This document shows positions 1 through 64,000 of a stretch of DNA of 64,000 nt, in pieces. Made by a program: the position numbers and the translations under genes. The notes below the pieces were generated by a model that ran no database searches, was not told the origin of the DNA, and saw only the letters and a list, made by a program, of their open reading frames with translations. Where the stretch lies: the sequence record PP695294.1. One strand, given 5' to 3'. The first letter of the stretch is position 1. The number at the start of each line of letters is the position of its first letter.

Positions 1-471
1 TGGGCTAAGTGGCTCGTAGGGTTCTTAGACCGCTTTGACAACCACACCCCGAATGAATTCCCTACGGCACCAAATAAACCGGTATGGGTAGAGAATGATT
101 TCACAGCACATATGTGTGCGCTCTGGATAGCAGGCAGCGCTTATGCGGCAATGGCCGGCTGTACAGTGGAAGGGTTGAACCGTATTATGGATATGGGGAT
201 GAAGGAGATGGGTGACAACTTCACCGTCACCGACATTCCAGGAAAAGCCATTAACGGTGCCTGGTCTCCATGGGCAAATCCTACCACGGATAACGGTCAG
301 GCTTTTGGGTTTTATACTGGAGAAGCGATGCGCGCAATCGGGTTGTATCTCCTCTATAAAGAACATGGTGCAGGGCATGATATCTATCACGACTTGGCAA
401 TCCCCGACCACACAACAGCTTCACTTGATATAACGTTTACTATCCCAGACGATCCGCTCGAAACTAATTAA
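1..471 (+). CDS. 3' part of a gene starting before the window; aromatic-rich hypothetical (possibly virion) protein
   Basis: Frame is open from base 1 (WAKWLVGFLDRF...) through the 112..471 ORF to TAA; a hairpin follows. Confidence 0.7.
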   Translation, partial: WAKWLVGFLDRFDNHTPNEFPTAPNKPVWVENDFTAHMCALWIAGSAYAAMAGCTVEGLNRIMDMGMKEMGDNFTVTDIPGKAINGAWSPWANPTTDNGQAFGFYTGEAMRAIGLYLLYKEHGAGHDIYHDLAIPDHTTASLDITFTIPDDPLETN

Positions 472-478
472 GTGTATA

Positions 479-518
479 CCAGCTATCCTTCGGGGTGGCT
501 GGTACGCTTTATTTTATT
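479..518 (+). terminator. Intrinsic terminator
   Basis: CCAGCTATCC-TTCG-GGGTGGCTGG stem (G-U pairs) plus T-rich tail after the stop at 471. Confidence 0.65.
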
Positions 519-519
519 T

Positions 520-541
520 CAGATAGATGTTATCTCAGTGA
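520..541 (+). promoter_or_regulatory. Putative phage promoter motif (CAGATAGATGTTAT-N4-GTGA)
   Basis: One of five similar intergenic copies (520, 4288, 52224, 55993, 57813), each heading a + strand small-gene cluster. Confidence 0.6.
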
Positions 542-598
542 ACCTCTGAAATTTACGTTTCAATCAGAGCTTATGTCATGTATTAAGGAGCACTTAAA

Positions 599-931
599 AT
601 GTCTAAAGTCTATCACATTGCGGTATTGCGTCAGGCAACTGACCTTGAAGGCGACGGTGAACTTCGAATGCAGGAAGCCATTCTGAGCACTGTTAAAGAA
701 CTTAACCAAGCAAACAATTTCGATGCACGCTTCGAAGCGCTGCCTGTAAGCCGTGGTGCTTTCTACGGCAGTCAAATACTGGCAACCCAGTATGCGATGG
801 CTTTAAGTGAATTGCGCAATAACCCTAGCCCAGAGACCGCAGCGAAGATGAACAAGCTGTCGCTATGGATGAATAACCTGGATGTCCCCGCAGCATCCAC
901 TGTAAGTGGTTTGGGGGTGGTCAATGAGTAG
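599..931 (+). CDS. Hypothetical protein (probable paralogue of 924..1259)
   Basis: 110-aa ORF with AAGGAG RBS. Confidence 0.8.
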   Translation: MSKVYHIAVLRQATDLEGDGELRMQEAILSTVKELNQANNFDARFEALPVSRGAFYGSQILATQYAMALSELRNNPSPETAAKMNKLSLWMNNLDVPAASTVSGLGVVNE

Positions 932-1259
932 AGTAATCGGTGTTGCCAGACCAATGCGTCTCAATAGGACACCAATGATAAATCGTGATATCGGTGAAGC
1001 TGTAAAACAGTTGTCGAATATCGACGGTTACACCTTTAAAGTGATAACACTGTACGACTACCCAGAAGGTAAAGTTCCGCAAGAGGCGCTGGATAAATTC
1101 GTTAATGTATTAGACGATTGCCTTAAGAGTCCAACGGACGTAAATCTTATCAAACTAAACACCATGTCCCTTGAACTGTACCGGCTGCGTAAAATGGGCA
1201 TTCATGCTCGCATCGGTAAAGGTGACCAAACGTTAGCCGAATACTGGGCTAAACAGTAA
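924..1259 (+). CDS. Hypothetical protein
   Basis: ATG at 924 overlaps the upstream stop; 111 aa. Confidence 0.8.
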   Translation: MSRVIGVARPMRLNRTPMINRDIGEAVKQLSNIDGYTFKVITLYDYPEGKVPQEALDKFVNVLDDCLKSPTDVNLIKLNTMSLELYRLRKMGIHARIGKGDQTLAEYWAKQ

Positions 1260-1286
1260 GCTATTTTAAATCCTAAGGAGCATTAA

Positions 1287-1805
1287 GTGAATATTATCAT
1301 GAACCTGTATACCAAACGGGAACGTAACGTTTTAGAATCTGGCGTTGCCCCGGAAGTATTGGCTGCGGGGGATATTAGTATCGACCCATTGAAAGTGAAA
1401 GTCGCGGAACTGTTCCCTCGTGATGAATGGGACATCTGGTATTTCCGTTGTTCGTCGGTATTAAATGCAATCAAGCAACTGTCTGATTATCAGCCTGGTC
1501 CGTATATCGGTACCTGGCACTGGTACGTTCCACGCACACCAAACTTCCTTTACCTGCACGACGATGATAAACGTACTCATATTCGCACTGTAGCGACGCC
1601 TGCGCGTTTGGAGCGTTATCTGGAGCTAATCCACGACCGGCCTCGTAACGAGCTGCAGAGCATCGTAGAGGTGCTCAGACAGGTACCTTTAGACGGTATA
1701 CTGGAACTGGACATGAAAATCGCCGATCGTCCGAGACATTACTGGGAATTTTCCTGGGTAGACGCGAAGTACGAAAACCATAACGTTATCTATCTGAAGC
1801 GTTAA
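1287..1805 (+). CDS. Hypothetical protein
   Basis: 172-aa ORF with AAGGAG RBS before GTG. Confidence 0.8.
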   Translation: MNIIMNLYTKRERNVLESGVAPEVLAAGDISIDPLKVKVAELFPRDEWDIWYFRCSSVLNAIKQLSDYQPGPYIGTWHWYVPRTPNFLYLHDDDKRTHIRTVATPARLERYLELIHDRPRNELQSIVEVLRQVPLDGILELDMKIADRPRHYWEFSWVDAKYENHNVIYLKR

Positions 1806-1815
1806 GGGGGACAGG

Positions 1816-2136
1816 ATGTTGAACTGGTTACTGGCGCTGATTAACAAGCGACAAAAACAACTGTACGAAGAAAACCGAGAATTAGCTGCCGCTAACCGTC
1901 GTGTACAGGCCGATAACTTGCAGTTAAGACACGACCTCGCGGAACTGGGCGTTAATGCGAGTAGGCTCTGCACGCACATAAGTCGCTGTCACGACATTAT
2001 CGAACGTATTGGGCACTACCATCTTACGTCCCCTGCGCGGCGTGCCTATGACGCGGCCGTTCAGGGATTAAAAGATACCAGGAGTGCGTACGACGAGATG
2101 TTAGAAGAATTTAGTAAACGTGAGGATAAAGACTAA
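1816..2136 (+). CDS. Hypothetical coiled-coil protein
   Basis: 106-aa ORF with heptad-like segment QLYEENRELAAANRRVQADNLQLRHDLAEL. Confidence 0.8.
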   Translation: MLNWLLALINKRQKQLYEENRELAAANRRVQADNLQLRHDLAELGVNASRLCTHISRCHDIIERIGHYHLTSPARRAYDAAVQGLKDTRSAYDEMLEEFSKREDKD

Positions 2137-2519
2137 TGGAAACACCACCGAACACCGATTTAGCACTGGCTATCGAGCACATGAAAAATCATCAGCTGAC
2201 GTTACTGAACGCAGACATAGATGGACAACGTCAAGGGTACGCGCTCGTTGCAAAAGCAGCGTTAGAACTTAACAAAATCCTGCTCGCTAAACTCTACGGC
2301 CTGGAGAATAGCGTGCTTCACGCAACGCATCTGGGTGAGGCCAGCGAGCTGGTTACAGACGTGCGCCTATATGCATCGCGCGAAATGGAGCGCTTAGTCA
2401 ACGAGTGGAACGTTCAGTGTAACGGCGAGCGTGCTGATAACGATCCACGTAAAGTTGCACTGACGCCAGGCGTGTATATCAAGGACGGTAGCATCAACGA
2501 ATATACCGGATTTAACTGA
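2136..2519 (+). CDS. Hypothetical protein
   Basis: TAATG stop/start coupling; 127 aa. Confidence 0.8.
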   Translation: METPPNTDLALAIEHMKNHQLTLLNADIDGQRQGYALVAKAALELNKILLAKLYGLENSVLHATHLGEASELVTDVRLYASREMERLVNEWNVQCNGERADNDPRKVALTPGVYIKDGSINEYTGFN

Positions 2520-2542
2520 TCGGTAGATAAGGGTAATTGATA

Positions 2543-2968
2543 ATGTTAACCATAGACGTAGCTATCTCTATCGAGCTTCAACGCATCGGTGTAGGTACAC
2601 TAAAACTTCGTTATCGTGATTTACCGCATTACAACAAGATGTTTGATGTTGGGGTGATAAAGTTTTATAACCGATACGGGCCAAGAGAACTATGTCTATG
2701 GTTTGTCGAGTTAGCGATAGCCTACGGCGAGTTTTATCATCCTAATACACCGCATGTCAGACACGTGTCAAGAGGGCACCTGGAAACCTCCAGAGAGTTC
2801 TATCAGCGATTGTATAGCGTGATGGAGGAGTCCGCACTCATCGACTATGACGTGCCACCTGAACTGTTATTAATCGACCATGAAGGAGAAGCCGGTGTCT
2901 ATTTCATTACAGGGATTGACCATTCACGAGATTCAGAAATATTTACTCGAGGGCGGGAAACTGACTGA
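2543..2968 (+). CDS. Hypothetical protein
   Basis: ORF in operon-like run; ATG at 2543 chosen over TTG at 2537. Confidence 0.7.
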   Translation: MLTIDVAISIELQRIGVGTLKLRYRDLPHYNKMFDVGVIKFYNRYGPRELCLWFVELAIAYGEFYHPNTPHVRHVSRGHLETSREFYQRLYSVMEESALIDYDVPPELLLIDHEGEAGVYFITGIDHSRDSEIFTRGRETD

Positions 2969-3200
2969 CGACTATCAAACCGCAGATATGTTGCTGCAGT
3001 CATTTGTGCCGCTACGCGCTGAGTATTACGAAATCGCGTTTCTGGGCGATGAGTATTGTGTCCGTACACAAAGTCGCGAGTACGAAGCAGTTCGCGTACC
3101 ACGAACACTCGGCGGGGTGATGATACTTATCGCTAATATCGAAGCACTCAATGCGAAATGTGCGTTATACATCGCACAAGGAGGTCGCAATGGATTTTAA
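2880..3200 (+). CDS. Hypothetical protein (start uncertain)
   Basis: 106-aa ORF overlapping the previous gene; fills the gap to 3190. Confidence 0.6.
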   Translation: MKEKPVSISLQGLTIHEIQKYLLEGGKLTDDYQTADMLLQSFVPLRAEYYEIAFLGDEYCVRTQSREYEAVRVPRTLGGVMILIANIEALNAKCALYIAQGGRNGF

Positions 3201-3348
3201 GTGGGAACCGTTAACGTTAGCAGAAATTCGTAACAGAATCGACAGGGCTATTGCAAGGAGAAAACATGTTCGGCCTGTTTCAGGAGAAAAAACAGTTGCG
3301 CCGCCAATTAGAAATACTGGAATTGGAACTCAGCCTATCAAAGACTGA
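3190..3348 (+). CDS. Small hypothetical protein
   Basis: AAGGAGG RBS before ATG 3190; 52 aa. Confidence 0.55.
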   Translation: MDFKWEPLTLAEIRNRIDRAIARRKHVRPVSGEKTVAPPIRNTGIGTQPIKD

Positions 3349-3667
3349 GTTAGAAATTTCGAAAGAAGCGTGGAAAAGAAATCTTGATGAATCTTTCGAA
3401 GAACGCCGTAAGCTTACACGACTACTTTCTGAGGAACAGTCTAAGAACCGGAAACTCGAAGATGAGCTACGGGATGCCCGACGAGATGCGGATCTGCGTG
3501 ACAAGATGTTAGGACGGAACCTGGGTGCCCTAATCTATTTCATAGAGCAACGTTGGGAACCAAGAACGCTCCTTAAGTTGCTCTATGAAAAACTCTCCTA
3601 CGTAGGTAAACGTTCTGCGGCCATCGAGTATTTCCGTAGTCACGGTTTCGAGGTAAAAGATGAGTAA
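3266..3667 (+). CDS. Hypothetical coiled-coil protein
   Basis: AAGGAG RBS before ATG 3266; long charged heptad region. Confidence 0.8.
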   Translation: MFGLFQEKKQLRRQLEILELELSLSKTELEISKEAWKRNLDESFEERRKLTRLLSEEQSKNRKLEDELRDARRDADLRDKMLGRNLGALIYFIEQRWEPRTLLKLLYEKLSYVGKRSAAIEYFRSHGFEVKDE

Positions 3668-3745
3668 ATTAGAGGTTGGCAGGCTGTTCGTTAATCCTTA
3701 AAAAACAACAGTTTCAAATTAGTTACGACCATAAGGAGTATTCAA

Positions 3746-4186
3746 ATGTTAAAACCACGCAAACAGAAAAGATTACAGTTTGTCAAAATAGTGCATCCGG
3801 AGTCCCGACGTGTTACAGGTGGACGTCTCTACGTGGGTAAACATCGTAGTCGACTCATCACCTGGTCGGCAATGGCCAACGTAGCCACTCAACTCCAGGC
3901 AATGGTTGAAGACCGTTGTCAGTTAAAAGGGGACTTCTTTCAAGAGAAGAAACCCTACCGTGATATCTTCCGTACACTGAAAGCGTGCTGGGTACTCAGT
4001 TGGGTGCCTGGCCGCGAACAACTTTATTTTCTGCGTAAGTTCCCACGCCCTATGCCGAAAGAAAACATTAGCGTTTTCTTAGACAAACTAAAACGTTTTA
4101 ATGGCATCGGCATTAACGCTAATAAAGAGCAAGTTTCTGCTACAGTAGCAGCCCGGAAACTCTTACGCGATTACGTGGCCGATTGA
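3746..4186 (+). CDS. Basic hypothetical protein
   Basis: 146-aa ORF with AAGGAG RBS, followed by a terminator. Confidence 0.8.
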   Translation: MLKPRKQKRLQFVKIVHPESRRVTGGRLYVGKHRSRLITWSAMANVATQLQAMVEDRCQLKGDFFQEKKPYRDIFRTLKACWVLSWVPGREQLYFLRKFPRPMPKENISVFLDKLKRFNGIGINANKEQVSATVAARKLLRDYVAD

Positions 4187-4226
4187 CTTGAGAGGCACTT
4201 ATCCCAAAAGCGGTCAAAAAAGCAGC

Positions 4227-4263
4227 ACCCTACTCCTTCGGGAGTAGGGTTTCTTCTTTTTTT
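4227..4263 (+). terminator. Intrinsic terminator
   Basis: ACCCTACTCC-TTCG-GGAGTAGGGT plus T tract. Confidence 0.85.
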
Positions 4264-4287
4264 GTCTAGTGTGATTACAATTATTTT

Positions 4288-4327
4288 CAGATATATATTA
4301 CTTAGGTGAGAGTTAACAATTAACTCT
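4288..4327 (+). promoter_or_regulatory. Putative early (virion RNAP) promoter with TATATTAC core and downstream hairpin
   Basis: CAGATATATATTACTTAGGTGAG, near-identical to 55993; TATATTAC is the described phiKZ early promoter core; AGAGTTAA-caa-TTAACTCT stem follows. Confidence 0.7.
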
Positions 4328-4361
4328 TATCTAATCGACCATTATCTTAAGGAGTTTTAAC

Positions 4362-4808
4362 ATGTACATTCTGAATAACGAACTTACTAAATACGCTAGC
4401 AAAAACCCGATTATGATTTCTTTCCTAATCGTGATGGCGGCCAACAAACAAGACCCTAGCGAATTCACTACTGAGGACTTCGAAGAGATTATCGCCAACG
4501 CCAAAGAAGCCACGTTCCAGACTACGGAACCCACACGTGACGAGTTCCCTCTAGGTGAAGCCGGTGACGTAATGTTTAACGACATGGTTGCTTCGTACTA
4601 CATCAATAGACGTGGTATGGAAATCGAATACGATGAACTTCCTACTAGCAGCTTTGCTGAAATGATTCGTGATTATCGTCGTCAAGTTGTCTCTGACGAT
4701 ATCGTAAAGAAATACATGGCACAAATCAGCCCATTCAGTCTTGAATTCGAAAACCGTGCAATCGCCTTAGCGACGCATCGCCTGCGTTTAGAAAAAGAAG
4801 TACACTAA
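4362..4808 (+). CDS. Hypothetical protein (early-type)
   Basis: 148 aa with AAGGAG RBS; first gene after the promoter. Confidence 0.85.
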   Translation: MYILNNELTKYASKNPIMISFLIVMAANKQDPSEFTTEDFEEIIANAKEATFQTTEPTRDEFPLGEAGDVMFNDMVASYYINRRGMEIEYDELPTSSFAEMIRDYRRQVVSDDIVKKYMAQISPFSLEFENRAIALATHRLRLEKEVH

Positions 4809-4869
4809 CAATAACCCGGCGGGCAAAGTCCCGCCAATCAACCTGCAATCTACAAAAAAGGAATATCCC

Positions 4870-5088
4870 ATGCGCAACCTCTTCTCCAAATCTGAAATCA
4901 AACCTGTTGTTGAAACCACCGCCAAACGTAAGCCTGACATGATTGACCTGCTTCTGAAAATGTCTGCAGCAGAAGCCAAAGCTTTCATGAAAACAATGAA
5001 AGACGGCGATAAAATGATTGACAACGTTGAAGTAACCTACGGTGTTAAAGACCGCCCAAAGAATAACGGCCTTGTGTGGGTCTGTTAA
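4870..5088 (+). CDS. Small hypothetical protein
   Basis: 72 aa with AAGGA RBS. Confidence 0.75.
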   Translation: MRNLFSKSEIKPVVETTAKRKPDMIDLLLKMSAAEAKAFMKTMKDGDKMIDNVEVTYGVKDRPKNNGLVWVC

Positions 5089-5109
5089 TCGACGATTGAG
5101 GATAAAGTC

Positions 5110-5541
5110 GTGAACGTAATCAAAAAGCTGAACGGCGATACTTTCCATGCTCTGATGCCGAAGGGTGCACGTATTCGGATAAACAACAAAAACAAACCCT
5201 ATAAGACGGACTACACGTTCGACACCACTGACCACGCATTCGGTATCTGCGACGAAGGGACGAACGATGTCAAATGGATTATCGTGGTATACGAAACGTC
5301 TAGTGGGTATAAGTTCTGGGATGCCTATGAACTGCAGAAGGGCTATTGGTGGTATGTCAGTTGGGAAGCTTTCAATGACAAGGTATCTTATTCGTGGAAC
5401 GACTTCCCGCACTTTTGCTGGGATAGTTGGTTTCAAGAGTGCGGGGATAAGATTTCTGATCTTGTCCAGGAACTCTACAAACACTACAAAGAACACAATG
5501 GAAACTTCGTCTATCCTGAATGGGAACTGCCGAAGTCGTGA
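5110..5541 (+). CDS. Trp/Tyr-rich hypothetical protein
   Basis: 143 aa with GAGG RBS, followed by a terminator. Confidence 0.8.
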   Translation: MNVIKKLNGDTFHALMPKGARIRINNKNKPYKTDYTFDTTDHAFGICDEGTNDVKWIIVVYETSSGYKFWDAYELQKGYWWYVSWEAFNDKVSYSWNDFPHFCWDSWFQECGDKISDLVQELYKHYKEHNGNFVYPEWELPKS

Positions 5542-5545
5542 AGAA

Positions 5546-5575
5546 AAGGGAGCTTCGGCTCCCCTTCTTTTTTGT
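5546..5575 (+). terminator. Intrinsic terminator
   Basis: GGGAGC-TTCG-GCTCCC plus long T tract. Confidence 0.85.
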
Positions 5576-5694
5576 TTCCTTTTCTTTTTTTGTTTGCTCT
5601 TGTTCGGATTCTGGTACGCACTACGCTTTTAATATGCTGGCAGGGGGTCTAAAAATCTTACGACCTCAATAATCCCTTAACTCGAGTTAACGCG

Positions 5695-6492
5695 ATGTCT
5701 TTTACTTCAAAACAGAATCTGCTAAAACTCATCAACGAAGAGAATAAGATAAGCCCACCGCTTACCTTTGACGATGTTGATATCGGACTGCCGGAGGTTG
5801 TGTCAGTAGACGGTCGTGATTCGGAGGTAGTCCTTACCTCAAAAATGCGCGGTGATGAAGGTACGCAAGTGATTGTGGACTACCATCGTCGTCCATTAGA
5901 GGACTACCTTAAAGGCGATGTTGCCTTTGGAGACGAGGACGTGCAAACCACGCACGACTTACTCGCGGCGATTAACGAGCGTTTTAATCTGTCTATCTTA
6001 CCTGAGGATATCGAAGATAACCCCATTGATGGACAGACGCACACAGTCGTTGCTGTTGAAACTTCCCACGAGTGGCGAAGTCAAGCGGTCATCGAGCTGA
6101 AACCTGCTACACCTCTGGCAGAAGTAGTAACCAATACAGAGTTGAGCGGTCTTCTGTACCCGGATCACCAGGACATCCAGTTGGGTCAGGCGTATATCTA
6201 TTCGCGTGACATCGATTGTAGCCACATCTCTCGTTTCCTGAGCCTCTTAGCGGTCGGTATCGAGGTAGATGACACGGCGTTGGCAATCGAACTCAACAAA
6301 TGTGTTCCTGAGATTTGGGTAGCTGAAGATACCCCATCCCCGTATAACCTGCGTGGTGCCACTGTCGTATTCGACGGCGTACCTGCAGACTTGCCGGGAG
6401 CAAATACGGCGTTCGCGAAAGTCGTGTCAGTGCAACTGACCGATAAATGTACGAACTTCCAGGGCAGCCTCAACCTACACTTTAACAACTAG
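5695..6492 (+). CDS. Virion structural protein, paralogue family member 1
   Basis: Shared family motifs LLxLINxxN...YxR, LNxxYGLxLxxxDI and C-terminal GxLxLH[FY]N. Confidence 0.8.
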   Translation: MSFTSKQNLLKLINEENKISPPLTFDDVDIGLPEVVSVDGRDSEVVLTSKMRGDEGTQVIVDYHRRPLEDYLKGDVAFGDEDVQTTHDLLAAINERFNLSILPEDIEDNPIDGQTHTVVAVETSHEWRSQAVIELKPATPLAEVVTNTELSGLLYPDHQDIQLGQAYIYSRDIDCSHISRFLSLLAVGIEVDDTALAIELNKCVPEIWVAEDTPSPYNLRGATVVFDGVPADLPGANTAFAKVVSVQLTDKCTNFQGSLNLHFNN

Positions 6493-6502
6493 GAGGGTAT
6501 AG

Positions 6503-7345
6503 GTGTCTATTTACGATAAGCCCTCGAAAGAGATGTTGTTAGATGCTATTAACCGACAGAACGGATTAACGGCCAATCCACTCACATGGGAGCAGGTTGC
6601 AACTGGCTTCCCTGAGTCTGTCCAAACGCCTGGCGCTGACCGGAATACGCGTGTGCTCTTATACGGGTTGAACGGCAAGGGCTACAAAGGCAACGTTACG
6701 CTCGAATACGACCGTATCGAAATGGAAATTCTGTTCAGGAACGTAATACCGGTAGTCGTTGCCGACCCGGTAAATAAACTCTCTGAGTTGTTGCCGTTTC
6801 TGAATGCGAAATACGGCTTGTCTTTAGTTGCCGACGATATCGTTGACCAGTCAGTAAAAGATTTGGGAGAAAGCTGGTTAATCGATGTGACTATTAAGCC
6901 TGGTTGCTTGGCCTGGCAAGGTGGTTTCCGTTTACGCTTTGCGAAGTTCTTCCCGAACTTGGCGGACGTGGTGACGGATGTTGACCTCAGCGCAATTATC
7001 GCGCCGTTCGTGGTTGCTAGTAAACCACAGGCTGAGTATGTGGCGTATGGTTACGATTGGACTGAACTGCAAAAACAGTTCACTACCGATTGGGCTTACA
7101 ACCGCGCAATCACCGCGGCGGATGTTGAATTGCTTAACGAAGTGGTGCCATTAAAGTTTGCATATGTGACGGGGGCGACTGCGCAACCTGAACAAATTGC
7201 GCTTCAAGGTGCACGATATATGGGGATAACTTCAGTCACACCGAACGATAGTTACAACCCCGATTATCAGCGTGTGGCGATTATCAAGCTAGCTGCGGAC
7301 AGCAACTACGCCGGTAATCTCATCCTTCACTATCTCCCGATATAA
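6503..7345 (+). CDS. Virion structural protein, paralogue member 2
   Basis: LLDAINRQN, RNT, GYKGNVTLEYDR, LNAKYGLSL, GNLILHY. Confidence 0.8.
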   Translation: MSIYDKPSKEMLLDAINRQNGLTANPLTWEQVATGFPESVQTPGADRNTRVLLYGLNGKGYKGNVTLEYDRIEMEILFRNVIPVVVADPVNKLSELLPFLNAKYGLSLVADDIVDQSVKDLGESWLIDVTIKPGCLAWQGGFRLRFAKFFPNLADVVTDVDLSAIIAPFVVASKPQAEYVAYGYDWTELQKQFTTDWAYNRAITAADVELLNEVVPLKFAYVTGATAQPEQIALQGARYMGITSVTPNDSYNPDYQRVAIIKLAADSNYAGNLILHYLPI

Positions 7346-7355
7346 GGATTTTGAC

Positions 7356-8201
7356 ATGCCACTTTTAGCCACTGCTGAAAAGATTATTATCGCGGAGGTT
7401 AACGTCGAAAACAATCTCGATTTAAAAGTCGAAGATGTGGTTTTCGGTGTCCCTGCGATACCGACGTCTGACGAAGACCTGGCAAAAGCCAATGGTCATA
7501 ACGCGATGGTGCGCATTCAGGCTTTGGCCACCGCTAATGCTATCGGTGCCACTACCGTGTATTACGATCGTGTTGACTTCGCAGACATGTTTACCGACCC
7601 AGACGGGATTCAACCTCTACGTGTTCCTGCACGTCTCGACGCTGTTTACCAGATGCATGACGTGGTCGGGTTAATTAACCAGTATTACGGTCTCAGCCTT
7701 AAACCCGCAGATGTGGTGAATACCGAAATCGACAGGAAGACATGGCGTGTGGATCTGATTGCCACGCCCACTTCTTTAGGTTGGATAGGGCAACAACAGG
7801 TACAGCTGTTACCAGGCGATGCCTTGCTTCCTGCAAACTTCGAACCGTTAACAGTGACACCTTACGAGTATCCGTATTTTAACATCAAGGTCGGTCAAGG
7901 TGCAGTTTATTCGTATCCCTGGCGCTTTGATAATTTCGCGGAGGAATTTCAACGACTAGGTGCTGCGATAACCGCAGAACGTCTGGCGCAGATTCTCAAA
8001 ACGGTCACCGGTGATAACTGGACAACGTACCGTAACCCAATCGACTTTAACCTTCGTGAAGCTGTCGTCGTCTATAACGGGCGTAACAAAGCGGAATTAC
8101 CAACCAACCCAGCAGTCGACAACGTGCTGATTGTGGAGCTGTCGTTGTACTGTCTGAATTTTGGCGGGCGTTTGTATTTGCACTACAACGACCCTGATTA
8201 A
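7356..8201 (+). CDS. Virion structural protein, paralogue member 3
   Basis: YYDRVDF, INQYYGLSL, DFNLREAVVVYNG, GRLYLHYN. Confidence 0.8.
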   Translation: MPLLATAEKIIIAEVNVENNLDLKVEDVVFGVPAIPTSDEDLAKANGHNAMVRIQALATANAIGATTVYYDRVDFADMFTDPDGIQPLRVPARLDAVYQMHDVVGLINQYYGLSLKPADVVNTEIDRKTWRVDLIATPTSLGWIGQQQVQLLPGDALLPANFEPLTVTPYEYPYFNIKVGQGAVYSYPWRFDNFAEEFQRLGAAITAERLAQILKTVTGDNWTTYRNPIDFNLREAVVVYNGRNKAELPTNPAVDNVLIVELSLYCLNFGGRLYLHYNDPD

Positions 8202-8222
8202 TCCTGAGTAAAGGAAGTAAGA

Positions 8223-9134
8223 ATGAAACCTTTAAACAAAACGTCCGATCAGCTGGTTCTGGATTTTATTAATGAGAAAAACCCAGACGCAGAACTGGAA
8301 CTTTCTAAAATAACGCTCGGCACACCGACCCCTATTGTCGACGAAGGTGCCGATCGCAATACCAGCATGACCCTGACTGCGAAAAAGAACTCCGGGTACA
8401 TCGGTACTCAGGACGTGACTTATAATCGCCTGGAAGGCAGTGCGCTGTTCCGTAATGTAACAGCATACCTCGACGTTAAACTGCCGAAAACCACCACCGA
8501 CCTGCTGACGACCCTGAACACCCAATACGGATTGAAGCTGACCGAAGACGATATCGTTCCGGCGGCTATTCCGGAAAATACCAACCCACCGCTGACTAAC
8601 CCGAACGATCCGGACCCAGCACCGGTTGACCATGTCATTACCTTCAAAGAAGACTGCTATGCTTATCTGGGCAGCATCCCGGTTAAAATCGGTGCTAAGC
8701 CTCAGGTTGGTGAACGTCTGAGTCTGGTGGTAACACAAACCAAACTCGACGGCCTGGTTTACCCAGATGGTCCAAGCGATGCGAAAGGTCAGGGTTACAT
8801 CTACTCTTACGGTGTAGACTGCACAGCAATCGCAGCATTCCTGAAAGTGCAGGCGAAAGGCGTTATCGCTGCCGACTCTGCATTCCCGGTTGAGCTGAAT
8901 AAAGTTGTGCCGGAACTGTGGGTTGCATCTGATGAGCCTGCGGATTATAACCTGAAAGGTGCTAACGTGTTGTACGTTGGTTCTACTGCTGACGACGGCA
9001 CTGCTTCAGGCGACGATCCTAAGAAACCGGTTGAAGGTGCAAACACTGCTTACAACCAGGTTCTGCTGCTGCAGCTGGATGACACTCTGTGCACCAACTT
9101 CCAGGGCGTCATGTACCTGCACTTTAATGCCTAA
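8223..9134 (+). CDS. Virion structural protein, paralogue member 4
   Basis: LVLDFINEKNP, RNT, GYIG..YNRL, YNLKGANV, GVMYLHFN; closest to member 1. Confidence 0.8.
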   Translation: MKPLNKTSDQLVLDFINEKNPDAELELSKITLGTPTPIVDEGADRNTSMTLTAKKNSGYIGTQDVTYNRLEGSALFRNVTAYLDVKLPKTTTDLLTTLNTQYGLKLTEDDIVPAAIPENTNPPLTNPNDPDPAPVDHVITFKEDCYAYLGSIPVKIGAKPQVGERLSLVVTQTKLDGLVYPDGPSDAKGQGYIYSYGVDCTAIAAFLKVQAKGVIAADSAFPVELNKVVPELWVASDEPADYNLKGANVLYVGSTADDGTASGDDPKKPVEGANTAYNQVLLLQLDDTLCTNFQGVMYLHFNA

Positions 9135-9146
9135 TTAGGCCTCGCT

Positions 9147-9187
9147 GGGAGGAGGAAATCCTCCTCCTGGCTACTCCTTTCTTTTTT
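9147..9187 (+). terminator. Probable intrinsic terminator/attenuator
   Basis: GGAGGAGG-AAAT-CCTCCTCC stem with a T tract shortly after. Confidence 0.6.
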
Positions 9188-9203
9188 GGCCGAGGAGGCT
9201 ATT

Positions 9204-10043
9204 ATGGCTTTATATAGTCTGTCTCAGCGACAATATCTGTACGATGCGATTAATGCCGAAAACCCGGATGCTGTTCTACCGATGGGTTTAGACAATGCTA
9301 TCATCGGTACGCCGAAAGCAATCACACCGACAGCAAGCGGTGCCAATACTGAGATTATCATTCGTGGTCGTCAAGGTCGTGGCTATATCGGTCCTCAGAC
9401 GTTCCGTTATAAGCGCTTGTCGCTGAACGACTTATTTAAGAACATGACACCTCAGGTAACTGCACCGAATGCCTACGGTTGGTTGAACGTGGAGTCGAAA
9501 CGTACTGCGTTTGCGCAGAACCTGAACGGTCGTTATGGGTTAAACCTGGTCGCAGATGATATCCCGGAACAATACGTTTATCTGAACGTAAACAACACGA
9601 TGCGTATTAATGCTAGCTGCATTCAATACACCGGCAGTATCACCTTTATGTCTATCCGGGGTAAGAATAACCTCGAAGACTTGGTGGTAAACGACATCTT
9701 GTCGGCTTTGAACCACCCTGCAGCAGCAAGCACTGGTAAGAAATACATGGGCTTCTTGACGTACGGGGAAGACTTTACTGATGAAGTGCAGGTTATGGCC
9801 TCGTTTAAGAACGGGCGAATGGATGTAGGAAGTAACTTTGATTTGGGTTACACGTCCAATCTGATGGCCACATTGGTCGCACGTGGGGTACCGTCGTTTG
9901 ATCCGACGAACTGCACAATTACCCGCTACAAAACGAGTGAGTTGGCGACCGCCAATAAAGCGTACGATAACGTATTGCTGATTACCGGCATTCAGAACGA
10001 CCCGAAAGTAATCGGCGAGTGTATGTTGCACTACAACAACTAG
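9204..10043 (+). CDS. Virion structural protein, paralogue member 5
   Basis: GGAGG RBS before ATG 9204; LYDAINAENP, GYIG..YKRL, LNGRYGLNL, MLHYN. Confidence 0.8.
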   Translation: MALYSLSQRQYLYDAINAENPDAVLPMGLDNAIIGTPKAITPTASGANTEIIIRGRQGRGYIGPQTFRYKRLSLNDLFKNMTPQVTAPNAYGWLNVESKRTAFAQNLNGRYGLNLVADDIPEQYVYLNVNNTMRINASCIQYTGSITFMSIRGKNNLEDLVVNDILSALNHPAAASTGKKYMGFLTYGEDFTDEVQVMASFKNGRMDVGSNFDLGYTSNLMATLVARGVPSFDPTNCTITRYKTSELATANKAYDNVLLITGIQNDPKVIGECMLHYNN

Positions 10044-10053
10044 GAATTAGCGA

Positions 10054-10941
10054 ATGGCTATTTATCAACCTTCTAAAGACGTCCTGTTGGCAGCAGTGAA
10101 CGCACAGAACTCGCTTGCTGTTAAGATGACTGACATCATCTGGTCCTCGCCAAAGGACATCCGTGGTACGGAGAAGGAAACGCTGACTAACCGTAACACG
10201 CAAATTAAAATTACGGCAGATGGGGTAACGGGCTCTACCTGGTCGGGTAAGAAAAATGTCTTCTACAACCGCATGAAAGTCGAAGACTTGTTAGTGTTGA
10301 TTGGTGACACGTTGGCGATCGGCCCATCCAACGAAACCTTGTATGCGGCCATTCCTGGGCTGAACCAACGCTACGGTTTTGTTCTGGAAGAAGCTGACCT
10401 GCAGGACGCAGATATCGAGTGGAACGGTGATAAGACCGAAGGAACTGTGCGTGTTGTTGCACATCCTGAGTCTATCGGTTGGGTTGGACAGGCGACATTT
10501 AAAGTCGTGAAAGGCGATGAGTCGTTAGTCTCTGCAGTCACCACTAACGTCCTGACCGGTCTGAAATACCCGAACGGTCAGATGGGTTCCGAAACCGTTA
10601 CTGCGGTCATTGCAGAGGTTTATTCCTACCCGTACAACTTCACCAAATACCGTGATGAGTTGCTGGCATACACGCCAGGTATTCTGTCCGGACAGCCGTT
10701 GACGGATATGGTTAACCTGCTGAAAGATATCACGGGTACTGCATGGGTAGCGACCACCTCCGCTTCCTACGGTTTGGCGGGCGCGGAGGTTATCAGCGTT
10801 GGTCTGAATGACCCTGTTGCAATGCCGACAAACGCGAAGTACAAGTATGCGCTGGTGTTGAAACTGCCTGTTACCTGTACCACCATCGTCGGAACGTTGT
10901 ATCTCCAGTTCAACGATCTGGACGATCCAAGCGAGGTATAA
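10054..10941 (+). CDS. Virion structural protein, paralogue member 6
   Basis: LLAAVNAQN, RNT, YNRM, LNQRYGFVL, GTLYLQFN. Confidence 0.8.
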   Translation: MAIYQPSKDVLLAAVNAQNSLAVKMTDIIWSSPKDIRGTEKETLTNRNTQIKITADGVTGSTWSGKKNVFYNRMKVEDLLVLIGDTLAIGPSNETLYAAIPGLNQRYGFVLEEADLQDADIEWNGDKTEGTVRVVAHPESIGWVGQATFKVVKGDESLVSAVTTNVLTGLKYPNGQMGSETVTAVIAEVYSYPYNFTKYRDELLAYTPGILSGQPLTDMVNLLKDITGTAWVATTSASYGLAGAEVISVGLNDPVAMPTNAKYKYALVLKLPVTCTTIVGTLYLQFNDLDDPSEV

Positions 10942-10944
10942 TTG

Positions 10945-11772
10945 ATGATCAACTATGCTAAGCCGTCAAACGAGTTGGTCTTTGACCTCATTAACCGGGA
11001 TAACCCAAACCTACCTATTAAAGCGTCGCCGGCAAACTGCTACGTGGAGAAAGTGACACAGGTTCCCGTTAATGCAGCTTCCAACAACCGCAATACGTCG
11101 GCACGCTTGCGCGGTATTCAGGGTTCCGGATTTCGAGACGCAATCACCGTTTACTACGACCGTGTGAACTTAGCGCGGTTATTGCCGTGGGGTCCTTCTG
11201 TCCAGGCGCAGTTCGTCACGTTTGACGCGCCCAACCTCCACTCAGCCTTTTCGGTGCTCTTGGATACTTACGGAGTAAACTTCTCCGCAATCGATATCCA
11301 AAACTACTCACTGTTTGGTGCCAATACCCCAAATTACACCAATACACAGACCATTGCAGCGCTATCGACATCTCCGGCTTATATCGGTTCTGCGACGTTG
11401 CGTTATAACCGTGGTTTACCGGTACTAGACACTTCGGTGAAATCGGATGTCTTGAATGCGATTCAAGAGCCTATCTCGCCGTCTCTCGGTAAGAAGTGTA
11501 TTGATTTGTTGACGTACGGTATTGACTTTACCGCGTATAAAAACCTACTGACAGTAGATGCTTCTGGCCTACCGCAGTGGGCTGGATTGCGTAAGGTGTT
11601 GGATGACCTGGGCATCCCGAACTACGCGGGGCCACTGAACAGCAACACCGTTCAGGATGTGCCGACTTCCACCGCTCAGTTCGCTAACAAATCGTACGAC
11701 CGCGTGGTTATCCAAACGGGCATCGATGAGGAAGGCGTGAAAGGCGTGGCGTACTACCACTATAACAGCTAA
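10945..11772 (+). CDS. Virion structural protein, paralogue member 7
   Basis: LVFDLINRDNP, RNT, YYDRVNL, AYYHYN. Confidence 0.8.
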   Translation: MINYAKPSNELVFDLINRDNPNLPIKASPANCYVEKVTQVPVNAASNNRNTSARLRGIQGSGFRDAITVYYDRVNLARLLPWGPSVQAQFVTFDAPNLHSAFSVLLDTYGVNFSAIDIQNYSLFGANTPNYTNTQTIAALSTSPAYIGSATLRYNRGLPVLDTSVKSDVLNAIQEPISPSLGKKCIDLLTYGIDFTAYKNLLTVDASGLPQWAGLRKVLDDLGIPNYAGPLNSNTVQDVPTSTAQFANKSYDRVVIQTGIDEEGVKGVAYYHYNS

Positions 11773-11777
11773 GTGTA

Positions 11778-11802
11778 GGGGCTCTTCGGAGCCCCATCTT
11801 TT
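11778..11802 (+). terminator. Intrinsic terminator
   Basis: GGGGCTC-TTCG-GAGCCCC-ATCTTTT. Confidence 0.8.
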
Positions 11803-11819
11803 GGCGATGCGGAGTCCCT

Positions 11820-13232
11820 ATGCTATTTTACTCGAAGGAGTCGGCACTGCTTGTATACGACCAAGTCAATCGGGATAACCCTGATTTAGTTGTTAAGCTG
11901 ACGCCGGCTATCGCTGCTTTAACCAGTGGCCCAACCTCAGTTACGTTAAACCAACGTAACACCAAAGCTGTTTTCACCGGGTATCCAGGGACAGGTGTAC
12001 AAGGTAATGTTACCGTGTACTACGACCGGATTAACCTGGCCACTTTATTTAATTTTGTGCCGACTGTGGCTATCAAAGACACAGTCTTAACGGTACGCGA
12101 CGCGCTACCTGCAATAAACAACGCATTGGGGCTTACATTGGTTGCGTCAGACCTGCAGTCGCCTGATGCAAGTCTACCTAAACCGAGCGCTTCGCCGCAG
12201 ACGTTGAAATTAAATATCTCAGGTAATTGCCCTGCGTTTACAGGCAGCTTAACGATACGTTATACCGTCCCGAGCGGTGCAATTTACCCCGATTCTGGAC
12301 CTGGCCCTAAAACGTTGCTGCAAGGTAACACTATTGCGGGTTATTTCGGAACAACCACAACTGCAGAGTTGTTTACACACTCTCAACTTCTTAATGCCAC
12401 TATATCGGCCGGTGCGTTACCACCGGTACATTCTGGTGCCGAAGGTTGGTACAAGTTCTTTTACCAGGGTAGGGTTATTTACTTCCCGATTAGTCCTGTC
12501 GCTAGCTCCATCTCCTGGAATACGTTATATACAAACGGACTCGTTTACGGAACAGACGATAATGGTAAATACCCTGCGGCGACGCCCGTTAACCAGGGAC
12601 GCATCATTAGCTTTACAGGCGCAGACAACAAAAGGTTTTACTTCCGTGTTCGTCTACCTAGTGCCGGGAAAGACCCATACGTCAGCGGCACCCCAACTGC
12701 CGCTGAGTTAGCAGGTAGTGAGTTTGAGATGTTCAACTTTCTGTATAATGGAACGTGGGACAAACCGATTAACAGTTACTGGTCGCTGTTCTGTTTATTG
12801 AAAGATACACTGAACACCAACGTCGCCAATCATCGCATGGCGACGTTGTCTGGAGCAAGTTGGACAAACTTAGAAAAATCATCGAGTGCGGGCAACTACT
12901 ACTGGTTCCCGGTGCTGGAGTTGGTGGATAAGTCCACAGTTACCTTGGGTTTAGAAGATATCCATGGTGCGGTAGATTACAGTCTCCAACCGTGCAGTGT
13001 GTCCGCAGAAAACACATTTAGCCTCAAGCCGTTAGTGCTCGGTAATCCGGATACTACCGATTTCGAACCGGTAGTTGTTACTTCAGAAAACAGTTTCGCA
13101 CTGCATCCGCCTGCTTTAATGCTGCCGAAGACAGTCGACTTCCAACCTATTGCGGCCACCGCTGAAATGTATACGCCGCCCGACAAGACATCGTTAACGT
13201 CTCTTAACGGTGAACTGGACGGCTTTAAGTAG
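11820..13232 (+). CDS. Virion/fibre protein, cassette 1 gene A
   Basis: Family N-domain, YPDSGPGPKxLxxG..GYFG domain, Pro-spaced repeats, C-terminal NGELDGFK. Confidence 0.8.
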   Translation: MLFYSKESALLVYDQVNRDNPDLVVKLTPAIAALTSGPTSVTLNQRNTKAVFTGYPGTGVQGNVTVYYDRINLATLFNFVPTVAIKDTVLTVRDALPAINNALGLTLVASDLQSPDASLPKPSASPQTLKLNISGNCPAFTGSLTIRYTVPSGAIYPDSGPGPKTLLQGNTIAGYFGTTTTAELFTHSQLLNATISAGALPPVHSGAEGWYKFFYQGRVIYFPISPVASSISWNTLYTNGLVYGTDDNGKYPAATPVNQGRIISFTGADNKRFYFRVRLPSAGKDPYVSGTPTAAELAGSEFEMFNFLYNGTWDKPINSYWSLFCLLKDTLNTNVANHRMATLSGASWTNLEKSSSAGNYYWFPVLELVDKSTVTLGLEDIHGAVDYSLQPCSVSAENTFSLKPLVLGNPDTTDFEPVVVTSENSFALHPPALMLPKTVDFQPIAATAEMYTPPDKTSLTSLNGELDGFK

Positions 13233-13243
13233 AGGTATCTTCC

Positions 13244-14242
13244 ATGTCTTTTACTTTGCGTTGGAAAAATCCAAACGTAATCTCTACGGTAGTAAAAATC
13301 TACCGTGATGTTAAAGATATCACACCAAGCGCTTTGCCTGAACCGATTGCAACGCTCTCAAATGGCGAGACAGAATGGCGTGATGCCACCGCCAAACCAG
13401 GCGCAATCTATTATTACCTTCTAACGGTAACCGCCAACGGTAAAACAGTAGCGTCGTCTAGCCAGAAATATACCATTGAAATGAAGCGGGGAATCGGTCC
13501 AATGACTATTCTAAACGGTGACGACCGTTTAGGGTTTATGGGTGCGGTTCCTTACGACGAACAATGGCTTCCGTCGCAAATGCCACCTGCATTTTTGGCG
13601 ATGTTCCCTAACCTACTAACCGATCGTGTGGCGTTGTATAAATTTACCCGAAACGGGAAGATCTATTACATGCTATCTAATACGTCGCAGTTCCCGAATA
13701 CGCCTGTGGACTGGGCTTCCCTCTATCAAGCCGGTTTAGTCTATGGTACAGGCGATGCTGGCCCAGAGAACGGCCATGGAACGCTACCGGCCACTCCACA
13801 AGACGCTAAGATAGTCCACAAAGGGGATACGTACATTATGCGTCTTCCTCGCGGCCTGACGACGTCTAGCGAGCCTCCTGCGTATCCTTTCGTAGCTGAC
13901 TATAATGGGAAAACCCATGATGAAATCGCTTCTCTAACCAACCCGTGTGAGTATAACGATTTACTTTACACGATGGTTAACGAGGTGCCGAAGAAACAGC
14001 GTTGGGCTAACTGGGCAACAATCGGTTATACTTATCTGGGGCAAGGTACTTTGGGAACCTTGGCACAGTATTTCGGCGGTGGTGTTCTCTGTATGGAACA
14101 CGATACCGCGGAAGACCGTGTGCTCCATCGTGGTATTTTTAACAATGCCGGTGGAACACCCGTATCCACGATTCAGCGTATAAACTATTTATCACCCACC
14201 ACGAAAGGGCGCTACTACCCTATCTTTGAACTGGTCGAGTAA
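13244..14242 (+). CDS. Virion protein with Fn3/Ig-like N-domain, cassette 1 gene B
   Basis: MSFTLRWKN..VKIYR..ALPEPIATLSNGETEW..YYYLLTVT, shared with 16698 and 20054. Confidence 0.8.
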   Translation: MSFTLRWKNPNVISTVVKIYRDVKDITPSALPEPIATLSNGETEWRDATAKPGAIYYYLLTVTANGKTVASSSQKYTIEMKRGIGPMTILNGDDRLGFMGAVPYDEQWLPSQMPPAFLAMFPNLLTDRVALYKFTRNGKIYYMLSNTSQFPNTPVDWASLYQAGLVYGTGDAGPENGHGTLPATPQDAKIVHKGDTYIMRLPRGLTTSSEPPAYPFVADYNGKTHDEIASLTNPCEYNDLLYTMVNEVPKKQRWANWATIGYTYLGQGTLGTLAQYFGGGVLCMEHDTAEDRVLHRGIFNNAGGTPVSTIQRINYLSPTTKGRYYPIFELVE

Positions 14243-14251
14243 GGGGCAGTC

Positions 14252-15175
14252 ATGACTATACGGTTAAGCTGGCCGTCCCAAGCCAGCAAAGGTCTTACCG
14301 CGATTGAAATCTACCGCAAGGAAGGATGGAACGCAACAATCGACGTTTACAACCCAGGTACACCTCACGCCACCTTATCCGGTAGCGCGGTAGAGTTCGT
14401 AGATAATATCGATACCCTGACGAAGAATACAACTTATCGTTACTGGGTAGCTGCTGTGAAAGATAGTGAACGACTTATCGGCAATCCGATTACGCAAGGG
14501 TTCTATCCGGACACTGGACCGGGGCCACAAACTATTTTGCGTGGCGATTGGGCGTCAGGCTATTTCGGTACGGTATCTAATACCGAGTTCTTTAATACTG
14601 CCGAGTTAAAACTCATGTTAACCGCGCAGCAGGGAAACATGTTTACTTACGACCCTCAGGAATGGCACAAGTTTATTTTCCGTGGGCGAATTGTCTTCTT
14701 CCCAGCGACGATGCATTCGAAAAGCAACTCGGTACAAATGGCGTATCAGTACGGCATGATGTACGGGACCGATGATGTCGGAAGTATTGTTCCGCAGGGA
14801 GCCACGGCGACTAAACAAGATTGTAAGGTCACGAAGGATGGTCGTACGTACCGTATCCGATTACCTTACGCAGTCCCGTACGACGCGGCACTCTCAGGAC
14901 AGGATTACAACAACGGTGAATGGCGAAACACAATGGGCCGTTTGTATCCTGTCGGTGCACAGTACGCAGCCCTCGGTCTTGGTGCGATTGACTCACTTGA
15001 AAGACAAGGCGCGACTGCGCAGCCGAATGAGTCAGGTGCCGCTGTATTAGCTCCTTTGTGGAGCAACAACATATTCGCTTATGCGTATGGCACCGTGCCT
15101 ATGGGGATTAGTAACACCGCAGGTGTCGGGAACTCGGCCACGATATTCTTTGCTTTTGAATTAGTCTTACCGTAA
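14252..15175 (+). CDS. Virion protein with Fn3/Ig-like N-domain, cassette 1 gene C
   Basis: IEIYR..PGTP.ATL.G..YRYWVAAVK..GPGPQ..GDW..GYFG..ELVLP, shared with 17690 and 21056. Confidence 0.8.
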   Translation: MTIRLSWPSQASKGLTAIEIYRKEGWNATIDVYNPGTPHATLSGSAVEFVDNIDTLTKNTTYRYWVAAVKDSERLIGNPITQGFYPDTGPGPQTILRGDWASGYFGTVSNTEFFNTAELKLMLTAQQGNMFTYDPQEWHKFIFRGRIVFFPATMHSKSNSVQMAYQYGMMYGTDDVGSIVPQGATATKQDCKVTKDGRTYRIRLPYAVPYDAALSGQDYNNGEWRNTMGRLYPVGAQYAALGLGAIDSLERQGATAQPNESGAAVLAPLWSNNIFAYAYGTVPMGISNTAGVGNSATIFFAFELVLP

Positions 15176-15188
15176 TGGAGTAAATACC

Positions 15189-16685
15189 ATGGGGTTGTAT
15201 ACAGAACCTTCAATGGAACTGCTCTGCCAACAAATTGTGCGTGACAATCCCGGTTTAGCAGGAAAAATCACCCCTGACTCCATTGGGGTCAGGGGTGTTC
15301 CTGTTGTGAAAAACGTTAACGGACGAAACACTCAGATTACGTTGGTAGGAAAACCCGGTAAAGGATTTGCTGGGGAAATAACGGTATATTACGACCGGTT
15401 GAATCTGGCCAGTCTATTTAAGTCTGGCCCGAATATGGTGAGTATTCCACGTAGCGCACAAACCCATGCGGAAGCGTTACCGGCGTTCAATGAATTGAAC
15501 GGGTTGAACTTAACCGCGAGTGACATCACCAGTCCAAACGTTGCATTAATGAAATACGCTACGCCGGAAACTGTAACTCTGACGGCGCACGCTAACTCCT
15601 TGTGTTATACCGGGTCATGCAAGATGACCTATGTTTACGAACCGATTGCGATGTATCCGAAGTCGGGTCCTGGGCCAAAAGGATTAATGGCCGGTAATGA
15701 GTTATACGGATTCTTTGGGCTGGTAAGCGCGGAAGAGTTATTCACATCTGATGAAATGGTGTATGCCCTCTATAACGGCACCACCTGGCCTAACCGCTAC
15801 GCTATCAAGTGGCTCAAATTCTTTCTGAATGGGGCGGTAGTGTTTGTTCCGACCCGTGCGATTTGCAACGTTACCTGGGCAGACCTGTACAACAAGGGTG
15901 CAATATTTGATTCCGGAGACGCAGGACCTCGCCCGAAGTCGACTTACACACCTGTCGATGTTGAACAGTTGAAATACATGGTAAAACGGGATGATGAAGG
16001 AACGCATTATTTCAGAATGTCTATCCCGTATTACACCGAGAACGCCGCCGCGCCTGATTGGAGTAAACCGCCGTCAATCACCTCTATCCTGTCACTGACC
16101 AGCAAATTGGGGTCGGTGAACGTATATGGGGAATGGGGAACTCTTAGCACGACTGATGCTAACTTCCTGGATTACGTGTGGTTACGACACCAGTTCGGTG
16201 CCGACCAAGCGTATTACCAGTCTATCAGTGGGAGCTATCGTTCAAACACCTACATCTACACCTCTTCTGGCTTTTGGCCAATCCTGGAGATGTTTGATGT
16301 TGCCAATGAACCTGTGCCGTTGATTGACGAAGGTGCAGAGCTAACATGGGCACCGTCCGTGGTTACTCTGACGGACATCGACCAAAATGAATCGCTTCGT
16401 GTGGTGCCTATTACGGAAACCTCCGCTGCAGCGAATCCACGTCCGTTAGTTTTCAACACCGACAACACCGAAACTGCCACCCCTGCCTGGGTGCGGGAAG
16501 CGTCATCAGACTCACCACGTCCTCTGCTTGCCACGACGGACAATGATGAACGTGCATATTCCGTCGCGGTAACAGGCATGGCTAGCGTTAAGATTAGACC
16601 GATTATTCTCACGACTGACCAAATCGCCCAACCTTCAAAAATTACTCTGGGCGATACTAACGGTGAGTTGGATGGATTCCAATAA
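15189..16685 (+). CDS. Virion/fibre protein, cassette 2 gene A
   Basis: MGLY..ELLCQQIVRDNP, YPKSGPGPK, PRPL repeats, C-terminal NGELDGFQ. Confidence 0.8.
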   Translation: MGLYTEPSMELLCQQIVRDNPGLAGKITPDSIGVRGVPVVKNVNGRNTQITLVGKPGKGFAGEITVYYDRLNLASLFKSGPNMVSIPRSAQTHAEALPAFNELNGLNLTASDITSPNVALMKYATPETVTLTAHANSLCYTGSCKMTYVYEPIAMYPKSGPGPKGLMAGNELYGFFGLVSAEELFTSDEMVYALYNGTTWPNRYAIKWLKFFLNGAVVFVPTRAICNVTWADLYNKGAIFDSGDAGPRPKSTYTPVDVEQLKYMVKRDDEGTHYFRMSIPYYTENAAAPDWSKPPSITSILSLTSKLGSVNVYGEWGTLSTTDANFLDYVWLRHQFGADQAYYQSISGSYRSNTYIYTSSGFWPILEMFDVANEPVPLIDEGAELTWAPSVVTLTDIDQNESLRVVPITETSAAANPRPLVFNTDNTETATPAWVREASSDSPRPLLATTDNDERAYSVAVTGMASVKIRPIILTTDQIAQPSKITLGDTNGELDGFQ

Positions 16686-16697
16686 GAGGTAACGACA

Positions 16698-17687
16698 ATG
16701 GCTTTTACAATTCGTTGGACGAACAATAACCCTGGGGCTTCGACCGTGAAGCTGTACCGCGACACCAAACCTCTGGTGCGTACGGCATTACCTGAACCCC
16801 TGGCAACGTTCACTAACGGGGAAACTGAGTATACTGACCGAACAGCGATACTGGGGACAACGTATTACTACATGACCACTGTGACAGTGGGAAGCCGAAC
16901 ACTGTTCAGTCCGCAGAAATCAATTCTGATTCAGAACCGTCGCGGTATCGGCATCGTGACTCCACAGTACGGTGATGACCGCTTTGCGTATTACGGGTAT
17001 GTGGCGTACGGTGAATTGCCTAGCGCGGCTGATTATCCGCCAGGGTTTGTGGCCATTTCTGGATATGACCCAACTGTTAAGCCGGGCTTGATTAAGTTCC
17101 AGCTAGACGGTAAAATTCTGTATCTGTTTAGTGGTCTTCGTGTGAACGGCAACACGCTGTATAGCCGTGATGCGATTTATAACGCGGGTTTGCTGTACGG
17201 TGTGGCGGGACCTGGTCCGGAAGGCGGTCATGGCGATTTACCTGACGTTGACCAGGCTGGGGAGTTTACGTGGTTGGGTGACCGCTATCGGATGCGCCTG
17301 CTGCGCGGTTTAACACTCGACAGTGAAAGCCCGGTCATGACACTCGATGCACAGTGGGACGGTAAACTCCATGACGCGTCACCGTATACTGCCGATAGCG
17401 AATACAACCGACTCATCTATGGGATAAGTAGCTGGTTCCCAGAAAAGAAAAAAGTGATGTCCCTGATAAAGTGGTCGAACTCCAGCATATTCGGAAATGG
17501 ATCGCTGGTGGCAGGCCGTGGGGCGCATTGTCAGGAGTTTGACCCAGAACGTAAGTTGGGGCTGACGCGCGGATTGGCGGCGGCGGATTCCACTGATACC
17601 GTGGATAACCTCCAGCGTATACAACATGTCCCTGGTGCGACCGTGGGCGGTATTTGGATTCCAGTAATCGAGCTTATCGAGGATTAA
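16698..17687 (+). CDS. Cassette 2 gene B (Fn3/Ig-like N-domain)
   Basis: MAFTIRW..ALPEPLATFTNGETEY..NRRGIG..GDRYRMRLLRGLT. Confidence 0.8.
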   Translation: MAFTIRWTNNNPGASTVKLYRDTKPLVRTALPEPLATFTNGETEYTDRTAILGTTYYYMTTVTVGSRTLFSPQKSILIQNRRGIGIVTPQYGDDRFAYYGYVAYGELPSAADYPPGFVAISGYDPTVKPGLIKFQLDGKILYLFSGLRVNGNTLYSRDAIYNAGLLYGVAGPGPEGGHGDLPDVDQAGEFTWLGDRYRMRLLRGLTLDSESPVMTLDAQWDGKLHDASPYTADSEYNRLIYGISSWFPEKKKVMSLIKWSNSSIFGNGSLVAGRGAHCQEFDPERKLGLTRGLAAADSTDTVDNLQRIQHVPGATVGGIWIPVIELIED

Positions 17688-17689
17688 TC

Positions 17690-18589
17690 ATGCCTATTAC
17701 ATTACACTTTGCACAACGGAAGCCACAGGCGCTCGATAACATCGAAATCTATCGCAAGACGCCGGGCAACGCCACAATTGATGTTAATGCACCGGGAACG
17801 CCTCTGGCAACCCTTCCGGGTGACGCTACATCGTACGAAGACAACGCTGTGGAAAACAACACCACTTACCGTTATTGGATAGCTGCGGTTAAAGACGGTG
17901 AGCGTGTCTTCAACACCCCTACCGCCCAAGGGTTCTTTTTAGACACCGGGCCTGGCCCCCAGAAACTGTTATACGGCGACTGGCACGCTGGATACTTTGG
18001 AACAGTAACGCCAGCAGAGTTATTCACTAACACGGAACTGAACGGCCTCGTGGTGAATATGTTCAGTTCCGCCGTTGGTGCCTGGCATAAATTCATTTAC
18101 AAAAACCGTATTCTGTTTATGTCCGATAACTCGATAATAAACGCTAGCCCGCAGTTCATTTATAACCAGGGGATGATGTACGGCCAGGATGGCAATGGAT
18201 ATGTACCGGGCTGGGCTACTGCACGTAACCAACGCCGCACGGTGGCGAAGAACGGTTACGAATACGTGGTGCGCTTGCCGTATTTGTTCGACTACAAATT
18301 CTGGACGTCTTACGTTGGAAGCGGTAACACTGAGTTGTATCTCGACGGTGAGTGGTTTAACACCTTCGCGCGCCTGTACAACTACAGTGGGCAGTTTCCG
18401 CGCTTTGACGACCTTCCAGTCGGTCCAATCGATTCGGTTACTGCCCAACAATCTGCATTCTTTGCGGCTATGAATAACACGTCCAGTCAGTGGTACAACC
18501 GTCCACCTTACCCTGAGTCGCCGGCATGGAGTAACTACGGTACCACTACAATACGCTCCATTGCGGTACTTGAACTCGTTCTGCCTTAA
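17690..18589 (+). CDS. Cassette 2 gene C (Fn3/Ig-like N-domain)
   Basis: GAGG RBS before ATG 17690; GPGPQKLLYGDWHAGYFG; ends ELVLP. Confidence 0.8.
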   Translation: MPITLHFAQRKPQALDNIEIYRKTPGNATIDVNAPGTPLATLPGDATSYEDNAVENNTTYRYWIAAVKDGERVFNTPTAQGFFLDTGPGPQKLLYGDWHAGYFGTVTPAELFTNTELNGLVVNMFSSAVGAWHKFIYKNRILFMSDNSIINASPQFIYNQGMMYGQDGNGYVPGWATARNQRRTVAKNGYEYVVRLPYLFDYKFWTSYVGSGNTELYLDGEWFNTFARLYNYSGQFPRFDDLPVGPIDSVTAQQSAFFAAMNNTSSQWYNRPPYPESPAWSNYGTTTIRSIAVLELVLP

Positions 18590-18600
18590 CAGGAGACTTC

Positions 18601-20043
18601 ATGGGATTGTATAGCGCACCCGAACTGGAATTGCTCTGCCAACAAGTCGTAAGGGATAACCCTGAACTCGCAGGAAGAATCAGCGCTGATTCGATTGGGG
18701 TGAGGGGTATTCCTGCCGAGACCACTAAGAATGGTCGTAACACGGTAATTACGTTGGTAGGTAAACCCGGTAAAGGTTTCTCTGGGGAGTGCACGGTTTA
18801 TTACGACCGTTTAACATTATCAGATCTATTTAAAATAGCTCCGCGCGTCTACGTACCACAAACGGCCAAGACCGTGCGGGATCTTCTCCCAGCTCTACGC
18901 GATTTATACGGTGTTTGGTTATCTGATAGCAGTGTACAGTCGGTAGACGCGCCTATCAAATCGCTGGCAACGCCAACACGTATTAATTTAACCGCGTATA
19001 ATAGCGTATGCTATCGCGGCTATATCCCGGTCGATTATTTGAATGAAGCCGTGGGCTACTATCCAGATTCTGGGCCAGGCAATAAATATTTGTTGGCAGG
19101 GGACAGCACAAACGGATACTTCGGCCACGTTTCTCAGCAAGAGTTATTTACCTTTGCTGAACTAAACAACCTAATTCGTCCTGATGTTGCCCCAACGAAA
19201 ATGACTTTCGAATGGTTGAAATTTTTCAAGGATGGTAAGATTGTTTATCTACCGACTACCGGAACGTTAACAGCAACCTGGACGGCCCTTTATCAAGCGG
19301 GTGCCATTTTCGGTACAGGTGACACTGGTCCGTATCCAGACGGTATCGAACCTGTTGACCAGGCTTTGATTGTCACGAAAACTGAGAATAACAAGACGCA
19401 TTATTACCGCGTCTCCGTTCCGGTTAGCCCTGATTTATCAAAGGCCACACCGTTGTGGCTTATTTCACAACTCGGTGACGGTTCTACGGGCGGCGACTGG
19501 GCAAATGACACCACGTTAACCAGAACCACCGTCTTCTTCACGCAACAACTGTTAACCGGGGGTAACCCTGTTAAAGTACAACGTTGCAATATGCGCGGTG
19601 GCTCAGTTGAATGGGTAACCCTTACAGATACCACTTACTGGTGGCCTGTTTTAGAGGAAATCAATAAGGACGACATCGTCTTACCTTTAGCTGATGTGGA
19701 AGGGGATGTTGTGTGGCGCGTTAGGGTTATTCCTAATGTACCATCACCACAACCTGATAGCATTCGCCCTCTTGCAGTCGAGGTTGCGACAACAGATGCG
19801 CCGAGACCTCTAGCAACAACTGCGGAACAGGTGGAAGAACCTATCAGCCCGATTGTGGTGGGTGAACCAAACGTCGATACTGCGCTGCCGTTATCGACAG
19901 TGTCGAACAGCGTAGGTACAGTTAGGCCGATGGTTGTACTTGAACCACACGTCGACGCACCGCGTCCACTACCGCCTACTCAGGCAGAACCTCCACTTAA
20001 AACAGATTTAGCAACCGCGAACGGTGAGTTGAACGGCTTCTAA
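18601..20043 (+). CDS. Virion/fibre protein, cassette 3 gene A
   Basis: MGLYS..ELLCQQVVRDNP, YPDSGPGNK, PRPL repeats, C-terminal NGELNGF. Confidence 0.8.
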   Translation: MGLYSAPELELLCQQVVRDNPELAGRISADSIGVRGIPAETTKNGRNTVITLVGKPGKGFSGECTVYYDRLTLSDLFKIAPRVYVPQTAKTVRDLLPALRDLYGVWLSDSSVQSVDAPIKSLATPTRINLTAYNSVCYRGYIPVDYLNEAVGYYPDSGPGNKYLLAGDSTNGYFGHVSQQELFTFAELNNLIRPDVAPTKMTFEWLKFFKDGKIVYLPTTGTLTATWTALYQAGAIFGTGDTGPYPDGIEPVDQALIVTKTENNKTHYYRVSVPVSPDLSKATPLWLISQLGDGSTGGDWANDTTLTRTTVFFTQQLLTGGNPVKVQRCNMRGGSVEWVTLTDTTYWWPVLEEINKDDIVLPLADVEGDVVWRVRVIPNVPSPQPDSIRPLAVEVATTDAPRPLATTAEQVEEPISPIVVGEPNVDTALPLSTVSNSVGTVRPMVVLEPHVDAPRPLPPTQAEPPLKTDLATANGELNGF

Positions 20044-20053
20044 GGAGTAACAG

Positions 20054-21052
20054 ATGGCATTCACACTACGCTGGAAAAATGAAAATCCGGCAGGTTCAAT
20101 TGTTAACATTTATCGGGGCACGGCTAAAATAAATACAGCCGCATTACCAGCCCCTATTGCAACTTTAAGTAATGGCGAAACGGAATGGACGGACGAAACC
20201 GTTATTCTTAACACCCGTTACTGGTATCTTTTAACAGTAACTGTTAACGGCCGTACCGTAGGTAGTCCACAAAAATCCATTGTCATTAAAAACCGTCGTG
20301 GTGTGGGTGGCGTCGACCAGATTAACTATTCCGATACTGACGACTTGGCGTTTCTGGGGCAGTTGCCGTTCGAAGAACAGATGACCTATGACGCGTTGCC
20401 TGCAGGCTTTCGTGCATTAACAGGGATATCGGGCACGGGCACGCTAATCATGAACAAGTTTTATCGACATGGTAAAGTTTACTACATGATGAACAGCGGC
20501 GGACGATTTAACTCTACACTTTACTCGTGGAATGACATTTATAACGCGGGGCTTGTGTACGGTGTTGATGGATTTGGTCCTGATAACGGACGTGGGGATT
20601 TGGCAGGTGTTGACCAGAGTGGGTTGTTTGAATGGCAAGGCGACACCTATCGGATGCGATTGCTGCGCGGTTTAACCGACGGGGACGAACCGACAGTAAT
20701 GACATTGGATGAATCGTTGCGAAACGCAGACCATGATGACTTGGAATATGGTCGCTGCGAATATAACGATTTTGTTTATCCGTTCGGAGATTGTATCCCT
20801 AACAAACAAATGCTCCCTAACTGGACTAATATTAGTCCAGCGTCCATTTATGGGAGCGGTAGCGCTTACCAAGGCAAAGGTTTCTTGTGCCAAGAACGTG
20901 ATCCTGAATCGGGATTAGTTCTGGTTCGCGGGTCTGCGCCTATCGATTCAAGCATAACCAATACGTCGAAACGTAACCTCTCCCAAGTTACGTTAATTGA
21001 CAGTGCTGAGAAGGTCGGTTTGTACGCATTCGTTATCGAGTTAGTGGAGTAA
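20054..21052 (+). CDS. Cassette 3 gene B (Fn3/Ig-like N-domain)
   Basis: MAFTLRWKN..ALPAPIATLSNGETEW..GDTYRMRLLRGLT. Confidence 0.8.
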   Translation: MAFTLRWKNENPAGSIVNIYRGTAKINTAALPAPIATLSNGETEWTDETVILNTRYWYLLTVTVNGRTVGSPQKSIVIKNRRGVGGVDQINYSDTDDLAFLGQLPFEEQMTYDALPAGFRALTGISGTGTLIMNKFYRHGKVYYMMNSGGRFNSTLYSWNDIYNAGLVYGVDGFGPDNGRGDLAGVDQSGLFEWQGDTYRMRLLRGLTDGDEPTVMTLDESLRNADHDDLEYGRCEYNDFVYPFGDCIPNKQMLPNWTNISPASIYGSGSAYQGKGFLCQERDPESGLVLVRGSAPIDSSITNTSKRNLSQVTLIDSAEKVGLYAFVIELVE

Positions 21053-21055
21053 AAC

Positions 21056-21958
21056 ATGTCGATTATCTTAAACTGGAAACAACAGCCAGGTCAGACTTTA
21101 GATTCCATTGAAATCTATCGTTACGACAACCCCAGACAAAGTGTTAACCCAGTAGCACCGGGGGAACCTATTGTAACACTACCAGGTAACACAACGACGT
21201 ACGAGGACACGACCACCGAGGCGTATAAAACGTATCAATATCGCATCGTGGCGGTAAAGGGCACTGAAAAGGTTATGGGGCTGCCGATTGTACAGGGCGA
21301 CTTTCCAATGACAGGGCCCGGCCCACAGGAACTTATTCGTGGCGATTGGCATCGTGGCTACTTTGGCACACTGACAAACGAAGAATTTATTCTTAACCAT
21401 GCCGAGCTGAATGGTTTAATTGGCTTTAATGCCTGGAACCAAGCTCCAACATTGTTCCATAAATTCGTTTTCAAAGGACGCATTCTGTTCATTCCTGACA
21501 CGGTGACCCGTTTAGGGACGACGTGGAACGAACAATACCAGCAAGGTCTGGCCTGGGGAACAGATGACTACGGTTTCCCGCCACGGGGCGTCACTACCAC
21601 TAACCAGCGTCGGACATTTAATAAAGACGGTTACGAGTATGTGGTACGTTTGCCTCGACTCGGAGACTACAGTTATGGGCACAGCACCTACCTAAGCAGC
21701 GGTGGTTATTTTCAAGATGGCGAGTGGCACAACACGTTCGCAAGCTTGTTCCGCTACGCGGGCGTCGTAAGACGTTTTGGCGACTTACCGGCGCGCTCCG
21801 GCGGTAGTCCAACCGATTCAAGCGCAACATTGTTTGCCAACGGTTATGACAACGCCACCCCCTGGTACTATCGCAGCAACTCACCAGACACACCATCGTA
21901 CACCTCTTCGACCAATAGCGCGTCGGTAGTCCACGTTATCGAACTGGTTCTTAGCTAA
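21056..21958 (+). CDS. Cassette 3 gene C (Fn3/Ig-like N-domain)
   Basis: IEIYR..GPGPQELIRGDWHRGYFG..GYEYVVRLP; ends ELVLS. Confidence 0.8.
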   Translation: MSIILNWKQQPGQTLDSIEIYRYDNPRQSVNPVAPGEPIVTLPGNTTTYEDTTTEAYKTYQYRIVAVKGTEKVMGLPIVQGDFPMTGPGPQELIRGDWHRGYFGTLTNEEFILNHAELNGLIGFNAWNQAPTLFHKFVFKGRILFIPDTVTRLGTTWNEQYQQGLAWGTDDYGFPPRGVTTTNQRRTFNKDGYEYVVRLPRLGDYSYGHSTYLSSGGYFQDGEWHNTFASLFRYAGVVRRFGDLPARSGGSPTDSSATLFANGYDNATPWYYRSNSPDTPSYTSSTNSASVVHVIELVLS

Positions 21959-21969
21959 CAGGAGCTAAT

Positions 21970-22062
21970 ATGGGGTTTTACTCATCCACTGCACTTGAGC
22001 TGTTGTGTCGGCTCATTCAGCGGGATAATCCCCAACACGCAGGTCGAATCAGCTGGAGTTAA
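21970..22062 (+). pseudogene. Relic 5' end of a fourth cassette gene A
   Basis: GGAG RBS, then MGFYSSTALELLCRLIQRDNPQHAGRIS, homologous to MGLYSAPELELLCQQVVRDNPELAGRIS, then a frameshift and stop. Confidence 0.8.
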
Positions 22063-22091
22063 AGGGATAGCGTACTTCACCATAACAGCTA

Positions 22092-22125
22092 AAAATAGGC
22101 CCTGAAGGGCCTATTTTCTTTTTTT
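22092..22125 (+). terminator. Intrinsic terminator
   Basis: AAAATAGGCCC-TGAA-GGGCCTATTTT plus T tract. Confidence 0.85.
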
Positions 22126-22136
22126 AGGACGTTGCA

Positions 22137-23456
22137 ATGATCAACTATAACAAACCTGTCATGCAGCTGGTTTGGGATCAGATTAATCGTGATAACCCGC
22201 AGCTCAAGAAACCACTCAACGCAACCAACGTGGCGTTATTACAAGGTCCTTTAACCAATGCCTTGCGCGATGGCCGCAACAGCCGTATAGTGGTAAACGG
22301 ATTACAGGGTGGCGGTTACAGCGGTAAGATGGACATCTACTACGACCGCTTAAACCTTTCGCAGTATTTTAAAGGCGTCAGCGTACCGGTTAAAGTACCT
22401 TATCGGGCGACGTCCTACCGCGACATCATCGACCGGATTTCCGCAGCTTGTGGGCTGGTGCTTACTGCTGACGATTTAACGTATCCTGACAGCCAGTTTG
22501 CAATGATCACTGTGGCAACGGGCGATCGGACGGTGGCGATTAAATCGGATAACCCCGCATTCACGGGTCACATTCCTATTAGCTTTATTCGTGAAGAGCC
22601 CAGCTTTGCCGACTTGTACCACACCACCGAAACCGGAGCTTGGGAACCCATGGATGTTTACAGCACGGTCTATCGACTCGACTGGAGCATGTACACCCAA
22701 CAGATAATCAATATCCCGATGGGTACCCCGCTGCGACTAAACAGTAACTCGTACATGACCCAGTTCATCGCGGCGCTGTCGGCATGGTCGGGCATCCCGT
22801 TCACTATCGGTAATGCTGCTACTGATAACCCGTATGACCTCTATGGGTATGTCGCTACACGCAATAACAACCCAGGCTTAGACCCTGATATGCGTGGGGA
22901 GTACAATTACTGCGTGAAGTTGACGCCACCTGAGGATATGGGTAATCTCCGCCGTCCGTTCTTCTTGCACTTTGGTCCGAAAAATAACGTGGCCTATTTG
23001 GCGCAGGAAGAGGACGTCGAACGTTATGCGCGTTACATGAGTTTCCGGGAAACCAGCCCAAATTCGATGAGCGTCACGTTGTATCAAAACGAGTACGTGT
23101 TGACTCGGGCAGAATCGCCTGAAACTGCGGATGATTTAACGGGTTCCCCGTATGGCACTCGATACTGTACCGGGAGTATTCGACGGCTGATGCAACACGC
23201 GTTTCCGACCGAAGAAATGTTCCAAGAAAGTATTGCTAACCGGCGTCGGGTACTGTACCACACTGCTTACACCACCACGACATCAGCTATTACTTACCAG
23301 GGACTATACCGTAACGGATACCAATCCAAACAAATGACGAGCATTTACTCGAATTACTGTAACTATTTCATCTATTACGACCCAAGCAAAGGCGGCTATA
23401 TGGTCTACAGTCCATATAGCAAAACCGCCCCGGTCCCTTGGTATCCACCGCTATAG
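22137..23456 (+). CDS. Virion/fibre protein (family N-domain, divergent C-terminus)
   Basis: LVWDQINRDNP, RNS, GYSG..YYDRLNL; C-terminal YYD..PYSKTAPVPW shared with the next gene. Confidence 0.8.
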   Translation: MINYNKPVMQLVWDQINRDNPQLKKPLNATNVALLQGPLTNALRDGRNSRIVVNGLQGGGYSGKMDIYYDRLNLSQYFKGVSVPVKVPYRATSYRDIIDRISAACGLVLTADDLTYPDSQFAMITVATGDRTVAIKSDNPAFTGHIPISFIREEPSFADLYHTTETGAWEPMDVYSTVYRLDWSMYTQQIINIPMGTPLRLNSNSYMTQFIAALSAWSGIPFTIGNAATDNPYDLYGYVATRNNNPGLDPDMRGEYNYCVKLTPPEDMGNLRRPFFLHFGPKNNVAYLAQEEDVERYARYMSFRETSPNSMSVTLYQNEYVLTRAESPETADDLTGSPYGTRYCTGSIRRLMQHAFPTEEMFQESIANRRRVLYHTAYTTTTSAITYQGLYRNGYQSKQMTSIYSNYCNYFIYYDPSKGGYMVYSPYSKTAPVPWYPPL

Positions 23457-23470
23457 ACTAAGGTGTCACC

Positions 23471-25648
23471 ATGTCCTACACTCCCGATTTAGTGGCGACC
23501 GTGATTCGGTCGCTCAACCGTAAAAACGCGGTCGCCAAAGCAGTAGACCCCGCTAACGTACGCCTGGTGTCCGTGGCGCATCGTGACGAAAAAACCCTAG
23601 ACGTCACACTGACAGGGGGTCCGGGGTATTCAAATTACGGTCAAATTACGGCCCAAGTCACGAAGCAAAATATTGCTGATTATTTCGCTAAGGTTAAGTT
23701 GGATGCCATTCCCACTTGTGCATCCATTCACGAACTGTTGCCGCATTTAGACACTTTACTGGGGATTACCTTTTTAACCGACGACTTTGAAGACCTGCCT
23801 ATCACTTGGACAAACAATGCTGCGCGCATCACGTTCCAGGCGAAACAGACAAGTCTTGTCTGGTACGGCAGCCAAACGCTAGATGTGATAAACGGTGACG
23901 TGGATATCAACACCGTCTACACTGTTACCAACATCATTCTCACGCTAAAGGCTGCGAATAAACAGCAGTGGATTAACTTCTACTCTAATGCAACCAAACG
24001 GATCGTGGATCTTGATAAAGTCGATGTCAGCGCCCCGATGTCCCCGGAGGATATAGGCCAAACCTCTGCGTATAACAGCGTCGTGGCTTTGACCGCTAGA
24101 CCGGGGAGCGGGATGTTTGGAACGAAGTATGTGTTCTTTTCACGTAACAAACTCGAGACATATGCAGGCAAAACCACATACGTCCCGGATGATTTCACCG
24201 GTAGCCTGCACGATGCTCTGGCCATCGAGACACTCGGCATTCGGAGTGTTTTTGATGTAAACGAAATTGCTCCTGTAGAGAACTTGGCAGGCGAGTGGCC
24301 GAGACAAGTGCAATTGGCACCCGTAGAGGGTTCGTACAAAGTCATGGGCAGTGCCACGTTGAATGTAGCACGCTATCAAGATAACGAGCAAACCCTTAAC
24401 CTGAACTACACAACTACGTCGCAACTTTCGGACAGCTACTGGGCCACAACGTTGACCAACCATGCGGCGTGCGGGCGTTTGTTTGTTAACGTGACCGTAG
24501 ATGCGGGGGCTTTCGTTTATCGCGACAGCAACCTGAAACCGACGTTCGTTATCGACGAATTGCCGCAAATTGGCGAGGTGGTTTGGAACTTCGTTAACCG
24601 GGGAACCATTCTTGGTCGTGGTGGTTCGGGTGTGGTCTACTCTATGCCTGCGAACACATCAGCAGACGGAGCTGACGCAATCCACATTACCGATGCCTTC
24701 CGCGGCAAAGTCACCATCGAAAACTACGGCACCATCGCCGGAGGTGGGGGCGGGGGCGACTACTATGCGTTTAGCACCACCAAGATCGGTGGAGCTGGTG
24801 GTGCGCCTCTCGGGCCAGGCGCGGCGGTACCCAGCGGCACCAATAACCGTAACGGCTTAGCTGGGTCCCGTGACAAAGGCGGTGCTACCCAGTTAGTCGT
24901 CGCACAATTTACCGGCTACCAGAGTCGCTACTATGGCGGTCCTGGTGGCGATTGGGGCCAGCCGGGACGATATACAGCGTTCGAGCAATGGAACACCCCG
25001 GCTACCGGCTCGCCGGTCTATGTCTACGGTCGTGAAGACGGGATGTCATGGACTCGCCCTGGGATGGCAGGCGAAGCCGTCGGTGGGAATAAAAGTATCG
25101 TCAACTGGGTATCCGTCGGAACGGTGAAACCGAATGTCACCGACGAGTACCAAGAGTTCCTCGACTACCTCGCAGATTTAGATGCCAACCGATTGGCCAG
25201 TGCGGATGGGATAGATAAAGTCACCGACCCAACCAAACCTGTAGTTGTGGAGTTCTTAGGTACGATTATTTCAGGTACGCTGTTCAAAAAGCAAAACATA
25301 CCCGGCGGTTTGGTGGGAACACCATACGGCGATGCTGTAGCCAACTTACCAGCCACCACATTGTTTGGTATCATGGCACACAGTGTATCGGAGTTTGATA
25401 TTGTGCACGACACTTGGCGTTACAACCGTGCGGTAATGTTCACCCTAAAACCCGCGCCTACCGGGGCGATTGGCCTCGCTGTGGAACGCAACCGGGTGAA
25501 ATCGGCTACCAGTAGTACACCGGTGGAGAGGTTCTATGTCGATCGCTTCGTGTATTACGATGCGTATCTCGGTAAAATGATGGAATGTAATCCGTATACC
25601 AAATCTGCCCCTAAACCGTGGGTGCGGCCAACGATACCGTTATCGTAA
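23471..25648 (+). CDS. Putative receptor-binding fibre protein with T-even gp38-like glycine-rich adhesin domain
   Basis: Two tandem family-like N-domains, then NRGTILGRGGSG..NYGTIAGGGGGG..GGAGGAPLGPG..GGPGGDWGQPG..GMAGEAV. Confidence 0.7.
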   Translation: MSYTPDLVATVIRSLNRKNAVAKAVDPANVRLVSVAHRDEKTLDVTLTGGPGYSNYGQITAQVTKQNIADYFAKVKLDAIPTCASIHELLPHLDTLLGITFLTDDFEDLPITWTNNAARITFQAKQTSLVWYGSQTLDVINGDVDINTVYTVTNIILTLKAANKQQWINFYSNATKRIVDLDKVDVSAPMSPEDIGQTSAYNSVVALTARPGSGMFGTKYVFFSRNKLETYAGKTTYVPDDFTGSLHDALAIETLGIRSVFDVNEIAPVENLAGEWPRQVQLAPVEGSYKVMGSATLNVARYQDNEQTLNLNYTTTSQLSDSYWATTLTNHAACGRLFVNVTVDAGAFVYRDSNLKPTFVIDELPQIGEVVWNFVNRGTILGRGGSGVVYSMPANTSADGADAIHITDAFRGKVTIENYGTIAGGGGGGDYYAFSTTKIGGAGGAPLGPGAAVPSGTNNRNGLAGSRDKGGATQLVVAQFTGYQSRYYGGPGGDWGQPGRYTAFEQWNTPATGSPVYVYGREDGMSWTRPGMAGEAVGGNKSIVNWVSVGTVKPNVTDEYQEFLDYLADLDANRLASADGIDKVTDPTKPVVVEFLGTIISGTLFKKQNIPGGLVGTPYGDAVANLPATTLFGIMAHSVSEFDIVHDTWRYNRAVMFTLKPAPTGAIGLAVERNRVKSATSSTPVERFYVDRFVYYDAYLGKMMECNPYTKSAPKPWVRPTIPLS

Positions 25649-25694
25649 TTTAACGAGGAACTTGACGGGTTTAAAGCCTGAAGATAACCCATGC

Positions 25695-25727
25695 CCTCTT
25701 CCCCCACGGGGAAGAGGCTTTCTTTTT
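25695..25727 (+). terminator. Intrinsic terminator
   Basis: CCTCTTCCCC-CAC-GGGGAAGAGG plus T tract. Confidence 0.85.
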
Positions 25728-25754
25728 ATGACCCTATCAACTCAGGAGGTTATC

Positions 25755-26345
25755 GTGGTCGATCGTTGGAGTAAAGAGGGCATTATTCGTGCCAAAGTAA
25801 ACATCGAAGCCGGTTACGTTAATAACCCGAAAGATTTGGGCAAAGCAACGAACCGCGGTGTCACCGAACTCACTGCGCGCGAATATGGCTATAAAGGGGA
25901 TATGCGTGACCTGAGCTTAGAAATCGCGTTAGACATTTACAACAAGCTCTGGTGGCAGCGGATGCGTTTAGACCAGATTATGAAAATGAATGTCCTGCTA
26001 GCTGACCGAATGTTTGATTTCGGCATTAACGCAGGACGCGGTAACTGTATCAAGTCCCTGCAACGTATTCTGAACGTATTAAACCGTCAGGGTAAACTAT
26101 ACGATGATATCGATGCCGATGGTGGTATCGGGCCACGTACGTTAACAGCGTTAGAAGGCTTCATCAAAGCCCGTGGGGAAGAGGGCCTGAATCGACTGAT
26201 GTTCGCTTTAACCTGTCATCAGGTTGCGTACTACACGGAAATCAGTGAAGGGCGTGAGGATAACGAAGAGTTTACTTACGGCTGGTATGGCCGCGTCTAT
26301 CAGGAAATGCCAGACTACGTGGCTAAGTTGGGGATGTGCAAATGA
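25755..26345 (+). CDS. Glycoside hydrolase family 108 N-acetylmuramidase with peptidoglycan-binding C-domain (endolysin-like)
   Basis: EAGYVNNPKDLGKATNRGVT and MFDFGINAG motifs; DGGIGPRTL and F..GW..R tail; AGGAGG RBS before GTG 25755. Confidence 0.88.
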   Translation: MVDRWSKEGIIRAKVNIEAGYVNNPKDLGKATNRGVTELTAREYGYKGDMRDLSLEIALDIYNKLWWQRMRLDQIMKMNVLLADRMFDFGINAGRGNCIKSLQRILNVLNRQGKLYDDIDADGGIGPRTLTALEGFIKARGEEGLNRLMFALTCHQVAYYTEISEGREDNEEFTYGWYGRVYQEMPDYVAKLGMCK

Positions 26346-26443
26346 AACAGAATTGGTTTGCTGCCTTAATGAAAGCTATCTGGCGCGCCCTTGTTTTTGC
26401 CGCAAGGAGAAAACGTAATGACCCACCGTCCAACTCCGCCTAA
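26342..26443 (+). CDS. 33-aa amphipathic/basic micro-protein
   Basis: ATGA overlap with the lysin stop; MKQNWFAALMKAIWRALVFAARRKR... Confidence 0.45.
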   Translation: MKQNWFAALMKAIWRALVFAARRKRNDPPSNSA

Positions 26444-26570
26444 GTTCCCCGAAGTACAAACCGTTCCGGAAACGTATTACGATTCTGGGTTCTTCAAACT
26501 ATTACGCGCGATCTTCTGTCGGAGGGTAAAGCCATGCAATACGACAACGACGACTGGCCGAAAGGCTTAA
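26418..26570 (+). CDS. 50-aa micro-protein
   Basis: AAGGAG RBS; MTHRPTPPKFPEVQTVPETYYDSGFFKLLRAIFCRR... Confidence 0.5.
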   Translation: MTHRPTPPKFPEVQTVPETYYDSGFFKLLRAIFCRRVKPCNTTTTTGRKA

Positions 26571-26626
26571 TGCCCATTTTACTGGGATTAATGGTCCTCA
26601 CGATGCTCGTGCGTTATATGACGTGA
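26534..26626 (+). CDS. 30-aa single-TM micro-protein
   Basis: GGAGG RBS; MQYDNDDWPKGLMPILLGLMVLTMLVRYMT. Confidence 0.55.
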   Translation: MQYDNDDWPKGLMPILLGLMVLTMLVRYMT

Positions 26627-26633
26627 GGTCAGT

Positions 26634-27275
26634 ATGGAAGCACTTAAGTATACGTTGTTAGAGAAGCCGTGGTTTATCCTCACGGATGATTTCCATTTCG
26701 AGTTTACGTTGCGCAGCCTCTATCGTGAACAGACCGGAATGGATGCGATGGTAGCATTAGCAGGTGTGCATCCGGATACCCCGTTATGGGTAACGGTACC
26801 GAGAGGATTTGTGACGGACCTGGCAAGCATTCCAGAAGCGTTACGTCCTATCCTGCATCCGGATGGGCCTTGGGCCGCTGCCGCTTGTGTGCATGATTTG
26901 TTTTACCAGAAACGTTCATCGGTAGGCTTTTACCCTGACACTGTCGAAGGTAATCTATCTCGTGCATGTGACAAAACATTCGCTGACCTGATGTTCTTAC
27001 GTATCATGGAGGCATTAGGCGTTGATACCTTTATTCGTAAGTCCTTCTACCATGCCGTTCACGAGTTTGGTTGGCCGTCCTATGTAGACGATAACTCTAA
27101 GGTGGTTTATAGCCGGCCGGTAGAAAAGACGTTGTCCTATAATCGCAACTACCTGTTCTTTAGAACGTCGCGTACGTTAGCGATTCCTGAACACGAACGT
27201 GTTGACATTACTAATGGGCAACCGGTAAACGTGCAGTATTTGAATATCAAACGTGCGTTCCTGACTACCCCTTAA
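26634..27275 (+). CDS. DUF1353 domain protein
   Basis: VPRGFVTDLASIP and W..AA.VHD.FY signature. Confidence 0.85.
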   Translation: MEALKYTLLEKPWFILTDDFHFEFTLRSLYREQTGMDAMVALAGVHPDTPLWVTVPRGFVTDLASIPEALRPILHPDGPWAAAACVHDLFYQKRSSVGFYPDTVEGNLSRACDKTFADLMFLRIMEALGVDTFIRKSFYHAVHEFGWPSYVDDNSKVVYSRPVEKTLSYNRNYLFFRTSRTLAIPEHERVDITNGQPVNVQYLNIKRAFLTTP

Positions 27276-27284
27276 GGAGAGAAA

Positions 27285-27800
27285 ATGTTTCATCCGAATC
27301 CTGCCAACTTCGCGTTAAAAGAGTTGATGCCGCAGGAGTACATCGCGAAATACGGTGAAGGTGCTATTCGTTTCCTTAATCCGTTACTGCTAATCTCGCT
27401 CCAACAGATTCGTAATCGTTTTGGGCGGATGGTGATTTTAACCAGTTCCCAGCAACAGCGTAGTCTGCGTACCCTGCAGTTCTTTATTAATCAAGAGAAA
27501 CCAAAGGGTGGAGATTGGCAAACTCGTGCAAACAAACTGTACGCCGAATCAGGCAGTATGCATAAATTCGGTAATGCGTTTGATGCAACAATGCTTGATA
27601 CTCCGTTGCAGAAAGTACACGACTATATTGCCGCGAACCCTAACGAGTTTCCGTTTATTCACTTTATCGAGTGCGATATTACCTGGCTGCATGTTGACGT
27701 ACGCAACCAGCCTGATATCACCTTCTGGTCACCGACACGTGGTACCGTTAAAGTGGTTAAGCAACAACTCATCGATTGGAGCAAGCTGGTTAAAATCTAA
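27285..27800 (+). CDS. Peptidase M15 family Zn peptidase (peptidoglycan hydrolase)
   Basis: SMHKFGNAFD (H-x6-D) and WLHVDVR zinc-ligand motifs. Confidence 0.8.
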   Translation: MFHPNPANFALKELMPQEYIAKYGEGAIRFLNPLLLISLQQIRNRFGRMVILTSSQQQRSLRTLQFFINQEKPKGGDWQTRANKLYAESGSMHKFGNAFDATMLDTPLQKVHDYIAANPNEFPFIHFIECDITWLHVDVRNQPDITFWSPTRGTVKVVKQQLIDWSKLVKI

Positions 27801-27891
27801 GCCACTTTAATCAAAAGTAATTCATTTATCATTTGATACGTTTAATGCGCTTAGAGAGCGTTACAGAGCGTTTTAGAGGGTAAATAAAGCC

Positions 27892-27922
27892 CTTACCCAC
27901 TCCCCTTACGGGAGTGGGTAAG
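27892..27922. terminator. Hairpin between convergent genes (probably bidirectional terminator)
   Basis: 13-bp perfect stem CTTACCCACTCCC/GGGAGTGGGTAAG, A-rich before and T-rich after. Confidence 0.75.
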
Positions 27923-27924
27923 CA

Positions 27925-28416
27925 TTATTTATTTTCTTCTAACGGAACAATCGTAATCGGAGTAGGAACTTCACCGATAAACCCGCTGCTGCAGCGAAAG
28001 AATGTCATCCCTTTACCTTCGCCGGTATACGGGTTCACATCCGAAAAAGAGTAAGTGGGGCTATCGTTTACGGTTTTATTAATACGGTAATAACGCTCAC
28101 CTGTGGTGGTGTTAACATTCCCGTCGATTTTGCCAATTGTATCTTTAAACATCATCGGTGACTCTAGTTTGCCACCGTCCCACGTTGCTACCCAGTTTGC
28201 ACCCACATCCATTACTGTTACTGACCGCGGCATCATCTGTAGATTGTCCAGAACCGGACGGTAGTCTATAAACTTCTCCTGCGTCCCTGTGCATGTATAA
28301 ATCACCAAGTCGTGATTCTTTACTGGTGTGGCGCTAAATTGTCCTATGTTGCTTGGCGACTGAACACAACCGGCCAACAGGTTTATAATCGCGAATACGA
28401 TAAATAGACGTTTCAT
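27925..28416 (-). CDS. Lipoprotein of unknown function
   Basis: Signal peptide II MKRLFIVFAIINLLAG-C with LAGC lipobox. Confidence 0.8.
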   Translation of the reverse strand: MKRLFIVFAIINLLAGCVQSPSNIGQFSATPVKNHDLVIYTCTGTQEKFIDYRPVLDNLQMMPRSVTVMDVGANWVATWDGGKLESPMMFKDTIGKIDGNVNTTTGERYYRINKTVNDSPTYSFSDVNPYTGEGKGMTFFRCSSGFIGEVPTPITIVPLEENK

Positions 28417-28539
28417 AGAGTACCTTTCAGTGGTAAAAAATTTCTCGTTTAACAGCCAACTTTACTGTCATATTAAGCCCACTATGTTGTTTTTAGAACG
28501 ATTTAGTATGCACCACAAACCTACTATAAGGAAACAACC

Positions 28540-29067
28540 ATGGCAGTCATCTCTGCAAAAGACCAACTCGTTGCGCTGTTTAATGCTGCAAACAGCGGAC
28601 TGTCTAGTCCGTTAACTTCTGCTGACGTTACATTCGGCGCTGTTGCTGACTATTCACCAGCAGATTCTGGAGACACCCGCAACTCCAAACTCACCATCAC
28701 TGCCACCGCGGAATCCGCTAACTTTACTGGCGAGAAAGAGCTGCATTATACCCGCCTCGATTCATCGAACATCATCGGTGCGAAAGCAGTTACCGCTGAC
28801 CAGGCAGAATGGGATACCGATGAAGAAGTGCTTGCTTTTGTCAACGCAGATCTAATTGCCGCCGGTAAAACGGAAGATGCGTTTGCATTGTCTGAACTCA
28901 CCATTTCACGCGAGGACGGCGACAGTGGTGAGAAAATCATCACTGTTATGGTGAAAGAAGGCCACATTAAATACCAGCCTGCCAGCCTTGCAGTTTATAC
29001 TGTAACGCAGCCAATCGTTAAAACTGACCTGAGCACCACCAACGGTGAACTGGACGGATTCGTTTAA
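28540..29067 (+). CDS. Single-domain virion protein of the paralogue family
   Basis: LVALFNAAN, RNSKLTIT, FTGEKELHYTRL; ends NGELDGFV; TATG upstream at about 28506. Confidence 0.8.
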   Translation: MAVISAKDQLVALFNAANSGLSSPLTSADVTFGAVADYSPADSGDTRNSKLTITATAESANFTGEKELHYTRLDSSNIIGAKAVTADQAEWDTDEEVLAFVNADLIAAGKTEDAFALSELTISREDGDSGEKIITVMVKEGHIKYQPASLAVYTVTQPIVKTDLSTTNGELDGFV

Positions 29068-29091
29068 CAAAACAACTTAGTAGTTTCTAAG

Positions 29092-29146
29092 AAATAAATA
29101 AAAGGTACCTACCTCCCCGAAGGGAGGTAGGGCCTTTATTTTCTTT
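29092..29146. terminator. Bidirectional intrinsic terminator
   Basis: CCTACCTCCC-CGAA-GGGAGGTAGG flanked by A and T tracts, between convergent genes. Confidence 0.85.
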
Positions 29147-29148
29147 GC

Positions 29149-29820
29149 TTACATGCCGAGTGACTCGGACAATGTTTTTAATCCAGTGTAATCGCGCTTT
29201 TCAGCCAACTCACGGATTTGGCGTTTGTTATCTGCCATTGCTGAGTGCAACACTTGGTCACGTGCAACAATAGCGGCCAACAACGCTTTACATTGGTCTA
29301 CTGTAAACGGACTGTGCTTAGTATTCAGCGTATCGAGCCAGTATTCTGGTGCGGTATCCGCCTGAATATATTGACCGAGGATGGTACGCGACGATTCATC
29401 GGCTTGAAAGTGACTACCTTCAAACTCGATATAACCATGGCGCTCATCTTCGTAGCGGTGGTCGAGTTCCAACAGCATCTTCTGCACGTCTTCGTAAATG
29501 TAACGTGCGGTAGATTTCAGATTCCCGCGAATTTCGTCGAGGTCAATCTCCAGCACATTAGCAATAAACTCTTTCGTGCGTTTCAATGTGAAGTTAGCTT
29601 CAATCTCCGACATCTCATACAGCTTCATGCGTGCCAGGGCTTCTTTATCAGACATCCCTTCGATGAGATGGTAATGGAGTAATGCACAAAATCCGGTACG
29701 ACCCTGATCCTGCGCACCGATTCGTTCCATGAAATTACCGTGACGATCAATCGGCAAATCACGCTGGAAATAACGGGCGCGGATCTCTTCGTTCGTTAAG
29801 CTTTTGTCAGTAACAGACAT
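29149..29820 (-). CDS. DUF4376-like tail-fibre-associated protein
   Basis: C-terminal IEFEGSHFQADESSR..YWLDTLN..FTVDQCKALLAAI resembles DUF4376. Confidence 0.65.
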   Translation of the reverse strand: MSVTDKSLTNEEIRARYFQRDLPIDRHGNFMERIGAQDQGRTGFCALLHYHLIEGMSDKEALARMKLYEMSEIEANFTLKRTKEFIANVLEIDLDEIRGNLKSTARYIYEDVQKMLLELDHRYEDERHGYIEFEGSHFQADESSRTILGQYIQADTAPEYWLDTLNTKHSPFTVDQCKALLAAIVARDQVLHSAMADNKRQIRELAEKRDYTGLKTLSESLGM

Positions 29821-30362
29821 TCGTCCTCCTCAATCAGGCCAAGTTCTAACAACAAACCGAAGTCCAGCATCTGGAAGTCCTGATCGAGGTTACCGGCCCA
29901 CAACAGAGAAATGTTGTGTTGCTCTTCTTCTTCCAACTGCGGGAGCAGGTGTTCTTCGAAGATTTGACGCTCTGTGTAATAAGCGTCAACCGGGTTATTG
30001 GAGCGTAAGTTACGAATACGCATCCGCGGGAATGACAAGCCCAATGCCACTAAACTTTCAGGACTGGCTTCATCAATAGAGTGACGTAGCAGTTCGATTT
30101 TGTGGCGTGGGTATGCAAGCAGTCGCTTCTCAAAGCCAGGGTTGCGCTTTTCGATTTCCGCGACAGACTCGTGTCCTTTCTCAACGCAGTAGACCGGGAT
30201 CATCACATTCAGCCCGTATTTAATCAACAGGCTTTGGATTTCATCAGTGAAGTCTTCCCCTGCCACAATTGCGTGCACATTGTACAGCTTGCTTTTGCGC
30301 AGGAAGCGATCGACCAAGTGCAGTTTACGCTTCGTAAAATTGTGAATCAGTATTGACTTCAT
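29796..30362 (-). CDS. Hypothetical protein of the radical SAM module
   Basis: GGAG RBS before ATG 30362; overlaps both neighbours. Confidence 0.75.
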   Translation of the reverse strand: MKSILIHNFTKRKLHLVDRFLRKSKLYNVHAIVAGEDFTDEIQSLLIKYGLNVMIPVYCVEKGHESVAEIEKRNPGFEKRLLAYPRHKIELLRHSIDEASPESLVALGLSFPRMRIRNLRSNNPVDAYYTERQIFEEHLLPQLEEEEQHNISLLWAGNLDQDFQMLDFGLLLELGLIEEDECLLLTKA

Positions 30363-31653
30363 TCTGGGCTCCGTTTTGTAATTTTTCTGCTTCGGCACGT
30401 TGGCGTACACAACGTGAACAATAGCACATGGATTTATCATGCAAATCTGATGCGCGAGTCGTACCAGTTTTCTGATACCAATATTCCGCCGCCATCAGCT
30501 TCGCAGTAGTCCAACCACACTGACGACGCTCGGCGTGATACGCTTTACGGTCTTCCAGTGTACCTTCACCGTTTTCGTACGATGCTGCTGCGCAGCTACC
30601 GCAGCTGTGTTTCATCGGACACCCTAAACAGGTTTCTGGGTAGTTGGTGTACTGCGTTTGAATCTCTTCTAACAGCTTACCGCCGTCCAGGCTCACAAAC
30701 TCACGACCGACCAGTTCCGCTACAGCAGAGCGGGAAGTTACCGTGGACATGAAACGGTTACAACCGTAAATCTTGCGATCAAAGCCGAGACAGGTCATGT
30801 GCGTCAACGTACCGCAGTACGGTTTCAGGCGTTCTGGGTCGAGACGAACAGAGTCGTCGTGTAAGAGTTTGTCACGCCAATCCGGGTCCCAAGTTGCCAT
30901 AAAGTTCAGGCCATCCGGGATGATGTGTGTAATCGTGTTACGCGGGTTGGTGTGCAGACCCTTCTCAATCCAGTAGTCCATCACGTCCATCATCTGGTTC
31001 GCGATATCCAACGCCATATGGCGCGGCAGGATATCTTCGTACGTTACATTACCAGAAATGGTACCACCGCCGGACATGTCAATTAACGATTTCATGCTGG
31101 CGGCATAGTGCGGCAATGTATCGATCGTAAACGTCGCTTTTACGCCCAGTTCAGCGATGCCAACACTCTTCAGATAATTGTAACCGCGTACCGCAGCTTC
31201 GTACGACCCTTCACGCGTCGTGGTAAAGATACGATATTTGTCATGGACTTCAGGTAAACCATCGATGGAGACCCCAATAGACAGTTTGTCTTTCCAGCGC
31301 TCGATAATTTCTTTGTTCAGCGGACGGTCCAGAAGCGTACCGTTCGTGGAGATACTGAACATATACGGGCGATTGTGTTCTGCGCATAACTTCTCTGCGG
31401 TTTCAAAGGCCGCCAAAAGAAGTTTAGGCTGCATGAACGGCTCACCACCGATGATATCGATGATGACTTCAACGTTCGGGATATCTTTATCACGCTCGAA
31501 ACAAGCGTGGATAAAATCAATCACGTCTGCTACTTTGTTGTTACGCGGATATTTACGCTCGTAGCAGTATTCGCAGTCCAGGTTACATGACAAGTTAGTC
31601 ACAACCTGATATGTGCGTGGTGTGTACTGGATTTGCTGTTCGCTATTACTCAT
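30325..31653 (-). CDS. Radical SAM/SPASM-domain peptide maturase
   Basis: CNLDCEYC, GGEPF, STNG, SIDG; auxiliary C..DRKIYGC..CLGC-x5-C-x2-C..C plus CYCSRC. Confidence 0.92.
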   Translation of the reverse strand: MSNSEQQIQYTPRTYQVVTNLSCNLDCEYCYERKYPRNNKVADVIDFIHACFERDKDIPNVEVIIDIIGGEPFMQPKLLLAAFETAEKLCAEHNRPYMFSISTNGTLLDRPLNKEIIERWKDKLSIGVSIDGLPEVHDKYRIFTTTREGSYEAAVRGYNYLKSVGIAELGVKATFTIDTLPHYAASMKSLIDMSGGGTISGNVTYEDILPRHMALDIANQMMDVMDYWIEKGLHTNPRNTITHIIPDGLNFMATWDPDWRDKLLHDDSVRLDPERLKPYCGTLTHMTCLGFDRKIYGCNRFMSTVTSRSAVAELVGREFVSLDGGKLLEEIQTQYTNYPETCLGCPMKHSCGSCAAASYENGEGTLEDRKAYHAERRQCGWTTAKLMAAEYWYQKTGTTRASDLHDKSMCYCSRCVRQRAEAEKLQNGAQNEVNTDSQFYEA

Positions 31654-32560
31654 TGTTCGCCGCCCGTTTACGCTTAGCAGAAATTACACGGTTGATGTAG
31701 TTATACGCATCAACGCCGATAGAACGCGCCAGGCGATTACAGCCGACTTCCAATATCTCTGGGGCGTTCTGAATTTGCTCCTGCGTACCGTCGGCGTTAA
31801 GCCACAGCACTTCACTGCACGTGTTGCACTCGGTATCGAACATTTTACTGATCGCAAGCCCACATTCAGAATCGTTCTGCATGTTAAGGCGTTCGATATT
31901 GTCGAGTATTTTCCAATACCCGTACATGAAGTTCATGACGTGGTCTGGCGATAACGGTTTCGGCATCATCGCATCAAACAACAACGACACACCACCTGGA
32001 CGGTAATGATAGATTGCTCGGTGCAGCTCGATGAAATCTTCGTACCAGCGTTTATCGCCTAACTGGTCACGCGTCATCACACCCCAGGTGTAATAATTGT
32101 CCAGCTCGTACAGCACTTCCAGCGCTTCGTGATTACCACCGTTTACAAAGTTCATAAACGGACGTTCCGACTTCTTGTAGCCGTCAATGGACACAAAGAT
32201 AAGGTCGAACTGTTTCAGCAACGGCAGATGTGATTTACGCATCTTTAAACCGTTGGTGTACATGTGATGACGGAGGTTCGGATGAGACTCCTTCAACTCG
32301 TTCACGAAGTCTTCAATCTTACGCTGCGCTAACAGCGGCTCACCGCCCGTCCAATGAATCTCACCGATATCCGGATTCTTCTCTAAAATCGAGAGAATCT
32401 CTTCACGTTGAAACTCACGAGAAGTATCTTCTCTATCCATGTAATAAGCCCCTCCACAGAAGCTACAGTCTAAGTTACACTTAGAAGTTGCGACAACCGA
32501 CAGAATTGACGGTTTGTCGTACAGTTCAGACGAGATCCTGGATTCTACTTGATCTGTCAT
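31646..32560 (-). CDS. Second radical SAM enzyme (short, Twitch-like C-terminus)
   Basis: CNLDCSFC, GGEPLL, YTNG, SIDG; C-terminal CNTC..ADG..GC; GGAG RBS before ATG 32560. Confidence 0.88.
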   Translation of the reverse strand: MTDQVESRISSELYDKPSILSVVATSKCNLDCSFCGGAYYMDREDTSREFQREEILSILEKNPDIGEIHWTGGEPLLAQRKIEDFVNELKESHPNLRHHMYTNGLKMRKSHLPLLKQFDLIFVSIDGYKKSERPFMNFVNGGNHEALEVLYELDNYYTWGVMTRDQLGDKRWYEDFIELHRAIYHYRPGGVSLLFDAMMPKPLSPDHVMNFMYGYWKILDNIERLNMQNDSECGLAISKMFDTECNTCSEVLWLNADGTQEQIQNAPEILEVGCNRLARSIGVDAYNYINRVISAKRKRAANNE

Positions 32561-32582
32561 TGCAGGTTGCTCCAGTATATTT

Positions 32583-33470
32583 TTAAATATAATCAATGGC
32601 GAATAAAGGATCTTCGTCTACGTTAGCGCCAGGCACCAGTAACATCGGGTCGTGATAGGCAGCTAAAATTTTGTTCAGGTCGGCGTGTCTTTCGTTCAGA
32701 CGTTTCAAATCGGCCAACGTTACCGAACGACCACGAATCTCAGAAACAGCTTCTGCTTCTTCTTTCGTTAAATCCACCTTCGTTAAGAGGAAACTTACCA
32801 GCTTACTCAAATCCGCTTCTGTCGCCGGGTAATCCCCATATCGAGTTTGAACCAGGTGTTGCATCCACGGCTTACGAATACGTTTGGTGATTTCAAAATC
32901 GTCAGTCAGCGCATACCAGACAGAACGCTTTTTATCCCACACGAACTTATAGCTATACGCCATCATGTCCGCTAAACGGGTGATGCCGAGTTCTTTATAC
33001 CCCTCGATATCGATGTATGGTTCGGTGTCGAAATACGTTTCCGTATCGGCAGGTACCAGTACAAAGTAGTAAGGGAACGAGCCCAGATAGTCCGGACTCC
33101 ACCAACGGCGCGCCATCGGTTTTGCTTCAAGTTCGTCAAACGGTGTAAACATCAGTTCTAAATCGACGCTGTTGTTCAAAATCCCTTCACTGAAGAAATA
33201 CTTACCGTCGACTAACACGCCACGAGAGTTACCATCGCCGTTAAAGATAACGATGGCCTCTGCAACCATATCACGGATCTTAAACGTATTTTCTACGGTG
33301 TAGTTCTTCTTGTCGGTCAAGAAGCGACCACGAACCTTTGGCCACTCACCAGGAATCTGTGCAATCAGTCTGACTTTGTCAGCGAGATGTGCACGCACCG
33401 AATCTGGGGAAGATAGATGCAGCGGGTGGTTGAATGTGGTTTTATACGCAAGATGCAAATCGTTTTTCAT
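32583..33470 (-). CDS. Hypothetical protein of the radical SAM module
   Basis: 295 aa with GGAG RBS, between the Cys-rich peptides and the radical SAM genes. Confidence 0.8.
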   Translation of the reverse strand: MKNDLHLAYKTTFNHPLHLSSPDSVRAHLADKVRLIAQIPGEWPKVRGRFLTDKKNYTVENTFKIRDMVAEAIVIFNGDGNSRGVLVDGKYFFSEGILNNSVDLELMFTPFDELEAKPMARRWWSPDYLGSFPYYFVLVPADTETYFDTEPYIDIEGYKELGITRLADMMAYSYKFVWDKKRSVWYALTDDFEITKRIRKPWMQHLVQTRYGDYPATEADLSKLVSFLLTKVDLTKEEAEAVSEIRGRSVTLADLKRLNERHADLNKILAAYHDPMLLVPGANVDEDPLFAIDYI

Positions 33471-33492
33471 TTAATACTCCGAACGTTTTCTG

Positions 33493-33699
33493 TTATCGAT
33501 TCCCCGCTCCACGGCTACAGCTTCCGCTGCAGGACCAGCTACACCCACCATTACAGTTATAGTGAGAAAGCGGTAAGCCAGCCAGGTTATTTGTGGTCGA
33601 CACGGTGCCCTGGTTAGCGATATAGTTGTTTGCCTGTGCGGTTGTAATGTAACCTTCTGCCGTAACGAGACGGTTTCGAATAGTCTTGAGACTGATCAC
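33493..33699 (-). CDS. Cys-rich precursor-like peptide 3 (4 Cys)
   Basis: GGAGG RBS; leader like peptides 1 and 2; core NCNGGCSWSCSGSCS. Confidence 0.8.
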   Translation of the reverse strand: MISLKTIRNRLVTAEGYITTAQANNYIANQGTVSTTNNLAGLPLSHYNCNGGCSWSCSGSCSRGAGNR

Positions 33700-33714
33700 A
33701 TAAGCCTCCGTCAG

Positions 33715-34119
33715 TTAGGAGTTAGGACCTGAACAACCACCAGAGCACGCACCTGAGCAGTTTGCGGAGCAGGATTTACCACAACCCCCAGAACAGCTGC
33801 CTGTGCACGTGCCGCTACAACCACCAGAGCACGAAGAGCTACAGCCCGTGCAGCTGCTGCTACAGCCTGATACACAGTTTGCCGAACAAGTCGACCCACA
33901 ACCACCTGTCGCAGACCCTGTGCAGCCGCCAGAGCAACTTGAGCAGCTAAAAGAACACGTACCACCACAGTCGTAGTGCGAACGACCTTGACCTGCGAAC
34001 AAGTCAGCGTTATTCGTAGCTTTATTGCGAATGTAGTTTTGCACATTCGTGGTATTCTTTAGAGCGTTTGCATCGATCGTGTTTAATCGGTTATTCAGTT
34101 CTTTTAATCCAATTGCCAT
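33715..34119 (-). CDS. CxxxC-repeat Cys/Ser/Gly precursor-like peptide 2 (20 Cys)
   Basis: About 50-aa leader, then DCGGTCSFSC and a run of CxxxC repeats. Confidence 0.9.
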   Translation of the reverse strand: MAIGLKELNNRLNTIDANALKNTTNVQNYIRNKATNNADLFAGQGRSHYDCGGTCSFSCSSCSGGCTGSATGGCGSTCSANCVSGCSSSCTGCSSSCSGGCSGTCTGSCSGGCGKSCSANCSGACSGGCSGPNS

Positions 34120-34129
34120 TTAATCCCCC

Positions 34130-34522
34130 TTAGCGACCTGAACAGCCGCCGGAGCAGGCCCCGGAACAACTGGAAGAACATGAGCCACCGCAACCACCTG
34201 TGCAGTTACCGGTACAGCTACTACTGCAACCACCAGAACAACCAGAGCAACCAGAACAGTTACCGCCACACGTCGAAGAACAGCTACCGATACAAGAAGC
34301 AGAACAGCTTCCTGAACAGCTCGAACAGCCATGCGAGCAACCGTTAGAGCACGTCCAAGAACACGTCCCGCCGCAATCTAGCTGTGTTTTCGTCCAACCC
34401 CCAAATCGGTCTGCCGCGTTATGGGCTTTAGAGGCCACTTGCGCGTCGATACGGGGGCCTGTCGCCATGTTAGCTTCGACTATCTGGACGCGGTTTCTGA
34501 CGTCTTTAATAGATATCGCCAT
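34130..34522 (-). CDS. CxxxC-repeat Cys/Ser/Gly precursor-like peptide 1 (21 Cys)
   Basis: AAGGA RBS; about 49-aa leader, then DCGGTCSWTC and CxxxC repeats. Confidence 0.9.
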   Translation of the reverse strand: MAISIKDVRNRVQIVEANMATGPRIDAQVASKAHNAADRFGGWTKTQLDCGGTCSWTCSNGCSHGCSSCSGSCSASCIGSCSSTCGGNCSGCSGCSGGCSSSCTGNCTGGCGGSCSSSCSGACSGGCSGR

Positions 34523-34543
34523 TACGCTTCCTTAAAAAGTAGA

Positions 34544-34580
34544 ACGAGCGGACTATGTCCATAAACATAGTCCGGCTCGT
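34544..34580 (-). terminator. 15-bp bulged hairpin: terminator, attenuator or processing site ahead of the Cys-rich genes
   Basis: ACGAGCGGACTATGT/ACATAGTCC(G)GCTCGT; on the minus strand followed by TCTACTTTTT. Confidence 0.55.
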
Positions 34581-34587
34581 AAACAAG

Positions 34588-35790
34588 TTACTTAGTACCC
34601 GCTTCAGCTTGAACATCGTCGCGCGAGGTGAGGTTGTTGTTAACGTGAACAGCAGCCTGCACAACACCGCCATACTGTTTATGGAGGTAATTCGGGTGTG
34701 GGTTATCCGCAGCCGCATGGTTCGCCAGATTCTGGTTTGCCTGCGAAATTGCGTTGGTGTTGTTTACAACCTGAGTTTTAAGACTGTTGATTTGTCCTTG
34801 CAGGTTATCAATTTGCTGTTGGAAGTCTTTGCCCTGATTCTCAAGATCCGTGACACGCTGATTTGTTTCATTCAGCGCAGACTGAAGATCGTTAACCTTC
34901 TTCTGTAATTGCAACACCAGAGAATTAAGGTTAGCTAATGCTAACGACATTTTCTGGTAATTTTGAGCAACTACATTAAGCTGGTCGTTCCACGCGGCTA
35001 ACGAAGCCACAACTGCATCGATGCGTTGCCCCAACGCCGTGTCTGCTGCTCTTAAGTCGCCGATATCTTTGATAGTGGCGTCAATGGCAGTCTGTACACT
35101 TTGAATCAGGGCACGAATCTCCGTCTCCGTCAGGCCATTAACCTGATGAATGTCGAGATTGTGTACGTTACCTTCGGCGTTGATGTGTGTATTTAAGGCG
35201 TCGAGGAAGTCGTTTCTCAGACCGTCCAGAATACCTTTAATTTCTTCCAGCTGTACTGCAGAGCCGGAGTTAATCGCATCTTTAATCCCCGCGAGTACGG
35301 TAATGATATACTCAAAACCGTAGATATCGCCAAGGTCTTTATACGTCGGGGCGGACGGGAACGTATCGGGTACGTTTCGAAGATCCTTGAAGTCCACCAC
35401 ACGGTCTTCAATTTTCAGCGACGCAATCGCTTGTCGGATGCCTTCGACGTTCGCGGACTGAAAACCACCAACGACTTGCGCAGAGACTTCGATATCAGTA
35501 GGAATGGCCGAGTTAGTTACCACCACACCCATGACCACTTCGCGGTTCTTGGTCATTTTCTGATATGCAGTATGTGCAAAAATCAGTTCGTAGTCTGTGC
35601 CGCGTTTGTACGGGTAGACACCTGGTTTATTCGCAGCTGCCAAGCGGAAGGTATCCGCGTAGAAAGCTCCGTCAGGAAAAGCAAAAGCCCGGTTAACTTT
35701 ACCAGAACCTAACGTAATACGCCGTGTAACGGCGTTCGACGTTAATGTCCCGGTAAGGTCGAGCGGGTACTGATGAATGATTTCGGCCAT
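34588..35790 (-). CDS. phiKZ gp131-like tail-fibre protein with long coiled coil
   Basis: YPLDLTG..FY..GTDY N-domain; heptads; C-terminal H...NPHPNY motif; AGGAG RBS before ATG 35790. Confidence 0.75.
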   Translation of the reverse strand: MAEIIHQYPLDLTGTLTSNAVTRRITLGSGKVNRAFAFPDGAFYADTFRLAAANKPGVYPYKRGTDYELIFAHTAYQKMTKNREVVMGVVVTNSAIPTDIEVSAQVVGGFQSANVEGIRQAIASLKIEDRVVDFKDLRNVPDTFPSAPTYKDLGDIYGFEYIITVLAGIKDAINSGSAVQLEEIKGILDGLRNDFLDALNTHINAEGNVHNLDIHQVNGLTETEIRALIQSVQTAIDATIKDIGDLRAADTALGQRIDAVVASLAAWNDQLNVVAQNYQKMSLALANLNSLVLQLQKKVNDLQSALNETNQRVTDLENQGKDFQQQIDNLQGQINSLKTQVVNNTNAISQANQNLANHAAADNPHPNYLHKQYGGVVQAAVHVNNNLTSRDDVQAEAGTK

Positions 35791-35837
35791 TGCCAAACTC
35801 CTTTGATTGGGGCTTCCTTGCCCCATAGCGCTATCTG

Positions 35838-38800
35838 TTAGGTACGGAACATAAGATTGACCTGGATAATATCAGGCTGTTGACGTCCTCTCTCGTTCAC
35901 CCAATCGTGCGCAATCGTTAACGTAAGATCATCGCCATCCCACGCCACGATCGGTGGTGGGAATAAACCCTGAGCGCCCGTGGTAACAACCGGGATTGCA
36001 CCTGTCACATTCGTAAACGTGTAGCTACGACTGTTCAGAACAACTGGTGTGCCGTTGGTCTCTCCCGGCTGTGGTAAGATTTGAATCTTACTATCCGAAA
36101 GATCGGTGGCGATTGGTAGACCCCCAGCGTCCGTGAAAAGCCAAGAGCAAATATGCTGGTTAGCTGTTTCGAGCGCTGAAGAACTTACCGCCGCGACAAA
36201 TGTAAAGGTGCACGGCACGCCTGCTGGCAGAGAGTGCTGTTTGTGGTGCACGGTATGTGGTGACGGCAATAACACTTCTGGATTTTCGTCAATGTTAACA
36301 TCCGTACCTTCCGCCTCGACGTTGTAGAAAAAGCCATCCACCGCCTCCCATGGGGCAACGTGGACATTAAAGGTCGTTTCTACTCCCGGTGTACCTGGGA
36401 CGATGAATTTACTTTGCACCACCACCATCAAGTTCGTTGAGGTCGGAGAGAAAGCGGGCGTTGGAATACCTACCCACTCCATTCCCAACGATGTCGCTTC
36501 ACTGTTCTCGTCGGCCGTTACCGTCGCAATTGTTGTAGGATGTTTCCAAAACGCCCCCGACTTGTTTGCCTGAGTAAACGCCGGCAAAGTTTTCAAGCCT
36601 TCGAAACGTTTGGACACCATCGCTTTACCGCGACGCTGTGCGTCAGATACGGTATAAAGCAACTGACTATCCAGATAGCCTTTCGTAGCATCGACTGACA
36701 AAGGACCCATCGCTTCTTTACGCAATGGTGCCAGTCTGCCCGTTGCTGCATCCCTTCCCACTTCCACATCATGCTTATTCTCAACCGCCGCGTGTTCCAA
36801 CAGCTGTTTTACCGCCCCCAATCGCTTAGCATGGTCGACGTTAGTCTCGACGACTCGCGACGAGCCCGTTTTAACATACCCGATGTAGAGTTCCGTTTCA
36901 GTGTCTGGATGTTGAACCACGTCCATTACGTACTTCGGTGTACCATTTTCTACCTTAGCGTGCAGGTAGAATGTCCGGTTCTGATGGTTTGTTGGAAACG
37001 CTGCGCTGAGGTCAATATACCACGTAGGCAGCTTATAAGTGCTCGAGCCGAAACGCAGGTTAACTTCCTCAGTCACATATACCAGCCAACCTTCGGCTGT
37101 TTCCACACCGGCGATAACAACAGTCTCAGTCGCCCCACCGAAACTCGGACGTGCAACAAAATCACTCGACGACATTGCGATACCACCACAATAGACGTAG
37201 TCGAGAGATGAGTTGTGTAGCATCACCTGATCACGATGAGCCAGATAAGCTGGACTGACTGGAGTGTGTGTCGGTGCCATACGTCCAACGCCGTGTGGTG
37301 CAGAAGAACGCGTCCAGGTACCATTAGACAGCGTAAGACCGACACCGTAGTTAAGCGCACCCAAGTCGCCAATTTGGCGCAAGGTTAACGTGTGTGGAAG
37401 ATACAACCCGAACTGCGTACCATCTACCGACACCATGGTAGGTTGTCCCGGCCGGCGTGTTTTTCCTCCCGTTATCTCTCCCAACGTAGCATAGTTCAAG
37501 CCGTAGTCGAGGTTGTTATAGAAGTCAAACAGTGCCAATATCGCTGCGGGGAATGTTACCTGCCCGTTGCTGATTGTTGGTTTCAGTGTAAAGTAGTAGA
37601 TATCTAACAAGTTAACATTGTTCACAGTACGTGTACATGCCACTTGTGCTAATGTGAGCGGTGTGGCCGTTCCGATGCCGATGAACCAAACGGAAAACAA
37701 TGCCTTTCCTGCGTTATTTGCAGCAAGGATAAATTCCGAAGCATAACCATTCGCAGCGCCTGCCGGTGCTCCGTCGATGATCATCTGCTTCATCTTATCC
37801 CATTCAGCTTGTGACAGCGTCAATCGATCGGCGTGAATCGTGAAAGTGCCGGAAACGTTGTGGTAAGGGAATGTTTCTGGTCCTGTGCAATACCAGCCGT
37901 TTAACTCTGTACCAGGCGACGCCGGTGTAACAATGTGGCACATCTGCGACAGATTCTCATACGTGATAGAATCTACTACACGACGATTGTTAGTTGGGCC
38001 ATACCCCGCCTTACCTGAGTAAGTGGTGTTCGGATCAAACTCAACTTCAATTGCCAAGCGGGAACGCGGCTGTGACAACCAGATAAGTCTGGAATTCGCT
38101 CCCAGAGTCAGCGGATACGCCATGCCCAACTCGTAGATAGAACCACGACCTTGGTTTAACATTACCGCACTAAAACTTCTGGCAGTAAAGTTGTAGTCAC
38201 ACGACAGGTACTCGTACCAACTCACACCGTCATCTAACGTTGTAATCGTGACATAAGGCATTAGGTCGCGATCGCCCGCATGTCCTTGCGAAACGATATA
38301 CTTGTCTTGCGATGTTGCAAAGGTTCGGTTATTAGCTTGACCTTCGCCCCACTTCCGGCTCGGAATCCCAATCTCAGCGCCGCCGTTATAACGGACCGTG
38401 GTAAGATCGGCCACGATAGGGAATCGATCGGCACCTTCCAGCGTTACCGTCATTGAACTGCAATCAACAACAAAGCTTGACACCCATTGTTTAAAGTTAA
38501 TAGTTTGCCCTGTAGTAGAAGCAAACCAGACTGTTGGCGTTAAACCAACACGAAAGTTCAGCCCATCCACAGCAATCGCGTGATTACATTCCGGACCATG
38601 GACGAAATTTCGCGCACTATTCCACTTCGCCGATGCGTCTGCGTAGATCTGTGTTACTGGCGCTACCAACACATCTGTATCAGAACGTTTCTGACCCTGA
38701 CGCAAGTAGATATTATCTCCCGACGTTAACATCCCACCTGTTAACACATCCGCCACAAACGTGTTGCTACCACCCAGATTAAGTTCGTTGAGTGCGATGC

Positions 38801-41021
38801 TACGCATACTCACGAAATAGTCACCGGAGGTAAGGACAGTACGGAGCAGATAAACCCGATCGTTGCAAACGATCAAATCGTTTGTTGATGGATCGGCAAC
38901 CCATGGTGCGGTTGTAATCACACCGGCCGCGTTACCATTTCGGTAATCGCCCAAGTAAACTTTAACAACACGATGATGTTTTGCATGGTCAATGGTGCCG
39001 TCAAAGATGACCAGATAATACGCATAGTCACTGCCTAAGCAGATCATTGCATCTGTACCGGTAATCAGAATAGCAACCAGATTCACCCCAGGATACGCCG
39101 ACATTCCAGCGGGGTGATAACGTACGGACGTCTGCTGCATATTTTCCAGCGTATTGCTTGGCGACACATCAGCATAGGCGTAGTAGATAGCCCAGTCACC
39201 TGGCGGGTTCCCGTTGGAACCATTGCGCAACGAGTAAACCTTACCAGCCTCGTAACGCGCCAGTCCTTTTTGCCAGGTTTGGTTTTTGGTGTACCCTTCG
39301 TAGTTCCCCTGGACAGGTATAGGCAAGAAGTTATTGTTGCCGTACGATGATCCGCCAACGGTCCATGCTGGCAACAACGTAGCAATCTTGTCGTTCAGTG
39401 TACCGATCTTCTGTTCGAGCAAGAAACCCTGGCGGGCAGTAACCATCTTATCTGTTGTGGTGTCAATAGCATCCCACAGTTTAGCCAAACCTGTAACAGA
39501 CGTGGATGCGTACGGCACGTCATCGAGATCAGCAATGGTGTGGGTGTGTGTTGAGAGTGCCTTGCCTGATAGCACGGTGCGCAACGCATTAGTAACCGGT
39601 TTCTCCAGCGGCCCGGTATTGTTCATCTTCTCAATACCGAAATCCGACGCGGTTAAGGTTAAATGCATTTGACCGTTTTCGTCTAACACAAACCCTTTAC
39701 CATTGACCGTATACGTGTCGTCCACATATCCGTCGAGTTTGTTCTTCAAGTCAGTAACAGCTTTTTGGGAAATCGCTGTGGACGCCGCAGCGGACGCCGA
39801 AAGGTTAGTAATCGCAAACAAACCCTGCACAGTTGTGGTTGCTGCAGGCAGCTCCGCATTCATGTAAACTTTGTTTGTTTCTTTACCAGAGCCGTAAATC
39901 TTCAACGTGTCGCTGGACTTGAAGTAGGCGTTTGCTGGAAGTATCTTCACCGAGGTCAAGTACATCTTAACCATATCCGGTGTAACGAGATACACGCTGT
40001 TATACACAGGTGCAAGCACACCTGCATCATAAGCGCCCCACTTGTCACCCGCTTTACCCGAGTGAACCCAAAGCGTGTTCAGACCAGCACTGAACTCCGT
40101 AGCGATACCCGGTTCGTTGTTATCCTGGTCAGCTTTTAATACCAGCGGTTTTGTCGAGGTGATAATGAACTTATCACCTTTCATGCTGATAACGTGACCA
40201 GACGTTGTTTGGAACGTAATCGCGTCGTTATTCAGAACACGCATACGGCCCAGTAAATCACCCAGGGTATTATCCAGAAGCATGTCAACGTGTTTCTGTT
40301 GGGTGCCACTGGTAGACATTAACGTCACTAGCTCTGCCAGGGTACGTCCGAATGCCTTAGTCGCATCTACAGCTTTGCCGAGTACCGGGAGAGCGCCAAT
40401 GTCACCGCAGGTGTAACCATGTGCATTTTTAATCAGGTGGTGTTGATACATTTCGTCATCAAACACCTGCTTACCGTTCTGATAAATCAAATCGGTAACT
40501 TCGGCAAATGCCTCATCCAGTTCGTGGGCGCGCTCTAAAATACCCAGACGGATATCTTCCAACGCCTTTACGATTTCATCGCGAAGAATCGCTTCTTCGA
40601 GATCTTTTGGCGGGTCGATTGGCGAGATAATCGGCGGATATTTCATCAGCTCAGACCAATCGCAGTTGCGCGGGTCTTTCATATCCGTCTTAACCAGATA
40701 CTTGCCGATTTCAGAAGCAGGGATGCGATACTGTCGACCAACCGACAACAACTCGTATTCTACCTCTGTGGCGTTCAGCAGCATTATGCTGCCGTATATT
40801 GCATCGTTCTCAGCCTCGGCTAATTCCTGGAAGTAATGTCCTAAGAAATAATCAAGACCTTCTATTAACTTGCGTTTGGTTCCGGTTGTTTTATCGGTAA
40901 CGGTTAACGTTAACCCGATGCGATAGAACGGTGCTTCGACGGGAATGACCGTCGAATAACGGTTCGGGTAAGTAGCGGTACTGAGGGTACCGTTAAACTG
41001 CGCCGCATCTTCTCTCGGCAT
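35838..41021 (-). CDS. Large gp131-like tail-fibre/virion protein (1727 aa)
   Basis: APFY..L.EGLDY N-domain; fibre motifs ATTTVQG, HTHTIADL; AGGAG RBS before ATG 41021. Confidence 0.8.
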   Translation of the reverse strand: MPREDAAQFNGTLSTATYPNRYSTVIPVEAPFYRIGLTLTVTDKTTGTKRKLIEGLDYFLGHYFQELAEAENDAIYGSIMLLNATEVEYELLSVGRQYRIPASEIGKYLVKTDMKDPRNCDWSELMKYPPIISPIDPPKDLEEAILRDEIVKALEDIRLGILERAHELDEAFAEVTDLIYQNGKQVFDDEMYQHHLIKNAHGYTCGDIGALPVLGKAVDATKAFGRTLAELVTLMSTSGTQQKHVDMLLDNTLGDLLGRMRVLNNDAITFQTTSGHVISMKGDKFIITSTKPLVLKADQDNNEPGIATEFSAGLNTLWVHSGKAGDKWGAYDAGVLAPVYNSVYLVTPDMVKMYLTSVKILPANAYFKSSDTLKIYGSGKETNKVYMNAELPAATTTVQGLFAITNLSASAAASTAISQKAVTDLKNKLDGYVDDTYTVNGKGFVLDENGQMHLTLTASDFGIEKMNNTGPLEKPVTNALRTVLSGKALSTHTHTIADLDDVPYASTSVTGLAKLWDAIDTTTDKMVTARQGFLLEQKIGTLNDKIATLLPAWTVGGSSYGNNNFLPIPVQGNYEGYTKNQTWQKGLARYEAGKVYSLRNGSNGNPPGDWAIYYAYADVSPSNTLENMQQTSVRYHPAGMSAYPGVNLVAILITGTDAMICLGSDYAYYLVIFDGTIDHAKHHRVVKVYLGDYRNGNAAGVITTAPWVADPSTNDLIVCNDRVYLLRTVLTSGDYFVSMRSIALNELNLGGSNTFVADVLTGGMLTSGDNIYLRQGQKRSDTDVLVAPVTQIYADASAKWNSARNFVHGPECNHAIAVDGLNFRVGLTPTVWFASTTGQTINFKQWVSSFVVDCSSMTVTLEGADRFPIVADLTTVRYNGGAEIGIPSRKWGEGQANNRTFATSQDKYIVSQGHAGDRDLMPYVTITTLDDGVSWYEYLSCDYNFTARSFSAVMLNQGRGSIYELGMAYPLTLGANSRLIWLSQPRSRLAIEVEFDPNTTYSGKAGYGPTNNRRVVDSITYENLSQMCHIVTPASPGTELNGWYCTGPETFPYHNVSGTFTIHADRLTLSQAEWDKMKQMIIDGAPAGAANGYASEFILAANNAGKALFSVWFIGIGTATPLTLAQVACTRTVNNVNLLDIYYFTLKPTISNGQVTFPAAILALFDFYNNLDYGLNYATLGEITGGKTRRPGQPTMVSVDGTQFGLYLPHTLTLRQIGDLGALNYGVGLTLSNGTWTRSSAPHGVGRMAPTHTPVSPAYLAHRDQVMLHNSSLDYVYCGGIAMSSSDFVARPSFGGATETVVIAGVETAEGWLVYVTEEVNLRFGSSTYKLPTWYIDLSAAFPTNHQNRTFYLHAKVENGTPKYVMDVVQHPDTETELYIGYVKTGSSRVVETNVDHAKRLGAVKQLLEHAAVENKHDVEVGRDAATGRLAPLRKEAMGPLSVDATKGYLDSQLLYTVSDAQRRGKAMVSKRFEGLKTLPAFTQANKSGAFWKHPTTIATVTADENSEATSLGMEWVGIPTPAFSPTSTNLMVVVQSKFIVPGTPGVETTFNVHVAPWEAVDGFFYNVEAEGTDVNIDENPEVLLPSPHTVHHKQHSLPAGVPCTFTFVAAVSSSALETANQHICSWLFTDAGGLPIATDLSDSKIQILPQPGETNGTPVVLNSRSYTFTNVTGAIPVVTTGAQGLFPPPIVAWDGDDLTLTIAHDWVNERGRQQPDIIQVNLMFRT

Positions 41022-41040
41022 TGCAAACACTCCTAATCTG

Positions 41041-41081
41041 TAATAAAACGGAGACCGCCCTCCCAATAACGGAAGGGCGGT
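41041..41081 (-). terminator. Probable intrinsic terminator
   Basis: Minus strand ACCGCCCTTCC-loop-GGGAGGGCGGT followed by CTCCGTTTTATT. Confidence 0.55.
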
Positions 41082-41116
41082 TTACCTACGGACTACCCGC
41101 CCGTAGGCAGTCCGTC

Positions 41117-44100
41117 CTAAGAGGCCCACTCACCCGAGTTGTTGCCTTCGTTTCTACGTTCAGTATCCAACGTTTGTAAAATCCAATCCCATGTCCTGGT
41201 GGGGATGTGGAATGGATTACGCTTCTCAATGAGAATCGTCTCGCCACCAGTGCGAAGTTCCACCGGTGTCGTTTCAGTAATCACGAACATCGGATTACCG
41301 CTACTGCCCACAACATTAATAGTGAACTTCGCTTGCAGCGGCGGCACAGAACCTTCCGGAGGCACGAACACGATGTGAATTGGCTGCATCGGTTTCGTGC
41401 GGGCAAGAGTCCCAGATATCTGAACAGCTGTTGTCGATGCACTGAAAGGTATAACATTACCCGGAATTTTCTCACTACCCACGATGATATATCCAGGGTA
41501 GTTAGAGAGCATTGTCCCATTTACCGACACAAAACGCTCAGTTTGAGTCGGGCGATAAGCCCGCATAAAGCCGTACTTCCATTCACCACCGTTAGACGTA
41601 TAGTCTGCAGAAGCCGACTCAAGTAGCGGAGCACCACGTTTCTGCAGCCCTTTGTAAAACGGTGCGGGGAGTTTACCGTTCGGTGCAAGTTCCGGATAAC
41701 CCTCACTTGCAGCAGACATCGTGATGTATTCCGTAACCGGGTTATCGACGTTATCTCCAAAGTTCGCGAACGCGACGGTTGATATCGACATCTCCTCATG
41801 CCCAGAAGACTGGCTGTCTGGAGAACGCTCAATATACGACTCAAATAGTGAGCGTAGATAATGGAAACGATTTAAATCTACTTCTGTTGTGGAGGGGTCC
41901 ATCAAACCGTGGTTGATTGTGACGCCTTCACCAGTTTCGATGCCAGTAACACTAATCGATAAAGCGCCACCTTTAAAATAATCAATCGCGTCAAACGGAA
42001 CGTCGTATTCTATCTCACGAACAGTTGCCGAAGCCTGGCCACCTATCTTACTAATCGTCGATATTCGCAGTATCTGCGTATCAACAATATAGCGATAACG
42101 AATAAGCCAGCGCGAACCAATGGCTGCGAACTCGCTAGCGATTGAAACCGGGAGATAGTCTAAACAGTCAGGCGACTGAACATCCACGCTCTTGATTACA
42201 CGAGGAGCATCAACCAGCGTATTAGTAACGCTGGATTGTGTGCTGGCAATTCTTCCGGTTGGTTTATCGTACGGCGCGGCAATAAAGCCACAATTTAAAC
42301 TGGTCTTGGAGTTACTCCACCGCAGGACTCTGGTTTTACCTTTCTCATCAGCAGAAGGGGCCATGAAGTTTAATGAAACTTCGACGTCCGAGGTTTTTGG
42401 GACTTCAGGATAATCAGTGTCGATTACCACCGAACCCTCGAATGTCGCCATTCCGTTTTCTTTCGGGTTGCTTGGTGTAAACCAGCAATACGGGGACGCG
42501 TTTTCAGTGGAAACAACCGCCGCAAGAAGAATCCTGAGCGAGGTGGCACTTACGAATTTGTAATCAAATAACCCACGATCTAAACGAACGAGGTTATCCC
42601 CAGAAACAGACGGGTTAGTTGGATACGCATACAGCCATTGTTTAGGTAATGGATCAACCTTATTCAACGGCAGCATTTTCGGGTTATCCGTCAACGACCA
42701 GTCGGTGTTACTCACCCCGTGTGCTAGACGTGTTTCGAAGTGCCGTTTAAGTTCGGACGCCATGCCAAAATCAAACGTCGTTTCAAACTCGTAAGTCGTG
42801 CCTGCAACCAATCCCGCGTCAGGGACATCAATGTGGCCGATATACCCACGTTCCAGGTTAATACCTTCCGTGTCCACAATAGGTTCGGCGCGCGAATATA
42901 ACGCATCGGTTATCATGTTTACGTAAAGGTAATGCCTTAAACCGTTCGGAGTCTTAACAAACTCCTGAAGGCGAGCAACCTTGGTGTTTTTATCAGAGGC
43001 CCCAACCGCAAAGTCACCGTCGTAAATTGTGAAACGAATTGCGGCTGCTTTAGCGCTATCGTTACACTCGGCACGGAATGCTAAGCAGTGTTGCTTCCAC
43101 CCCTCCTTGACCTTCGCCTCCAGATACCCCGCTTCTGTAATACCCGCACCGATAATTTCACCGTCCAGATAAACAGAAACAGCACCACCGCCACGAACCC
43201 AAATCCGCAGCTTACCAGAGTCGCAACGAACCCACGTTTTCGCCAAGAGGTTAACGACCGACAAATCACCCATTCCGGTTGTCGTTAAACCAATCTGCGC
43301 ACCGTAGTTCGTTTCCGGGACGGCAACCTCAAACCCACTAAAATCAATACCGGCACCGGTATTGATTACCGCGTTCTGCCACGTTCTTTCCATACGGTTA
43401 TCTGGAGAGAACCACTGGAACATCGGCGTGGTTTGCAGGTCTATCGAACCAGATACCGTCCCCTCTTTACGTGCACCATTTAACAGATAGAAATAATTCA
43501 AATCCGTTACGGCGAGTGTGGTACGTGTAGATCCCACAGTCCAAGTCTTGCCGCGCACAGCGGCAAAATCGGTCACGGAGTCCTCTTTCGCGTTTGCTAG
43601 CGCAGCTGCAACTACGTCTAAACGTTTTGACAAATCGTTCAGAACGTTTGGGGTAACGCCGCGATTATCCGACAAGCCATTTAGGTTGGTAGAATATCGA
43701 GCGATACCGGGCACTGTTTGAGAAGCCGTTGGGATCTGTAAATCGGCGAAGTTGTGATGGTGGCCTTTATCACTAAGACCAGTAACTGCTTCTGCCAACG
43801 AATCGGAAAGTGGTTTATCGACGTCAGCTGTGTTATCAGCCAAGTCCAGACCCAAATCCTTTTTCGTTAGCGTTCGGCTACCAGTGTCCATCGGCTGGTT
43901 ATTCAGCAGTGTTGTCTTCCTGACGTACGAAGACAGATCACCCTCGTACGGTAAGAGCGAAGCTGGGGTGGCTGCTTGTCCTTTGACTACATCGCTCGGC
44001 TTATCAGTTAGCGTCACAACGCCGGGTTCAGAGGTCGTCGCGGGTTTGGCTGTGACCTTCCCGGTGACGGGATCGGCTTTTGACCCTTTACCCGTGAAAG

Positions 44101-45247
44101 TAATGCCGTTCACCCCGCTAATGTACAGTTTGTTGTCATCCGGGTCAACGGTACCACCGCCGGTACCAGGGTCTTGTTGATAGCCCATGAGAGCAGTTGT
44201 GGTCAGTAACGTCGTACCATTAAGCGTCAGCTTATCCATCCCCAAGGCACTGCCAGTCGACTCAATACGTAATGTATTGATGCCTGCTTTCCACTCCATA
44301 AACCGGACGGTTCCAGTAGTGTCGGCATACCCACACGCCAACACAACAGAGCCATTAGATTTAAGAGTGAATGCCTCAGCAGAGAACACAATTTCGGATT
44401 CACCAGCAGGAGAACGGAACAGGGCACGAGTACCGGATATCGTCGCATTAAACACCCCTTTGGATTCTTTCGATACCCATTTAGAAATGTACTTGTCGAT
44501 ATCCGATTGTTGCAGACCCAGTGCACGGACCTCGCTGGTTAACTGACGCAACGTCTTTCCATACGCCAGGAAAGTATCTGGCGTTTTCAGGTTGACAGGA
44601 TGCGCACCGGCCTGCGCCGCGGTAGTCCCATGAGGGTTAGTCGACGCAATGTGTCCGGGGTAGTTAAATGCGGCGATTTCAGTTCCTAAGCCCAAAACCG
44701 CATCTTTCAGCTCAGTAAGCTTTTCACGAATCTGCTCGTTGGCCGCCCCGGCATCTAACTCCACATCATGCACTGCAGAGGCAACATACTTTTTATTCAG
44801 CATGTCTGACCAAGCTACCGCTGCAGGGGTGGCTGGGTACAGGGAGGGTCGATTACCTAAAAGCAGCCAATCTGCAGCCGTTGGATTGTTGAGTGCCTTA
44901 ATTAGCTCATCCAACATCTCAATCAAACCACTGTAAAACGTACCCCCAAGCATCTGGCCTTCAAAGACCACCGCACCACGCAGTTTAGGGTTAATAAGAT
45001 GCACCCCGCAAAATACCGGGGTCGTCACCGAGTCGTCCAACGGTGTTAAAGCATACTCCAGCTCATAGTCCGTCCCGCGGGTAAGCGGTATGGACGAGCC
45101 GGCGAGCCTTACCACCAATCCTTCGAAAAACGGGCGATGATCTAGCATCACCACCCGATCGTTAGGATTGTCGGAGTCGATGATACGTTCCTCGATGAAG
45201 TGACACTCAGGATTTACACCCCGAGGATCGTAAGGATACGTTTTCAT
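41117..45247 (-). CDS. Large gp131-like tail-fibre/virion protein (1376 aa)
   Basis: YPYDPRGVNP..RPFF..LTRGTDY N-domain; HIASTNPH, ATTSEPGVVTL, NTAD.DKPLS, HHHNF fibre motifs. Confidence 0.8.
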   Translation of the reverse strand: MKTYPYDPRGVNPECHFIEERIIDSDNPNDRVVMLDHRPFFEGLVVRLAGSSIPLTRGTDYELEYALTPLDDSVTTPVFCGVHLINPKLRGAVVFEGQMLGGTFYSGLIEMLDELIKALNNPTAADWLLLGNRPSLYPATPAAVAWSDMLNKKYVASAVHDVELDAGAANEQIREKLTELKDAVLGLGTEIAAFNYPGHIASTNPHGTTAAQAGAHPVNLKTPDTFLAYGKTLRQLTSEVRALGLQQSDIDKYISKWVSKESKGVFNATISGTRALFRSPAGESEIVFSAEAFTLKSNGSVVLACGYADTTGTVRFMEWKAGINTLRIESTGSALGMDKLTLNGTTLLTTTALMGYQQDPGTGGGTVDPDDNKLYISGVNGITFTGKGSKADPVTGKVTAKPATTSEPGVVTLTDKPSDVVKGQAATPASLLPYEGDLSSYVRKTTLLNNQPMDTGSRTLTKKDLGLDLADNTADVDKPLSDSLAEAVTGLSDKGHHHNFADLQIPTASQTVPGIARYSTNLNGLSDNRGVTPNVLNDLSKRLDVVAAALANAKEDSVTDFAAVRGKTWTVGSTRTTLAVTDLNYFYLLNGARKEGTVSGSIDLQTTPMFQWFSPDNRMERTWQNAVINTGAGIDFSGFEVAVPETNYGAQIGLTTTGMGDLSVVNLLAKTWVRCDSGKLRIWVRGGGAVSVYLDGEIIGAGITEAGYLEAKVKEGWKQHCLAFRAECNDSAKAAAIRFTIYDGDFAVGASDKNTKVARLQEFVKTPNGLRHYLYVNMITDALYSRAEPIVDTEGINLERGYIGHIDVPDAGLVAGTTYEFETTFDFGMASELKRHFETRLAHGVSNTDWSLTDNPKMLPLNKVDPLPKQWLYAYPTNPSVSGDNLVRLDRGLFDYKFVSATSLRILLAAVVSTENASPYCWFTPSNPKENGMATFEGSVVIDTDYPEVPKTSDVEVSLNFMAPSADEKGKTRVLRWSNSKTSLNCGFIAAPYDKPTGRIASTQSSVTNTLVDAPRVIKSVDVQSPDCLDYLPVSIASEFAAIGSRWLIRYRYIVDTQILRISTISKIGGQASATVREIEYDVPFDAIDYFKGGALSISVTGIETGEGVTINHGLMDPSTTEVDLNRFHYLRSLFESYIERSPDSQSSGHEEMSISTVAFANFGDNVDNPVTEYITMSAASEGYPELAPNGKLPAPFYKGLQKRGAPLLESASADYTSNGGEWKYGFMRAYRPTQTERFVSVNGTMLSNYPGYIIVGSEKIPGNVIPFSASTTAVQISGTLARTKPMQPIHIVFVPPEGSVPPLQAKFTINVVGSSGNPMFVITETTPVELRTGGETILIEKRNPFHIPTRTWDWILQTLDTERRNEGNNSGEWAS

Positions 45248-45259
45248 TCAAAAATCTCC

Positions 45260-48200
45260 TTAATCACGAATAATAAGTGTTCGAGCTGACGTGTTTTTCG
45301 GATTGAACGTCATCATCTTGGATGGGTGCGCCGCCGGTGGAATTTTACCTGTATCCACTGGTCGGAACGAACTGTATGAATAGTTGCACATCGCGCTGTT
45401 CATCTCATTAATCGTTGAACCTGCATCCACCACGCCAGTAAAGAATCTTGCGCGGTTTAAGCCGGAATAGTTAATCGCATAGTCAAGGAACGTGGCGTAA
45501 TAACGATTCTTCATCGGCATCGAATTCAGGTTAGCGTAAGTCAAACGCGCTTCTGTGTCGGAACTAAACAAACCACCCACGCCGTGATAAATCGGCGTAC
45601 TCGGATCGGTAATCAGTTTCGTCAAGTCGATATAGTCAGGACGGAGACGAGTAGACAAATCCTCAGTCCACGACTCGCCGGTCGACTGCAAGGTGTATTT
45701 CAGCGTCTTTGTTGTCGCGGTTAGCGTCAGCTCAAAGTTAATCGTTTTGGAATCGATGTTAATCGTTCCCACGAACGAAATACCGTCCGCTGTTCGTGTG
45801 TGGCTGAAACGCACCGATGGATTAAGTGCCGTCCAGTCATGGCCGGAACCAGTAACGCCGTTCAAGCCAATAACAACCTGCGCAGCACGTCCGTAGTTAA
45901 CCGCGATTCCCGCATACGTGCTCACGCCGCCTGGAGTGGTAATACGCCCTGCGGTGCGTGCGACGAGTACAGAAATACGGTGCATGAACGTGGCCGAGTG
46001 ATGGCAACACCCAATTACCGTTTCTAGCACACTGTCCGCTGTTGCGGTTAAAGGTGTCCACGTTGCGGTAATGCCGTTATTCTGGAACATCGGGAATGTG
46101 TTGTGGACAAAACGATAGTCGGTTACAGATAAACTGGTTGTTTTAAACGTCCATTTATCAGCAGCCGGATCGTAGTCCGCTTTCAACATAGGCGTATAGC
46201 TGCTAGCCTGCGCGTAACGCCAATCGGCATCTATACGTTTTGTACCTGGTGCACCCGTGGACCACACAGGCCCGCCCGTACCGTAAGTAAATCCGAAATC
46301 AGCTTGCGTCATGCCCCGACGAATATGGGCGTTATCATCCTCGATATGCTCGCCTAATTCACGGAACTCACCTAAACGCGTCACGTTGCGGATTTCTACA
46401 AAAACCACACCGGTTTCACTGGTGACGATGGAACCTATTTTGGTCATCGTCTCAGTTTCTGCCGTGTTTGGATTTTCGTAGATAATGTACTTGCCATCAT
46501 CGCCCGCCGCGTCAACATACACGCCAAACTCAGCATCTTCGTGCGTCGCTGGGAATAGCTCCGCCAAGTTAAATGTGGAGAGAGGTACTTTGTACTCGCG
46601 ACCAACGAAATAATCGTTCGCTTTAATAGTAACCATCCAGTCGGTGTAAGTGATGCCGTTTTCAATGATATCCGTGCCGGGTAAACCGTAACGAATAATG
46701 TTGATTGAAGCACCAGAGTCGACTGTCTTCGCAACCTTCTCTATCTCTGTGATGGCGTCCGCCTGTCGGATGACCTCACCGCCGTCTAATGCCAGCGTGG
46801 CATCGTCAACCGCGGTGCCGAACTGTACTAAACCGAACTCCGTCGTTGCTGCACGCTTAATCCCGAACGCAGCAGAAGTGTGTGTGTGACCGACGACTGC
46901 ATACTTGTCCAGCTCAGCTTGTTGGAGCGGGGAAATCGGCAATTGTACATCTGGGATGTTCTGTACGTTCGATAAGCCGAAGTTAGTTTTATCGATGTAA
47001 ATAGAACTCGTCAGTGGCATGTCGTTGATGTACGATTTAACGGCAACCAACTTGCCCGTAAACTGCTGATCCAATTTCTTGATGAGTGCCGGCGTTGCGG
47101 CCAAGTCCTCACGATCACCGAATTCAGTAGCCAACAAACGGACAGCCATCAGGCCAAGGTCGTCGGACTCCGGTGGAACAAAAGTACAAATGAACGGAAC
47201 AGACTGAATACCGTTACCGTTAATGGTTACAGTAGCTGTGGATGTTCCGTAAAACAGTCCATCACCACCTGATTCGTTACCCGGCAGGTACGGCCCGACC
47301 GTAGTAGGGTCCAACAGTTTCTTACCGTTGAACTCCAATCCACGGGAATCCGGATAAAGGATGAGCTGGTTAGCCCCACTTTGCCATGTAATCGGGTTGT
47401 TCCCGGCGTTAACGGTTTGCGAATCGCGTCCAATAAAACGGATAACCCTCGGGTCAACCGTGAATTGTGCACCCACGCCTTCAGACTCATCGGTACCCAC
47501 TGCTGACGTTATTGAAGTCAGGCCAGGCTTCATGCCGAACGTGCCGTTGATAGACTGTGCAGCCGTCGGTAAGCGTAAAAGCTTATTCGCCAGCGTTGAC
47601 AGTTTCGGCAACAGATTGTTAACGTAATCTGTCAGCTGCGGTTGCGTTTTTCCGTATACCAGTGTCGCGTCCGAAGCAATACCGTTATTCTCCAAAGCAC
47701 GGATTGCGCCCCACGAATCGCGATGCGGGTTATCCTTGCGCGGCACGTGTGTGTGTGCCGGTGCATCACGGTACAGTTTATCGACAATCTGGTGATATTT
47801 TACCAGCAGCTGGTACACGTCATTGTTAACGTCAGGTGCCGGTGCGCCTGGTAATGAACGAATCTGGACGTAATCGTTCTCACCTGCCCACCAGTTTAGG
47901 TTGACGTCCGATTTAAACTTCAACCATTTTGCGACATCAGTTTTCTGATACCCTGGTGCAAATTCGCTCGGCGGGTTGTCAACGTTAAAGCTGTAGTTAA
48001 CGGTTTGCTTGCTTGTTTTAACGGTAATGTCGTAAACGCCGTTACCTTCGCGTCTGACCACGCTAAGCTCAATATCACCCGCCAACTCGGTATCGGTCAG
48101 GCCAGTCGTCAACGTATAGCTGTAATTAGACGAACCAGAACCAATCGCCGTCGTTAAGGTAAGATAAATCGCGCGTTGCTTCAACTGAAGACGCAGGATA

Positions 48201-48973
48201 CTTGTCCCACCGTTAGCGTAACAGAGCATCCAATCGATCAACTCGCCTGGACTCAACGTTGTTTCCGGTGGAATGCTCGGTAAACGGTATTTTGCCGCTA
48301 ACGAATACGCACCGAACGTCGTGTTCTGGTAAGATAACGAATAACGACGACGCGACGCGTTATACGTGTAGCCGCCAGTACCGTCGTACGTCGCATACTG
48401 CTCGGATGTGATAAGCGTGACACCGGCGCGATATTGAAGGTCTAACGTGTTACGAGCAATCGGGTCAACGCGACTGATCGCTTCACCGAGCTTAGCACCA
48501 ACCGCAACAATGGCTTCCATCAACTCGGATTCGCCACGCCAGTTTTCCCAGTCGAACTTAATATCGACCGGTGGGAAATATAAATCCCCAATGACGTTAT
48601 CCCATTGGCAGTCCACGGGATAGCGATCTTTATTCGCTTCTCGTTCTGCGGCGATCATTTCTGCAGTGGCTTCACCGATGCCAATTGCGTGGTAATCGAG
48701 TGTAAAGCCACTCTGATATTTCGGGTTGGTAATCCACACGCCGCCGTGACAAACATGGCCAGTGCGTGCCATGCCCGTAACGTACGCATGGGTGATGACG
48801 TAATCATCACCTAATGTTAATTTCTTGCCGCCACTCTTGACCACCAGGGATGTGGTATAAAAGGGGGCGTGTGCGGGGAACAGCATCCGGTACTTAGTAC
48901 CGATCGGCGTTGCCGCTTCACCGGTCTGCATATTCCCCGGTTCTTGATAGTGCGGGTCAGGGACGACAGCCAT
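45260..48973 (-). CDS. Large gp131-like tail-fibre/virion protein (1237 aa)
   Basis: HAPFY..LTLGDDY N-domain; NPH, LSNVQN.PD..LP.S, HTHT fibre motifs. Confidence 0.8.
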   Translation of the reverse strand: MAVVPDPHYQEPGNMQTGEAATPIGTKYRMLFPAHAPFYTTSLVVKSGGKKLTLGDDYVITHAYVTGMARTGHVCHGGVWITNPKYQSGFTLDYHAIGIGEATAEMIAAEREANKDRYPVDCQWDNVIGDLYFPPVDIKFDWENWRGESELMEAIVAVGAKLGEAISRVDPIARNTLDLQYRAGVTLITSEQYATYDGTGGYTYNASRRRYSLSYQNTTFGAYSLAAKYRLPSIPPETTLSPGELIDWMLCYANGGTSILRLQLKQRAIYLTLTTAIGSGSSNYSYTLTTGLTDTELAGDIELSVVRREGNGVYDITVKTSKQTVNYSFNVDNPPSEFAPGYQKTDVAKWLKFKSDVNLNWWAGENDYVQIRSLPGAPAPDVNNDVYQLLVKYHQIVDKLYRDAPAHTHVPRKDNPHRDSWGAIRALENNGIASDATLVYGKTQPQLTDYVNNLLPKLSTLANKLLRLPTAAQSINGTFGMKPGLTSITSAVGTDESEGVGAQFTVDPRVIRFIGRDSQTVNAGNNPITWQSGANQLILYPDSRGLEFNGKKLLDPTTVGPYLPGNESGGDGLFYGTSTATVTINGNGIQSVPFICTFVPPESDDLGLMAVRLLATEFGDREDLAATPALIKKLDQQFTGKLVAVKSYINDMPLTSSIYIDKTNFGLSNVQNIPDVQLPISPLQQAELDKYAVVGHTHTSAAFGIKRAATTEFGLVQFGTAVDDATLALDGGEVIRQADAITEIEKVAKTVDSGASINIIRYGLPGTDIIENGITYTDWMVTIKANDYFVGREYKVPLSTFNLAELFPATHEDAEFGVYVDAAGDDGKYIIYENPNTAETETMTKIGSIVTSETGVVFVEIRNVTRLGEFRELGEHIEDDNAHIRRGMTQADFGFTYGTGGPVWSTGAPGTKRIDADWRYAQASSYTPMLKADYDPAADKWTFKTTSLSVTDYRFVHNTFPMFQNNGITATWTPLTATADSVLETVIGCCHHSATFMHRISVLVARTAGRITTPGGVSTYAGIAVNYGRAAQVVIGLNGVTGSGHDWTALNPSVRFSHTRTADGISFVGTINIDSKTINFELTLTATTKTLKYTLQSTGESWTEDLSTRLRPDYIDLTKLITDPSTPIYHGVGGLFSSDTEARLTYANLNSMPMKNRYYATFLDYAINYSGLNRARFFTGVVDAGSTINEMNSAMCNYSYSSFRPVDTGKIPPAAHPSKMMTFNPKNTSARTLIIRD

Positions 48974-49004
48974 TTTACACTCCTTTTCTCTGAGGGCGTC
49001 GAGT

Positions 49005-49015
49005 TCATACTATGA
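49005..49015. promoter_or_regulatory. Back-to-back TATG (late-type) promoter elements between divergent virion genes
   Basis: TCATA-C-TATGA gives TATG on both strands; TATG is the phiKZ late promoter core. Confidence 0.45.
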
Positions 49016-49040
49016 CCCGAATCCTTAGAGGAAACAGCCA

Positions 49041-50303
49041 GTGACTACTGCTTATCAAGTGCGGGCCGACAGCGCTTTTGGCTTCTCTCGAGACACCCGA
49101 ACTTGGGGAACCATCGATGTCACGCAGCCCTTAAATACCCTTTGTGCTAACTACCACTTTTTCGAAGTAGGACTAGAAGCACTAGGTGCTGAATATACCT
49201 TCTATAGCCAGTATCACCTGGCTGATTTACAAAACCGTACGGACACGTTGCAAGATTGGTTAAACACCAAGTCAGGAATCGCGATTCCAACGCTTGGGAA
49301 GGGCCTACCGAAGCTCGAATTCGTTGAGGCACATTACCAGTCTATTAATGCAGATGTGCCCGTGGAAACGCACCTGTGCCCTCCTGGGTACCACTACACC
49401 CAGGACTTCAATCCTGATGATGCACACGACGTTGTTGTAGTCTGCGACGATGAGTGGAAAGAGAAATACCGTACTGGGGTACTGTACAACATCAACGGTC
49501 AATGGGTACCGCATCAATCTGACCCAGTGGGTGTTCGCTTAACCGGCGCTGGTAACATCGTGCGGAGAGCCAACACACCCGACATCGGCTGTCTAGTGAT
49601 GGCGAATATTGGTAAAGTGAAGACTTACCCCATATCTGGTTTAACGATGAACAAACTCGATACTACGCGAGATTACTATTCTTCGTTAATGTTGACCTTA
49701 CCCGATTCCATTACAGGGAAAACCGTTGGGTTCGTCATCGGGGGTATTCTGCATTGGTTGCCACCGCAGGGCTATTTCAGCGACCGTGCGATTATGCTGA
49801 GTCTGCCAAACCTTAGCGTGGCGAAGATTGTATTGGAAACCCGTCGCTATTACGATTGGGACGCCATCGGTGTAGGTGATTTAAGTACGCCTACGTCCGT
49901 TCAACGTATTCGTAACTCAGAAACGTTAAAAGCGTTGCTGACGCACGAATCCTCGTTTATCTTTACGATAGACAACCCGTATCTCGAAAAAGAGATTCAC
50001 GGAATAAGCCACAACGCTATCTGGGGTCGGTTCTATTTAAAAGACCCGACTGACCCAGATGGGAAGAAGACGCTAGGTCCTATCTTTAACCGTATTGGTA
50101 AATGTGTAGGGTACTGGCCGACCTGGGAAGAAGGGGAGTGGGTCTTTAATACCGCATTCTTCGACCGGGAAAACTTTTTGTTGGGGAACGCGCGTTGGTA
50201 TAACCAGAATTTGGTAAACGACGCGCAGGCAATCGTCGGGCCTTTCGGGGCTTGGGGTAAGCCGTTTGTTGAAATGCATCGCTACAAAGCAAGAAAAAAA
50301 TAA
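49041..50303 (+). CDS. Virion structural protein (putative)
   Basis: 420 aa with GAGG RBS before GTG; divergent from the fibre operon. Confidence 0.7.
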   Translation: MTTAYQVRADSAFGFSRDTRTWGTIDVTQPLNTLCANYHFFEVGLEALGAEYTFYSQYHLADLQNRTDTLQDWLNTKSGIAIPTLGKGLPKLEFVEAHYQSINADVPVETHLCPPGYHYTQDFNPDDAHDVVVVCDDEWKEKYRTGVLYNINGQWVPHQSDPVGVRLTGAGNIVRRANTPDIGCLVMANIGKVKTYPISGLTMNKLDTTRDYYSSLMLTLPDSITGKTVGFVIGGILHWLPPQGYFSDRAIMLSLPNLSVAKIVLETRRYYDWDAIGVGDLSTPTSVQRIRNSETLKALLTHESSFIFTIDNPYLEKEIHGISHNAIWGRFYLKDPTDPDGKKTLGPIFNRIGKCVGYWPTWEEGEWVFNTAFFDRENFLLGNARWYNQNLVNDAQAIVGPFGAWGKPFVEMHRYKARKK

Positions 50304-50310
50304 AAGGTAA

Positions 50311-50350
50311 ACCCTACTCCCAATGGGAGTAGGGTACCTATATCTTTTTT
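50311..50350. terminator. Bidirectional intrinsic terminator
   Basis: ACCCTACTCCC-AAT-GGGAGTAGGGT between convergent genes, flanked by A/T tracts. Confidence 0.8.
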
Positions 50351-50363
50351 GCCTGCAGGCCGA

Positions 50364-50573
50364 TTACGCGTTTACGTAATAGATGGCGTTGCCGAACATT
50401 TTGTTGTTGCCGCCACAAGCGGTAACTTTAAATGCTACGCCGCCTTCAGCTTCGGCTTTCTTAGCCAGCGCTTCGGTAACTTCGGTAACGGTGCTCAGTC
50501 CAGAAACCTGAACGGTGCCTGCTTCTACCAGACCAGAAACGTCGCTGCCTGCGGTGATTTCACGAATGCTCAT
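50364..50573 (-). CDS. YdgH/BhsA/McbA-like (DUF1471) protein lacking a signal peptide
   Basis: GTVQVSG..EALAKKAEAEGGVAFKVTACGGNNKMFGNAIYY pattern; GGAG RBS. Confidence 0.7.
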   Translation of the reverse strand: MSIREITAGSDVSGLVEAGTVQVSGLSTVTEVTEALAKKAEAEGGVAFKVTACGGNNKMFGNAIYYVNA

Positions 50574-50781
50574 TTACTTATCTCCATTAACAAATGATAG
50601 CAGAAGAACCCTATGTTCAACTACTTGTACTTCGAGGCATATTAACTGCCCCGTCTCGTAAATTAGTTGACAATAAACCGGCTTTTGTGCGAAAAAAGTG
50701 GCTAACCGTGTACAAGCGATTTGGGTTATCGTTACAGTTAGGAGGTTTATTGCCACAATATACAGCTCACACGTAATTAAA

Positions 50782-51714
50782 TTAGTGCGGTGTACTGGTG
50801 TCGTTGCCCGGACCATGGCCAGTATGCAAGTGAAGACTAAAGGTGATGCCGCCGATAACCGATTCGGTAACTGTGAATGTACCCTTACCTTCACCCTTGC
50901 CATTATAGAGGAAATCCTTACCTACTTCCAGGTTACCGGTAAATAGATTCGTTGGGCATGTGGTCTTCCAGTCTTCAGTCGTCCATGCCATGTTTTTCGA
51001 CGCTGTAGAGTTGCGAGTTTCGCACTTCTCGTTAATCGTCTTTGTCTCGAGATTAATAGAACGTTTAGCATAAATGAAAGCGTCCTCTTTATTGATATTA
51101 ATCTTCGACCGGCAGGCGTTTTCAAACCCTAAGTCATCCTCTGGAGAGTTGAGGTAGAACTTACGCCCTTCGTCATCTACTAACTGGAAAAACCCATCAC
51201 GGGTATTCAGCTGGAGCAAATACGCATTTTTCTCACCGTTAGTCATACTGGTACGTAAAGTAACGTGACCATCCATCGGGGAGATATTCAGTACGTAGGC
51301 GTTAGAGAGGTCATCGGCCATCTGGTTTACTGGGTCAGCAGACCAGGCGTATACCCCATCTTCCAGTCGCTTAACGTTACTGTTGTTTAAATCTTCCCAG
51401 AAGTACATATCGGTTTCACCGATACGCCAGATTCTTACGTAGTCTTCTTTTTTCACATCCGGAGGGTTAACCCGGTTGCTGTTGGACTTCATCCATTTTG
51501 CAGTGATGGCATTACCTTGCTTTACAGTAAGGTTGTCAGTACCACTTAAACTGTTGTGTTGCTTCTCTACAGGTGTCTCTGTTGCATCGACAGCTGTAGG
51601 ATTAATAAAGTTAACTTCGATAGGGATGACTTTAACTCGAGTGGCACCACGAGGTTTATCTTCCGCGACGATACCTATCGAGAAGATGTGCAACCCTGAC
51701 TTAGATTTATTCAT
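50782..51714 (-). CDS. Baseplate central spike (gpV/gp5-like) protein
   Basis: N-terminal IGIVAED OB-like start, beta-rich body, C-terminal HLH (HxH) metal-binding apex. Confidence 0.75.
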   Translation of the reverse strand: MNKSKSGLHIFSIGIVAEDKPRGATRVKVIPIEVNFINPTAVDATETPVEKQHNSLSGTDNLTVKQGNAITAKWMKSNSNRVNPPDVKKEDYVRIWRIGETDMYFWEDLNNSNVKRLEDGVYAWSADPVNQMADDLSNAYVLNISPMDGHVTLRTSMTNGEKNAYLLQLNTRDGFFQLVDDEGRKFYLNSPEDDLGFENACRSKININKEDAFIYAKRSINLETKTINEKCETRNSTASKNMAWTTEDWKTTCPTNLFTGNLEVGKDFLYNGKGEGKGTFTVTESVIGGITFSLHLHTGHGPGNDTSTPH

Positions 51715-51898
51715 ACCACCCTCCTCTCATACTACACTTTTTTACGTTTCGATCTCATCGTTTGACAATCGAGGAGAGTACGGGGGTAAGGGGGTTTATG
51801 TATTGGATGCGAACATAAACGGAGGTATCCGTAGGATACCGACATCCTTTTGTTTTGTAGTTGACCTTGACTTTTAACCTAACGAGGAGTGCAGTACC

Positions 51899-52216
51899 AT
51901 GTCTTTATTTCAAACCATTAAAAGTGCATTAGAGCGTAATGATGCAGACAGTGCCTTTACTGCGTTACAGAAAGCCAGTAACGGGAAGCTAGACAGCGTC
52001 TTTGCTAACAATCAAAGAATGCGCTTTTACAAAGTCGGGGAAGTAGACCAATTCTACGACGAACTGTTTACGGGGGTAGTGCAAAGCGCGGTATACGTCA
52101 TGCCGACTGAACAACTAAGTCGGTTTGAAAAAGGGATGCGTTACCAGCGGTTAAGTAACGACTACGCATTACTGAATCTGGCTATCGATGACTGCATCGT
52201 ACTGGTCGTATACTAA
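51899..52216 (+). CDS. Hypothetical protein
   Basis: 105 aa with GAGGAG RBS. Confidence 0.8.
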   Translation: MSLFQTIKSALERNDADSAFTALQKASNGKLDSVFANNQRMRFYKVGEVDQFYDELFTGVVQSAVYVMPTEQLSRFEKGMRYQRLSNDYALLNLAIDDCIVLVVY

Positions 52217-52223
52217 GTTTTTA

Positions 52224-52246
52224 CAGATAGATGTCATCTTAGTGAG
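52224..52246 (+). promoter_or_regulatory. Putative phage promoter motif
   Basis: CAGATAGATGTCATCTTAGTGAG, matches 520 and 57813. Confidence 0.6.
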
Positions 52247-52337
52247 CATTGTGTATAAACCCACAGTCGCTTAAACACCAACTGTTCTTTAGTAACAGTT
52301 TTTGGTCACTTTAGTGTACTTTAAAAGGAAATACCAA

Positions 52338-53576
52338 ATGTATAACGAATACAAACACGTTTACCAGACACCGAAAGAAGCATTCTTTAATGCAGTAATT
52401 ACTAACTCAATTGTACTGTTGGGGATACCGTTCAGTATTCGGAGTCTGGCTTACAGCGATGTAACATGGCAGGATTGTGCGTACCTGCCACAAAAGCTCT
52501 CAACCGTTGTCGAAAAGCGGCTGCTTGACAAAGGGGAAGTAAAGTGCCGTTTAGGCCACCACGTCTCTGACTTAGCGCCGTGGGTTGAGTTAACCATGAC
52601 ATTCGAAGGGGATTCGCGGGTAGCTTACCTATCGGGTAATCAAAACATCGGACGCGCCATTGCTGAGGGTAACACAATGTGGGTGCACTACATTCTTACT
52701 CTGCTGACCGGTAAACCGGTGTTCGAGTTAACACCTGACATGCCGGCACTAAGCGATAGCAACTGGTGGACTGGCGGAGAGCTGAATACAGGGTTTAATG
52801 AGAAATTACAAAACTTTAATTCAGAGCGACTCGATGTTGATGCGGAGGTGTTGGTGCAGCAGTTCCCCGAATTCACTGCGTACCAAATTACTACCGTATG
52901 GAATAGAGCGGTAAGCAAGCGCAGATTCTACACGAAAAACGCACCGCGTGAAGCAGCCAAACCTGTGGAAATTGACGAAGACACCAAAGAAGCACTGCGT
53001 GATCTAGTCACCATAGCCAATGATGGCAATACGATGTTCTGGACATCTGATGAAAACGCTAACCATTATTTCGGTGAGATGTTAGACGCCGATGTTTGGT
53101 CAGTAATGCCGATAGCAGAGCCCGGAAACCTTAAAGATTACCATAAGGTCGAAAAAGGCGATGTGGTTAATGAGAAGGTCGTCACCCTTCTTAACGTTTT
53201 CCGCGAAGTTATCCAATCGGAAATACTGTTAAGCATCTATAAGCGTAAGACCCCGGCCAGTGAAAATGACACGGCCTGGGTGTTTGACTGTCGACCGACA
53301 AATACAATATCGCCTGCGTTCTGGATACAGGTGTCAGGAACGCTGCAGCGTGTGAACAGTTCCGTTGTTTCTCGCCTGCCAGATTCTGAAATGCGCTCCG
53401 TTGCCGAACCTGCTTATTTGATGTCGGCGAAGGCGGTACGGGATGCGTGGGGTACCAGCGAACTGAAACAGTGGCATTACGACGCTATCATCAAATGGGG
53501 TGTTAACAATGGCTGGAAAGAAGTGACTAAGTACGGCCGTCAACTGTTGTTTGTCGCTGATTTGCGTTTACTGTAA
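52338..53576 (+). CDS. Hypothetical protein
   Basis: 412 aa from ATG 52338 with AAGGA RBS. Confidence 0.8.
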   Translation: MYNEYKHVYQTPKEAFFNAVITNSIVLLGIPFSIRSLAYSDVTWQDCAYLPQKLSTVVEKRLLDKGEVKCRLGHHVSDLAPWVELTMTFEGDSRVAYLSGNQNIGRAIAEGNTMWVHYILTLLTGKPVFELTPDMPALSDSNWWTGGELNTGFNEKLQNFNSERLDVDAEVLVQQFPEFTAYQITTVWNRAVSKRRFYTKNAPREAAKPVEIDEDTKEALRDLVTIANDGNTMFWTSDENANHYFGEMLDADVWSVMPIAEPGNLKDYHKVEKGDVVNEKVVTLLNVFREVIQSEILLSIYKRKTPASENDTAWVFDCRPTNTISPAFWIQVSGTLQRVNSSVVSRLPDSEMRSVAEPAYLMSAKAVRDAWGTSELKQWHYDAIIKWGVNNGWKEVTKYGRQLLFVADLRLL

Positions 53577-53586
53577 TCTCGTCATC

Positions 53587-53615
53587 GGGGGTCTTGTACC
53601 CCCTTCTTATTTTTT
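53587..53615 (+). terminator. Intrinsic terminator
   Basis: GGGGGT-CTTGT-ACCCCC plus T tract. Confidence 0.65.
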
Positions 53616-53636
53616 AACCGTAAAGAGTATTTAACC

Positions 53637-54218
53637 ATGCCACAACCAATTATTGAACAACATGAAATGAACTACGAAGAACTGACCCGCCGCTATCGCG
53701 TGAAAGCCCCACGGGTAGTAGAAGGTTGCGAGAAATACAAAGAAGCAGACTTCGTGGTATTCCAACGCGAAGGTGTTCCGATGATGGTGTTCGTAAAACA
53801 CGTCACCACCGATAACGACGCCCGTCTAGTGATGTTGTATAACGTGATGGCTACCGTACTAGATACCGATATTGGACTGCTACGTCGTTATAAATCATCC
53901 TACGAACAGAAAGCAAAGGTGGTTGCTTTTGACTTACCACGCACGGTACTAGTAGATGGTTCCCGTCCGGCTATTCTTCGTTTTACGAAAAGCGAAGGCG
54001 ACAGTAACCCAGCGCATATTGTTCAGCCACTAACGCTGTCGCAAGATACGTTACAGCAGAACGGCGGGATGGATTGGCTAAACGTCATGTTACCGGGCCT
54101 AGCTGAAGGTCAGGAACTGCATCTGGTTTGCTACACCCCATCCGTCGAGCACACCTATGCGCGTTACCTTACCGAAGAACACGGTTTCCGTAACCACCGC
54201 GGTATTTACATTGCGTAA
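53637..54218 (+). CDS. Hypothetical protein
   Basis: 193-aa ORF. Confidence 0.8.
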   Translation: MPQPIIEQHEMNYEELTRRYRVKAPRVVEGCEKYKEADFVVFQREGVPMMVFVKHVTTDNDARLVMLYNVMATVLDTDIGLLRRYKSSYEQKAKVVAFDLPRTVLVDGSRPAILRFTKSEGDSNPAHIVQPLTLSQDTLQQNGGMDWLNVMLPGLAEGQELHLVCYTPSVEHTYARYLTEEHGFRNHRGIYIA

Positions 54219-54227
54219 GGTGAGTGT

Positions 54228-54791
54228 ATGTTCCGTTTACTAGAAATTCGAAACGATATCTGGCAAGAGCACATCCGCAACGATCCGGAGTGGGAAGGAG
54301 TTGAAAGTGATTTACCGGATAACCCCGACCAGCTGCTGGTGTTCCTTTATAGCGATAAGGCCAAACAGATCAAGGGGATATTTGAACGTAAAACGACAAG
54401 CTTGTCGACCTTACTGAGCTGCATTTGCTGCGGCGTCAGTGAGCTTGATCCCAATCTATTCACCAACTATCTTGCGCGTAAAGTCCGTACACCGCTACTG
54501 GAGGTTACACTCCCGCCAGATATTCGTATCAGTAAAACCGTACCGACAGTTTTGCGTTTACAGGACGTGTCTGGTAGTAGCGACGACGGGGAAACAACGA
54601 TTACTCTTTCCTCGTCAGAGAGTGAACTCGCAACCGAATCGTTTCTTAGCGAAGTCGAGGCCGGATTAAAGCAGGACGTAATCGTCTATAATCTCGGCGG
54701 TGTGCCCATTGAGCCCATTTTACACTTCTTTGAAAGCCAAACCTGCCATCTCGTAGAAAGCTTAACATACCACTTTAAAGGAGCTTTATGA
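54228..54791 (+). CDS. Hypothetical protein
   Basis: 187-aa ORF coupled to its neighbours. Confidence 0.8.
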   Translation: MFRLLEIRNDIWQEHIRNDPEWEGVESDLPDNPDQLLVFLYSDKAKQIKGIFERKTTSLSTLLSCICCGVSELDPNLFTNYLARKVRTPLLEVTLPPDIRISKTVPTVLRLQDVSGSSDDGETTITLSSSESELATESFLSEVEAGLKQDVIVYNLGGVPIEPILHFFESQTCHLVESLTYHFKGAL

Positions 54792-55318
54792 TGAAACTCG
54801 AAGGCTACGTTGTTACTGATAAACCTTTTGCTGAAGCCAACCTGTCGCGTTCACAGGTTGTTTATAAAGACATCGATGTGCCTGCCGAAATCGTTAAAGC
54901 GAATCCCAGCTGGCTAATCAACCACGTTTCTTTGGAAATCACCAATCCGTTTATCAACGATCCAACCGACCCATTTGTCGACATGGGTAATTTCCGCGAT
55001 ATTCTTTCCCCGCATCAATACCAGACAGTGGCACAGAAGAAAGGGAAGCTGCTCACTGAAACGAATGAGTGGGAGCGTATCCAAGAGCGTCATCCTGAAA
55101 AGGGTTTGATGGAAATTTATCACCAACACCCTAAAGAGTTTGACAAATTACCTCTGTGGGCATCGGTGGCGTATAACTGCAGTGGGATATATGACCATCT
55201 GTTGCTGAGCGGATACGATGGCGCAATACACGCAGCCGAAGGCCCGCACACGCCGGTAACTGTTTATCACACATTTCACCCAGCGCGCATCACTTTCATC
55301 GAAACGTTGAGTGTGTAG
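54788..55318 (+). CDS. Possible ADP-ribosyltransferase-like (ART-PolyVal-type) domain protein
   Basis: V.LEITNPF ... LLLSGYDGAIH ... VYHTFHPARI pattern. Confidence 0.45.
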   Translation: MMKLEGYVVTDKPFAEANLSRSQVVYKDIDVPAEIVKANPSWLINHVSLEITNPFINDPTDPFVDMGNFRDILSPHQYQTVAQKKGKLLTETNEWERIQERHPEKGLMEIYHQHPKEFDKLPLWASVAYNCSGIYDHLLLSGYDGAIHAAEGPHTPVTVYHTFHPARITFIETLSV

Positions 55319-55323
55319 TTTAT

Positions 55324-55364
55324 CTCCAGTAACCACGAGGGTTACTGGAGTCCTCTTATTTTTT
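55324..55364 (+). terminator. Intrinsic terminator
   Basis: CTCCAGTAACC/GGTTACTGGAG 11-bp stem plus T tract. Confidence 0.75.
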
Positions 55365-55397
55365 ACACTTAACTCAAATTAATTTGAGGTGTGGTAT

Positions 55398-55985
55398 ATG
55401 ACAGAACGTATTTTACGACTGCAAGAGAACAGGTTAGAAGACCTGCACGTAATGCGTAGTCGTGGCTTGTTCCCAGTGGGGCTTGACGTAAGTGGGTTAA
55501 TAACTTCTGCGCAGCACGGGGACAAGGTCATTACAATGCATTCACGTGGGAACGAAGTGGTCTCTGCGATTTTCATCGATAAGGTTATTCCGGACTCGGA
55601 AAGTGGTAAGGTGGCGGGACACATCATTTACGAATACTTTCGCAGCATTCTATACGAGGAAAAGATAAACGTCAAAACTTTTATGGAATACGCTAAGCGA
55701 AATAACTACATCGATGCGCGGCTGATGGTCACGGAAGGCACTCCAACTATAAACGGTAAAGTCCACCATCGTTTACTTGGAGCACAGTTGCCGAGACTAG
55801 GCGAGATACCAACGACGATAGAGCTGCACCAAAAAACAGATTGGCGACACAAAATCGAAGTGCTTCACAAGCTTTACGATTTATCGATCGTTCAAATCAA
55901 ACTGGTGGACTTCACGCCTGCAAATATGCAAATCGCTAAGCGTGCATTGGGTTTTCGTATTCTTAACACAACGTTCACATTGTAA
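55398..55985 (+). CDS. Hypothetical protein
   Basis: GAGG RBS before ATG 55398; 195 aa. Confidence 0.8.
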   Translation: MTERILRLQENRLEDLHVMRSRGLFPVGLDVSGLITSAQHGDKVITMHSRGNEVVSAIFIDKVIPDSESGKVAGHIIYEYFRSILYEEKINVKTFMEYAKRNNYIDARLMVTEGTPTINGKVHHRLLGAQLPRLGEIPTTIELHQKTDWRHKIEVLHKLYDLSIVQIKLVDFTPANMQIAKRALGFRILNTTFTL

Positions 55986-55992
55986 AATATCT

Positions 55993-56032
55993 CAGATATA
56001 TATTACCTAGGTGAGAGTTAAGAGATTAACTC
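55993..56032 (+). promoter_or_regulatory. Putative early promoter with TATATTAC core and downstream hairpin
   Basis: CAGATATATATTACCTAGGTGAGAGTTAA, near-identical to 4288; GAGTTAA-gaga-TTAACTC stem. Confidence 0.7.
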
Positions 56033-56036
56033 AACT

Positions 56037-56065
56037 GGCTACCCTCGGGTAGCCTATTCTTTTTT
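56037..56065 (+). terminator. Intrinsic terminator-like hairpin
   Basis: GGCTACC-CTCG-GGTAGCC-TATTCTTTTTT. Confidence 0.7.
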
Positions 56066-56090
56066 AAACCAATCGACTATAGAGTAAAAC

Positions 56091-56492
56091 ATGACTATCA
56101 AGAAGTTCTTACAAGCAGTAGTAGTTCTGGCCGCATGTGGTATCGCAGCAACTTATGCTTTCGATAAGCCAGACGTGACTGAATACACATCAGCTGATTC
56201 GGATTATGGCATTGCACCGAATGAAAAACCGGAACTGATGCGTGAGGTCGAACAGTTACAAATCTACAGACTGACGGACGGTAAGAACTGCACAGGGCTG
56301 GTTATCGCTGATAAGAAATTGAAAATGTATCAGCGGTTAATCGACATATCGTGCAATCAACCAAAAGTCACCTCGGTCAGTGTATCGCCACTGGAATTAC
56401 CGAATTTGGTTGCTGTGAGCTTTTATCACAACGATGTGCTCGTCGGTCGCATCACCCTCAATCGTGGAGATATCAAAAATGAAATGCAATAA
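56091..56492 (+). CDS. Secreted/periplasmic protein, Cys-pair family member 1
   Basis: N-terminal signal peptide; KNCTG..ISC. Confidence 0.75.
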   Translation: MTIKKFLQAVVVLAACGIAATYAFDKPDVTEYTSADSDYGIAPNEKPELMREVEQLQIYRLTDGKNCTGLVIADKKLKMYQRLIDISCNQPKVTSVSVSPLELPNLVAVSFYHNDVLVGRITLNRGDIKNEMQ

Positions 56493-56970
56493 CGTTAATC
56501 GCCACTTGGCCAAAGTGGTGCTTTTTACTGTGCTGTTGATGTCAGTTGTTGTTGGGCTACGGATTTCTAAGGCACGCGCTGACGAATTCAGCGGGTTCCA
56601 GGGCAGTATTAACGGCAGCATTCCAGCATATACCCGCACCATCAATCTTAATGATAAGCCGTTCTGGTGCAATGCGCGTAAGCTGCTTAAGAAACAGTGT
56701 CGTGTAGTTGACATATCCTTCAACGGTCGTGTCGCTATCGTACACCGTCCTGGCGATAAAGATTGCCCAGGTGGTTGGTGGGGTGCAGTCGACCGTCACA
56801 ATGGTGACGCGTTATGGCTTATCCCTAATCGTGATGAACTATCAGTGGAGAAAATTTGCAGCAAAGATTTCAGGGCCGGTTTTGTACAGCGACCGGATAC
56901 CAAAACTCTGGCCTCCATCGCTATGTACTACGGTATGGAAACCATCAAAACAATCGACTATTCAGAATAA
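56479..56970 (+). CDS. Secreted/membrane-anchored protein, Cys-pair family member 2
   Basis: GGAG RBS before ATG 56479; hydrophobic leader ending ARA; PFWC..C..DCPGGW..IC. Confidence 0.75.
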   Translation: MKCNNVNRHLAKVVLFTVLLMSVVVGLRISKARADEFSGFQGSINGSIPAYTRTINLNDKPFWCNARKLLKKQCRVVDISFNGRVAIVHRPGDKDCPGGWWGAVDRHNGDALWLIPNRDELSVEKICSKDFRAGFVQRPDTKTLASIAMYYGMETIKTIDYSE

Positions 56971-56992
56971 CTCAAAAAATTGAGGTACTATT

Positions 56993-57403
56993 ATGAAACA
57001 TTTTTTATTACCAGTTTTACTTGCTACTCTGGCCATTAGCTTCTTCGCTCGTGCTGGAAGTATTGAGTTACCAAAAGTTGTTAACGATCACGAATACGGC
57101 GGGCCGTTCTGGTGCCAGAACTCTGACGTACAAGGTGGTAGCTGTCAGATCGTTGCGATGTCCGATAACAACCGTTATCTGTTAGTGAAAACGATGGGCG
57201 GTGTCGCATGTGGCGACCCTGAATACGGGGTCATTAACATGGCAACCGGGCAAGCCGAATCCATGAACTATAATGATAACCAAGCCTGCAGTGGTGAAGC
57301 CGTTGCCGAGTTTACTCGCGACCCAGGCGATAATGCCCTGACGGTTATCATGTATGACCCTACGATTAAGAAAAATGTAGGCATCAATAAACTCGACTTT
57401 TAA
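56993..57403 (+). CDS. Secreted/periplasmic protein, Cys-pair family member 3
   Basis: Signal peptide ending ARA; PFWC..C..ACGDPEY..AC. Confidence 0.8.
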   Translation: MKHFLLPVLLATLAISFFARAGSIELPKVVNDHEYGGPFWCQNSDVQGGSCQIVAMSDNNRYLLVKTMGGVACGDPEYGVINMATGQAESMNYNDNQACSGEAVAEFTRDPGDNALTVIMYDPTIKKNVGINKLDF

Positions 57404-57416
57404 GTAAGGAAACAAC

Positions 57417-57800
57417 ATGCGTGGATTTATGGGTATTATCGTGGCGGTGTTCTTTACCGCTTCTGCTTCAGCTACAACTAGCGTAGAAGATTTACTGCCA
57501 GGTACACCGTATCAGTACAACCCGCCTTCGTTCGAAGTCTGTACTGGCGACGATGGTAGATGTGAAGAAGTCAGCCGGCACGACGAGTACATCCTAGTCC
57601 ACGCAAAGGGCGAGGAAACTTGTCCGGCAGGTTACTACTTTCTGTTGAACTCAAAGGCACAAGAGATTGTGCCAGTAGAGACAATAACGTGCGACCCGAC
57701 GCTTCGCGCGTCGCTCGCTTACAATACGAAAACCAAACAACGCCTCCTGGTTATTGAACAGCAAGGGGTGGTGCGTGGTTCAGTAGCGCTCGACCAGTAA
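57417..57800 (+). CDS. Secreted/periplasmic protein, Cys-pair family member 4
   Basis: Signal peptide ending ASA; FEVC..C..TCPAGYY..TC. Confidence 0.8.
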   Translation: MRGFMGIIVAVFFTASASATTSVEDLLPGTPYQYNPPSFEVCTGDDGRCEEVSRHDEYILVHAKGEETCPAGYYFLLNSKAQEIVPVETITCDPTLRASLAYNTKTKQRLLVIEQQGVVRGSVALDQ

Positions 57801-57812
57801 CCGAAAAGTTTT

Positions 57813-57851
57813 CAGACAGATGTTATAACGTGAGATGACGACCCATCTCAC
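57813..57851 (+). promoter_or_regulatory. Putative phage promoter motif with downstream hairpin
   Basis: CAGACAGATGTTATAACGTGAG; GTGAGATG-acgacc-CATCTCAC stem. Confidence 0.55.
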
Positions 57852-57929
57852 TTTGGCCCTGCGGTGATTTCCCCAACACTTAGCCGCAGGGTCCTTTTTA
57901 ATCGACTATTACTCGTAAGGATTAAGCAA

Positions 57930-58430
57930 ATGAACATGAACATTCTCGACGATACCCGTTCTTCTTTCTTTACTCAGATGAACGTCAATCCCGAACGTAC
58001 CCGTGCCATTCTTTCCACTGGCTGGAAGTTAAAGCTGTTAGGCGAGTTAACCCTAAACCGCACCGACTGGCCAGAAGAAGCGACCGTATTGATTAACAGC
58101 ATTCACAGCGAGTGGCTAGATGCTGCGTTGAATGCCCCACAACTACGTCCGTACTATCGGATGCTTCATGCGGGTTATGAAGTATACCGCAAAGGTTGGT
58201 ACGCTGCAGCCACTTATTGCAAAACCCCTGAAGGTCGTGAAGACAACACTGTCGACCACGTATTAGTAAACAATTTCTGGGGCGACCAAATCGAAGTCTT
58301 ACAACTTTCCACCGGTGACCGTATTCCGGCCTGTGAGTTATTCGAAACTAACGCACAAATGTACGAACCATATGCAATGATTCGTGGCCGTAAGGTCCCA
58401 ATCATTTCCCTTATGCATATGGGGCTGTAA
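57930..58430 (+). CDS. Hypothetical protein
   Basis: AAGGA RBS before ATG 57930. Confidence 0.8.
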   Translation: MNMNILDDTRSSFFTQMNVNPERTRAILSTGWKLKLLGELTLNRTDWPEEATVLINSIHSEWLDAALNAPQLRPYYRMLHAGYEVYRKGWYAAATYCKTPEGREDNTVDHVLVNNFWGDQIEVLQLSTGDRIPACELFETNAQMYEPYAMIRGRKVPIISLMHMGL

Positions 58431-58436
58431 ATACGA

Positions 58437-58467
58437 GAGGTAGCCTACGGGCTACCTTCTTTTTTTT
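58437..58467 (+). terminator. Intrinsic terminator
   Basis: AGGTAGCC-TACG-GGCTACCT plus T tract. Confidence 0.85.
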
Positions 58468-58485
58468 GTTGAAGAAGGATTAAAC

Positions 58486-59112
58486 ATGAACGAGATTACC
58501 CTGATTCGTTTCATCGACGACATGGTGACGTGTCAGAAAGCGAATCGTCAGGATACCAAACTGCGTATCAATCTGATGGAAGAAGAGGTAGAAGGGTTTC
58601 TGGAATACCCGCGATTGGTGAAGTGGTTTAAAGAAGCACTGCCGCGTAGCTGGGAACAGCTAGAAGCGTGGTTTGCTCTACCTATTGCGGAACGTAACCC
58701 TAACAATACGATCTTTACCGGAACCACTGCATTAGATTTGGCTGGTTCGGTGGAGCAACCTAAACGTTTAGTTTTCTTCTACGTCAATGGCGATTCAATA
58801 ATGGCTGATACAGTTAACTGGATTTCTGATGAGTTAACTGTAAACACCACTTTGGTCGGTAGCGCTGCTGATGCCTGGGTTGTTGGCCAGCACCAATCGC
58901 AACCGTACGAAGAAATCAAAACCGGTTATTTAATCCCGATATATCTCGACGGCGTGGCACCGGGTCGTAGCGCAGAACTGTTCAAATTCCTGCTTACTGA
59001 AACGTTAAAGGTTGTCGATTCTGATGCCGGACGTGCGTGGTACGAATTAACCAAAGAGCGCACCGATAGTTTTTGGGAATCACTCGGACACCGTAAGTTT
59101 ATTCCGCAATAA
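58486..59112 (+). CDS. Hypothetical protein
   Basis: 208 aa with AAGGA RBS. Confidence 0.8.
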   Translation: MNEITLIRFIDDMVTCQKANRQDTKLRINLMEEEVEGFLEYPRLVKWFKEALPRSWEQLEAWFALPIAERNPNNTIFTGTTALDLAGSVEQPKRLVFFYVNGDSIMADTVNWISDELTVNTTLVGSAADAWVVGQHQSQPYEEIKTGYLIPIYLDGVAPGRSAELFKFLLTETLKVVDSDAGRAWYELTKERTDSFWESLGHRKFIPQ

Positions 59113-59122
59113 CTCTCCTCTC

Positions 59123-59155
59123 TGGAACCCTTCGGGGTTCCATTTCTTCTTTTTT
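59123..59155 (+). terminator. Intrinsic terminator
   Basis: TGGAACCC-TTCG-GGGTTCCA plus T tract. Confidence 0.85.
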
Positions 59156-59208
59156 ACGCATGACCTTTTGGATATGAACGACTAATACTTTCTCATTAGA
59201 AGGCAAAC

Positions 59209-61719
59209 ATGCTCAAGGTCGAACGTATCATTTTGAAAGGATTTACCGGCATGGGGTTACATGAAATCGAAACGTTTGATTTCACCCTTAAGTCAACCGT
59301 TACCATCATCCTCGGTGGCAACGGCTGCGGTAAAACAAGCCTCCTATCTGTTTTTCTCCCCTTAGCTCCAGCAAAATCAGAATTCCGTGAAGGTGGTTCC
59401 TACACTAACTACGCGTTAGTTGGGGACGACCGTCTTAAGTTTGAAGTCCTGCGACGCGGGTCTTCTTTGTCTTGTAGTATTTTCAATATCACTAAAGGTG
59501 TCTCCATCGTAGACTCGGTAAACGCCAAAGTTTACAACTCCATGGTGGAGCAATTAACCGGAATCACCAAAGAAATCAAAGAGTTAATTAATGGTGAGAC
59601 CTTATTAACTGACGCCACTACCGAAGTTCGTCGTAAATGGTTTACGTTAATGTCAGAATCTGATCTGACGTACGTTGTTGGTTGCTATCGACGTTTGCGT
59701 AAACTCGCTTCCAGTTTAAGTGGGGCCATTGAGCACACCGGACGAAAAATCGGCGAAGCAAAAATGCGCGTCGTTGATGATGAAGAAGATCGTGCACGTT
59801 TAGAAGTTCGTTTGAAAGAACTCGATGCTGAGCTTCAGGAACTAAACCGTACCATTGAAGCGAGACCCGGTTTAGATAACGCCGTTTCGGTTGATAGTAT
59901 CCGGAAACGCATTGCTTCGTTGCAACCGGCTGTAAAACTCATTATGGAACGTTATGGTGTTCTGCCTTCTGACGAACTGATTAACGAGTTTCAAAGTCGT
60001 GTAGTTGCCTGGCGTGAGCAAGCTGCCTCTGCTGAAACTGAATGCAACATGTACAATAAAGAGTTGTCACAGCTACTGGATGAGGAGTCGCGTCAAGCGT
60101 ATCTGATGCGCAACCATACCGGTCTAAAACAAACAATCGACAGCTTAAAACAGGAACTGGCAACGTTCCAACAGAACTGGATGTTCCCGGCTCTGTTTGA
60201 AGGTACCCGCATTGATGTGGATAGCATTCAGAACGCGTTAAACGATGCCTGTAACTGGAATTTACCGTTGTCCATGCATCTGGACCAGTTAAAGACAACA
60301 GATCGCCTGGGAGCGTTAGAGAAGCGTTTACAGGGTATGGATTTAACCTCTGCGGGTCTATCTGAAAAGCTGCAACGTTGTGAGAATGTGCTACACGGTT
60401 TATACCACGACCGTCAACACTTCTTAGAAACTGCAGAAGTTGATTGTCCACAGTGTAACCACCGTTTCCGTCCTGGGATTCGTAAGTCGTTACCTGAAAT
60501 TGAAAAGGCCATCAACGATAATGAAGGTTGGAAGAAGCAGCTGAAAGACGAAATGGATAGTCTTTTGCGTGACCGCAAAGAGATTGAAGAGGACGTCCGT
60601 AGCTTACGTACGATTCGCGAAATCGTCATGTCGTATTCCAACCATCCTGTTGTCGGTTTGTTTTTCCGTAAACTGCAGGAGCTGGATATCTTCACCACGG
60701 CGCGGGATCGTTATGGTGCCATTGCACGTGCCTTTACTGAAGAGCTAGATTCGGCCATGATGTATCTGCGTCAATCGGCGAAGCTTGCAACAGCGGAACG
60801 GGAATGGCAAGAGGCTGTTGCCGCAGTAGGTAACGTTGATGGTGCGCTGAGCCAGAAAATTGAACATATCCGTTCACAACTGGACGGGGCTAACCGTCGA
60901 CTGATAGAATACCGCAGACAAGCCAATGAGCTGGAACGCGAAACCACCCAACTGCAACAAACCAAAGAAGCAATCGAACGTTTCCAAAAAGGCTACGAAC
61001 ATCTGGTATCGGAAATGAACATCTCCGTTAACAACGTCGTGGTTCGCGAGTTGTTAAACCGACGCGAAGCGAAGCTCGATGCGTACACTTCCGCTCGTGA
61101 ACGGTTTCGTCAAATGGAAGGGGCTATTGCACGTTTAGCGGAACTGGAAAAAGAGCAAGCTGAGTTGCTCAAAGAACACCACCATGCCAGATTGATTATC
61201 AATGCCGTCTCACCCGAAAAAGGATTATTGCGTCGTTACTTTTATGCTGCGATTACCCGCATCATGGATTTAATGAATCGGTATATCGAAATGGTGTGGG
61301 CATATCCGATGCAGGTTATTCCATGCGATCTAACCGACGGGGATTTGGATTATACTTTCCCGGTGCGATTAAAAGACCATGAAGAACTGGTGCCGGATGT
61401 GAAGAAAGGTTCGAAGGCACAGCGTATTATCTTTAACATGATGTTTCGTTTAACGGCGTATAAAGCGCTTGGTTTACAAAACTATCCTTTGTTATTGGAT
61501 GAACCCTCTGAAGGCATGGATGAAGAACACAAAAATCGACTGGTCAACTTCATTAAATCGTTGGCGTTGTCGGGAGAGTTTTCTCAATTGCTGGTCGTTT
61601 CGCATGAAGCGGAAGTTCATTCTAAACTTAACGAAGCCACCTACTGTGTCGTAGAACCAGAAGGTGTAACGCTTCCACCGGTGTATAACGAAGGGGTAAT
61701 AATCAAATATGCATCATAA
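59209..61719 (+). CDS. sbcC: SbcC/Rad50-like SMC ATPase (recombination/repair nuclease subunit)
   Basis: Walker A GGNGCGKTS, central coiled coil with CPQC zinc hook, Walker B LLLDEP, H-loop VVSH. Confidence 0.92.
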   Translation: MLKVERIILKGFTGMGLHEIETFDFTLKSTVTIILGGNGCGKTSLLSVFLPLAPAKSEFREGGSYTNYALVGDDRLKFEVLRRGSSLSCSIFNITKGVSIVDSVNAKVYNSMVEQLTGITKEIKELINGETLLTDATTEVRRKWFTLMSESDLTYVVGCYRRLRKLASSLSGAIEHTGRKIGEAKMRVVDDEEDRARLEVRLKELDAELQELNRTIEARPGLDNAVSVDSIRKRIASLQPAVKLIMERYGVLPSDELINEFQSRVVAWREQAASAETECNMYNKELSQLLDEESRQAYLMRNHTGLKQTIDSLKQELATFQQNWMFPALFEGTRIDVDSIQNALNDACNWNLPLSMHLDQLKTTDRLGALEKRLQGMDLTSAGLSEKLQRCENVLHGLYHDRQHFLETAEVDCPQCNHRFRPGIRKSLPEIEKAINDNEGWKKQLKDEMDSLLRDRKEIEEDVRSLRTIREIVMSYSNHPVVGLFFRKLQELDIFTTARDRYGAIARAFTEELDSAMMYLRQSAKLATAEREWQEAVAAVGNVDGALSQKIEHIRSQLDGANRRLIEYRRQANELERETTQLQQTKEAIERFQKGYEHLVSEMNISVNNVVVRELLNRREAKLDAYTSARERFRQMEGAIARLAELEKEQAELLKEHHHARLIINAVSPEKGLLRRYFYAAITRIMDLMNRYIEMVWAYPMQVIPCDLTDGDLDYTFPVRLKDHEELVPDVKKGSKAQRIIFNMMFRLTAYKALGLQNYPLLLDEPSEGMDEEHKNRLVNFIKSLALSGEFSQLLVVSHEAEVHSKLNEATYCVVEPEGVTLPPVYNEGVIIKYAS

Positions 61720-61900
61720 AGGTTGGCGCTTATGGGCTTGGTGGGGTTTTCAGTTCCTTCAGTTTGTTGTGATGGTACTGTACCTCTCCTTTTGTGCAGC
61801 CGTGGTGGTTATCGCTGCGGTTGTCTATTTAGCCTCTGCTCTTAAAGAACGCCTTTTTGACACGCGTTGTGAGTGGCGAGATATAGGAGAACGGACATGA
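61709..61900 (+). CDS. Small membrane protein
   Basis: 63 aa with a long hydrophobic stretch; overlaps the sbcC stop. Confidence 0.65.
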   Translation: MHHKGWRLWAWWGFQFLQFVVMVLYLSFCAAVVVIAAVVYLASALKERLFDTRCEWRDIGERT

Positions 61901-62001
61901 TTGAAGGTATCGTATTAACCGGTATTGCACTGTGGTTGATTCGTGGTGCCTGGGGTTGGATTATCCGCACGAAAGGATGGGCATTCCATGGCAAGACGTA
62001 A
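61897..62001 (+). CDS. 34-aa membrane micro-protein
   Basis: AGGAG RBS, ATGA overlap; MIEGIVLTGIALWLIRGAWGW... Confidence 0.55.
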   Translation: MIEGIVLTGIALWLIRGAWGWIIRTKGWAFHGKT

Positions 62002-62191
62002 ACCTGGTCGTTTAAAGTTTTGGGCAGTTGTGGTAATGCACACTGTGGTGCTACTGGGTATTTTCATGTCTCGCGCTACGCCTGCCTTTTGGGGCTTAGT
62101 TGTTTTGGTGTTCTTAGAAGGGGTTTACTTCGGTAATCTGTGGAGCAAGCCCCCGCGTTTAAGGGACCCGGCTTATGACAGTCGTGAATAG
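61988..62191 (+). CDS. 67-aa two-TM membrane protein
   Basis: MARRKPGRLKFWAVVVMHTVVLLGIF..FWGLVVLVFLEGVYF. Confidence 0.6.
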   Translation: MARRKPGRLKFWAVVVMHTVVLLGIFMSRATPAFWGLVVLVFLEGVYFGNLWSKPPRLRDPAYDSRE

Positions 62192-62306
62192 TGTCAACGC
62201 AGCCATGATTGCAACAGGTGCGTATGATGGTGCCACCTGGACAGACCTTGGCATTACGATTATCATCTGTGCAATCGGAGCATTTCTGGCATCATGGTTA
62301 TTTTAG
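62175..62306 (+). CDS. 43-aa membrane micro-protein
   Basis: Overlaps the previous stop; C-terminal TM LGITIIICAIGAFLASWLF. Confidence 0.5.
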   Translation: MTVVNSVNAAMIATGAYDGATWTDLGITIIICAIGAFLASWLF

Positions 62307-62401
62307 TGAAGTGGGTTGGGTGTATCATCTGTAGCCTGGTACTAGGAGCAGGCGCATACGCCCTAGGCGCAATCCTTGCATTGACGCAAGGTTGGTTTTA
62401 A
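62306..62401 (+). CDS. 31-aa membrane micro-protein
   Basis: TAGTG stop/start coupling; MKWVGCIICSLVLGAGAYALGAILALTQGWF. Confidence 0.45.
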   Translation: MKWVGCIICSLVLGAGAYALGAILALTQGWF

Positions 62402-62844
62402 CAGGAGGGTAATTACGAAGTGGGAGAAGTATCATGTGACAGTGAAACAGTCTCTGATCCCGTGGTCGTGGGTTCAGGGGCGGCCGAGCCAACCCGGCGT
62501 ATCGTTCTTTCGAGTGTGGGGATGGCTATAGGGTCTTCAAAGAACCTTCTAGCAGACATCGCGGAAGTCTGCGGGCCGGATGATTTTGCAGTTTCACGCA
62601 CAGTCGGGGAAGACTGGCGTGGTAATCAGAAGCGCCATGAGCGAATGTGGCGACGGAAGGTTACCTCAGCATCGCGACGTTTTCAACGACGTTGCTGATT
62701 AAAGACACGGTTCCGATAGAGAACTGGTCTTTACCTGCAGCGGTATACACCGCTAAGCTTTACCGGTAAACTTAAGAAAACACAAACGCAATTCTTCGTT
62801 ACTCGCTTTCATCGCAGGTGAAAGCTCACTTAGGAATTCAGCTC

Positions 62845-63333
62845 ATGGCCGAAATTGTCATTCTTTCCTCATCTTCAGATTTAACGGAAGCACAAAATAA
62901 ACAGCTGTTGGGGCTGCATTATAAATTTCTGAACCACCAACGTACCATACTCCATATCGAAAAAGGTGAGATTCCGAACCTCACTCTGGAGAAACTGTTG
63001 GCGGGGAACCGTGCTTGCGTTGCTCTGGAAGGGGGCACCCCTGTTGGTTACTGTTTGTATCGCGTAATCGCTGGGGTTCTGAAGATTCGTACGATGTTCG
63101 TGTCCGAAATGGCACGCCGTCGCAAAACGATGACGCAGATTTTTGATGCGCTTGATGTGAATGAACAGTTCACCAGTGCGCATGGGGGAATATACGCTTG
63201 CCAGGAAGCTGGTATTGCGTTCTTTACCGCTCGCGGTTTTGACAAGACCGTCTCTACAGACGGACAATGGCTTGAATTTAAGAAGCAGGTTCCTGCGGAA
63301 GCAGATGAACCTTTAAGGACTGCGGTAGCATAG
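62845..63333 (+). CDS. GNAT family N-acetyltransferase
   Basis: VGYCLY, IRTMFVSEMARRR (motif A-like) and AGIAFFTARGF (motif B). Confidence 0.75.
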   Translation: MAEIVILSSSSDLTEAQNKQLLGLHYKFLNHQRTILHIEKGEIPNLTLEKLLAGNRACVALEGGTPVGYCLYRVIAGVLKIRTMFVSEMARRRKTMTQIFDALDVNEQFTSAHGGIYACQEAGIAFFTARGFDKTVSTDGQWLEFKKQVPAEADEPLRTAVA

Positions 63334-63403
63334 TCCTGTTTTAGCACTCCTTACGATTATGCCTCACTATGAGTGGGGTATTTTTACGCGAGGAGTGCTA
63401 TTT

Positions 63404-63613
63404 ATGTTTCACCGTCCTGGGTTTTCAGCTTTAAACACCGATGTCTGTTGGGCTGAGTACGAGCGGGTGAAGGAGTTCTTACCCGTAAATCCAAAACACA
63501 TCAACGTGGGTACTATCGGGCGTGTTGCGTTCGATGATACTCCGCTGAGTACGTGTATTAAAGCTGCGCTTGGTACGCTGCCAGCGTCTATAGTGTTTGA
63601 GGAATTAAAATGA
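63404..63613 (+). CDS. 69-aa protein with an EF-Tu N-terminus-like segment
   Basis: GAGGAG RBS before ATG 63404; KHINVGTIGRVAFDDTPLSTCI resembles EF-Tu [22 protein letters not shown]. Confidence 0.6.
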   Translation: MFHRPGFSALNTDVCWAEYERVKEFLPVNPKHINVGTIGRVAFDDTPLSTCIKAALGTLPASIVFEELK

Positions 63614-64000
63614 CGGACGTTCGTGTTGACATATATGGGGAAATTCATACCACGGCCGATCGTAATCGTGTTGAATGGGCGATCATCGATAACCATCGGA
63701 AAAAACCATACGATTTTTTACTGTGTGAAGAACTGGGGCCGTATGAACATCACACTGCAAAAGCGCAAGATAAGGCATTAAAGGAGAAGATGTACTCTAT
63801 TGGGCCCATGGGGCTGGAGTTGGCTAAGAAACTCGGCATCCCTGCTATTGGGATCGATGACTGGAGCGACGCAACCTACGCTAAAGATATCAAGGATAAA
63901 AAGGGAATGGCTGTAAACTTTAGCCGTTCTTTTTATATTCGTGAAACTAAAATGGTTGCAAAAATTAAAAAGTATATGGCAAAAGGGCGTTGTGCTGTTA
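63610..64000 (+). CDS. Truncated at window end; possible TIKI/TraB/ChaN/EreA-like fold protein
   Basis: Open to the window end; IYGEIH..LLCEEL..IGID..RETKM pattern. Confidence 0.55.
   Translation, partial: MTDVRVDIYGEIHTTADRNRVEWAIIDNHRKKPYDFLLCEELGPYEHHTAKAQDKALKEKMYSIGPMGLELAKKLGIPAIGIDDWSDATYAKDIKDKKGMAVNFSRSFYIRETKMVAKIKKYMAKGRCAV

Follow-up and report, generated by a model that had tools for sequence, protein, structure and literature searches.

Gene content of the locus

The window analysed here, the whole 64,000-nucleotide stretch from sequence record PP695294.1, comes from an SPN3US-type jumbo phage and matches Salmonella phage 1252 at 100% identity. Positions 11820-21958 are occupied by nine genes, arranged as A-B-C three times over; they correspond to SPN3US gp145-gp153, with 97.8% DNA identity to SPN3US positions 121518-131656. 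The original prediction had described this order with products of 470/332/307, 498/329/311 and 480/332/300 aa, and the open reading frames are exactly as it stated, with one corrected start. The 311-aa reading of C2 begins at TTG 17654 and overlaps B2; the ATG at 17690 gives 299 aa, as annotated in SPN3US, and an N-terminus in line with those of the paralogues. The cassettes and their flanking features are as follows.

5695..11772, + strand: gp138-gp144, seven tandem short full-length DUF7941 paralogues of 265-303 aa
11778..11795, + strand: GC-rich terminator-like hairpin in the gp144-A1 interval, at the upstream block edge (consensus scan only)
11820..13232, + strand: A1 (SPN3US gp145), 470 aa; DUF7941 module, lectin-like domain, repeat tail, NGELDGF
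13244..14242, + strand: B1 (gp146), 332 aa; FN3 at 1-80, lectin-like domain at 81-332
14252..15175, + strand: C1 (gp147), 307 aa; FN3 followed by lectin-like domain
15189..16685, + strand: A2 (gp148), 498 aa; architecture as in A1
16698..17687, + strand: B2 (gp149), 329 aa
17690..18589, + strand: C2 (gp150), 299 aa from the ATG
18601..20043, + strand: A3 (gp151), 480 aa
20054..21052, + strand: B3 (gp152), 332 aa
21056..21958, + strand: C3 (gp153), 300 aa
22092..22117, + strand: terminator-like hairpin and T-run after C3, at the downstream block edge (consensus scan only)
22137..25648, + strand: gp154 (DUF7941 N-terminal module plus a C-terminal part of unknown type) and gp155

The paralogue family thus reaches past the cassettes, to gp138-gp144 on one side and gp154 and gp155 on the other. 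The short paralogues gp138-gp144 are candidates for a filament body, and gp155 consists of a DUF7941 N-terminal module fused to the Pfam GP38 tail-fibre-adhesin domain (T-even gp38 type).

The family is already published as SPN3US 'paralog family B' (Thomas et al. 2016, PMC5105663; Ali et al. 2017, PMC5694885; Scheuch et al. 2023, PMC10052503). In the portions of these papers considered here, it is treated as one PSI-BLAST-derived set of 17 to 21 virion-protein paralogues of unknown function that are found in tailless heads. The nine genes of the window are the same genes, at ~98% identity to gp145-153, and belong to the family as members of gp138-154 or PSI-BLAST relatives present in virions and tailless heads. 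The same portions of the three papers contain no three-gene cassette order, no two domain families joined through A, and no lectin-like or FN3 folds, DUF7941-less FN3 partners, 26-aa repeat tail or cassette turnover.

Paralogy and the position of variation

Judged by protein sequence, the paralogy of the A, B and C sets is far above chance. In BLASTP comparisons the A proteins were 29-39% identical to one another (E 1e-59 to 1e-95), the B proteins 38-47% (E 1e-62 to 1e-88) and the C proteins 37-46% (E 1e-54 to 1e-72). A GPGP..GYFG block marks the start of a lectin-like domain common to all nine proteins, and the variable part is the C-terminal half of this domain. Among the A paralogues of the window, mean identity was 44% in the N-terminal domain, 38% in the first half of the shared domain, 17% in its second half, 21% in the tail and 60% in the final 15 residues. 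The corresponding values for B were 54% in FN3, 42% then 30% in the two domain halves and 47% in the final 12 residues, and for C they were 45%, 47% then 27%, and 42%. This profile agrees with the predicted pattern of conserved N-termini, GPGP..GYFG block and extreme C-termini with divergence elsewhere. The further proposal that the conserved parts are docking domains holds for A, which has a DUF7941 assembly/docking module, but not for the ELV end of B and C; this end aligns with PVLEL inside A as the closing strand of the shared fold and is therefore not a separate docking peptide. As dN/dS was below 1 for every gene (0.08-0.68, window versus SPN3US; 10-44 differences per gene, a test of low power), positive selection is not indicated at this depth.

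A proteins carry a DUF7941 module and a repeat tail

A1 is laid out as DUF7941 (1-150), a lectin-like domain of ~220 aa (~155-375), a tail (~376-455) and the NGELDGF end. The tails of the A proteins are made of 13/26-aa repeats and are disordered in the predicted model. All three A proteins match Pfam DUF7941 (PF25613) at E 1e-22 to 1e-31, with 109.7, 104.3 and 79.2 bits against a gathering score of 27 bits, and cover positions 1-153 of the 276 in the profile, the N-terminal half of the model. The A N-terminus matched PDB chain 9xqd_0, which is PHIKZ127, with Z 8.8 and a Foldseek E of 1.8e-5, and a profile of the A N-domains matched PHIKZ127 at E 3.2e-6. The A N-terminal module is homologous to phiKZ gp127.

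This homology relates A1-A3 to the chimallivirus filament proteins Goslar gp22/gp23 and phiKZ gp126/gp127, with which they have the N-terminal module in common. DUF7941 proteins were shown to form filaments and proposed to act in host recognition (Basu et al., November 2026, PMC13742148); the module polymerises head-to-tail, with each protomer's linker docked on the N-domain of the next, and Goslar gp22 assembles into long filaments in vitro. The text of that paper mentions neither SPN3US nor lectins. A1-A3 differ from these filament proteins in matching only the N-terminal half of the Pfam model, and B and C differ in lacking DUF7941.

B and C proteins combine FN3 with the shared domain

B and C consist of an FN3 domain followed by a lectin-like domain as in A. 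Residues 1-80 of B1 matched many FN3 domains (Z 8-8.9, rmsd 1.9-2.6 Å over 70-78 residues), an assignment at the level of fold since the Pfam fn3 model gave no match. The Fn3/Ig-like N-termini foreseen for B and C are thus borne out as an FN3 fold (Z 8-9, rmsd ~2 Å over 71-78 residues). In B1 the variable half of the lectin-like domain holds an insertion of ~45 aa. DUF7941 was absent from all six B and C proteins in Pfam searches at E up to 0.1, and no Pfam family of any kind matched them; they are grouped with the family solely through the domain they have in common with A. An ESM Atlas lead to DUF6273 scored 0.82, below a meaningful level, and was dropped.

The shared domain has a C-type-lectin-like fold

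When residues ~155-370 of A were compared, unfiltered, with 48,161 chains, C-type-lectin-like folds made up ~45 of the top 50 matches. These included Lcl, Bd2740, invasin, Mtd, TvpA, TaqVP, NK receptors, FGE/EgtB and PvdO; the best match had Z 6.9 and an rmsd of 3.8 Å over 116 residues. The predicted model of the shared domain is thus of C-type-lectin-like fold, with modest scores (Z at most 6.9). PDB sequence searches with A1, B1, C1 and the domain profile gave no match, so the assignment is at the level of fold only, and Pfam Lectin_C did not match. Across 82 domain copies two Gly and one Lys were invariant, with near-invariant Gly, Tyr, Pro and Gln. Neither this alignment nor that of the nine copies showed canonical C-type lectin Ca2+/sugar motifs (EPN or QPD, WND), an invariant or near-invariant Cys, or conserved disulphides. 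The SPN3US record holds exactly nine copies, all within gp145-153; beyond SPN3US the domain is present in 2036 protein clusters, in some of which it is repeated in tandem within giant proteins that also bear Laminin_G_3, Kelch or BspA-type repeat domains.

The best structural matches were the Bdellovibrio Bd2740 fibre-tip domain, the Legionella Lcl C-terminal domain and the C-terminal domains of invasin/intimin (Z 6.9, 6.5 and 4.9), a likeness of fold at 6-13% identity. These domains are surface adhesin heads that end fibres or stalks. The general fold is also that of Bordetella phage Mtd, Treponema TvpA and Thermus TaqVP (Z 4.6-5.9), and in these, as in the shared domain, sequence variation falls mainly in the C-terminal part. 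Mtd serves in phage receptor binding, and the variable residues of Mtd and TvpA are found at the fold's C-terminal end. The shared domain differs from these three in having neither sequence similarity to them nor a detected template/variable repeat pair. No near-identical repeat pair, and with it no sign of a diversity-generating retroelement, was found in 5600-26400, where the best direct repeats are paralogous stretches of 73-74% identity; cassette diversity arises by gene duplication, divergence and cassette exchange.

The presence of FGE, EgtB and PvdO, the catalytic branch of the fold, among the matches raises the question of whether B and C are enzymes, as do the GenBank labelling of the Proteus phage 7 homologues as glycosyl hydrolases and the predicted glycoside hydrolase domains of some Goslar DUF7941 proteins (PMC13742148). 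Predicted carbohydrate-binding domains are also found in some Goslar members (PMC13742148). We consider an enzymatic role very improbable: no Pfam glycoside hydrolase matched at E up to 0.1, no set of Cys, His or Asp is conserved across the 82 copies, and any active site would fall in the hypervariable half of the fold. The label on the Proteus phage 7 homologues was itself not upheld, as Foldseek returned two glycoside hydrolase entries with non-significant E (0.12 and 0.52), both over misfit alignments, and other structure comparisons returned none.

Cassettes turn over as units among relatives

Related phages have two to four cassettes per genome, which sort into four types. Between near-identical phages of a single genus, cassette 3 has been cleanly lost, recombined or replaced, and ChrisDB has a complete fourth cassette. 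The copy-number variability anticipated for the cassettes is thus found among relatives. Scoring of ten genomes gave 27 complete A-B-C cassettes and no partial one, the fourth cassette of ChrisDB is likewise whole, and the distance matrices of A, B and C correlated at 0.75-0.79, a level matched by 0 of 500 within-genome permutations. By these sequence comparisons, cassettes evolve and are inherited as units. The variation from two to four sets suggests what may be a swappable kit for gripping host surfaces. Loss of cassette 3 did not follow the host: of the phages with two cassettes, EC001 and Lh1B came from E. coli and SPLA3 from Salmonella, so a host correlation of this loss is rejected.

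Virion location

By published mass spectrometry of SPN3US, all nine proteins, gp145-gp153, are virion proteins and have portal-like spectral abundance (PMC5694885, PMC10052503). Crude scaling of the published spectral counts gave an estimate of ~6-22 copies per protein. Spectral counts within cassettes 2 and 3 were not equimolar, with B two to four times A (PMC10052503). Purified tailless SPN3US heads keep all nine proteins at undiminished levels, with head/WT ratios of 1.06-1.44 for gp145-149 versus 4% or less for tail proteins (PMC10052503). Because the proteins remain with tailless heads, a tail-fibre reading is unsupported in SPN3US. Of the original proposal of adhesin or decoration modules, what stands is the C-type-lectin-like fold, as found in phage receptor-binding proteins (Mtd) and bacterial adhesins; the head data speak against a tail adhesin. 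The anchoring site is contested, being the head by SPN3US proteomics and the peripheral baseplate by the Goslar/phiKZ work, which places the DUF7941 family there and models phiKZ gp127 on the baseplate outside (PMC13742148).

The head/WT ratios would also suit a location inside the head, in which the proteins enter along with the packaged DNA, may be ejected into the cell, and use their lectin-like and FN3 domains to bind molecules of the host or the phage. SPN3US heads contain much disordered internal protein, and the abundant family members gp141 and gp160 are labelled "head ejection?" by the Thomas laboratory; gp141 and gp143 are abundant in virions (PMC5694885). We regard an internal location as unlikely, since extracellular binding is the usual role of FN3, C-type-lectin-like and gp38-adhesin domains, and the external position modelled for phiKZ gp127 and the long filaments of Goslar gp22 also argue against it. 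If the proteins were internal, a fast-evolving lectin-like family inside the capsid would need explaining. Retention by tailless heads fits an internal location too, and was counted against the binding-unit explanation given below.

Association with heads also fits structural ornaments of the capsid, vertex or neck that lend the particle stability or aid its assembly and have no host-binding role. Near-portal copy numbers would suit symmetric sites, and SPN3US capsids show unassigned outer and vertex densities. For a purely structural part, however, two-to-four variation, deletion and replacement among near-identical viable phages would be unexpected, and variation is greatest in the distal half of a fold of ligand-binding type. 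We judge ornaments to be improbable, on a par with internal proteins.

T4 Hoc and other Ig/FN3 capsid decoration proteins resemble B and C in being head-associated and having Ig-like or FN3 domains, and are thought to give weak adherence to surfaces. Hoc occupies every hexamer, and its copy number far exceeds the estimate for the cassette proteins, which differ further in bearing a lectin-like head and in coming in multi-gene cassettes.

A proposed model of lectin-like binding units

Chimalliviruses are leading models of phage cell biology and therapeutic candidates, but little is known of how they first locate a host. On balance, with a little better than even confidence, we favour the explanation that a single three-gene unit, whose products form low-copy lectin-like binding units of the virion, is present here in three tandem copies that have diverged. 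Counted against it, besides the head retention noted above, are the modest fold scores and the lack of a sequence match to a solved structure, the absence of canonical C-type lectin motifs, the unequal A and B spectral counts, the dN/dS values and the mismatch between cassette 3 loss and host. The best reading of the form of the binding units is that of exchangeable lectin-like binding units on DUF7941 fibres. In such a unit A would join the virion through its DUF7941 N-terminal module and display the C-type-lectin-like domain with its hypervariable C-terminal half, behind which would follow the flexible tail of 26-residue repeats ending in the NGELDGF peptide. B and C would most likely be held in the virion by putative binding to A, so that each cassette would supply three distinct lectin-like heads. 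Indirect evidence for a putative heterotrimer, as in the original prediction, comes from the joint inheritance of A, B and C and from their spectral counts of comparable size. Specificities for cell-surface ligands, probably glycans, may then differ between cassettes and between the cassette sets of different phages, with ligand contact occurring at a first, reversible host encounter. We infer that the units lie on the outside of the particle, bind ligands and act in host recognition.

A more specific arrangement can be drawn, in which A is the hub of a three-headed lectin unit, B and C attach through their FN3 domains to the 26-residue repeats of A, and the units sit on DUF7941 filaments anchored at the head or neck and not the baseplate. 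We offer this version tentatively and think it rather doubtful as a whole. If true, SPN3US-type phages would carry a capsid-borne, recombination-shuffled host-recognition repertoire separate from their tail fibres.

A "cloud" of DUF7941 filaments has been proposed for host recognition, in which the binder of SPN3US-type phages was not named (PMC13742148). The cassettes provide concrete candidates for the binding heads, and the domain map separates conserved anchor parts from a hypervariable distal half. As natural phages with two, three and four cassettes and a clean single-cassette deletion exist, the question is testable without new engineering. The neighbouring gp155, with its union of DUF7941 and a gp38 adhesin domain, was counted in favour of the binding-unit explanation.

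Three tandem copies of a paralogous gene cassette

The nine ORFs at 11820-21958 correspond to SPN3US gp145-gp153 and form three successive A-B-C cassettes (A1/B1/C1, gp145/146/147; A2/B2/C2, gp148/149/150; A3/B3/C3, gp151/152/153), confirming the triplication that had been predicted from the sequence. By nucleotide comparison the region matched Salmonella phage 1252 at 100% identity; for SPN3US and other Seoulvirus jumbo phages the figure was 97-98%. ORF sizes were as originally predicted except for C2, where the ORF is present but a length of 311 aa uses a TTG codon upstream, inside B2; the ATG at 17690 gives 299 aa. All-against-all BLASTP showed 29-39% identity among the A paralogues, 38-47% among B and 37-46% among C (n=3 each), with E-values within these sets of 1e-54 to 1e-95. 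B and C were remoter relatives of each other (about 22-31% identity), and residues 155-320 of A aligned with residues 83-230 of B and C. The features of the region are as follows.

5695-11772, + strand: tandem array of seven short, full-length DUF7941 paralogues, gp138-144 (265-303 aa)
11778-11795: terminator-like hairpin on the 5' flank of the nine genes, from a consensus scan only
12945-13232, 16330-16685 and 19690-20043, + strand: 13/26-residue proline-anchored repeats in the A tails
22092-22117: terminator-like hairpin on the 3' flank of the nine genes, from a consensus scan only
23471-25648, + strand: gp155 (725 aa), a DUF7941 N-terminal module plus Pfam GP38 (T-even tail-fibre adhesin; E 7.9e-18)

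The A2 coding sequence also contains, in its 5' part (15269-15297, + strand), a hairpin with a perfect 13-bp stem and a loop of 3 nt; no counterpart was reported in A1 or A3.

A, B and C share a lectin-like domain

Residues 1-150 of A matched Pfam DUF7941, covering only the first 153 of 276 profile positions, and a profile built from the twelve N-domains of the window matched PHIKZ127 (PDB chain 9xqd_0, E 3.2e-6). The A N-terminus also matched this chain in structure comparison (Z 8.8; Foldseek E 1.8e-5). The AlphaFold2 model of A1 (mean pLDDT 76) showed a folded part reaching to about residue 375 and disorder over residues 380-470. Comparison of residues 154-370 with 48,161 representative chains, made independently of Foldseek, returned C-type-lectin-like folds almost exclusively (about 45 of the best 50 matches). 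The best were Legionella Lcl (Z 6.9) and Bdellovibrio Bd2740 (Z 6.5), and others included PvdO, invasin, FGE/EgtB enzymes, numerous lectin receptors of NK and myeloid cells, and TvpA, Mtd and TaqVP, which are binding proteins diversified by retroelements. Individual scores were modest, and we assigned the domain as lectin-like because the match list was uniform. An enzymatic role is an unlikely rival explanation to which the FGE/EgtB matches would lend themselves. Across 28 A proteins the tail was built from 13-residue units that pair up to give 26-residue repeats, 13 and 26 being the dominant spacings, and ended in a conserved NGELDGF. Among close relatives, A1 of JN03 had exactly one 26-aa unit more and A2 of SPLA5c exactly one fewer, showing that the tail does change by whole 26-aa repeats.

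The B1 model was confident (pLDDT 90), and its residues 1-80 matched FN3 domains (Z 8-8.9, rmsd about 2 Å), in agreement with the predicted FN3-like N-terminus. Beyond FN3, B and C contained the same lectin-like domain as A, with an insertion in B of about 45 aa within the variable half. The C-terminal ends were conserved, as had been noted, but the ELV at the extreme end of B and C aligned with the PVLEL closing the A domain: it completes the fold as its closing strand and is no distinct docking peptide. SPN3US encodes exactly nine copies of the shared domain, every one in gp145-153.

We interpret A as a DUF7941 family member with a lectin-like domain as its payload, and B and C as partners without DUF7941, combining FN3 with the same lectin-like domain. 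The joining of the same N-module to GP38 in the neighbouring gp155 shows that the module serves to mount recognised receptor-binding parts. We infer that A is what holds B and C, perhaps by their FN3 domains on the 26-aa repeats.

Variation is concentrated in the distal half of the domain

The conserved termini and diverging cores originally described could be located on this domain structure. Among the window paralogues, identity was 38-54% for the N-terminal domains and the initial half of the lectin-like domain, 17-30% for its second half and 42-60% for the extreme ends. Cassette 1 orthologues from ten phages showed the same gradient. Relative to SPN3US, dN/dS was 0.08-0.68 for the cassette genes and 0.05-0.23 for the short paralogues, which indicates that the cassette genes are under somewhat relaxed purifying selection.

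Cassettes are inherited as units and turn over rapidly

The A-B-C order was complete in all ten related IMG/VR genomes. Distances between cassettes measured on A, B and C were correlated pairwise at 0.75-0.79, a level reached in 0 of 500 permutations in which cassette labels were shuffled within genomes. Four cassette types were distinguished. Type I was the first cassette in every genome (45-70% identity); in the window, type I is accompanied by type II and by a further, diverged type II, and other phages combined I+III+IV, I+II+IV, I+III or I+II+III+IV. Erwinia phage ChrisDB had four complete cassettes (gp162-173).

Between phages, conservation of the short flanking paralogues was much higher than that of cassettes 2 and 3, at 56-85% identity with the exception of gp138 in L009, another of the compared phage genomes (43%). 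In L009, genes resembling gp154 and gp155 lie upstream of cassette 1 (6246-9982), versus downstream in the window; none was found in the 6 kb past the ChrisDB cassettes, the stretch searched in that phage. An array of about 12 DUF7941-like genes in L013, a 264-kb IMG/VR contig of a remoter jumbo phage (7164-16613), contained no recognisable A-B-C cassette, which means that such arrays expand independently from lineage to lineage.

Near-identical phages differed in their cassettes. vB_EcoM_EC001 was without window positions 18620-22066, equivalent to cassette 3, with flanks about 97.5% identical on either side. Matches to Lh1B and SPLA3 were confined to the initial 6.8 kb of the region, which suggests that cassette 3 is missing there too. 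In JN03, cassette 3 was reduced to stubs followed by a diverged cassette. In Salmonella phage SPLA5c (L017), B2 and B3 had recombined with removal of C2 and A3; the hybrid gene at 7301-8375 has a short duplication and is frameshifted in the record, either as a broken gene or through an assembly error. Cassettes have thus been lost, recombined or replaced among relatives, and neither their number nor their sequence is invariant, as anticipated. Loss of cassette 3 does not track isolation host.

Because a hypervariable distal half of a binding-type fold is combined with strict three-gene co-inheritance and rapid cassette turnover, we interpret the cassettes as exchangeable units for binding ligands on the cell surface. 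This supports in part the original prediction of interchangeable adhesin or decoration modules.

Virion association and site of attachment

The gene family, its virion location and the filament idea are already published. Thomas et al. 2016 (PMC5105663) assigned to the head a family of 17 paralogues whose last member is gp154. Ali et al. 2017 (PMC5694885) introduced the name "paralog family B" for a set of 20 that includes gp138-154, assigned it no function and detected all members in a tailless mutant; their Supplementary Table 1 gives 0.48-2.15 spectral counts per kDa for all nine cassette proteins and 0.93 for the 12-copy portal. Scheuch et al. 2023 (PMC10052503) compared triplicate counts of whole virions and tail-tube amber mutant heads, with normalised head-to-virion ratios of 1.06-1.44 for gp145-149 and at most 4% for tail proteins. 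Our own scaling of their 37-slice head counts to the portal gave very roughly 6-22 copies per protein. From scaled spectral counts, cassette 1 was close to equimolar, and in cassettes 2 and 3 B was two to four times A. gp155 is listed as a head protein by published mass spectrometry, despite its GP38 domain. Both gp141 and gp143 occur in virions at high abundance and are candidates for the body of the filament.

In Goslar, Basu et al. (Sci Adv, November 2026; PMC13742148) found DUF7941 proteins to be abundant in virions and purified gp22 to form filaments, with AlphaFold predicting that a disordered linker docks head-to-tail on the next N-domain. Domains predicted to be of carbohydrate-binding, hydrolase or LRR type occur in some members. 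With reference to the position of phiKZ gp126/gp127 at the peripheral baseplate, the authors proposed a baseplate-anchored "fibre cloud" for host recognition; their text mentions neither SPN3US nor lectins nor fibronectin. The cassette organisation, lectin-like and FN3 folds, repeat tail and cross-phage repertoire were not found in the consulted parts of the cited SPN3US and DUF7941 literature.

The SPN3US data argue for attachment to the head, or to something co-purifying with it, and the phiKZ and Goslar data for the baseplate. Two less likely rival explanations bear on these results. An internal location would be compatible with the head counts; the filaments of Goslar gp22 and the modelling of phiKZ gp127 outside the baseplate speak against it. 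A purely structural role would suit the head association and the copy numbers near that of the portal; the hypervariable half of the domain and the cassette turnover favour exchangeable binding units.

Distribution of the shared domain

A profile built on 82 domain copies, searched against 1.84 billion representative proteins, matched 2036 clusters (1445 with E of 1e-10 or better). Most matched proteins were ~300 aa long with the domain at residues 80-210, the architecture of B and C; some, encoded on contigs of roughly 250-275 kb, were giant proteins in which as many as eight copies stand in tandem alongside Laminin_G_3, Kelch or BspA-type repeat domains. A tblastn search of GenBank phages gave 129 records with members of the family, and almost all were jumbo phages of Erwinia, Salmonella, Pseudomonas, Ralstonia, Cronobacter and Serratia. 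The best structural relatives in BFVD were all chimallivirus "virion structural proteins". In records LR535901-LR535913 (several SPFM phages) the region was matched in about 40 short pieces per record with fragmentary proteins, suggesting that poor assembly quality, not biology, accounts for numerous frameshifts.

Follow-up and report, generated by a model that had tools for sequence, protein, structure and literature searches.

Cysteine-repeat proteins and radical-SAM genes in a tail-fibre block of Salmonella phage 1252: a candidate system for fibre-tip maturation

The tail-fibre genes of Salmonella phage 1252, an SPN3US-like jumbo phage (record PP695294), are followed by three genes for cysteine-repeat (CXXX) proteins and by two radical-SAM genes. 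The locus raises the question of whether such products leave the phage as peptides or are built into its particle. The window analysed was a stretch of 64,000 nucleotides from this record. With slightly more confidence than doubt, the block was read as a late fibre operon in which CXXX fibre-tip proteins are carried in the virion and are cross-linked by the radical-SAM enzymes. No prior description of the module was found in the literature.

Layout and limits of the block

The block runs from gp168 through gp167, proteins A, B and C and the gp165-like, gp164-like, gp163-like and gp162-like genes to a DUF4376 gene (Table 1). All of its genes lie on the minus strand with short gaps, and a hairpin is found at either end: a strong one, with T tracts on both strands, ends the block, and the other lies ahead of gp168. 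The sequence-only reading had placed the peptide genes 3' of the last fibre gene in the same orientation, and every gene that it described was found on the minus strand. The DUF4376-like gene, which it had put last in the module, scored 38.1 bits against PF14301 over residues 121-205, above the Pfam gathering cut-off of 25. The genes from gp168 to gp161 would form a late tail-fibre operon, with a second half that serves to mature a cysteine-repeat element of the fibre.

Table 1. Coordinates of the features of the block in the window.
Feature	Position	Strand	Size	Matches and remarks
Terminator-like hairpin, 5' end of gp168	41054..41081	-		12-bp stem, 8 G-C pairs
gp168-like large fibre/baseplate protein	35838..41066	-	1742 aa	ORF; = SPN3US_0168; heads block
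gp167-like fibre	34588..35790	-	400 aa	phrog_2163 virion structural protein, E 1e-108
CXXX-repeat protein A	34130..34522	-	130 aa	phrog_6085, E 9e-41
CXXX-repeat protein B	33715..34119	-	134 aa	20 Cys; phrog_6085, E 3e-41
Short CXXX protein C	33493..33699	-	68 aa	4 Cys; GTG start; phrog_6085, E 2.7e-24
gp165-like accessory protein	32583..33470	-	295 aa	phrog_8030, E 3e-150
Radical-SAM enzyme 2, gp164-like	31646..32596	-	about 304-316 aa	PF04055, E 1e-15; Fer4_12
Radical-SAM/SPASM enzyme 1, gp163-like	30325..31653	-	442 aa	TIGR04115, PapB matches
gp162-like protein	29796..30362	-	188 aa	phrog_7988
DUF4376 protein, gp161-like	29149..29820	-	223 aa	PF14301, E 2.4e-9; phrog_8169
Bidirectional terminator-like hairpin, 3' limit of block	29108..29131	.		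10-bp stem, 7 G-C pairs

SPN3US_0168 is a tail protein of SPN3US virions and belongs to the phiKZ gp131-like paralog family C. In the gp167-like protein, a coiled coil at about residues 230-370 follows an N-terminal domain of the gp131 family. The label 'gp131-like', given to it earlier, was correct for the N-terminal domain only (residues 49-215 against residues 47-206 of gp169, E 1.8e-7). In SPN3US, gp167 is present in the virion and is not head-associated. Full-length gp167 was found in 64 phage records, and the radical-SAM gene likewise in 64, a co-occurrence that counts for the fibre-operon reading.

Cysteine-repeat proteins and radical-SAM enzymes

Each CXXX gene has a Shine-Dalgarno site, and the intergenic gaps are 10-65 nt. 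In protein A, the N-terminal region takes up 49 aa and the Cys/Ser/Gly core the other 81 aa. The cores of A, B and C contain 21, 20 and 4 Cys, respectively, spaced by four residues in 36 of 42 intervals (17/20, 16/19 and 3/3). About 80% of core residues are Cys, Ser or Gly, Asp and Glu are absent from all three cores, and there is at most one tryptic site. Against the TIGR04114 repeat model (cut-off 20), A scored 19.6 bits, B 17.1 and C 13.7, and the precomputed PF27846 matches listed for distant homologues were faint where they were rated (locus tables). Almost no tandem repeat was seen at the DNA level, and a recent DNA repeat was rejected as the source of the CXXX run.

Two of the three genes are absent from GenBank records or mis-framed there. 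The gene of protein A carries no annotation in the PP695294 or SPN3US records, and that of protein B is covered in the SPN3US records by the wrong-frame ORF SPN3US_0166 (window positions 33711-34046). Purifying selection acts on the Cys-rich frame in both leader and core (pN/pS 0.11-0.72 at pS 0.6-1.0, against six relatives), and the three-gene set is conserved across four genera; the ORFs are therefore not chance or frame artefacts. Among 19 leaders compared, both Cys of the first motif, the intervening Gly and the next Ser were present in 19/19, and the residue after that Ser was Trp in 17 and Phe in 2. The leader helices described earlier as heptad-like were present verbatim with hydrophobic residues spaced 3-4-3, but are only about two heptads long. 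The framing of the products as RiPP peptides calls for revision: they are proteins of 68-134 aa and not classical short RiPP precursors, and their 'leader' shares homology with the fibre shaft of relatives.

The best NCBIfam match of gp163 was the CXXX-repeat maturase family TIGR04115 (125.6 bits, against a curated cut-off of 350), followed by PapB (113.6 bits, cut-off 340); by these scores gp163 is a distant relative of TIGR04115 and not a member under the curated rule. It matches PF04055 (E 9.6e-15), and its CX3CX2C motif (C23, C27, C30) and seven SPASM-type C-terminal Cys (C280, C298, C342, C345, C351, C354, C379) are invariant in the alignment. Three CXXX-target genes lie 1-3 genes upstream of it. 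Among solved structures, CteB (5WGG/5WHY) is the nearest in sequence. The start of the gp164-like gene is uncertain (32560 in the GenBank record); homologues of this enzyme were found in loci L024, L022 and L008, and in L023 it is joined to enzyme 1.

Among the known systems closest to that of the window is TIGR04115/TIGR04114 (PF27846), in which a SPASM radical-SAM enzyme adjoins C-x-x-x repeat proteins. The whole of gp163 could be aligned with a true TIGR04115 member (L009, 389.2 bits; 23% identity, 407 aa, E 4e-24), and true members also occur in phage tail modules. Their accessory proteins are of about 194 and about 100 aa, whereas the window has gp165, gp164, gp162 and gp161, and profile-profile comparison found no homology between the two sets; the N-terminal regions of the substrates are likewise unrelated. 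At one TIGR04115-type locus, no peptidase or transporter was present in the precomputed Pfam annotation. Neither a characterised product nor a published link to phage tails was found for the family in the literature.

The ranthipeptide maturases PapB (freyrasin) and CteB (SCIFF) belong to the same enzyme group and also take Cys-rich repeated motifs as substrate. These enzymes act on short peptides, with Cys-x3-Asp/Glu or Thr as acceptors. In contrast, no Cys-x3-Asp/Glu motif occurs in the window cores, which are devoid of Asp and Glu and so lack the characterised PapB-type acceptor. CteB-type enzymes have an N-terminal recognition domain, whereas the Cys motif of gp163 starts at residue 23. 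No RRE was detected (gp163 has no N-terminal extension and the gp165 model no known fold) by methods that are not proof of absence. In the CrpA/CrpC system of Methanococcus voltae, a SPASM enzyme thioether-cross-links a 29-kDa Cys-repeat protein (PMC13692751). As in the window, the substrate is of full size, with C-terminal Cys repeats and a conserved N-terminal region common to paralogous substrates; the system differs in its family (TIGR04463), in its 17-residue repeats with C-x-x-Q/D and in being archaeal, with a suggested metal-handling role and no virion context (PMC13692751).

In the phage, the gp163 SPASM enzyme would act together with gp164 and the gp165-like protein on the C-terminal C-x-x-x run, and the many thiols would enter intramolecular carbon-sulfur cross-links, presumably of thioether type. 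This would give the virion a rod or knob that is insensitive to redox conditions and resists proteases. A different fate of the thiols, to which we give very little probability, is that the Cys remain as free thiols and coordinate metal (Zn, Fe or an Fe-S-like array) along a trimeric axis, the radical-SAM enzymes modifying only the invariant first motif or another target. Other phages have metal ions along their fibre axes, which counts for this, as does the absence of an Asp/Glu acceptor from the core; so does protein C, which is carried by four genera and is down to 2 Cys in three of them, with the first motif always kept. Long CXXX runs, however, strictly co-occur with SPASM maturases of the thioether-forming group, and free thiol arrays would be expected to oxidise extracellularly.

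The repeat in tail fibres and tail modules of other phages

The reading of the repeat as a cross-linked fibre tip draws mainly on relatives. Outside the SPN3US-like clade, the closest relatives of gp163 (30-34% identity) were found in loci L021-L024. In these, the CXXX run forms the last 40-120 residues of bona fide tail-fibre proteins, the genes of which are followed by a gp165-like and then by a gp163-like radical-SAM gene. The L022 fibre (8031-9185) has a P2-type N-domain (PF12571 Phage_tail_fib, E 1.8e-40) and a C-terminal CXXX run, and directly follows Baseplate_J and Tail_P2_I; the fibres of L021 and L023 have many PHROG tail-fibre matches. The fibre C-termini of L023 and L024 match phrog_6085, the family of the window peptides (E 2.7e-7 and 4.3e-12), and the window-type leader profile matches residues 274-311 inside the collagen-like fibre of L024 (E 1.9e-8). 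P0008 has a longer N-terminal region ahead of the same module and a gp164-like gene behind.

The three CXXX proteins would be detached versions of a domain that forms the C-terminal fibre tip in related phages. Their N-terminal part, a short amphipathic helix and then a fibre-shaft-homologous stretch, would anchor them in the fibre or baseplate assembly, most plausibly with gp167. A covalent adduct of gp167 with a CXXX peptide is unlikely, because SPN3US gp167 peaks in the gel slice of other 45-52 kDa proteins. Since the repeat is the fibre end in related phages, chemistry of the peptide-antibiotic type probably serves phages to complete a part of the virus particle.

The survey comprised 160 loci with 37 dereplicated enzyme lineages. 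A CXXX ORF adjoins a related radical-SAM gene in 72 of the 80 viral loci. The sequence-only reading had tied the module to tail fibres, and had named its occurrence away from fibre genes in most loci as the outcome that would speak against it. The survey went against that outcome: baseplate, fibre or tape-measure genes were found within four genes in at least 27 of the 37 lineages (in about 10, neighbours could not be annotated), with a fibre-like gene immediately upstream in 17. The tails are of a Baseplate_J/DUF2612 myovirus type, a siphovirus type (tape measure-Dit-Tal-collagen fibre) and a jumbo-phage type. Substrates of relatives are typically proteins of 125-660 aa (median 253 aa), with a C-terminal repeat in 38/52. 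In the TAG-recoded contig L015, in-frame TAG occurs in the CXXX, radical-SAM and endolysin genes and in neither PhoH nor gyrase, a late-gene signature. With this adjacency and the fusions of L021-L024, the association of the module with fibres is strong. Cargo genes often collect at the fibre-lysis junction of temperate phages, so the siphovirus-type prophage placement is weaker evidence than the fusions.

The same data bear on whether A-C could be diffusible RiPP precursors (of a bacteriocin, signal, metal chelator or anti-defence peptide), with the leader cleaved and the core released at lysis to act on bacteria and not on the virion, the position in a fibre operon merely giving late timing. 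This we consider unlikely, although the leader-plus-core layout, the Gly-Gly or Ala-Gly pair 8-10 residues ahead of the first Cys in A and B, and an enzyme family known elsewhere from RiPP maturases are in its favour. So are the absence of gp161-gp165 from virions and the bacterial loci L103, L112 and L114, in which CXXX peptides of 72-88 aa are paired with radical-SAM enzymes of 710-728 aa in a non-phage context. Against it, the nearest relatives have the repeat fused to tail-fibre proteins, the substrates of relatives reach 660 aa, and the protein C homologue of a 222-kb relative has an extra C-terminal domain of about 140 residues past the repeat. Searches of gp161-gp165 with Pfam, NCBIfam and PHROGs, and fold searches with gp165 and gp162, detected no gene for a leader peptidase, transporter or immunity protein. 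Phage 1252 is also a lytic jumbo phage and, to our knowledge, there is no lysogen to gain from a diffusible peptide.

Helper genes, virion proteome and meaning for fibre assembly

If A-C are fibre tips, the genes behind them would be helpers. The gp165-like gene always lies between substrate and SPASM enzyme, and has the same position in L021-L024; its AF2 model (pLDDT 90) had no fold match in the PDB or BFVD beyond its own family. The gp162-like protein, found in SPN3US-like phages only, was modelled (pLDDT 89.6) as a beta/alpha partial-barrel fold with only 2 Cys, weakly like radical-SAM cores (SkfB TMq 0.54). The fold search gave no functional clue for either protein. Genes for tail-fibre helpers (Peptidase_S74, fibre chaperones, DUF4376) similarly lie directly after fibre genes and are needed to finish the fibre, and their products are not in the virion themselves, as with gp161-gp165 in SPN3US. 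Known helpers assist the folding or trimerisation of fibres non-covalently, whereas those of the window include two radical-SAM enzymes.

The published SPN3US virion proteome lists 86 proteins; gp161-gp165 were not detected, and A-C are not among them. The absence of A-C is uninformative, because the SPN3US record leaves the ORFs unannotated or, in one case, mis-framed, and trypsin would cut the cores at one site at most. Taken at face value, it would suit CXXX proteins that serve as assembly aids, as a Cys-rich clamp or template for trimerisation of gp167-170 that is then discarded, in the manner of a C-terminal intramolecular chaperone domain or of a separate chaperone for fibres. The N-domain of gp167 also matches Goslar gp25, a fibre with a C-terminal Peptidase_S74 chaperone domain that is missing from gp167; the DUF4376 gene lies close by, as does a gene of the PHROG class 'tail assembly chaperone'. 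An assembly aid is nevertheless improbable: costly radical-SAM modification of a throwaway element is hard to rationalise, absence by mass spectrometry carries no weight here, and no removal mechanism is evident in the fused fibres, as no protease domain was detected beside their repeat.

The structural reading proposed earlier, of cross-linked fibre tips, is partly supported, by the comparative evidence of the repeat fused to true fibres and the module near tail genes. These two findings are shown, as are the genes present, their coding status and the family of the enzymes; virion incorporation of A-C, the type of cross-link (thioether in our reading), the partner protein, docking or trimerisation of the N-terminal helix with gp167, and a role in adsorption or stability are inferred. 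More widely, and with doubt slightly ahead of belief, a widespread class of fibres in myoviruses, siphoviruses and jumbo phages may end in a Cys-repeat rod that radical-SAM/SPASM enzymes staple covalently ahead of assembly, and the long-orphan 'CXXX-repeat RiPP' family TIGR04115/TIGR04114 may be mainly a virion-maturation and not a natural-product pathway. If true, a virus structural protein would for the first time be the target of post-translational modification by radical-SAM enzymes, and SPN3US-like phages would be the only cultured models of this.

The fibre block and the coding status of the CXXX proteins

Over the fibre and modification block the sequence matched Salmonella phage 1252 (PP695294.1) at 100% identity and SPN3US, a jumbo myovirus and the type phage of Seoulvirus, at about 98.5%. 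Because of the latter identity, SPN3US gene numbers were transferred to the window. All genes named in the earlier sequence-only reading exist there, and the last gene of the block, which that reading had likened to DUF4376, matched this family in Pfam. The label 'gp131-like' is justified for gp167 only in its N-terminal domain, which is common to gp169. Sigma-70-type promoter matches in the window were fewer than expected by chance, no surprise in a phage that has polymerases of its own. Virion proteomics of SPN3US placed gp167, gp168, gp169 and gp170 in the virion, unlisted among head proteins; gp168-170 belong to the phiKZ gp131-like 'paralog family C' and are baseplate or fibre candidates, and gp161-gp166 are absent from the list of 86 virion proteins (PMC5694885, PMC5105663).

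Plus-strand genes were noted near the block. Two endolysin-like genes (phrog_315 and phrog_894) lie on either side of a PHROG 'tail assembly chaperone' (phrog_1158), in the interval that separates the fibre block from the head-paralog block. Just past the terminator is gp160 (175 aa), among the most abundant 'head' proteins of SPN3US. Its positional equivalents in L180, an SPN3US-like metagenomic contig, bear DUF7941. DUF7941 was proposed in a 2026 Goslar preprint to form a fibre cloud at the peripheral baseplate, an assignment in conflict with that of an abundant 'head' protein.

The three CXXX-repeat proteins (A, B and C) are each preceded by a Shine-Dalgarno site, with intergenic distances of 10-65 nt. 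The reading frame was tested by codon-level selection, as such sequence leaves several frames open. Against six relatives the Cys-rich frame gave a pS of 0.6-1.0 (near saturation) and a pN/pS of 0.11-0.72, with similar constraint in the N-terminal region and the core. A GC-rich-repeat artefact was rejected on the strength of this selection and the Shine-Dalgarno sites. Two long proteins and a short one occur as a conserved set in Seoulvirus, Machinavirus, Wellingtonvirus and Derbicusvirus. The cores of A, B and C contain 21, 20 and 4 Cys, spaced by four residues in 36 of 42 intervals; Cys/Ser/Gly make up about 80% of them, and apart from the end they have no more than one Lys/Arg. A tandem-repeat finder returned no recent DNA repeat and almost no tandem repeat in these genes, and the periodicity is therefore kept at the protein level. 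Such cores could also be read as metal-binding Cys arrays, an explanation considered unlikely.

The helices quoted in the sequence-only reading for the N-terminal regions, or leaders, are present exactly as given; for about two heptads their hydrophobic residues follow a 3-4-3 spacing. The most conserved element is the first motif: its two Cys, the intervening Gly and the next Ser were present in 19/19 N-terminal regions, and the residue after them is Trp in 17 and Phe in two. Protein C in three genera keeps little besides this motif, which may be the key recognition or modification site.

All three proteins fall in phrog_6085, a cluster with no assigned function, and match TIGR04114, the Cys-rich target model, just under its cut-off; a Pfam search assigned no family to A, B, C, gp165 or gp162. 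In the SPN3US records A and C are unannotated and 'gp166' is a wrong-frame ORF over B, and in the phage 1252 record C alone of the three is annotated. Over the two long genes, antisense or wrong-frame ORFs are annotated in the records of CR5, Kwan, Phobos and Huxley. Because the ORFs are unannotated or mis-framed, the lack of A-C in published virion proteomes is uninformative; in addition, no useful tryptic peptides are expected from the cores. A role of these proteins as a clamp used in assembly and then discarded was given a low probability.

Positions of features in the window and in surveyed loci
Sequence	Position	Strand	Feature
Window	29149-35826		Stretch compared with phage 1252 and SPN3US
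Window	45260-48973	-	gp170, followed by gp169, gp168 and gp167 through gp161
Window	34130-34522	-	Protein A (130 aa)
Window	33715-34119	-	Protein B (134 aa)
Window	33493-33699	-	Protein C (68 aa)
Window	33711-34046	-	Wrong-frame/antisense ORF over long CXXX gene
L001	16562-16897		As above
L004	6377-6589		As above
L005	6224-6985		As above
L006	6135-6956		As above
L007	6256-6993		As above
Window	29796-30362	-	gp162
Window	29108-29131		Terminal hairpin, strong; ends the block
Window	Start of gp168		Second hairpin
Window	28540-29067	+	gp160
Window	25662-27800	+	Endolysin-like genes and 'tail assembly chaperone'
L180	13044-14179		Positional equivalents of gp160
L180	8001-8633		P0073, homologue of C
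L023	9137-11197		Fused radical-SAM protein
L015	10001-15730		TAG-recoded locus (also L016)
L090	7414-14281		Two radical-SAM genes, then CXXX proteins

Putative maturation enzymes and accessory proteins

gp163 is a radical-SAM/SPASM enzyme; its three cluster Cys are invariant in the alignment, as are seven Cys in the C-terminal part. Among families it scored best against TIGR04115, the CXXX-repeat maturase (125.6 bits; cut-off 350), with PapB next, and the closest solved structure by sequence was CteB. The enzyme has no N-terminal extension able to house a recognition domain. A second, shorter radical-SAM protein is encoded by gp164. A 686-aa protein of L023, a 284-kb viral contig, combines two parts, a radical-SAM domain like gp164 and a SPASM enzyme like gp163. 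This fusion suggests that the two enzymes of the window may act as a pair.

The predicted model of gp165 (pLDDT 90) had no match in a search of known folds. That of gp162 (pLDDT 89.6) is a beta/alpha partial barrel with a weak likeness to partial TIM/radical-SAM cores (SkfB, ChlB, QueE). The protein has two Cys only and no radical-SAM cluster motif; the likeness was set aside as evidence, being weak and unaccompanied by the Cys motif, and gp162 may be a degenerate radical-SAM-like paralogue. Both gp162 and gp161 are confined to the SPN3US-like clade. Searches of solved structures by sequence returned nothing for gp165 or P0073 and coiled-coil noise only for gp167. In profile-profile comparison the accessory proteins of the window showed no homology to those of TIGR04115-type loci (~194 aa and ~100 aa), and two clusters of the ~100-aa proteins merged into one family. 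None of gp165, gp162 and gp161 resembles a protease or transporter. Release of the peptides as a RiPP was judged improbable.

The CXXX repeat in tail fibres and tail modules

Viral contigs were scanned with an alignment of the SPASM enzyme, and the best 80 of 198 confirmed relatives were kept. Among these, L021-L024 (30-34% identity) are the four nearest relatives that lie outside the SPN3US clade. They lack a separate peptide gene; in each, a tail fibre encoded 2-3 genes upstream of the enzyme ends in a CXXX run. The L022 fibre has a P2-type Phage_tail_fib N-domain (E 1.8e-40), and its gene follows Baseplate_J and Tail_P2_I. The L021 and L023 fibres matched many PHROG tail-fibre families, and the fibre C-termini of L023 and L024 matched phrog_6085. 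A gp165 homologue adjoins the SPASM enzyme in 4/4, between the enzyme and the fibre gene. L024 and L022 each have a gp164 homologue, and in L023 it forms one protein with the SPASM enzyme. Residues 274-311 within the L024 fibre were matched by a profile of the window-type leader (E 1.9e-8), and the 'leader' of the window would therefore be a remnant of the fibre shaft. The SPN3US-type CXXX proteins are, on this comparison, apparently detached fibre tips. Two other forms point the same way: P0008 has a longer N-terminal region ahead of the module, and P0073 (210 aa, on the 222-kb contig L180) is longer by about 140 beta-rich residues that follow the Cys motif, and no family or solved-structure match was found for it.

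The leader profile had only 27 matches among 1.84 billion representatives. The long match P0086 was rejected as a spurious hit to a calcium-binding-repeat protein, and P0095 was marginal. A fibre-type motif common to the leaders and the big fibres of the window was dropped, as its regular expression was met only in B and the L021 fibre.

A CXXX ORF lies beside the enzyme in 72/80 viral loci (best 80 of 198 relatives). Dereplication at 80% enzyme identity left 40 lineages in which such an ORF is present; three of them resemble another type, bacterial and with small peptides. At least 27 of the remaining 37 (25 by cluster annotation, the SPN3US-like L020, and L017 with a tape measure) have baseplate, fibre or tape-measure genes within four genes. 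The commonest order is Baseplate_J, a DUF2612 baseplate protein, a ~370-aa fibre-like protein, CXXX, ~194 aa, ~100 aa and the enzyme; the fibre-like protein of about 370 aa is immediately upstream of the CXXX gene in 17 lineages. The repeat is C-terminal in 38/52 substrates, whose median length is 253 aa. For distant homologues of protein A, precomputed PF27846 hits are listed and, where rated, faint. One homologue of A (226 aa) sits in a prophage tail module with a true TIGR04115 enzyme (389 bits), ordered as tape measure, Sipho_tail, Prophage_tail, a 1373-aa collagen fibre, CXXX, two small proteins, TIGR04115, holin and endolysin.

In L015, a TAG-recoded human-gut contig of about 178 kb, in-frame TAG codons number two in the CXXX gene, three in the radical-SAM gene and eight in the endolysin, with none in PhoH or gyrase B. 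In recoded gut phages in-frame TAG marks late genes, and the distribution suggests that amber recoding in L015 may be confined to these. Across 50,697 GenBank phage records the system was found only in SPN3US-like phages and a few unannotated gut contigs. In the genome collection, only about 16 near-full-length relatives were found, mostly in Clostridia and Margulisiibacteriota assemblies.

Further arrangements were noted. L090, a 246-kb viral contig, encodes two radical-SAM proteins (373 and 603 aa) followed by two large CXXX proteins (551 and 421 aa), and is by gene content a second lineage with paired enzymes and multiple putative substrates. In L099-L102 (Margulisiibacteriota/Termititenax, termite gut), CXXX proteins of 495-667 aa lie beside SPASM enzymes of 399-409 aa, among neighbours for which annotation yielded neither a phage nor a non-phage assignment. 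In the bacterial assemblies L103, L112 and L114, genes for radical-SAM proteins of 710-728 aa adjoin further large genes and those for CXXX peptides (72-88 aa), and no phage genes were recognised in the vicinity; these loci look like a separate, more conventional RiPP-like branch.

Proposed mechanism and significance

The CXXX proteins would be fibre-associated structural elements, and gp163, with gp164 and gp165, would cross-link their Cys runs in the cytoplasm prior to assembly. Pairing of the enzyme with its predicted substrate is based on their observed strict co-occurrence. The cross-link would be a thioether, by analogy with the nearest characterised relatives of the enzyme. The cores contain no Asp or Glu, and therefore the acceptor cannot be Asp/Glu of the PapB type. 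CrpA/CrpC provide a precedent for protein-sized radical-SAM substrates. Adjacency and equal distribution with the module (64 records each for full-length gp167 and the module) suggest gp167 as a candidate partner. The gp167 peak was in a gel slice holding other 45-52 kDa proteins, a position which argues against a covalent gp167-peptide link. The proposal of radical-SAM-crosslinked fibre tips was partly supported overall; its core, a structural substrate associated with fibres, is far better supported than before through the fusions and the placement.

To our knowledge, virion parts are seldom cross-linked covalently by enzymes; the chainmail of capsids forms autocatalytically. Studies of radical-SAM peptide chemistry have, as far as we know, dealt almost exclusively with how antibiotics and cofactors are made. 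In a full-text literature search covering at most a minority of subscription journals, no paper tying radical-SAM enzymes to tail fibres and no experimental description of the CXXX-repeat family was found. SPN3US-like phages, some of them in development as biocontrol agents, gain three real genes in their reference annotations. If fibres are finished by such enzymes, a function would be given to an orphan maturase family predicted in silico, and genome miners would have to reckon with possible prophage tail modules among the 'RiPP/ranthipeptide-like' clusters of Clostridia genomes and gut metagenomes. It would also account for the two radical-SAM genes in the fibre operon of giant Salmonella, Erwinia and Cronobacter phages.

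Follow-up and report, generated by a model that had tools for sequence, protein, structure and literature searches.

Paired radical SAM enzymes and cysteine-repeat peptides in SPN3US-like jumbo phages: a probable tail-fibre maturation module

Introduction

The bacterial CXXX-repeat system, in which a radical SAM (rSAM) maturase (TIGR04115) is associated with targets of the TIGR04114 and TIGR04117 families, has been defined bioinformatically, and a literature search found no biochemical characterization of it. The product of PapB, the enzyme that acts on PapA to form freyrasin, contains repeated Cys-X3 thioether rings, for which Asp or Glu at position +4 serves as the acceptor, and CteB, the thermocellin (SCIFF) enzyme, is a SPASM thioether synthase that carries an N-terminal RRE. 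Neither a Cys-repeat tail nor an rSAM partner is present in phage tail fibres that combine ANNANxLGGxxxSxY repeats with Peptidase_S74 intramolecular chaperones; these fibres fold with the help of an autoproteolytic chaperone domain. In Methanococcus voltae, the SPASM rSAM enzyme CrpC introduces ranthionine cross-links into the 28.8-kDa Cys-rich protein CrpA (PMC13692751, 2026) and is, by analogy, a precedent for an enzyme of this type acting on a Cys-rich protein.

Here we describe a gene module of Salmonella phage 1252, an SPN3US-like jumbo (giant) phage, located in a window of 64 kb (the whole stretch of DNA analysed). The module shares with the CXXX-repeat system, which provides the top HMM match of its enzyme rSAM-1, the SPASM domain, the lack of an N-terminal RRE, Cys at every fourth residue and the adjacency of the genes. 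Unlike that system, it includes a second rSAM enzyme and a partner protein with a predicted novel fold, its putative targets include a tail-fibre repeat unit or are fibre proteins in their entirety, and it is located in phage tail modules. The likeness to CrpC and CrpA lies in a Cys-rich candidate substrate that is a protein and not a short peptide, in paralogous substrates with a common N-terminus and in the lack of a known protease (PMC13692751). However, CrpC has an N-terminal RRE and belongs to TIGR04463, whereas CrpA is a cellular, not a viral, protein with 17-residue repeat units containing C-X-X-Q/D and no link to fibres. A literature search found no publication on the phage module, in line with the sequence-only reading of this DNA, which knew of no characterization of such a system.

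Organization and genomic context of the module

The eight genes lie on the minus strand, as originally read, packed with intergenic gaps of 10-22 nt or overlaps of 8-38 nt (Table 1), in the order pep1, pep2, pep3, the gene for a 295-aa protein, rSAM-2, rSAM-1, the gene for a 188-aa protein and the DUF4376 gene, after which the bidirectional terminator that had been proposed is recognizable as a hairpin with T-runs on both strands. The operon is flanked by the virion tail genes gp167-gp170 and a DUF4376 gene, and its location in the tail-fibre block is retained across five genera. Directly upstream, gp167 encodes a protein found in SPN3US virions (SC/M 1.90; PMC5694885 Suppl. Table 1), and SPN3US gp168 is a tail protein resembling phiKZ gp131 (PMC5105663; PMC5694885). 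The hairpin between gp167 and pep1, with its stem maintained by compensatory changes in five genera and a conserved loop (TATGG; TATGT in CR5), could be a terminator, an attenuator or a promoter element.

Table 1. Features of the module and its surroundings (window coordinates)
Feature	Position	Strand	Characteristics
Terminator-like hairpin, intrinsic, bidirectional, operon end	29108-29131	(.)	10-bp stem, 7 GC pairs, T-runs on both strands
DUF4376 protein (gp161)	29149-29820	-	PF14301, 38.1 bits (cut-off 25)
188-aa protein (gp162)	29796-30362	-	phrog_7988; longest ORF 214 aa
rSAM-1 (gp163), 442 aa	30325-31653	-	PF04055; radical SAM and 7-Cys SPASM
rSAM-2 (gp164)	31646-32560	-	Radical SAM; PF04055, 58.7 bits; CX3CX2C, GGEPL
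295-aa accessory protein (SPN3US gp165)	32583-33470	-	phrog_8030; conserved partner of the rSAM pair, in distant phages too
pep3, 68 aa, 4 Cys	33493-33699	-	GTG start; leader and junction motif as in pep1 and pep2
pep2, 134 aa, 20 Cys	33715-34119	-	Architecture of pep1: NNADLFAGQ..HYD, then CGGTCSF...
pep1, 130 aa, 21 Cys	34130-34522	-	N-terminal helix, tail-fibre repeat unit (NAADRFGGW..LD), CxxxC core
Hairpin and T-run between gp167 and pep1	34544-34580	-	MFE -25.7 kcal/mol, z = -3.7
gp167	34588-35826	-	phrog_2163; virion protein with long coiled coil
gp168, 1742 aa	35838-41066	-	Baseplate or tail-fibre candidate

The cysteine-repeat peptides

In comparisons with relatives that are ~80% identical, the differences at codon positions 1/2/3 number 15/8/67 in pep1 and 13/10/71 in pep2 (synonymous to non-synonymous, 57:16 and 64:15, respectively). 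Every peptide start is preceded by a Shine-Dalgarno sequence (AAGGAAG, AAGGGGGA or ACGGAGG), and of the possible frames only the Cys frame keeps its start and leader throughout Seoulvirus, Derbicusvirus, Wellingtonvirus, Machinavirus and Erskinevirus. The number of Cys in pep1 is 21 in all eight genomes read from these five genera. Given the third-position substitution bias, the Shine-Dalgarno sites and the conservation of the start, the leader and the number of Cys, the Cys frame is the real coding frame, and the peptides evolve under purifying selection. Neither is the Cys pattern a chance occurrence, because a regular expression for the repeat run over all six frames of the window matched only pep1 and pep2, with a background of one stray match in 274 kb of related loci, the peptide region excluded. 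The SPN3US annotation lacks pep1 and pep3, and its gp166 (window 33711-34046) is placed in a wrong, V-rich alternative frame of pep2, so that virion proteomics of that phage was unable to detect the peptides.

The CxxxC spacing accounts for 17 of the 20 Cys intervals in pep1 and 16 of the 19 in pep2, in a stretch of ~80 residues made of C-[S/T]-G-[G/S/T] units. The core lacks Asp, Glu and Gln, the acceptors for PapB and CrpC, and in contrast to PapA, where acidic residues serve, position +4 is the next Cys. The window peptides belong to phrog_6085 (pep1, E 9e-41). Three CxxxC-repeat peptides had been proposed; two are indeed long repeats, whereas pep3, with four Cys here (CR5 and Kwan have two or three), is a short version, which in a 222-kb relative appears as a fused variant (P0119) with an extra beta-rich C-terminal domain of ~145 aa. 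All three peptides start with a helix, MAISLKxxRxR, for which the role of a classical RiPP leader is just as conceivable.

The two radical SAM enzymes

As first proposed, both enzymes are radical SAM proteins by their PF04055 matches and one of them, rSAM-1, has a SPASM-type C-terminus. The best family match of rSAM-1 is the CXXX-repeat maturase TIGR04115 (E 3e-36), at 125.6 bits far under the cut-off of 350, followed by the ranthipeptide maturase PapB (E 1e-32; 113.6 bits, cut-off 340), to which the alignment is near full length (residues 22-357 against model positions 12-319 of 330), whereas the CrpC family TIGR04463 scores 57.6 against a cut-off of 525. The peptides approach the TIGR04114 cut-off of 20 bits from below (19.6 for pep1, then 17.1 and 13.7). 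Of the families named in the sequence-only reading, TIGR04115 is the best match of rSAM-1, but every curated cut-off of these maturase and target families is missed, so that membership in TIGR04115, PapB or TIGR04114 is not claimed. The nearest solved structure by sequence is CteB (5WGG/5WHY, E 3e-10), which is aligned with the rSAM core only (residues 22-179), its RRE being absent from rSAM-1. In the alignment of rSAM-1, C23, C27 and C30 are conserved in at least 90% of the sequences, and the SPASM residues C280, C298, C342, C345, C351, C354 and C379 are invariant, with C288 near-invariant. By these similarities, rSAM-1 is likely to be a Cys-modifying maturase. The bacterial relatives of rSAM-1 adjoin CxxxC peptides of 41-86 aa, a typical RiPP size.

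For rSAM-2, the start was placed at the ATG common to the orthologues; the longest ORF reaches 32596 and begins with TTG. Its C-terminal part is twitch-like, with C248 and C274 invariant and C245 present in most clade orthologues, and the comparison with family profiles yielded no specific match. An orthologue of rSAM-2 adjoins the rSAM-1 homologue in the distant locus L009 (26% identity over 286 aa, E 5e-13).

Co-occurrence of enzymes and cysteine-repeat tails

All 18 SPN3US-clade loci retain pep1, pep2, gp165, rSAM-2, rSAM-1, gp162, gp161 and gp167, and the joint presence of peptide and rSAM genes, the lack of which the sequence-only reading had named as one refutation, extends to every related phage examined. 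Farther away, 17 of the 21 distant viral loci contain a Cys-repeat ORF on the same strand within 7 kb of the rSAM-1 relative. The rSAM-1 homologues of five distant loci (37-39% identity in L009, L010 and L012, 35% in L032 and 32% in L033) are found in four kinds of context: an apparent prophage in a Deferribacter genome contig, preceded by a GpJ-like tail gene; a 213-kb contig that also carries a T4 gp13-like gene; and two elements, one containing a lambda-J-like tail gene and the other having an ORF order that looks P2-like. In all five, the rSAM-1 homologue follows a protein of 247-568 aa with the C-terminus NAxxLxGQxxxxYxC..CSW[ST]C and a long CxxxC tail (11-31 Cys); a second rSAM gene also follows this protein, as does a gp165 homologue in four loci (L009, L012, L032 and L033).

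That the rSAM-1 family and CxxxC tails stay together on unrelated phage backbones, at 22-39% identity, would be difficult to account for unless enzyme and substrate were directly linked. The best family matches, moreover, are without exception maturases of Cys peptides. Both observations argue against the Cys-repeat proteins being structural or scaffold proteins that bind metals or Fe-S clusters or are disulfide-bonded, next to rSAM enzymes with a different target, such as a glycan, a nucleotide or some other fibre protein. The density of 21 Cys per ~80 residues does recall metallothionein-like metal binders, metal binding is suspected by the authors of the CrpA study too (PMC13692751), and rSAM-2 has no specific family match; even so, we consider this explanation unlikely.

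A tail-fibre repeat unit in place of a leader

The sequence-only reading pictured peptides with a leader; their N-terminal part is instead a canonical tail-fibre repeat unit (N-N-A-D-x-L-x-G-x5-Y), joined to the core by the motif C-x2-3-C-S-W-x-C. It matches the repeat of the ANNANxLGGxxxSxY fibres. The phrog_6085 profile matches the C-termini of the distant 247-568-aa proteins, part of the leader included, and the N-terminus of the one in L033 matches tail-fibre PHROGs. Searched against 1.84 billion proteins, a profile of the leader and the first Cys motif retrieved no more than 74 representatives. These comprise small free-standing proteins, proteins that have the motif close to the C-terminus, and large fibre proteins in which the leader part alone occurs, as tandem repeats (among them P0153 with Peptidase_S74, and P0188 with Gp34_trimer and Peptidase_S74). 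By these profile comparisons, the leader and the tail of the peptides are homologous to tail-fibre proteins.

This homology bears directly on the interpretation of the module as a classical RiPP cluster, with the N-terminal 50 residues as a removed leader and the modified Cys-rich cores as bioactive peptides that would be released at lysis, or act within the cell, as a bacteriocin-like agent, signal or host-takeover factor. The leader-core layout, the common N-terminus of three paralogues, as in multi-precursor RiPP clusters, the similarity of rSAM-1 to RiPP maturases and the small CxxxC peptides beside its bacterial relatives are all compatible with such a cluster. However, apart from the identity of the leader, several phage lineages carry the same tail at the end of fibre proteins, pep3 may have a folded C-terminal domain, the operon keeps its position within the tail-fibre block in five genera, and no protease, exporter, immunity gene or RRE domain was detected in the module, the first two having been noted as missing from the start. 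We regard a RiPP of this kind as decidedly improbable. What survives of the proposed RiPP-like system is the pairing of Cys-repeat polypeptides with two rSAM enzymes, not the natural-product cluster, because the leader is a fibre repeat. The maturation of a virion fibre component better accounts for this leader and for the tailed fibre proteins beside the same rSAM pair and 295-aa partner.

Accessory proteins

The AlphaFold2 model of the 295-aa protein (pLDDT 87.4, pTM 0.83) had no match in the PDB and BFVD except its own orthologue, and no RRE-like or known fold; on this model, the fold is novel. The 188-aa protein gp162 occurs in each of the 18 clade loci but in none of the distant ones, and is predicted to adopt an alpha/beta partial-barrel fold (pLDDT 88.7) with weak, TIM-barrel-like structural matches only (E >= 1e-3, TM-score < 0.5). 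The assignment of gp161 as DUF4376-like holds, with a PF14301 score above the cut-off; the protein is clade-restricted and matches phrog_2837 ('tail protein') at 4e-4. The DUF4376 domain occurs in phage tail proteins too, and the nearby SPN3US gp157 bears the RefSeq product name 'tail assembly chaperone'.

Virion proteomics did not detect gp161-gp165 in SPN3US virions, which fits the expectation for enzymes or assembly factors. The modified peptides might likewise stay outside the virion, as scaffolds or chaperones for gp167-gp170 or as intracellular redox or anti-defence factors, and both the non-virion nature of gp161-gp165 and the assembly functions suggested by DUF4376 and gp157 agree with this. 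Yet in other phages the fused versions form the C-termini of the fibre proteins, which points to a lasting structural role and makes a transient one rather improbable.

A model of tail-fibre maturation

The interpretation that we favour, as a reasonably probable one, is a tail-fibre maturation module. The sequence-only reading doubted a classical secreted bacteriocin, and the tail-fibre homology agrees: a cross-linked fibre component, rather than a secreted RiPP, is the most likely product, given that in distant phages and one apparent prophage the rSAM pair and the 295-aa partner follow tail-fibre proteins ending in the same motif and CxxxC tail. The peptides would be miniature fibre proteins consisting of the N-terminal helix, one repeat unit and the junction motif, extended in pep1 and pep2 by the Cys-repeat tail, on which rSAM-1 and rSAM-2 would perform post-translational 5'-deoxyadenosyl radical chemistry, most likely producing a ladder of intramolecular thioether (ranthionine-type) cross-links. 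Because no RRE is present, the 295-aa protein would probably present the substrate, and gp162 and the DUF4376 protein may be clade-specific assembly factors. The resulting cross-linked, redox-insensitive rods would become part of, or be attached to, the peripheral baseplate and fibre apparatus (gp167-gp170). Enzymatic cross-linking of Cys-repeat fibre tails, which appears probable, would be a reaction without a described example in virus particles.

Operon layout and reading frames

The region is a 100% match to the 243-kb genome of Salmonella phage 1252 (PP695294), and its identity to SPN3US and some 20 further jumbo phages of the genus Seoulvirus is 98–99%; it carries a module corresponding to gp161–gp166 in the SPN3US numbering. 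This module is flanked by the virion tail genes gp167–gp170 on one side and by a block with the RefSeq-named endolysin and tail assembly chaperone on the other. The eight minus-strand genes and the bidirectional hairpin at the operon end that had been described from the sequence alone are all borne out by ORF, Pfam and hairpin checks, with adjacent genes either separated by gaps of 10–22 nt or overlapping by 8–38 nt.

Coordinates of the module genes and the associated hairpins
Feature	Coordinates	Strand	Properties
pep1	34130-34522	-	130 aa
pep2	33715-34119	-	134 aa
pep3	33493-33699	-	68 aa
295-aa ORF (gp165)	32583-33470	-	
rSAM-2 (gp164)	31646-32560	-	above PF04055 cut-off (Pfam)
rSAM-1 (gp163)	30325-31653	-	above PF04055 cut-off (Pfam)
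188-aa ORF (gp162)	29796-30362	-	
DUF4376 protein (gp161)	29149-29820	-	above PF14301 cut-off (Pfam)
Operon-end hairpin	29108-29131		10-bp, GC-rich, T-runs on both strands
Hairpin followed by T-run, between gp167 stop and pep1 start	34544-34580	-	MFE -25.7 kcal/mol, z = -3.7

The hairpin upstream of pep1 is preserved by compensatory changes in the stem across five genera, with the loop TATGG retained (TATGT in CR5), and could be an attenuator, a terminator or the carrier of a phage late-promoter element. Phages of this group use their own RNA polymerases, and a sigma-70 promoter scan yielded fewer matches than the shuffled expectation.

In the repeat region, all three frames are open, and the SPN3US reference annotations (JN641803, NC_027402) lack pep1 and pep3 and read gp166 from another, Val-rich frame of pep2 (window 33711-34046, - strand). 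The Cys frame is taken to be the real one on the strength of four observations: a strong Shine-Dalgarno sequence precedes every Cys-frame start of pep1-3, the start and the leader are conserved in this frame only (in Seoulvirus, Derbicusvirus CR5, Wellingtonvirus Kwan, Machinavirus Huxley and Erskinevirus Asesino), differences from relatives that are about 80% identical are concentrated in third codon positions, and the Cys count of pep1 is exactly 21 in all eight genomes compared. The differences at codon positions 1/2/3 amount to 15/8/67 in pep1 and 13/10/71 in pep2, with synonymous to non-synonymous ratios of 57:16 and 64:15, respectively. The Val-rich ORF was rejected as a coding frame because it has no conserved start, and the third-position bias and the conserved leaders match the Cys frame instead. 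The annotation of SPN3US, a genetic model phage, is hereby corrected, with two genes missing and one in the wrong frame. The records of CR5, Kwan, Huxley, Asesino and pEa_SNUABM_29 are mutually inconsistent in this region, some of the calls being on the opposite strand or overlapping.

Sequence features of the Cys-rich proteins

Each of the three proteins begins with 48-50 aa devoid of Cys, which are followed by a Cys core, in a gene located beside a presumed modifying enzyme, that is, the leader/core layout of RiPP precursors. Most of the Cys intervals have the four-residue spacing CxxxC (17/20 in pep1 and 16/19 in pep2), and the repeat unit follows the consensus C-[S/T]-G-[G/S/T] across the clade of SPN3US-like jumbo phages. 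Pep3 shares the leader and the first motif with pep1 and pep2, yet contains only 2-4 Cys. In a 222-kb SPN3US-like contig (L132 5001-5633, P0119), pep3 is a 210-aa protein that carries, behind a normal leader and a 4-Cys motif, a beta-rich domain of about 145 aa at the C-terminus. Neither Asp nor Glu occurs in the cores of pep1-3, which, therefore, lack the PapB-type Cys-X3-Asp/Glu acceptor motif; Gln is absent from the cores as well.

A classical RiPP, with the leader cleaved from a modified core, is a less probable interpretation of this layout. Searches of Pfam, NCBIfam and PHROGs detected no leader peptidase or exporter in the operon, in agreement with the sequence-only reading, which had reported neither a protease nor an exporter, and searches of the eight operon proteins against Pfam and NCBIfam found no RRE, whether PqqD-like, fused or discrete.

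Radical SAM enzymes and accessory proteins

Both enzymes pass the PF04055 cut-off, as expected from their initial identification as radical SAM proteins, whereas the cut-offs of the narrower families to which the system had been likened, the TIGR04114 targets and the TIGR04115 maturases, are not reached. The best match of rSAM-1 is the CXXX-repeat maturase family TIGR04115 (125.6 bits, E 3e-36, in two stretches, the best at residues 18-235), below the curated cut-off of 350 bits; the PapB ranthipeptide maturase model (NF047865) scores 113.6 bits across residues 22-357 against a cut-off of 340 bits, and the CrpC-type model TIGR04463 scores 57.6 against 525 bits. For the Cys-rich CXXX target family TIGR04114, with a cut-off of 20 bits, the scores are 19.6 for pep1, which is marginal, 17.1 for pep2 and 13.7 for pep3.

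The enzyme rSAM-1 displays the pattern typical of the TIGR04115 family, namely, CX3CX2C together with SPASM auxiliary-cluster Cys. C23/C27/C30 (CX3CX2C) and the SPASM-type residues C280, C288, C298, C342, C345, C351, C354 and C379 are invariant or near-invariant in 16 homologues. A SPASM domain was not flagged by the Pfam search of rSAM-1; its assignment is based on how the Cys are conserved and on the alignment with PapB over the full length. Given that CX3CX2C starts at residue 23, there is no space for an N-terminal RRE. By sequence, the closest solved relative of rSAM-1 is the thioether synthase CteB. The second enzyme, rSAM-2, contains the CX3CX2C and GGEPL motifs and, near the C-terminus, the invariant C248 and C274, with C245 present in most clade orthologues, a pattern that suggests a twitch-like auxiliary site. 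In two IMG/VR relatives with rSAM-1 83% identical (L014 3542-4453 and L029 3543-4454), an additional full-length rSAM-2 paralogue lies between pep1 and pep2, so that the module includes three rSAM genes.

The model of gp165, the 295-aa partner, is of good quality (pLDDT 87, pTM 0.83), and a Foldseek search of PDB and BFVD retrieved its own orthologue as the sole match, with no RRE, protease or chaperone fold assignable; judging by this model, the protein has a predicted novel fold. The 188-aa gp162 is predicted with confidence to form a beta/alpha partial barrel (pLDDT 88.7), with only weak structural matches (E of 1e-3 or higher, TM-scores under 0.5) that are partial and TIM-barrel-like or Rossmann-like, with MbnB and viperin also among them. 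It lacks a CX3CX2C motif, and its fold may be a degenerate rSAM-like or TIM-like one. Searching PDB by sequence drew a blank with the DUF4376 protein and, with gp167, brought up nothing beyond coiled-coil noise.

Co-occurrence of Cys-repeat proteins and radical SAM enzymes

Orthologues of rSAM-1 at 63-100% identity are confined to the SPN3US-like clade, where pep1, pep2, gp165, rSAM-2, rSAM-1, gp162, gp161 and gp167 are all retained in 18/18 IMG/VR loci; pep3 turned up in nine of the 10 clade loci that were searched for it. Far beyond the clade, a same-strand Cys-repeat ORF lies within 7 kb in 17 of the 21 distant viral loci that encode a relative of rSAM-1 (22-37% identity). The regular expression used for the Cys repeat gives a single stray match in the 274 kb of clade DNA that lie beyond the peptide region and, in the entire window, recovers pep1 and pep2 only. 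The peptide and rSAM genes thus clearly travel together in related phages, and the lack of co-occurrence that would have spoken against the sequence-only reading is not seen. This co-occurrence strongly supports the Cys-repeat proteins as putative substrates of the rSAM enzymes. That these are metal-binding or disulfide proteins without any relation to the rSAMs is a less probable alternative, to be set against the conserved gene neighbourhood.

In two of the distant viral loci (L042 6911-12763 and L047 6941-12592), a 192-199-aa protein with C-terminal CQxxCQxxCQ repeats has four large radical SAM genes as its same-strand neighbours, an arrangement that looks like a more elaborate form of the same theme; the L042 block comes after two proteins of >1000 aa, and one N-terminus looks fibre-like by eye. 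Cellular relatives of rSAM-1 (23-28% identity; loci L052-L056, L060, L063 and L068, from bacteria and archaea) adjoin CxxxC peptides of 41-113 aa, for example, MDFLLPT...CKGCRGGCKGCDAGCEGC, and represent the uncharacterised bacterial CXXX-repeat system; the archaeal locus L063 encodes three tandem CxxC/CxxxC peptides. In the bacterial genome scan, degenerate patterns were swamped by generic SPASM enzymes, and no more than a few of the 80 loci gave useful information, those with short bacterial CxxxC peptides. In several SPFM phage records (H27-H30 and several other LR5359xx), the region is matched only as about 40 short pieces, with about 46% covered at 99.5% identity, and the rSAM proteins (P0081-P0084) appear truncated or scrambled, suggesting error-rich assemblies rather than biology.

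Relationship to phage tail fibres

Homologues of rSAM-1 at 32-39% identity were identified in five loci (L009, L010, L012, L032 and L033, the L010 contig, also fetched as L011 and L031, being counted once) that represent four kinds of context: an apparent prophage in a genome contig of Deferribacter abyssi, where a GpJ-like tail gene lies upstream; a contig of 213 kb in which there is a T4 gp13-like gene; another element, this one with a lambda-J-like tail gene; and an element with baseplate-like, sheath-like, tube-like and tape-measure-sized ORFs, which looks P2-like by ORF order alone. In all five, the rSAM genes are preceded by a gene for a protein of 247-568 aa with tail-fibre features, in the form of repeats of the collagen-like and fibre types or of matches to tail-fibre PHROGs. 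The C-termini of these proteins consist of the motif NAxxLxGQxxxxYxC..CSW[ST]C followed by a long CxxxC repeat with 11-31 Cys. Downstream, each of the five loci encodes a second rSAM, and four of them also encode a homologue of the 295-aa protein.

The same connection emerges from profile searches. The peptides of the window belong to phrog_6085, and this family aligns with the C-terminal ends of the fibre-like proteins, starting inside the leader. A profile built from the final 34 residues of the leader and the first Cys motif, when searched against 1.84 billion representative proteins, retrieved only 74, of three kinds: proteins of 60-210 aa that stand alone; others, of 200-570 aa, in which the motif lies close to the C-terminus; and large fibre proteins that match the leader part only, through their tandem ANNANxLGGxxxSxY repeats, such as P0153 (Peptidase_S74) and P0188 (Gp34_trimer and Peptidase_S74). 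The leader profile and the phrog_6085 matches both point to homology with tail-fibre repeat units and fibre proteins. Together with the C-termini of the distant fibre proteins, these matches identify the ‘leader-core peptides' of the window as stand-alone forms of a tail-fibre C-terminal module.

In the published virion proteomics of SPN3US (PMC5694885 Supplementary Table 1), gp167-gp173 are among the proteins detected and gp161-gp165 are not, an absence that fits enzymes and assembly factors. Pep1-3 themselves could not be found in the published mass spectrometry because the annotation in the database record omits pep1 and pep3 and has pep2 in the wrong frame. A less probable role of pep1-3 is that of transient assembly scaffolds; their kinship with fibre C-termini speaks for a lasting virion component.

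Proposed maturation and implications

The junction motif, the first Cys motif after the leader, would serve as the recognition element, along with the shared N-terminal helix in this clade, and the Cys-repeat tail would be modified by rSAM-1 and rSAM-2 with help from the 295-aa protein. By analogy with PapB, CteB and CrpC/CrpA, the most likely product would be a set of ranthionine-type thioethers, and the resulting cross-linked, redox-insensitive rod would join the peripheral fibre apparatus. The recently described CrpC introduces ranthionine cross-links into its substrate, a Cys-rich protein of 28.8 kDa (PMC13692751). The thioether chemistry of the Cys-repeat tails, the acceptor residue in the cross-linking, in a core without Asp, Glu and Gln, and the incorporation of the Cys-repeat proteins into the virion are what we infer.

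We tentatively propose, at somewhat less than even confidence, that phages of several unrelated lineages have tail fibres with a built-in ‘cysteine rod' cross-linked by radical SAM enzymes and that, in the SPN3US-like jumbo phages, this is achieved via three separate mini-fibre chains, possibly a 1:1:1 heterotrimer, which dock on the gp167/gp168 apparatus and aid adsorption or the environmental stability of the fibres.

Our search of the literature on phage radical SAM enzymes and CXXX-repeat systems found no publication describing this module. The chemistry, radical SAM/SPASM maturation of Cys-rich polypeptides, is known; its proposed application to phage tail-fibre proteins would be new, and the module recurs in several phage lineages and has a partner protein with a predicted novel fold. 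So far, radical SAM thioether chemistry is known in small secreted RiPPs and, since 2026, in one archaeal protein. If the proposal is true, it would mark the first case of a RiPP-type thioether ladder installed by enzymes in a structural protein of a virion. SPN3US already has amber-mutant genetics and published virion mass spectrometry, and the module provides the first functional context for five ‘hypothetical' genes that are kept in at least five named jumbo-phage genera. A virion component matured by radical SAM enzymes would connect RiPP enzymology with phage structural biology and would suggest a new means of stabilising or functionalising receptor-binding fibres.
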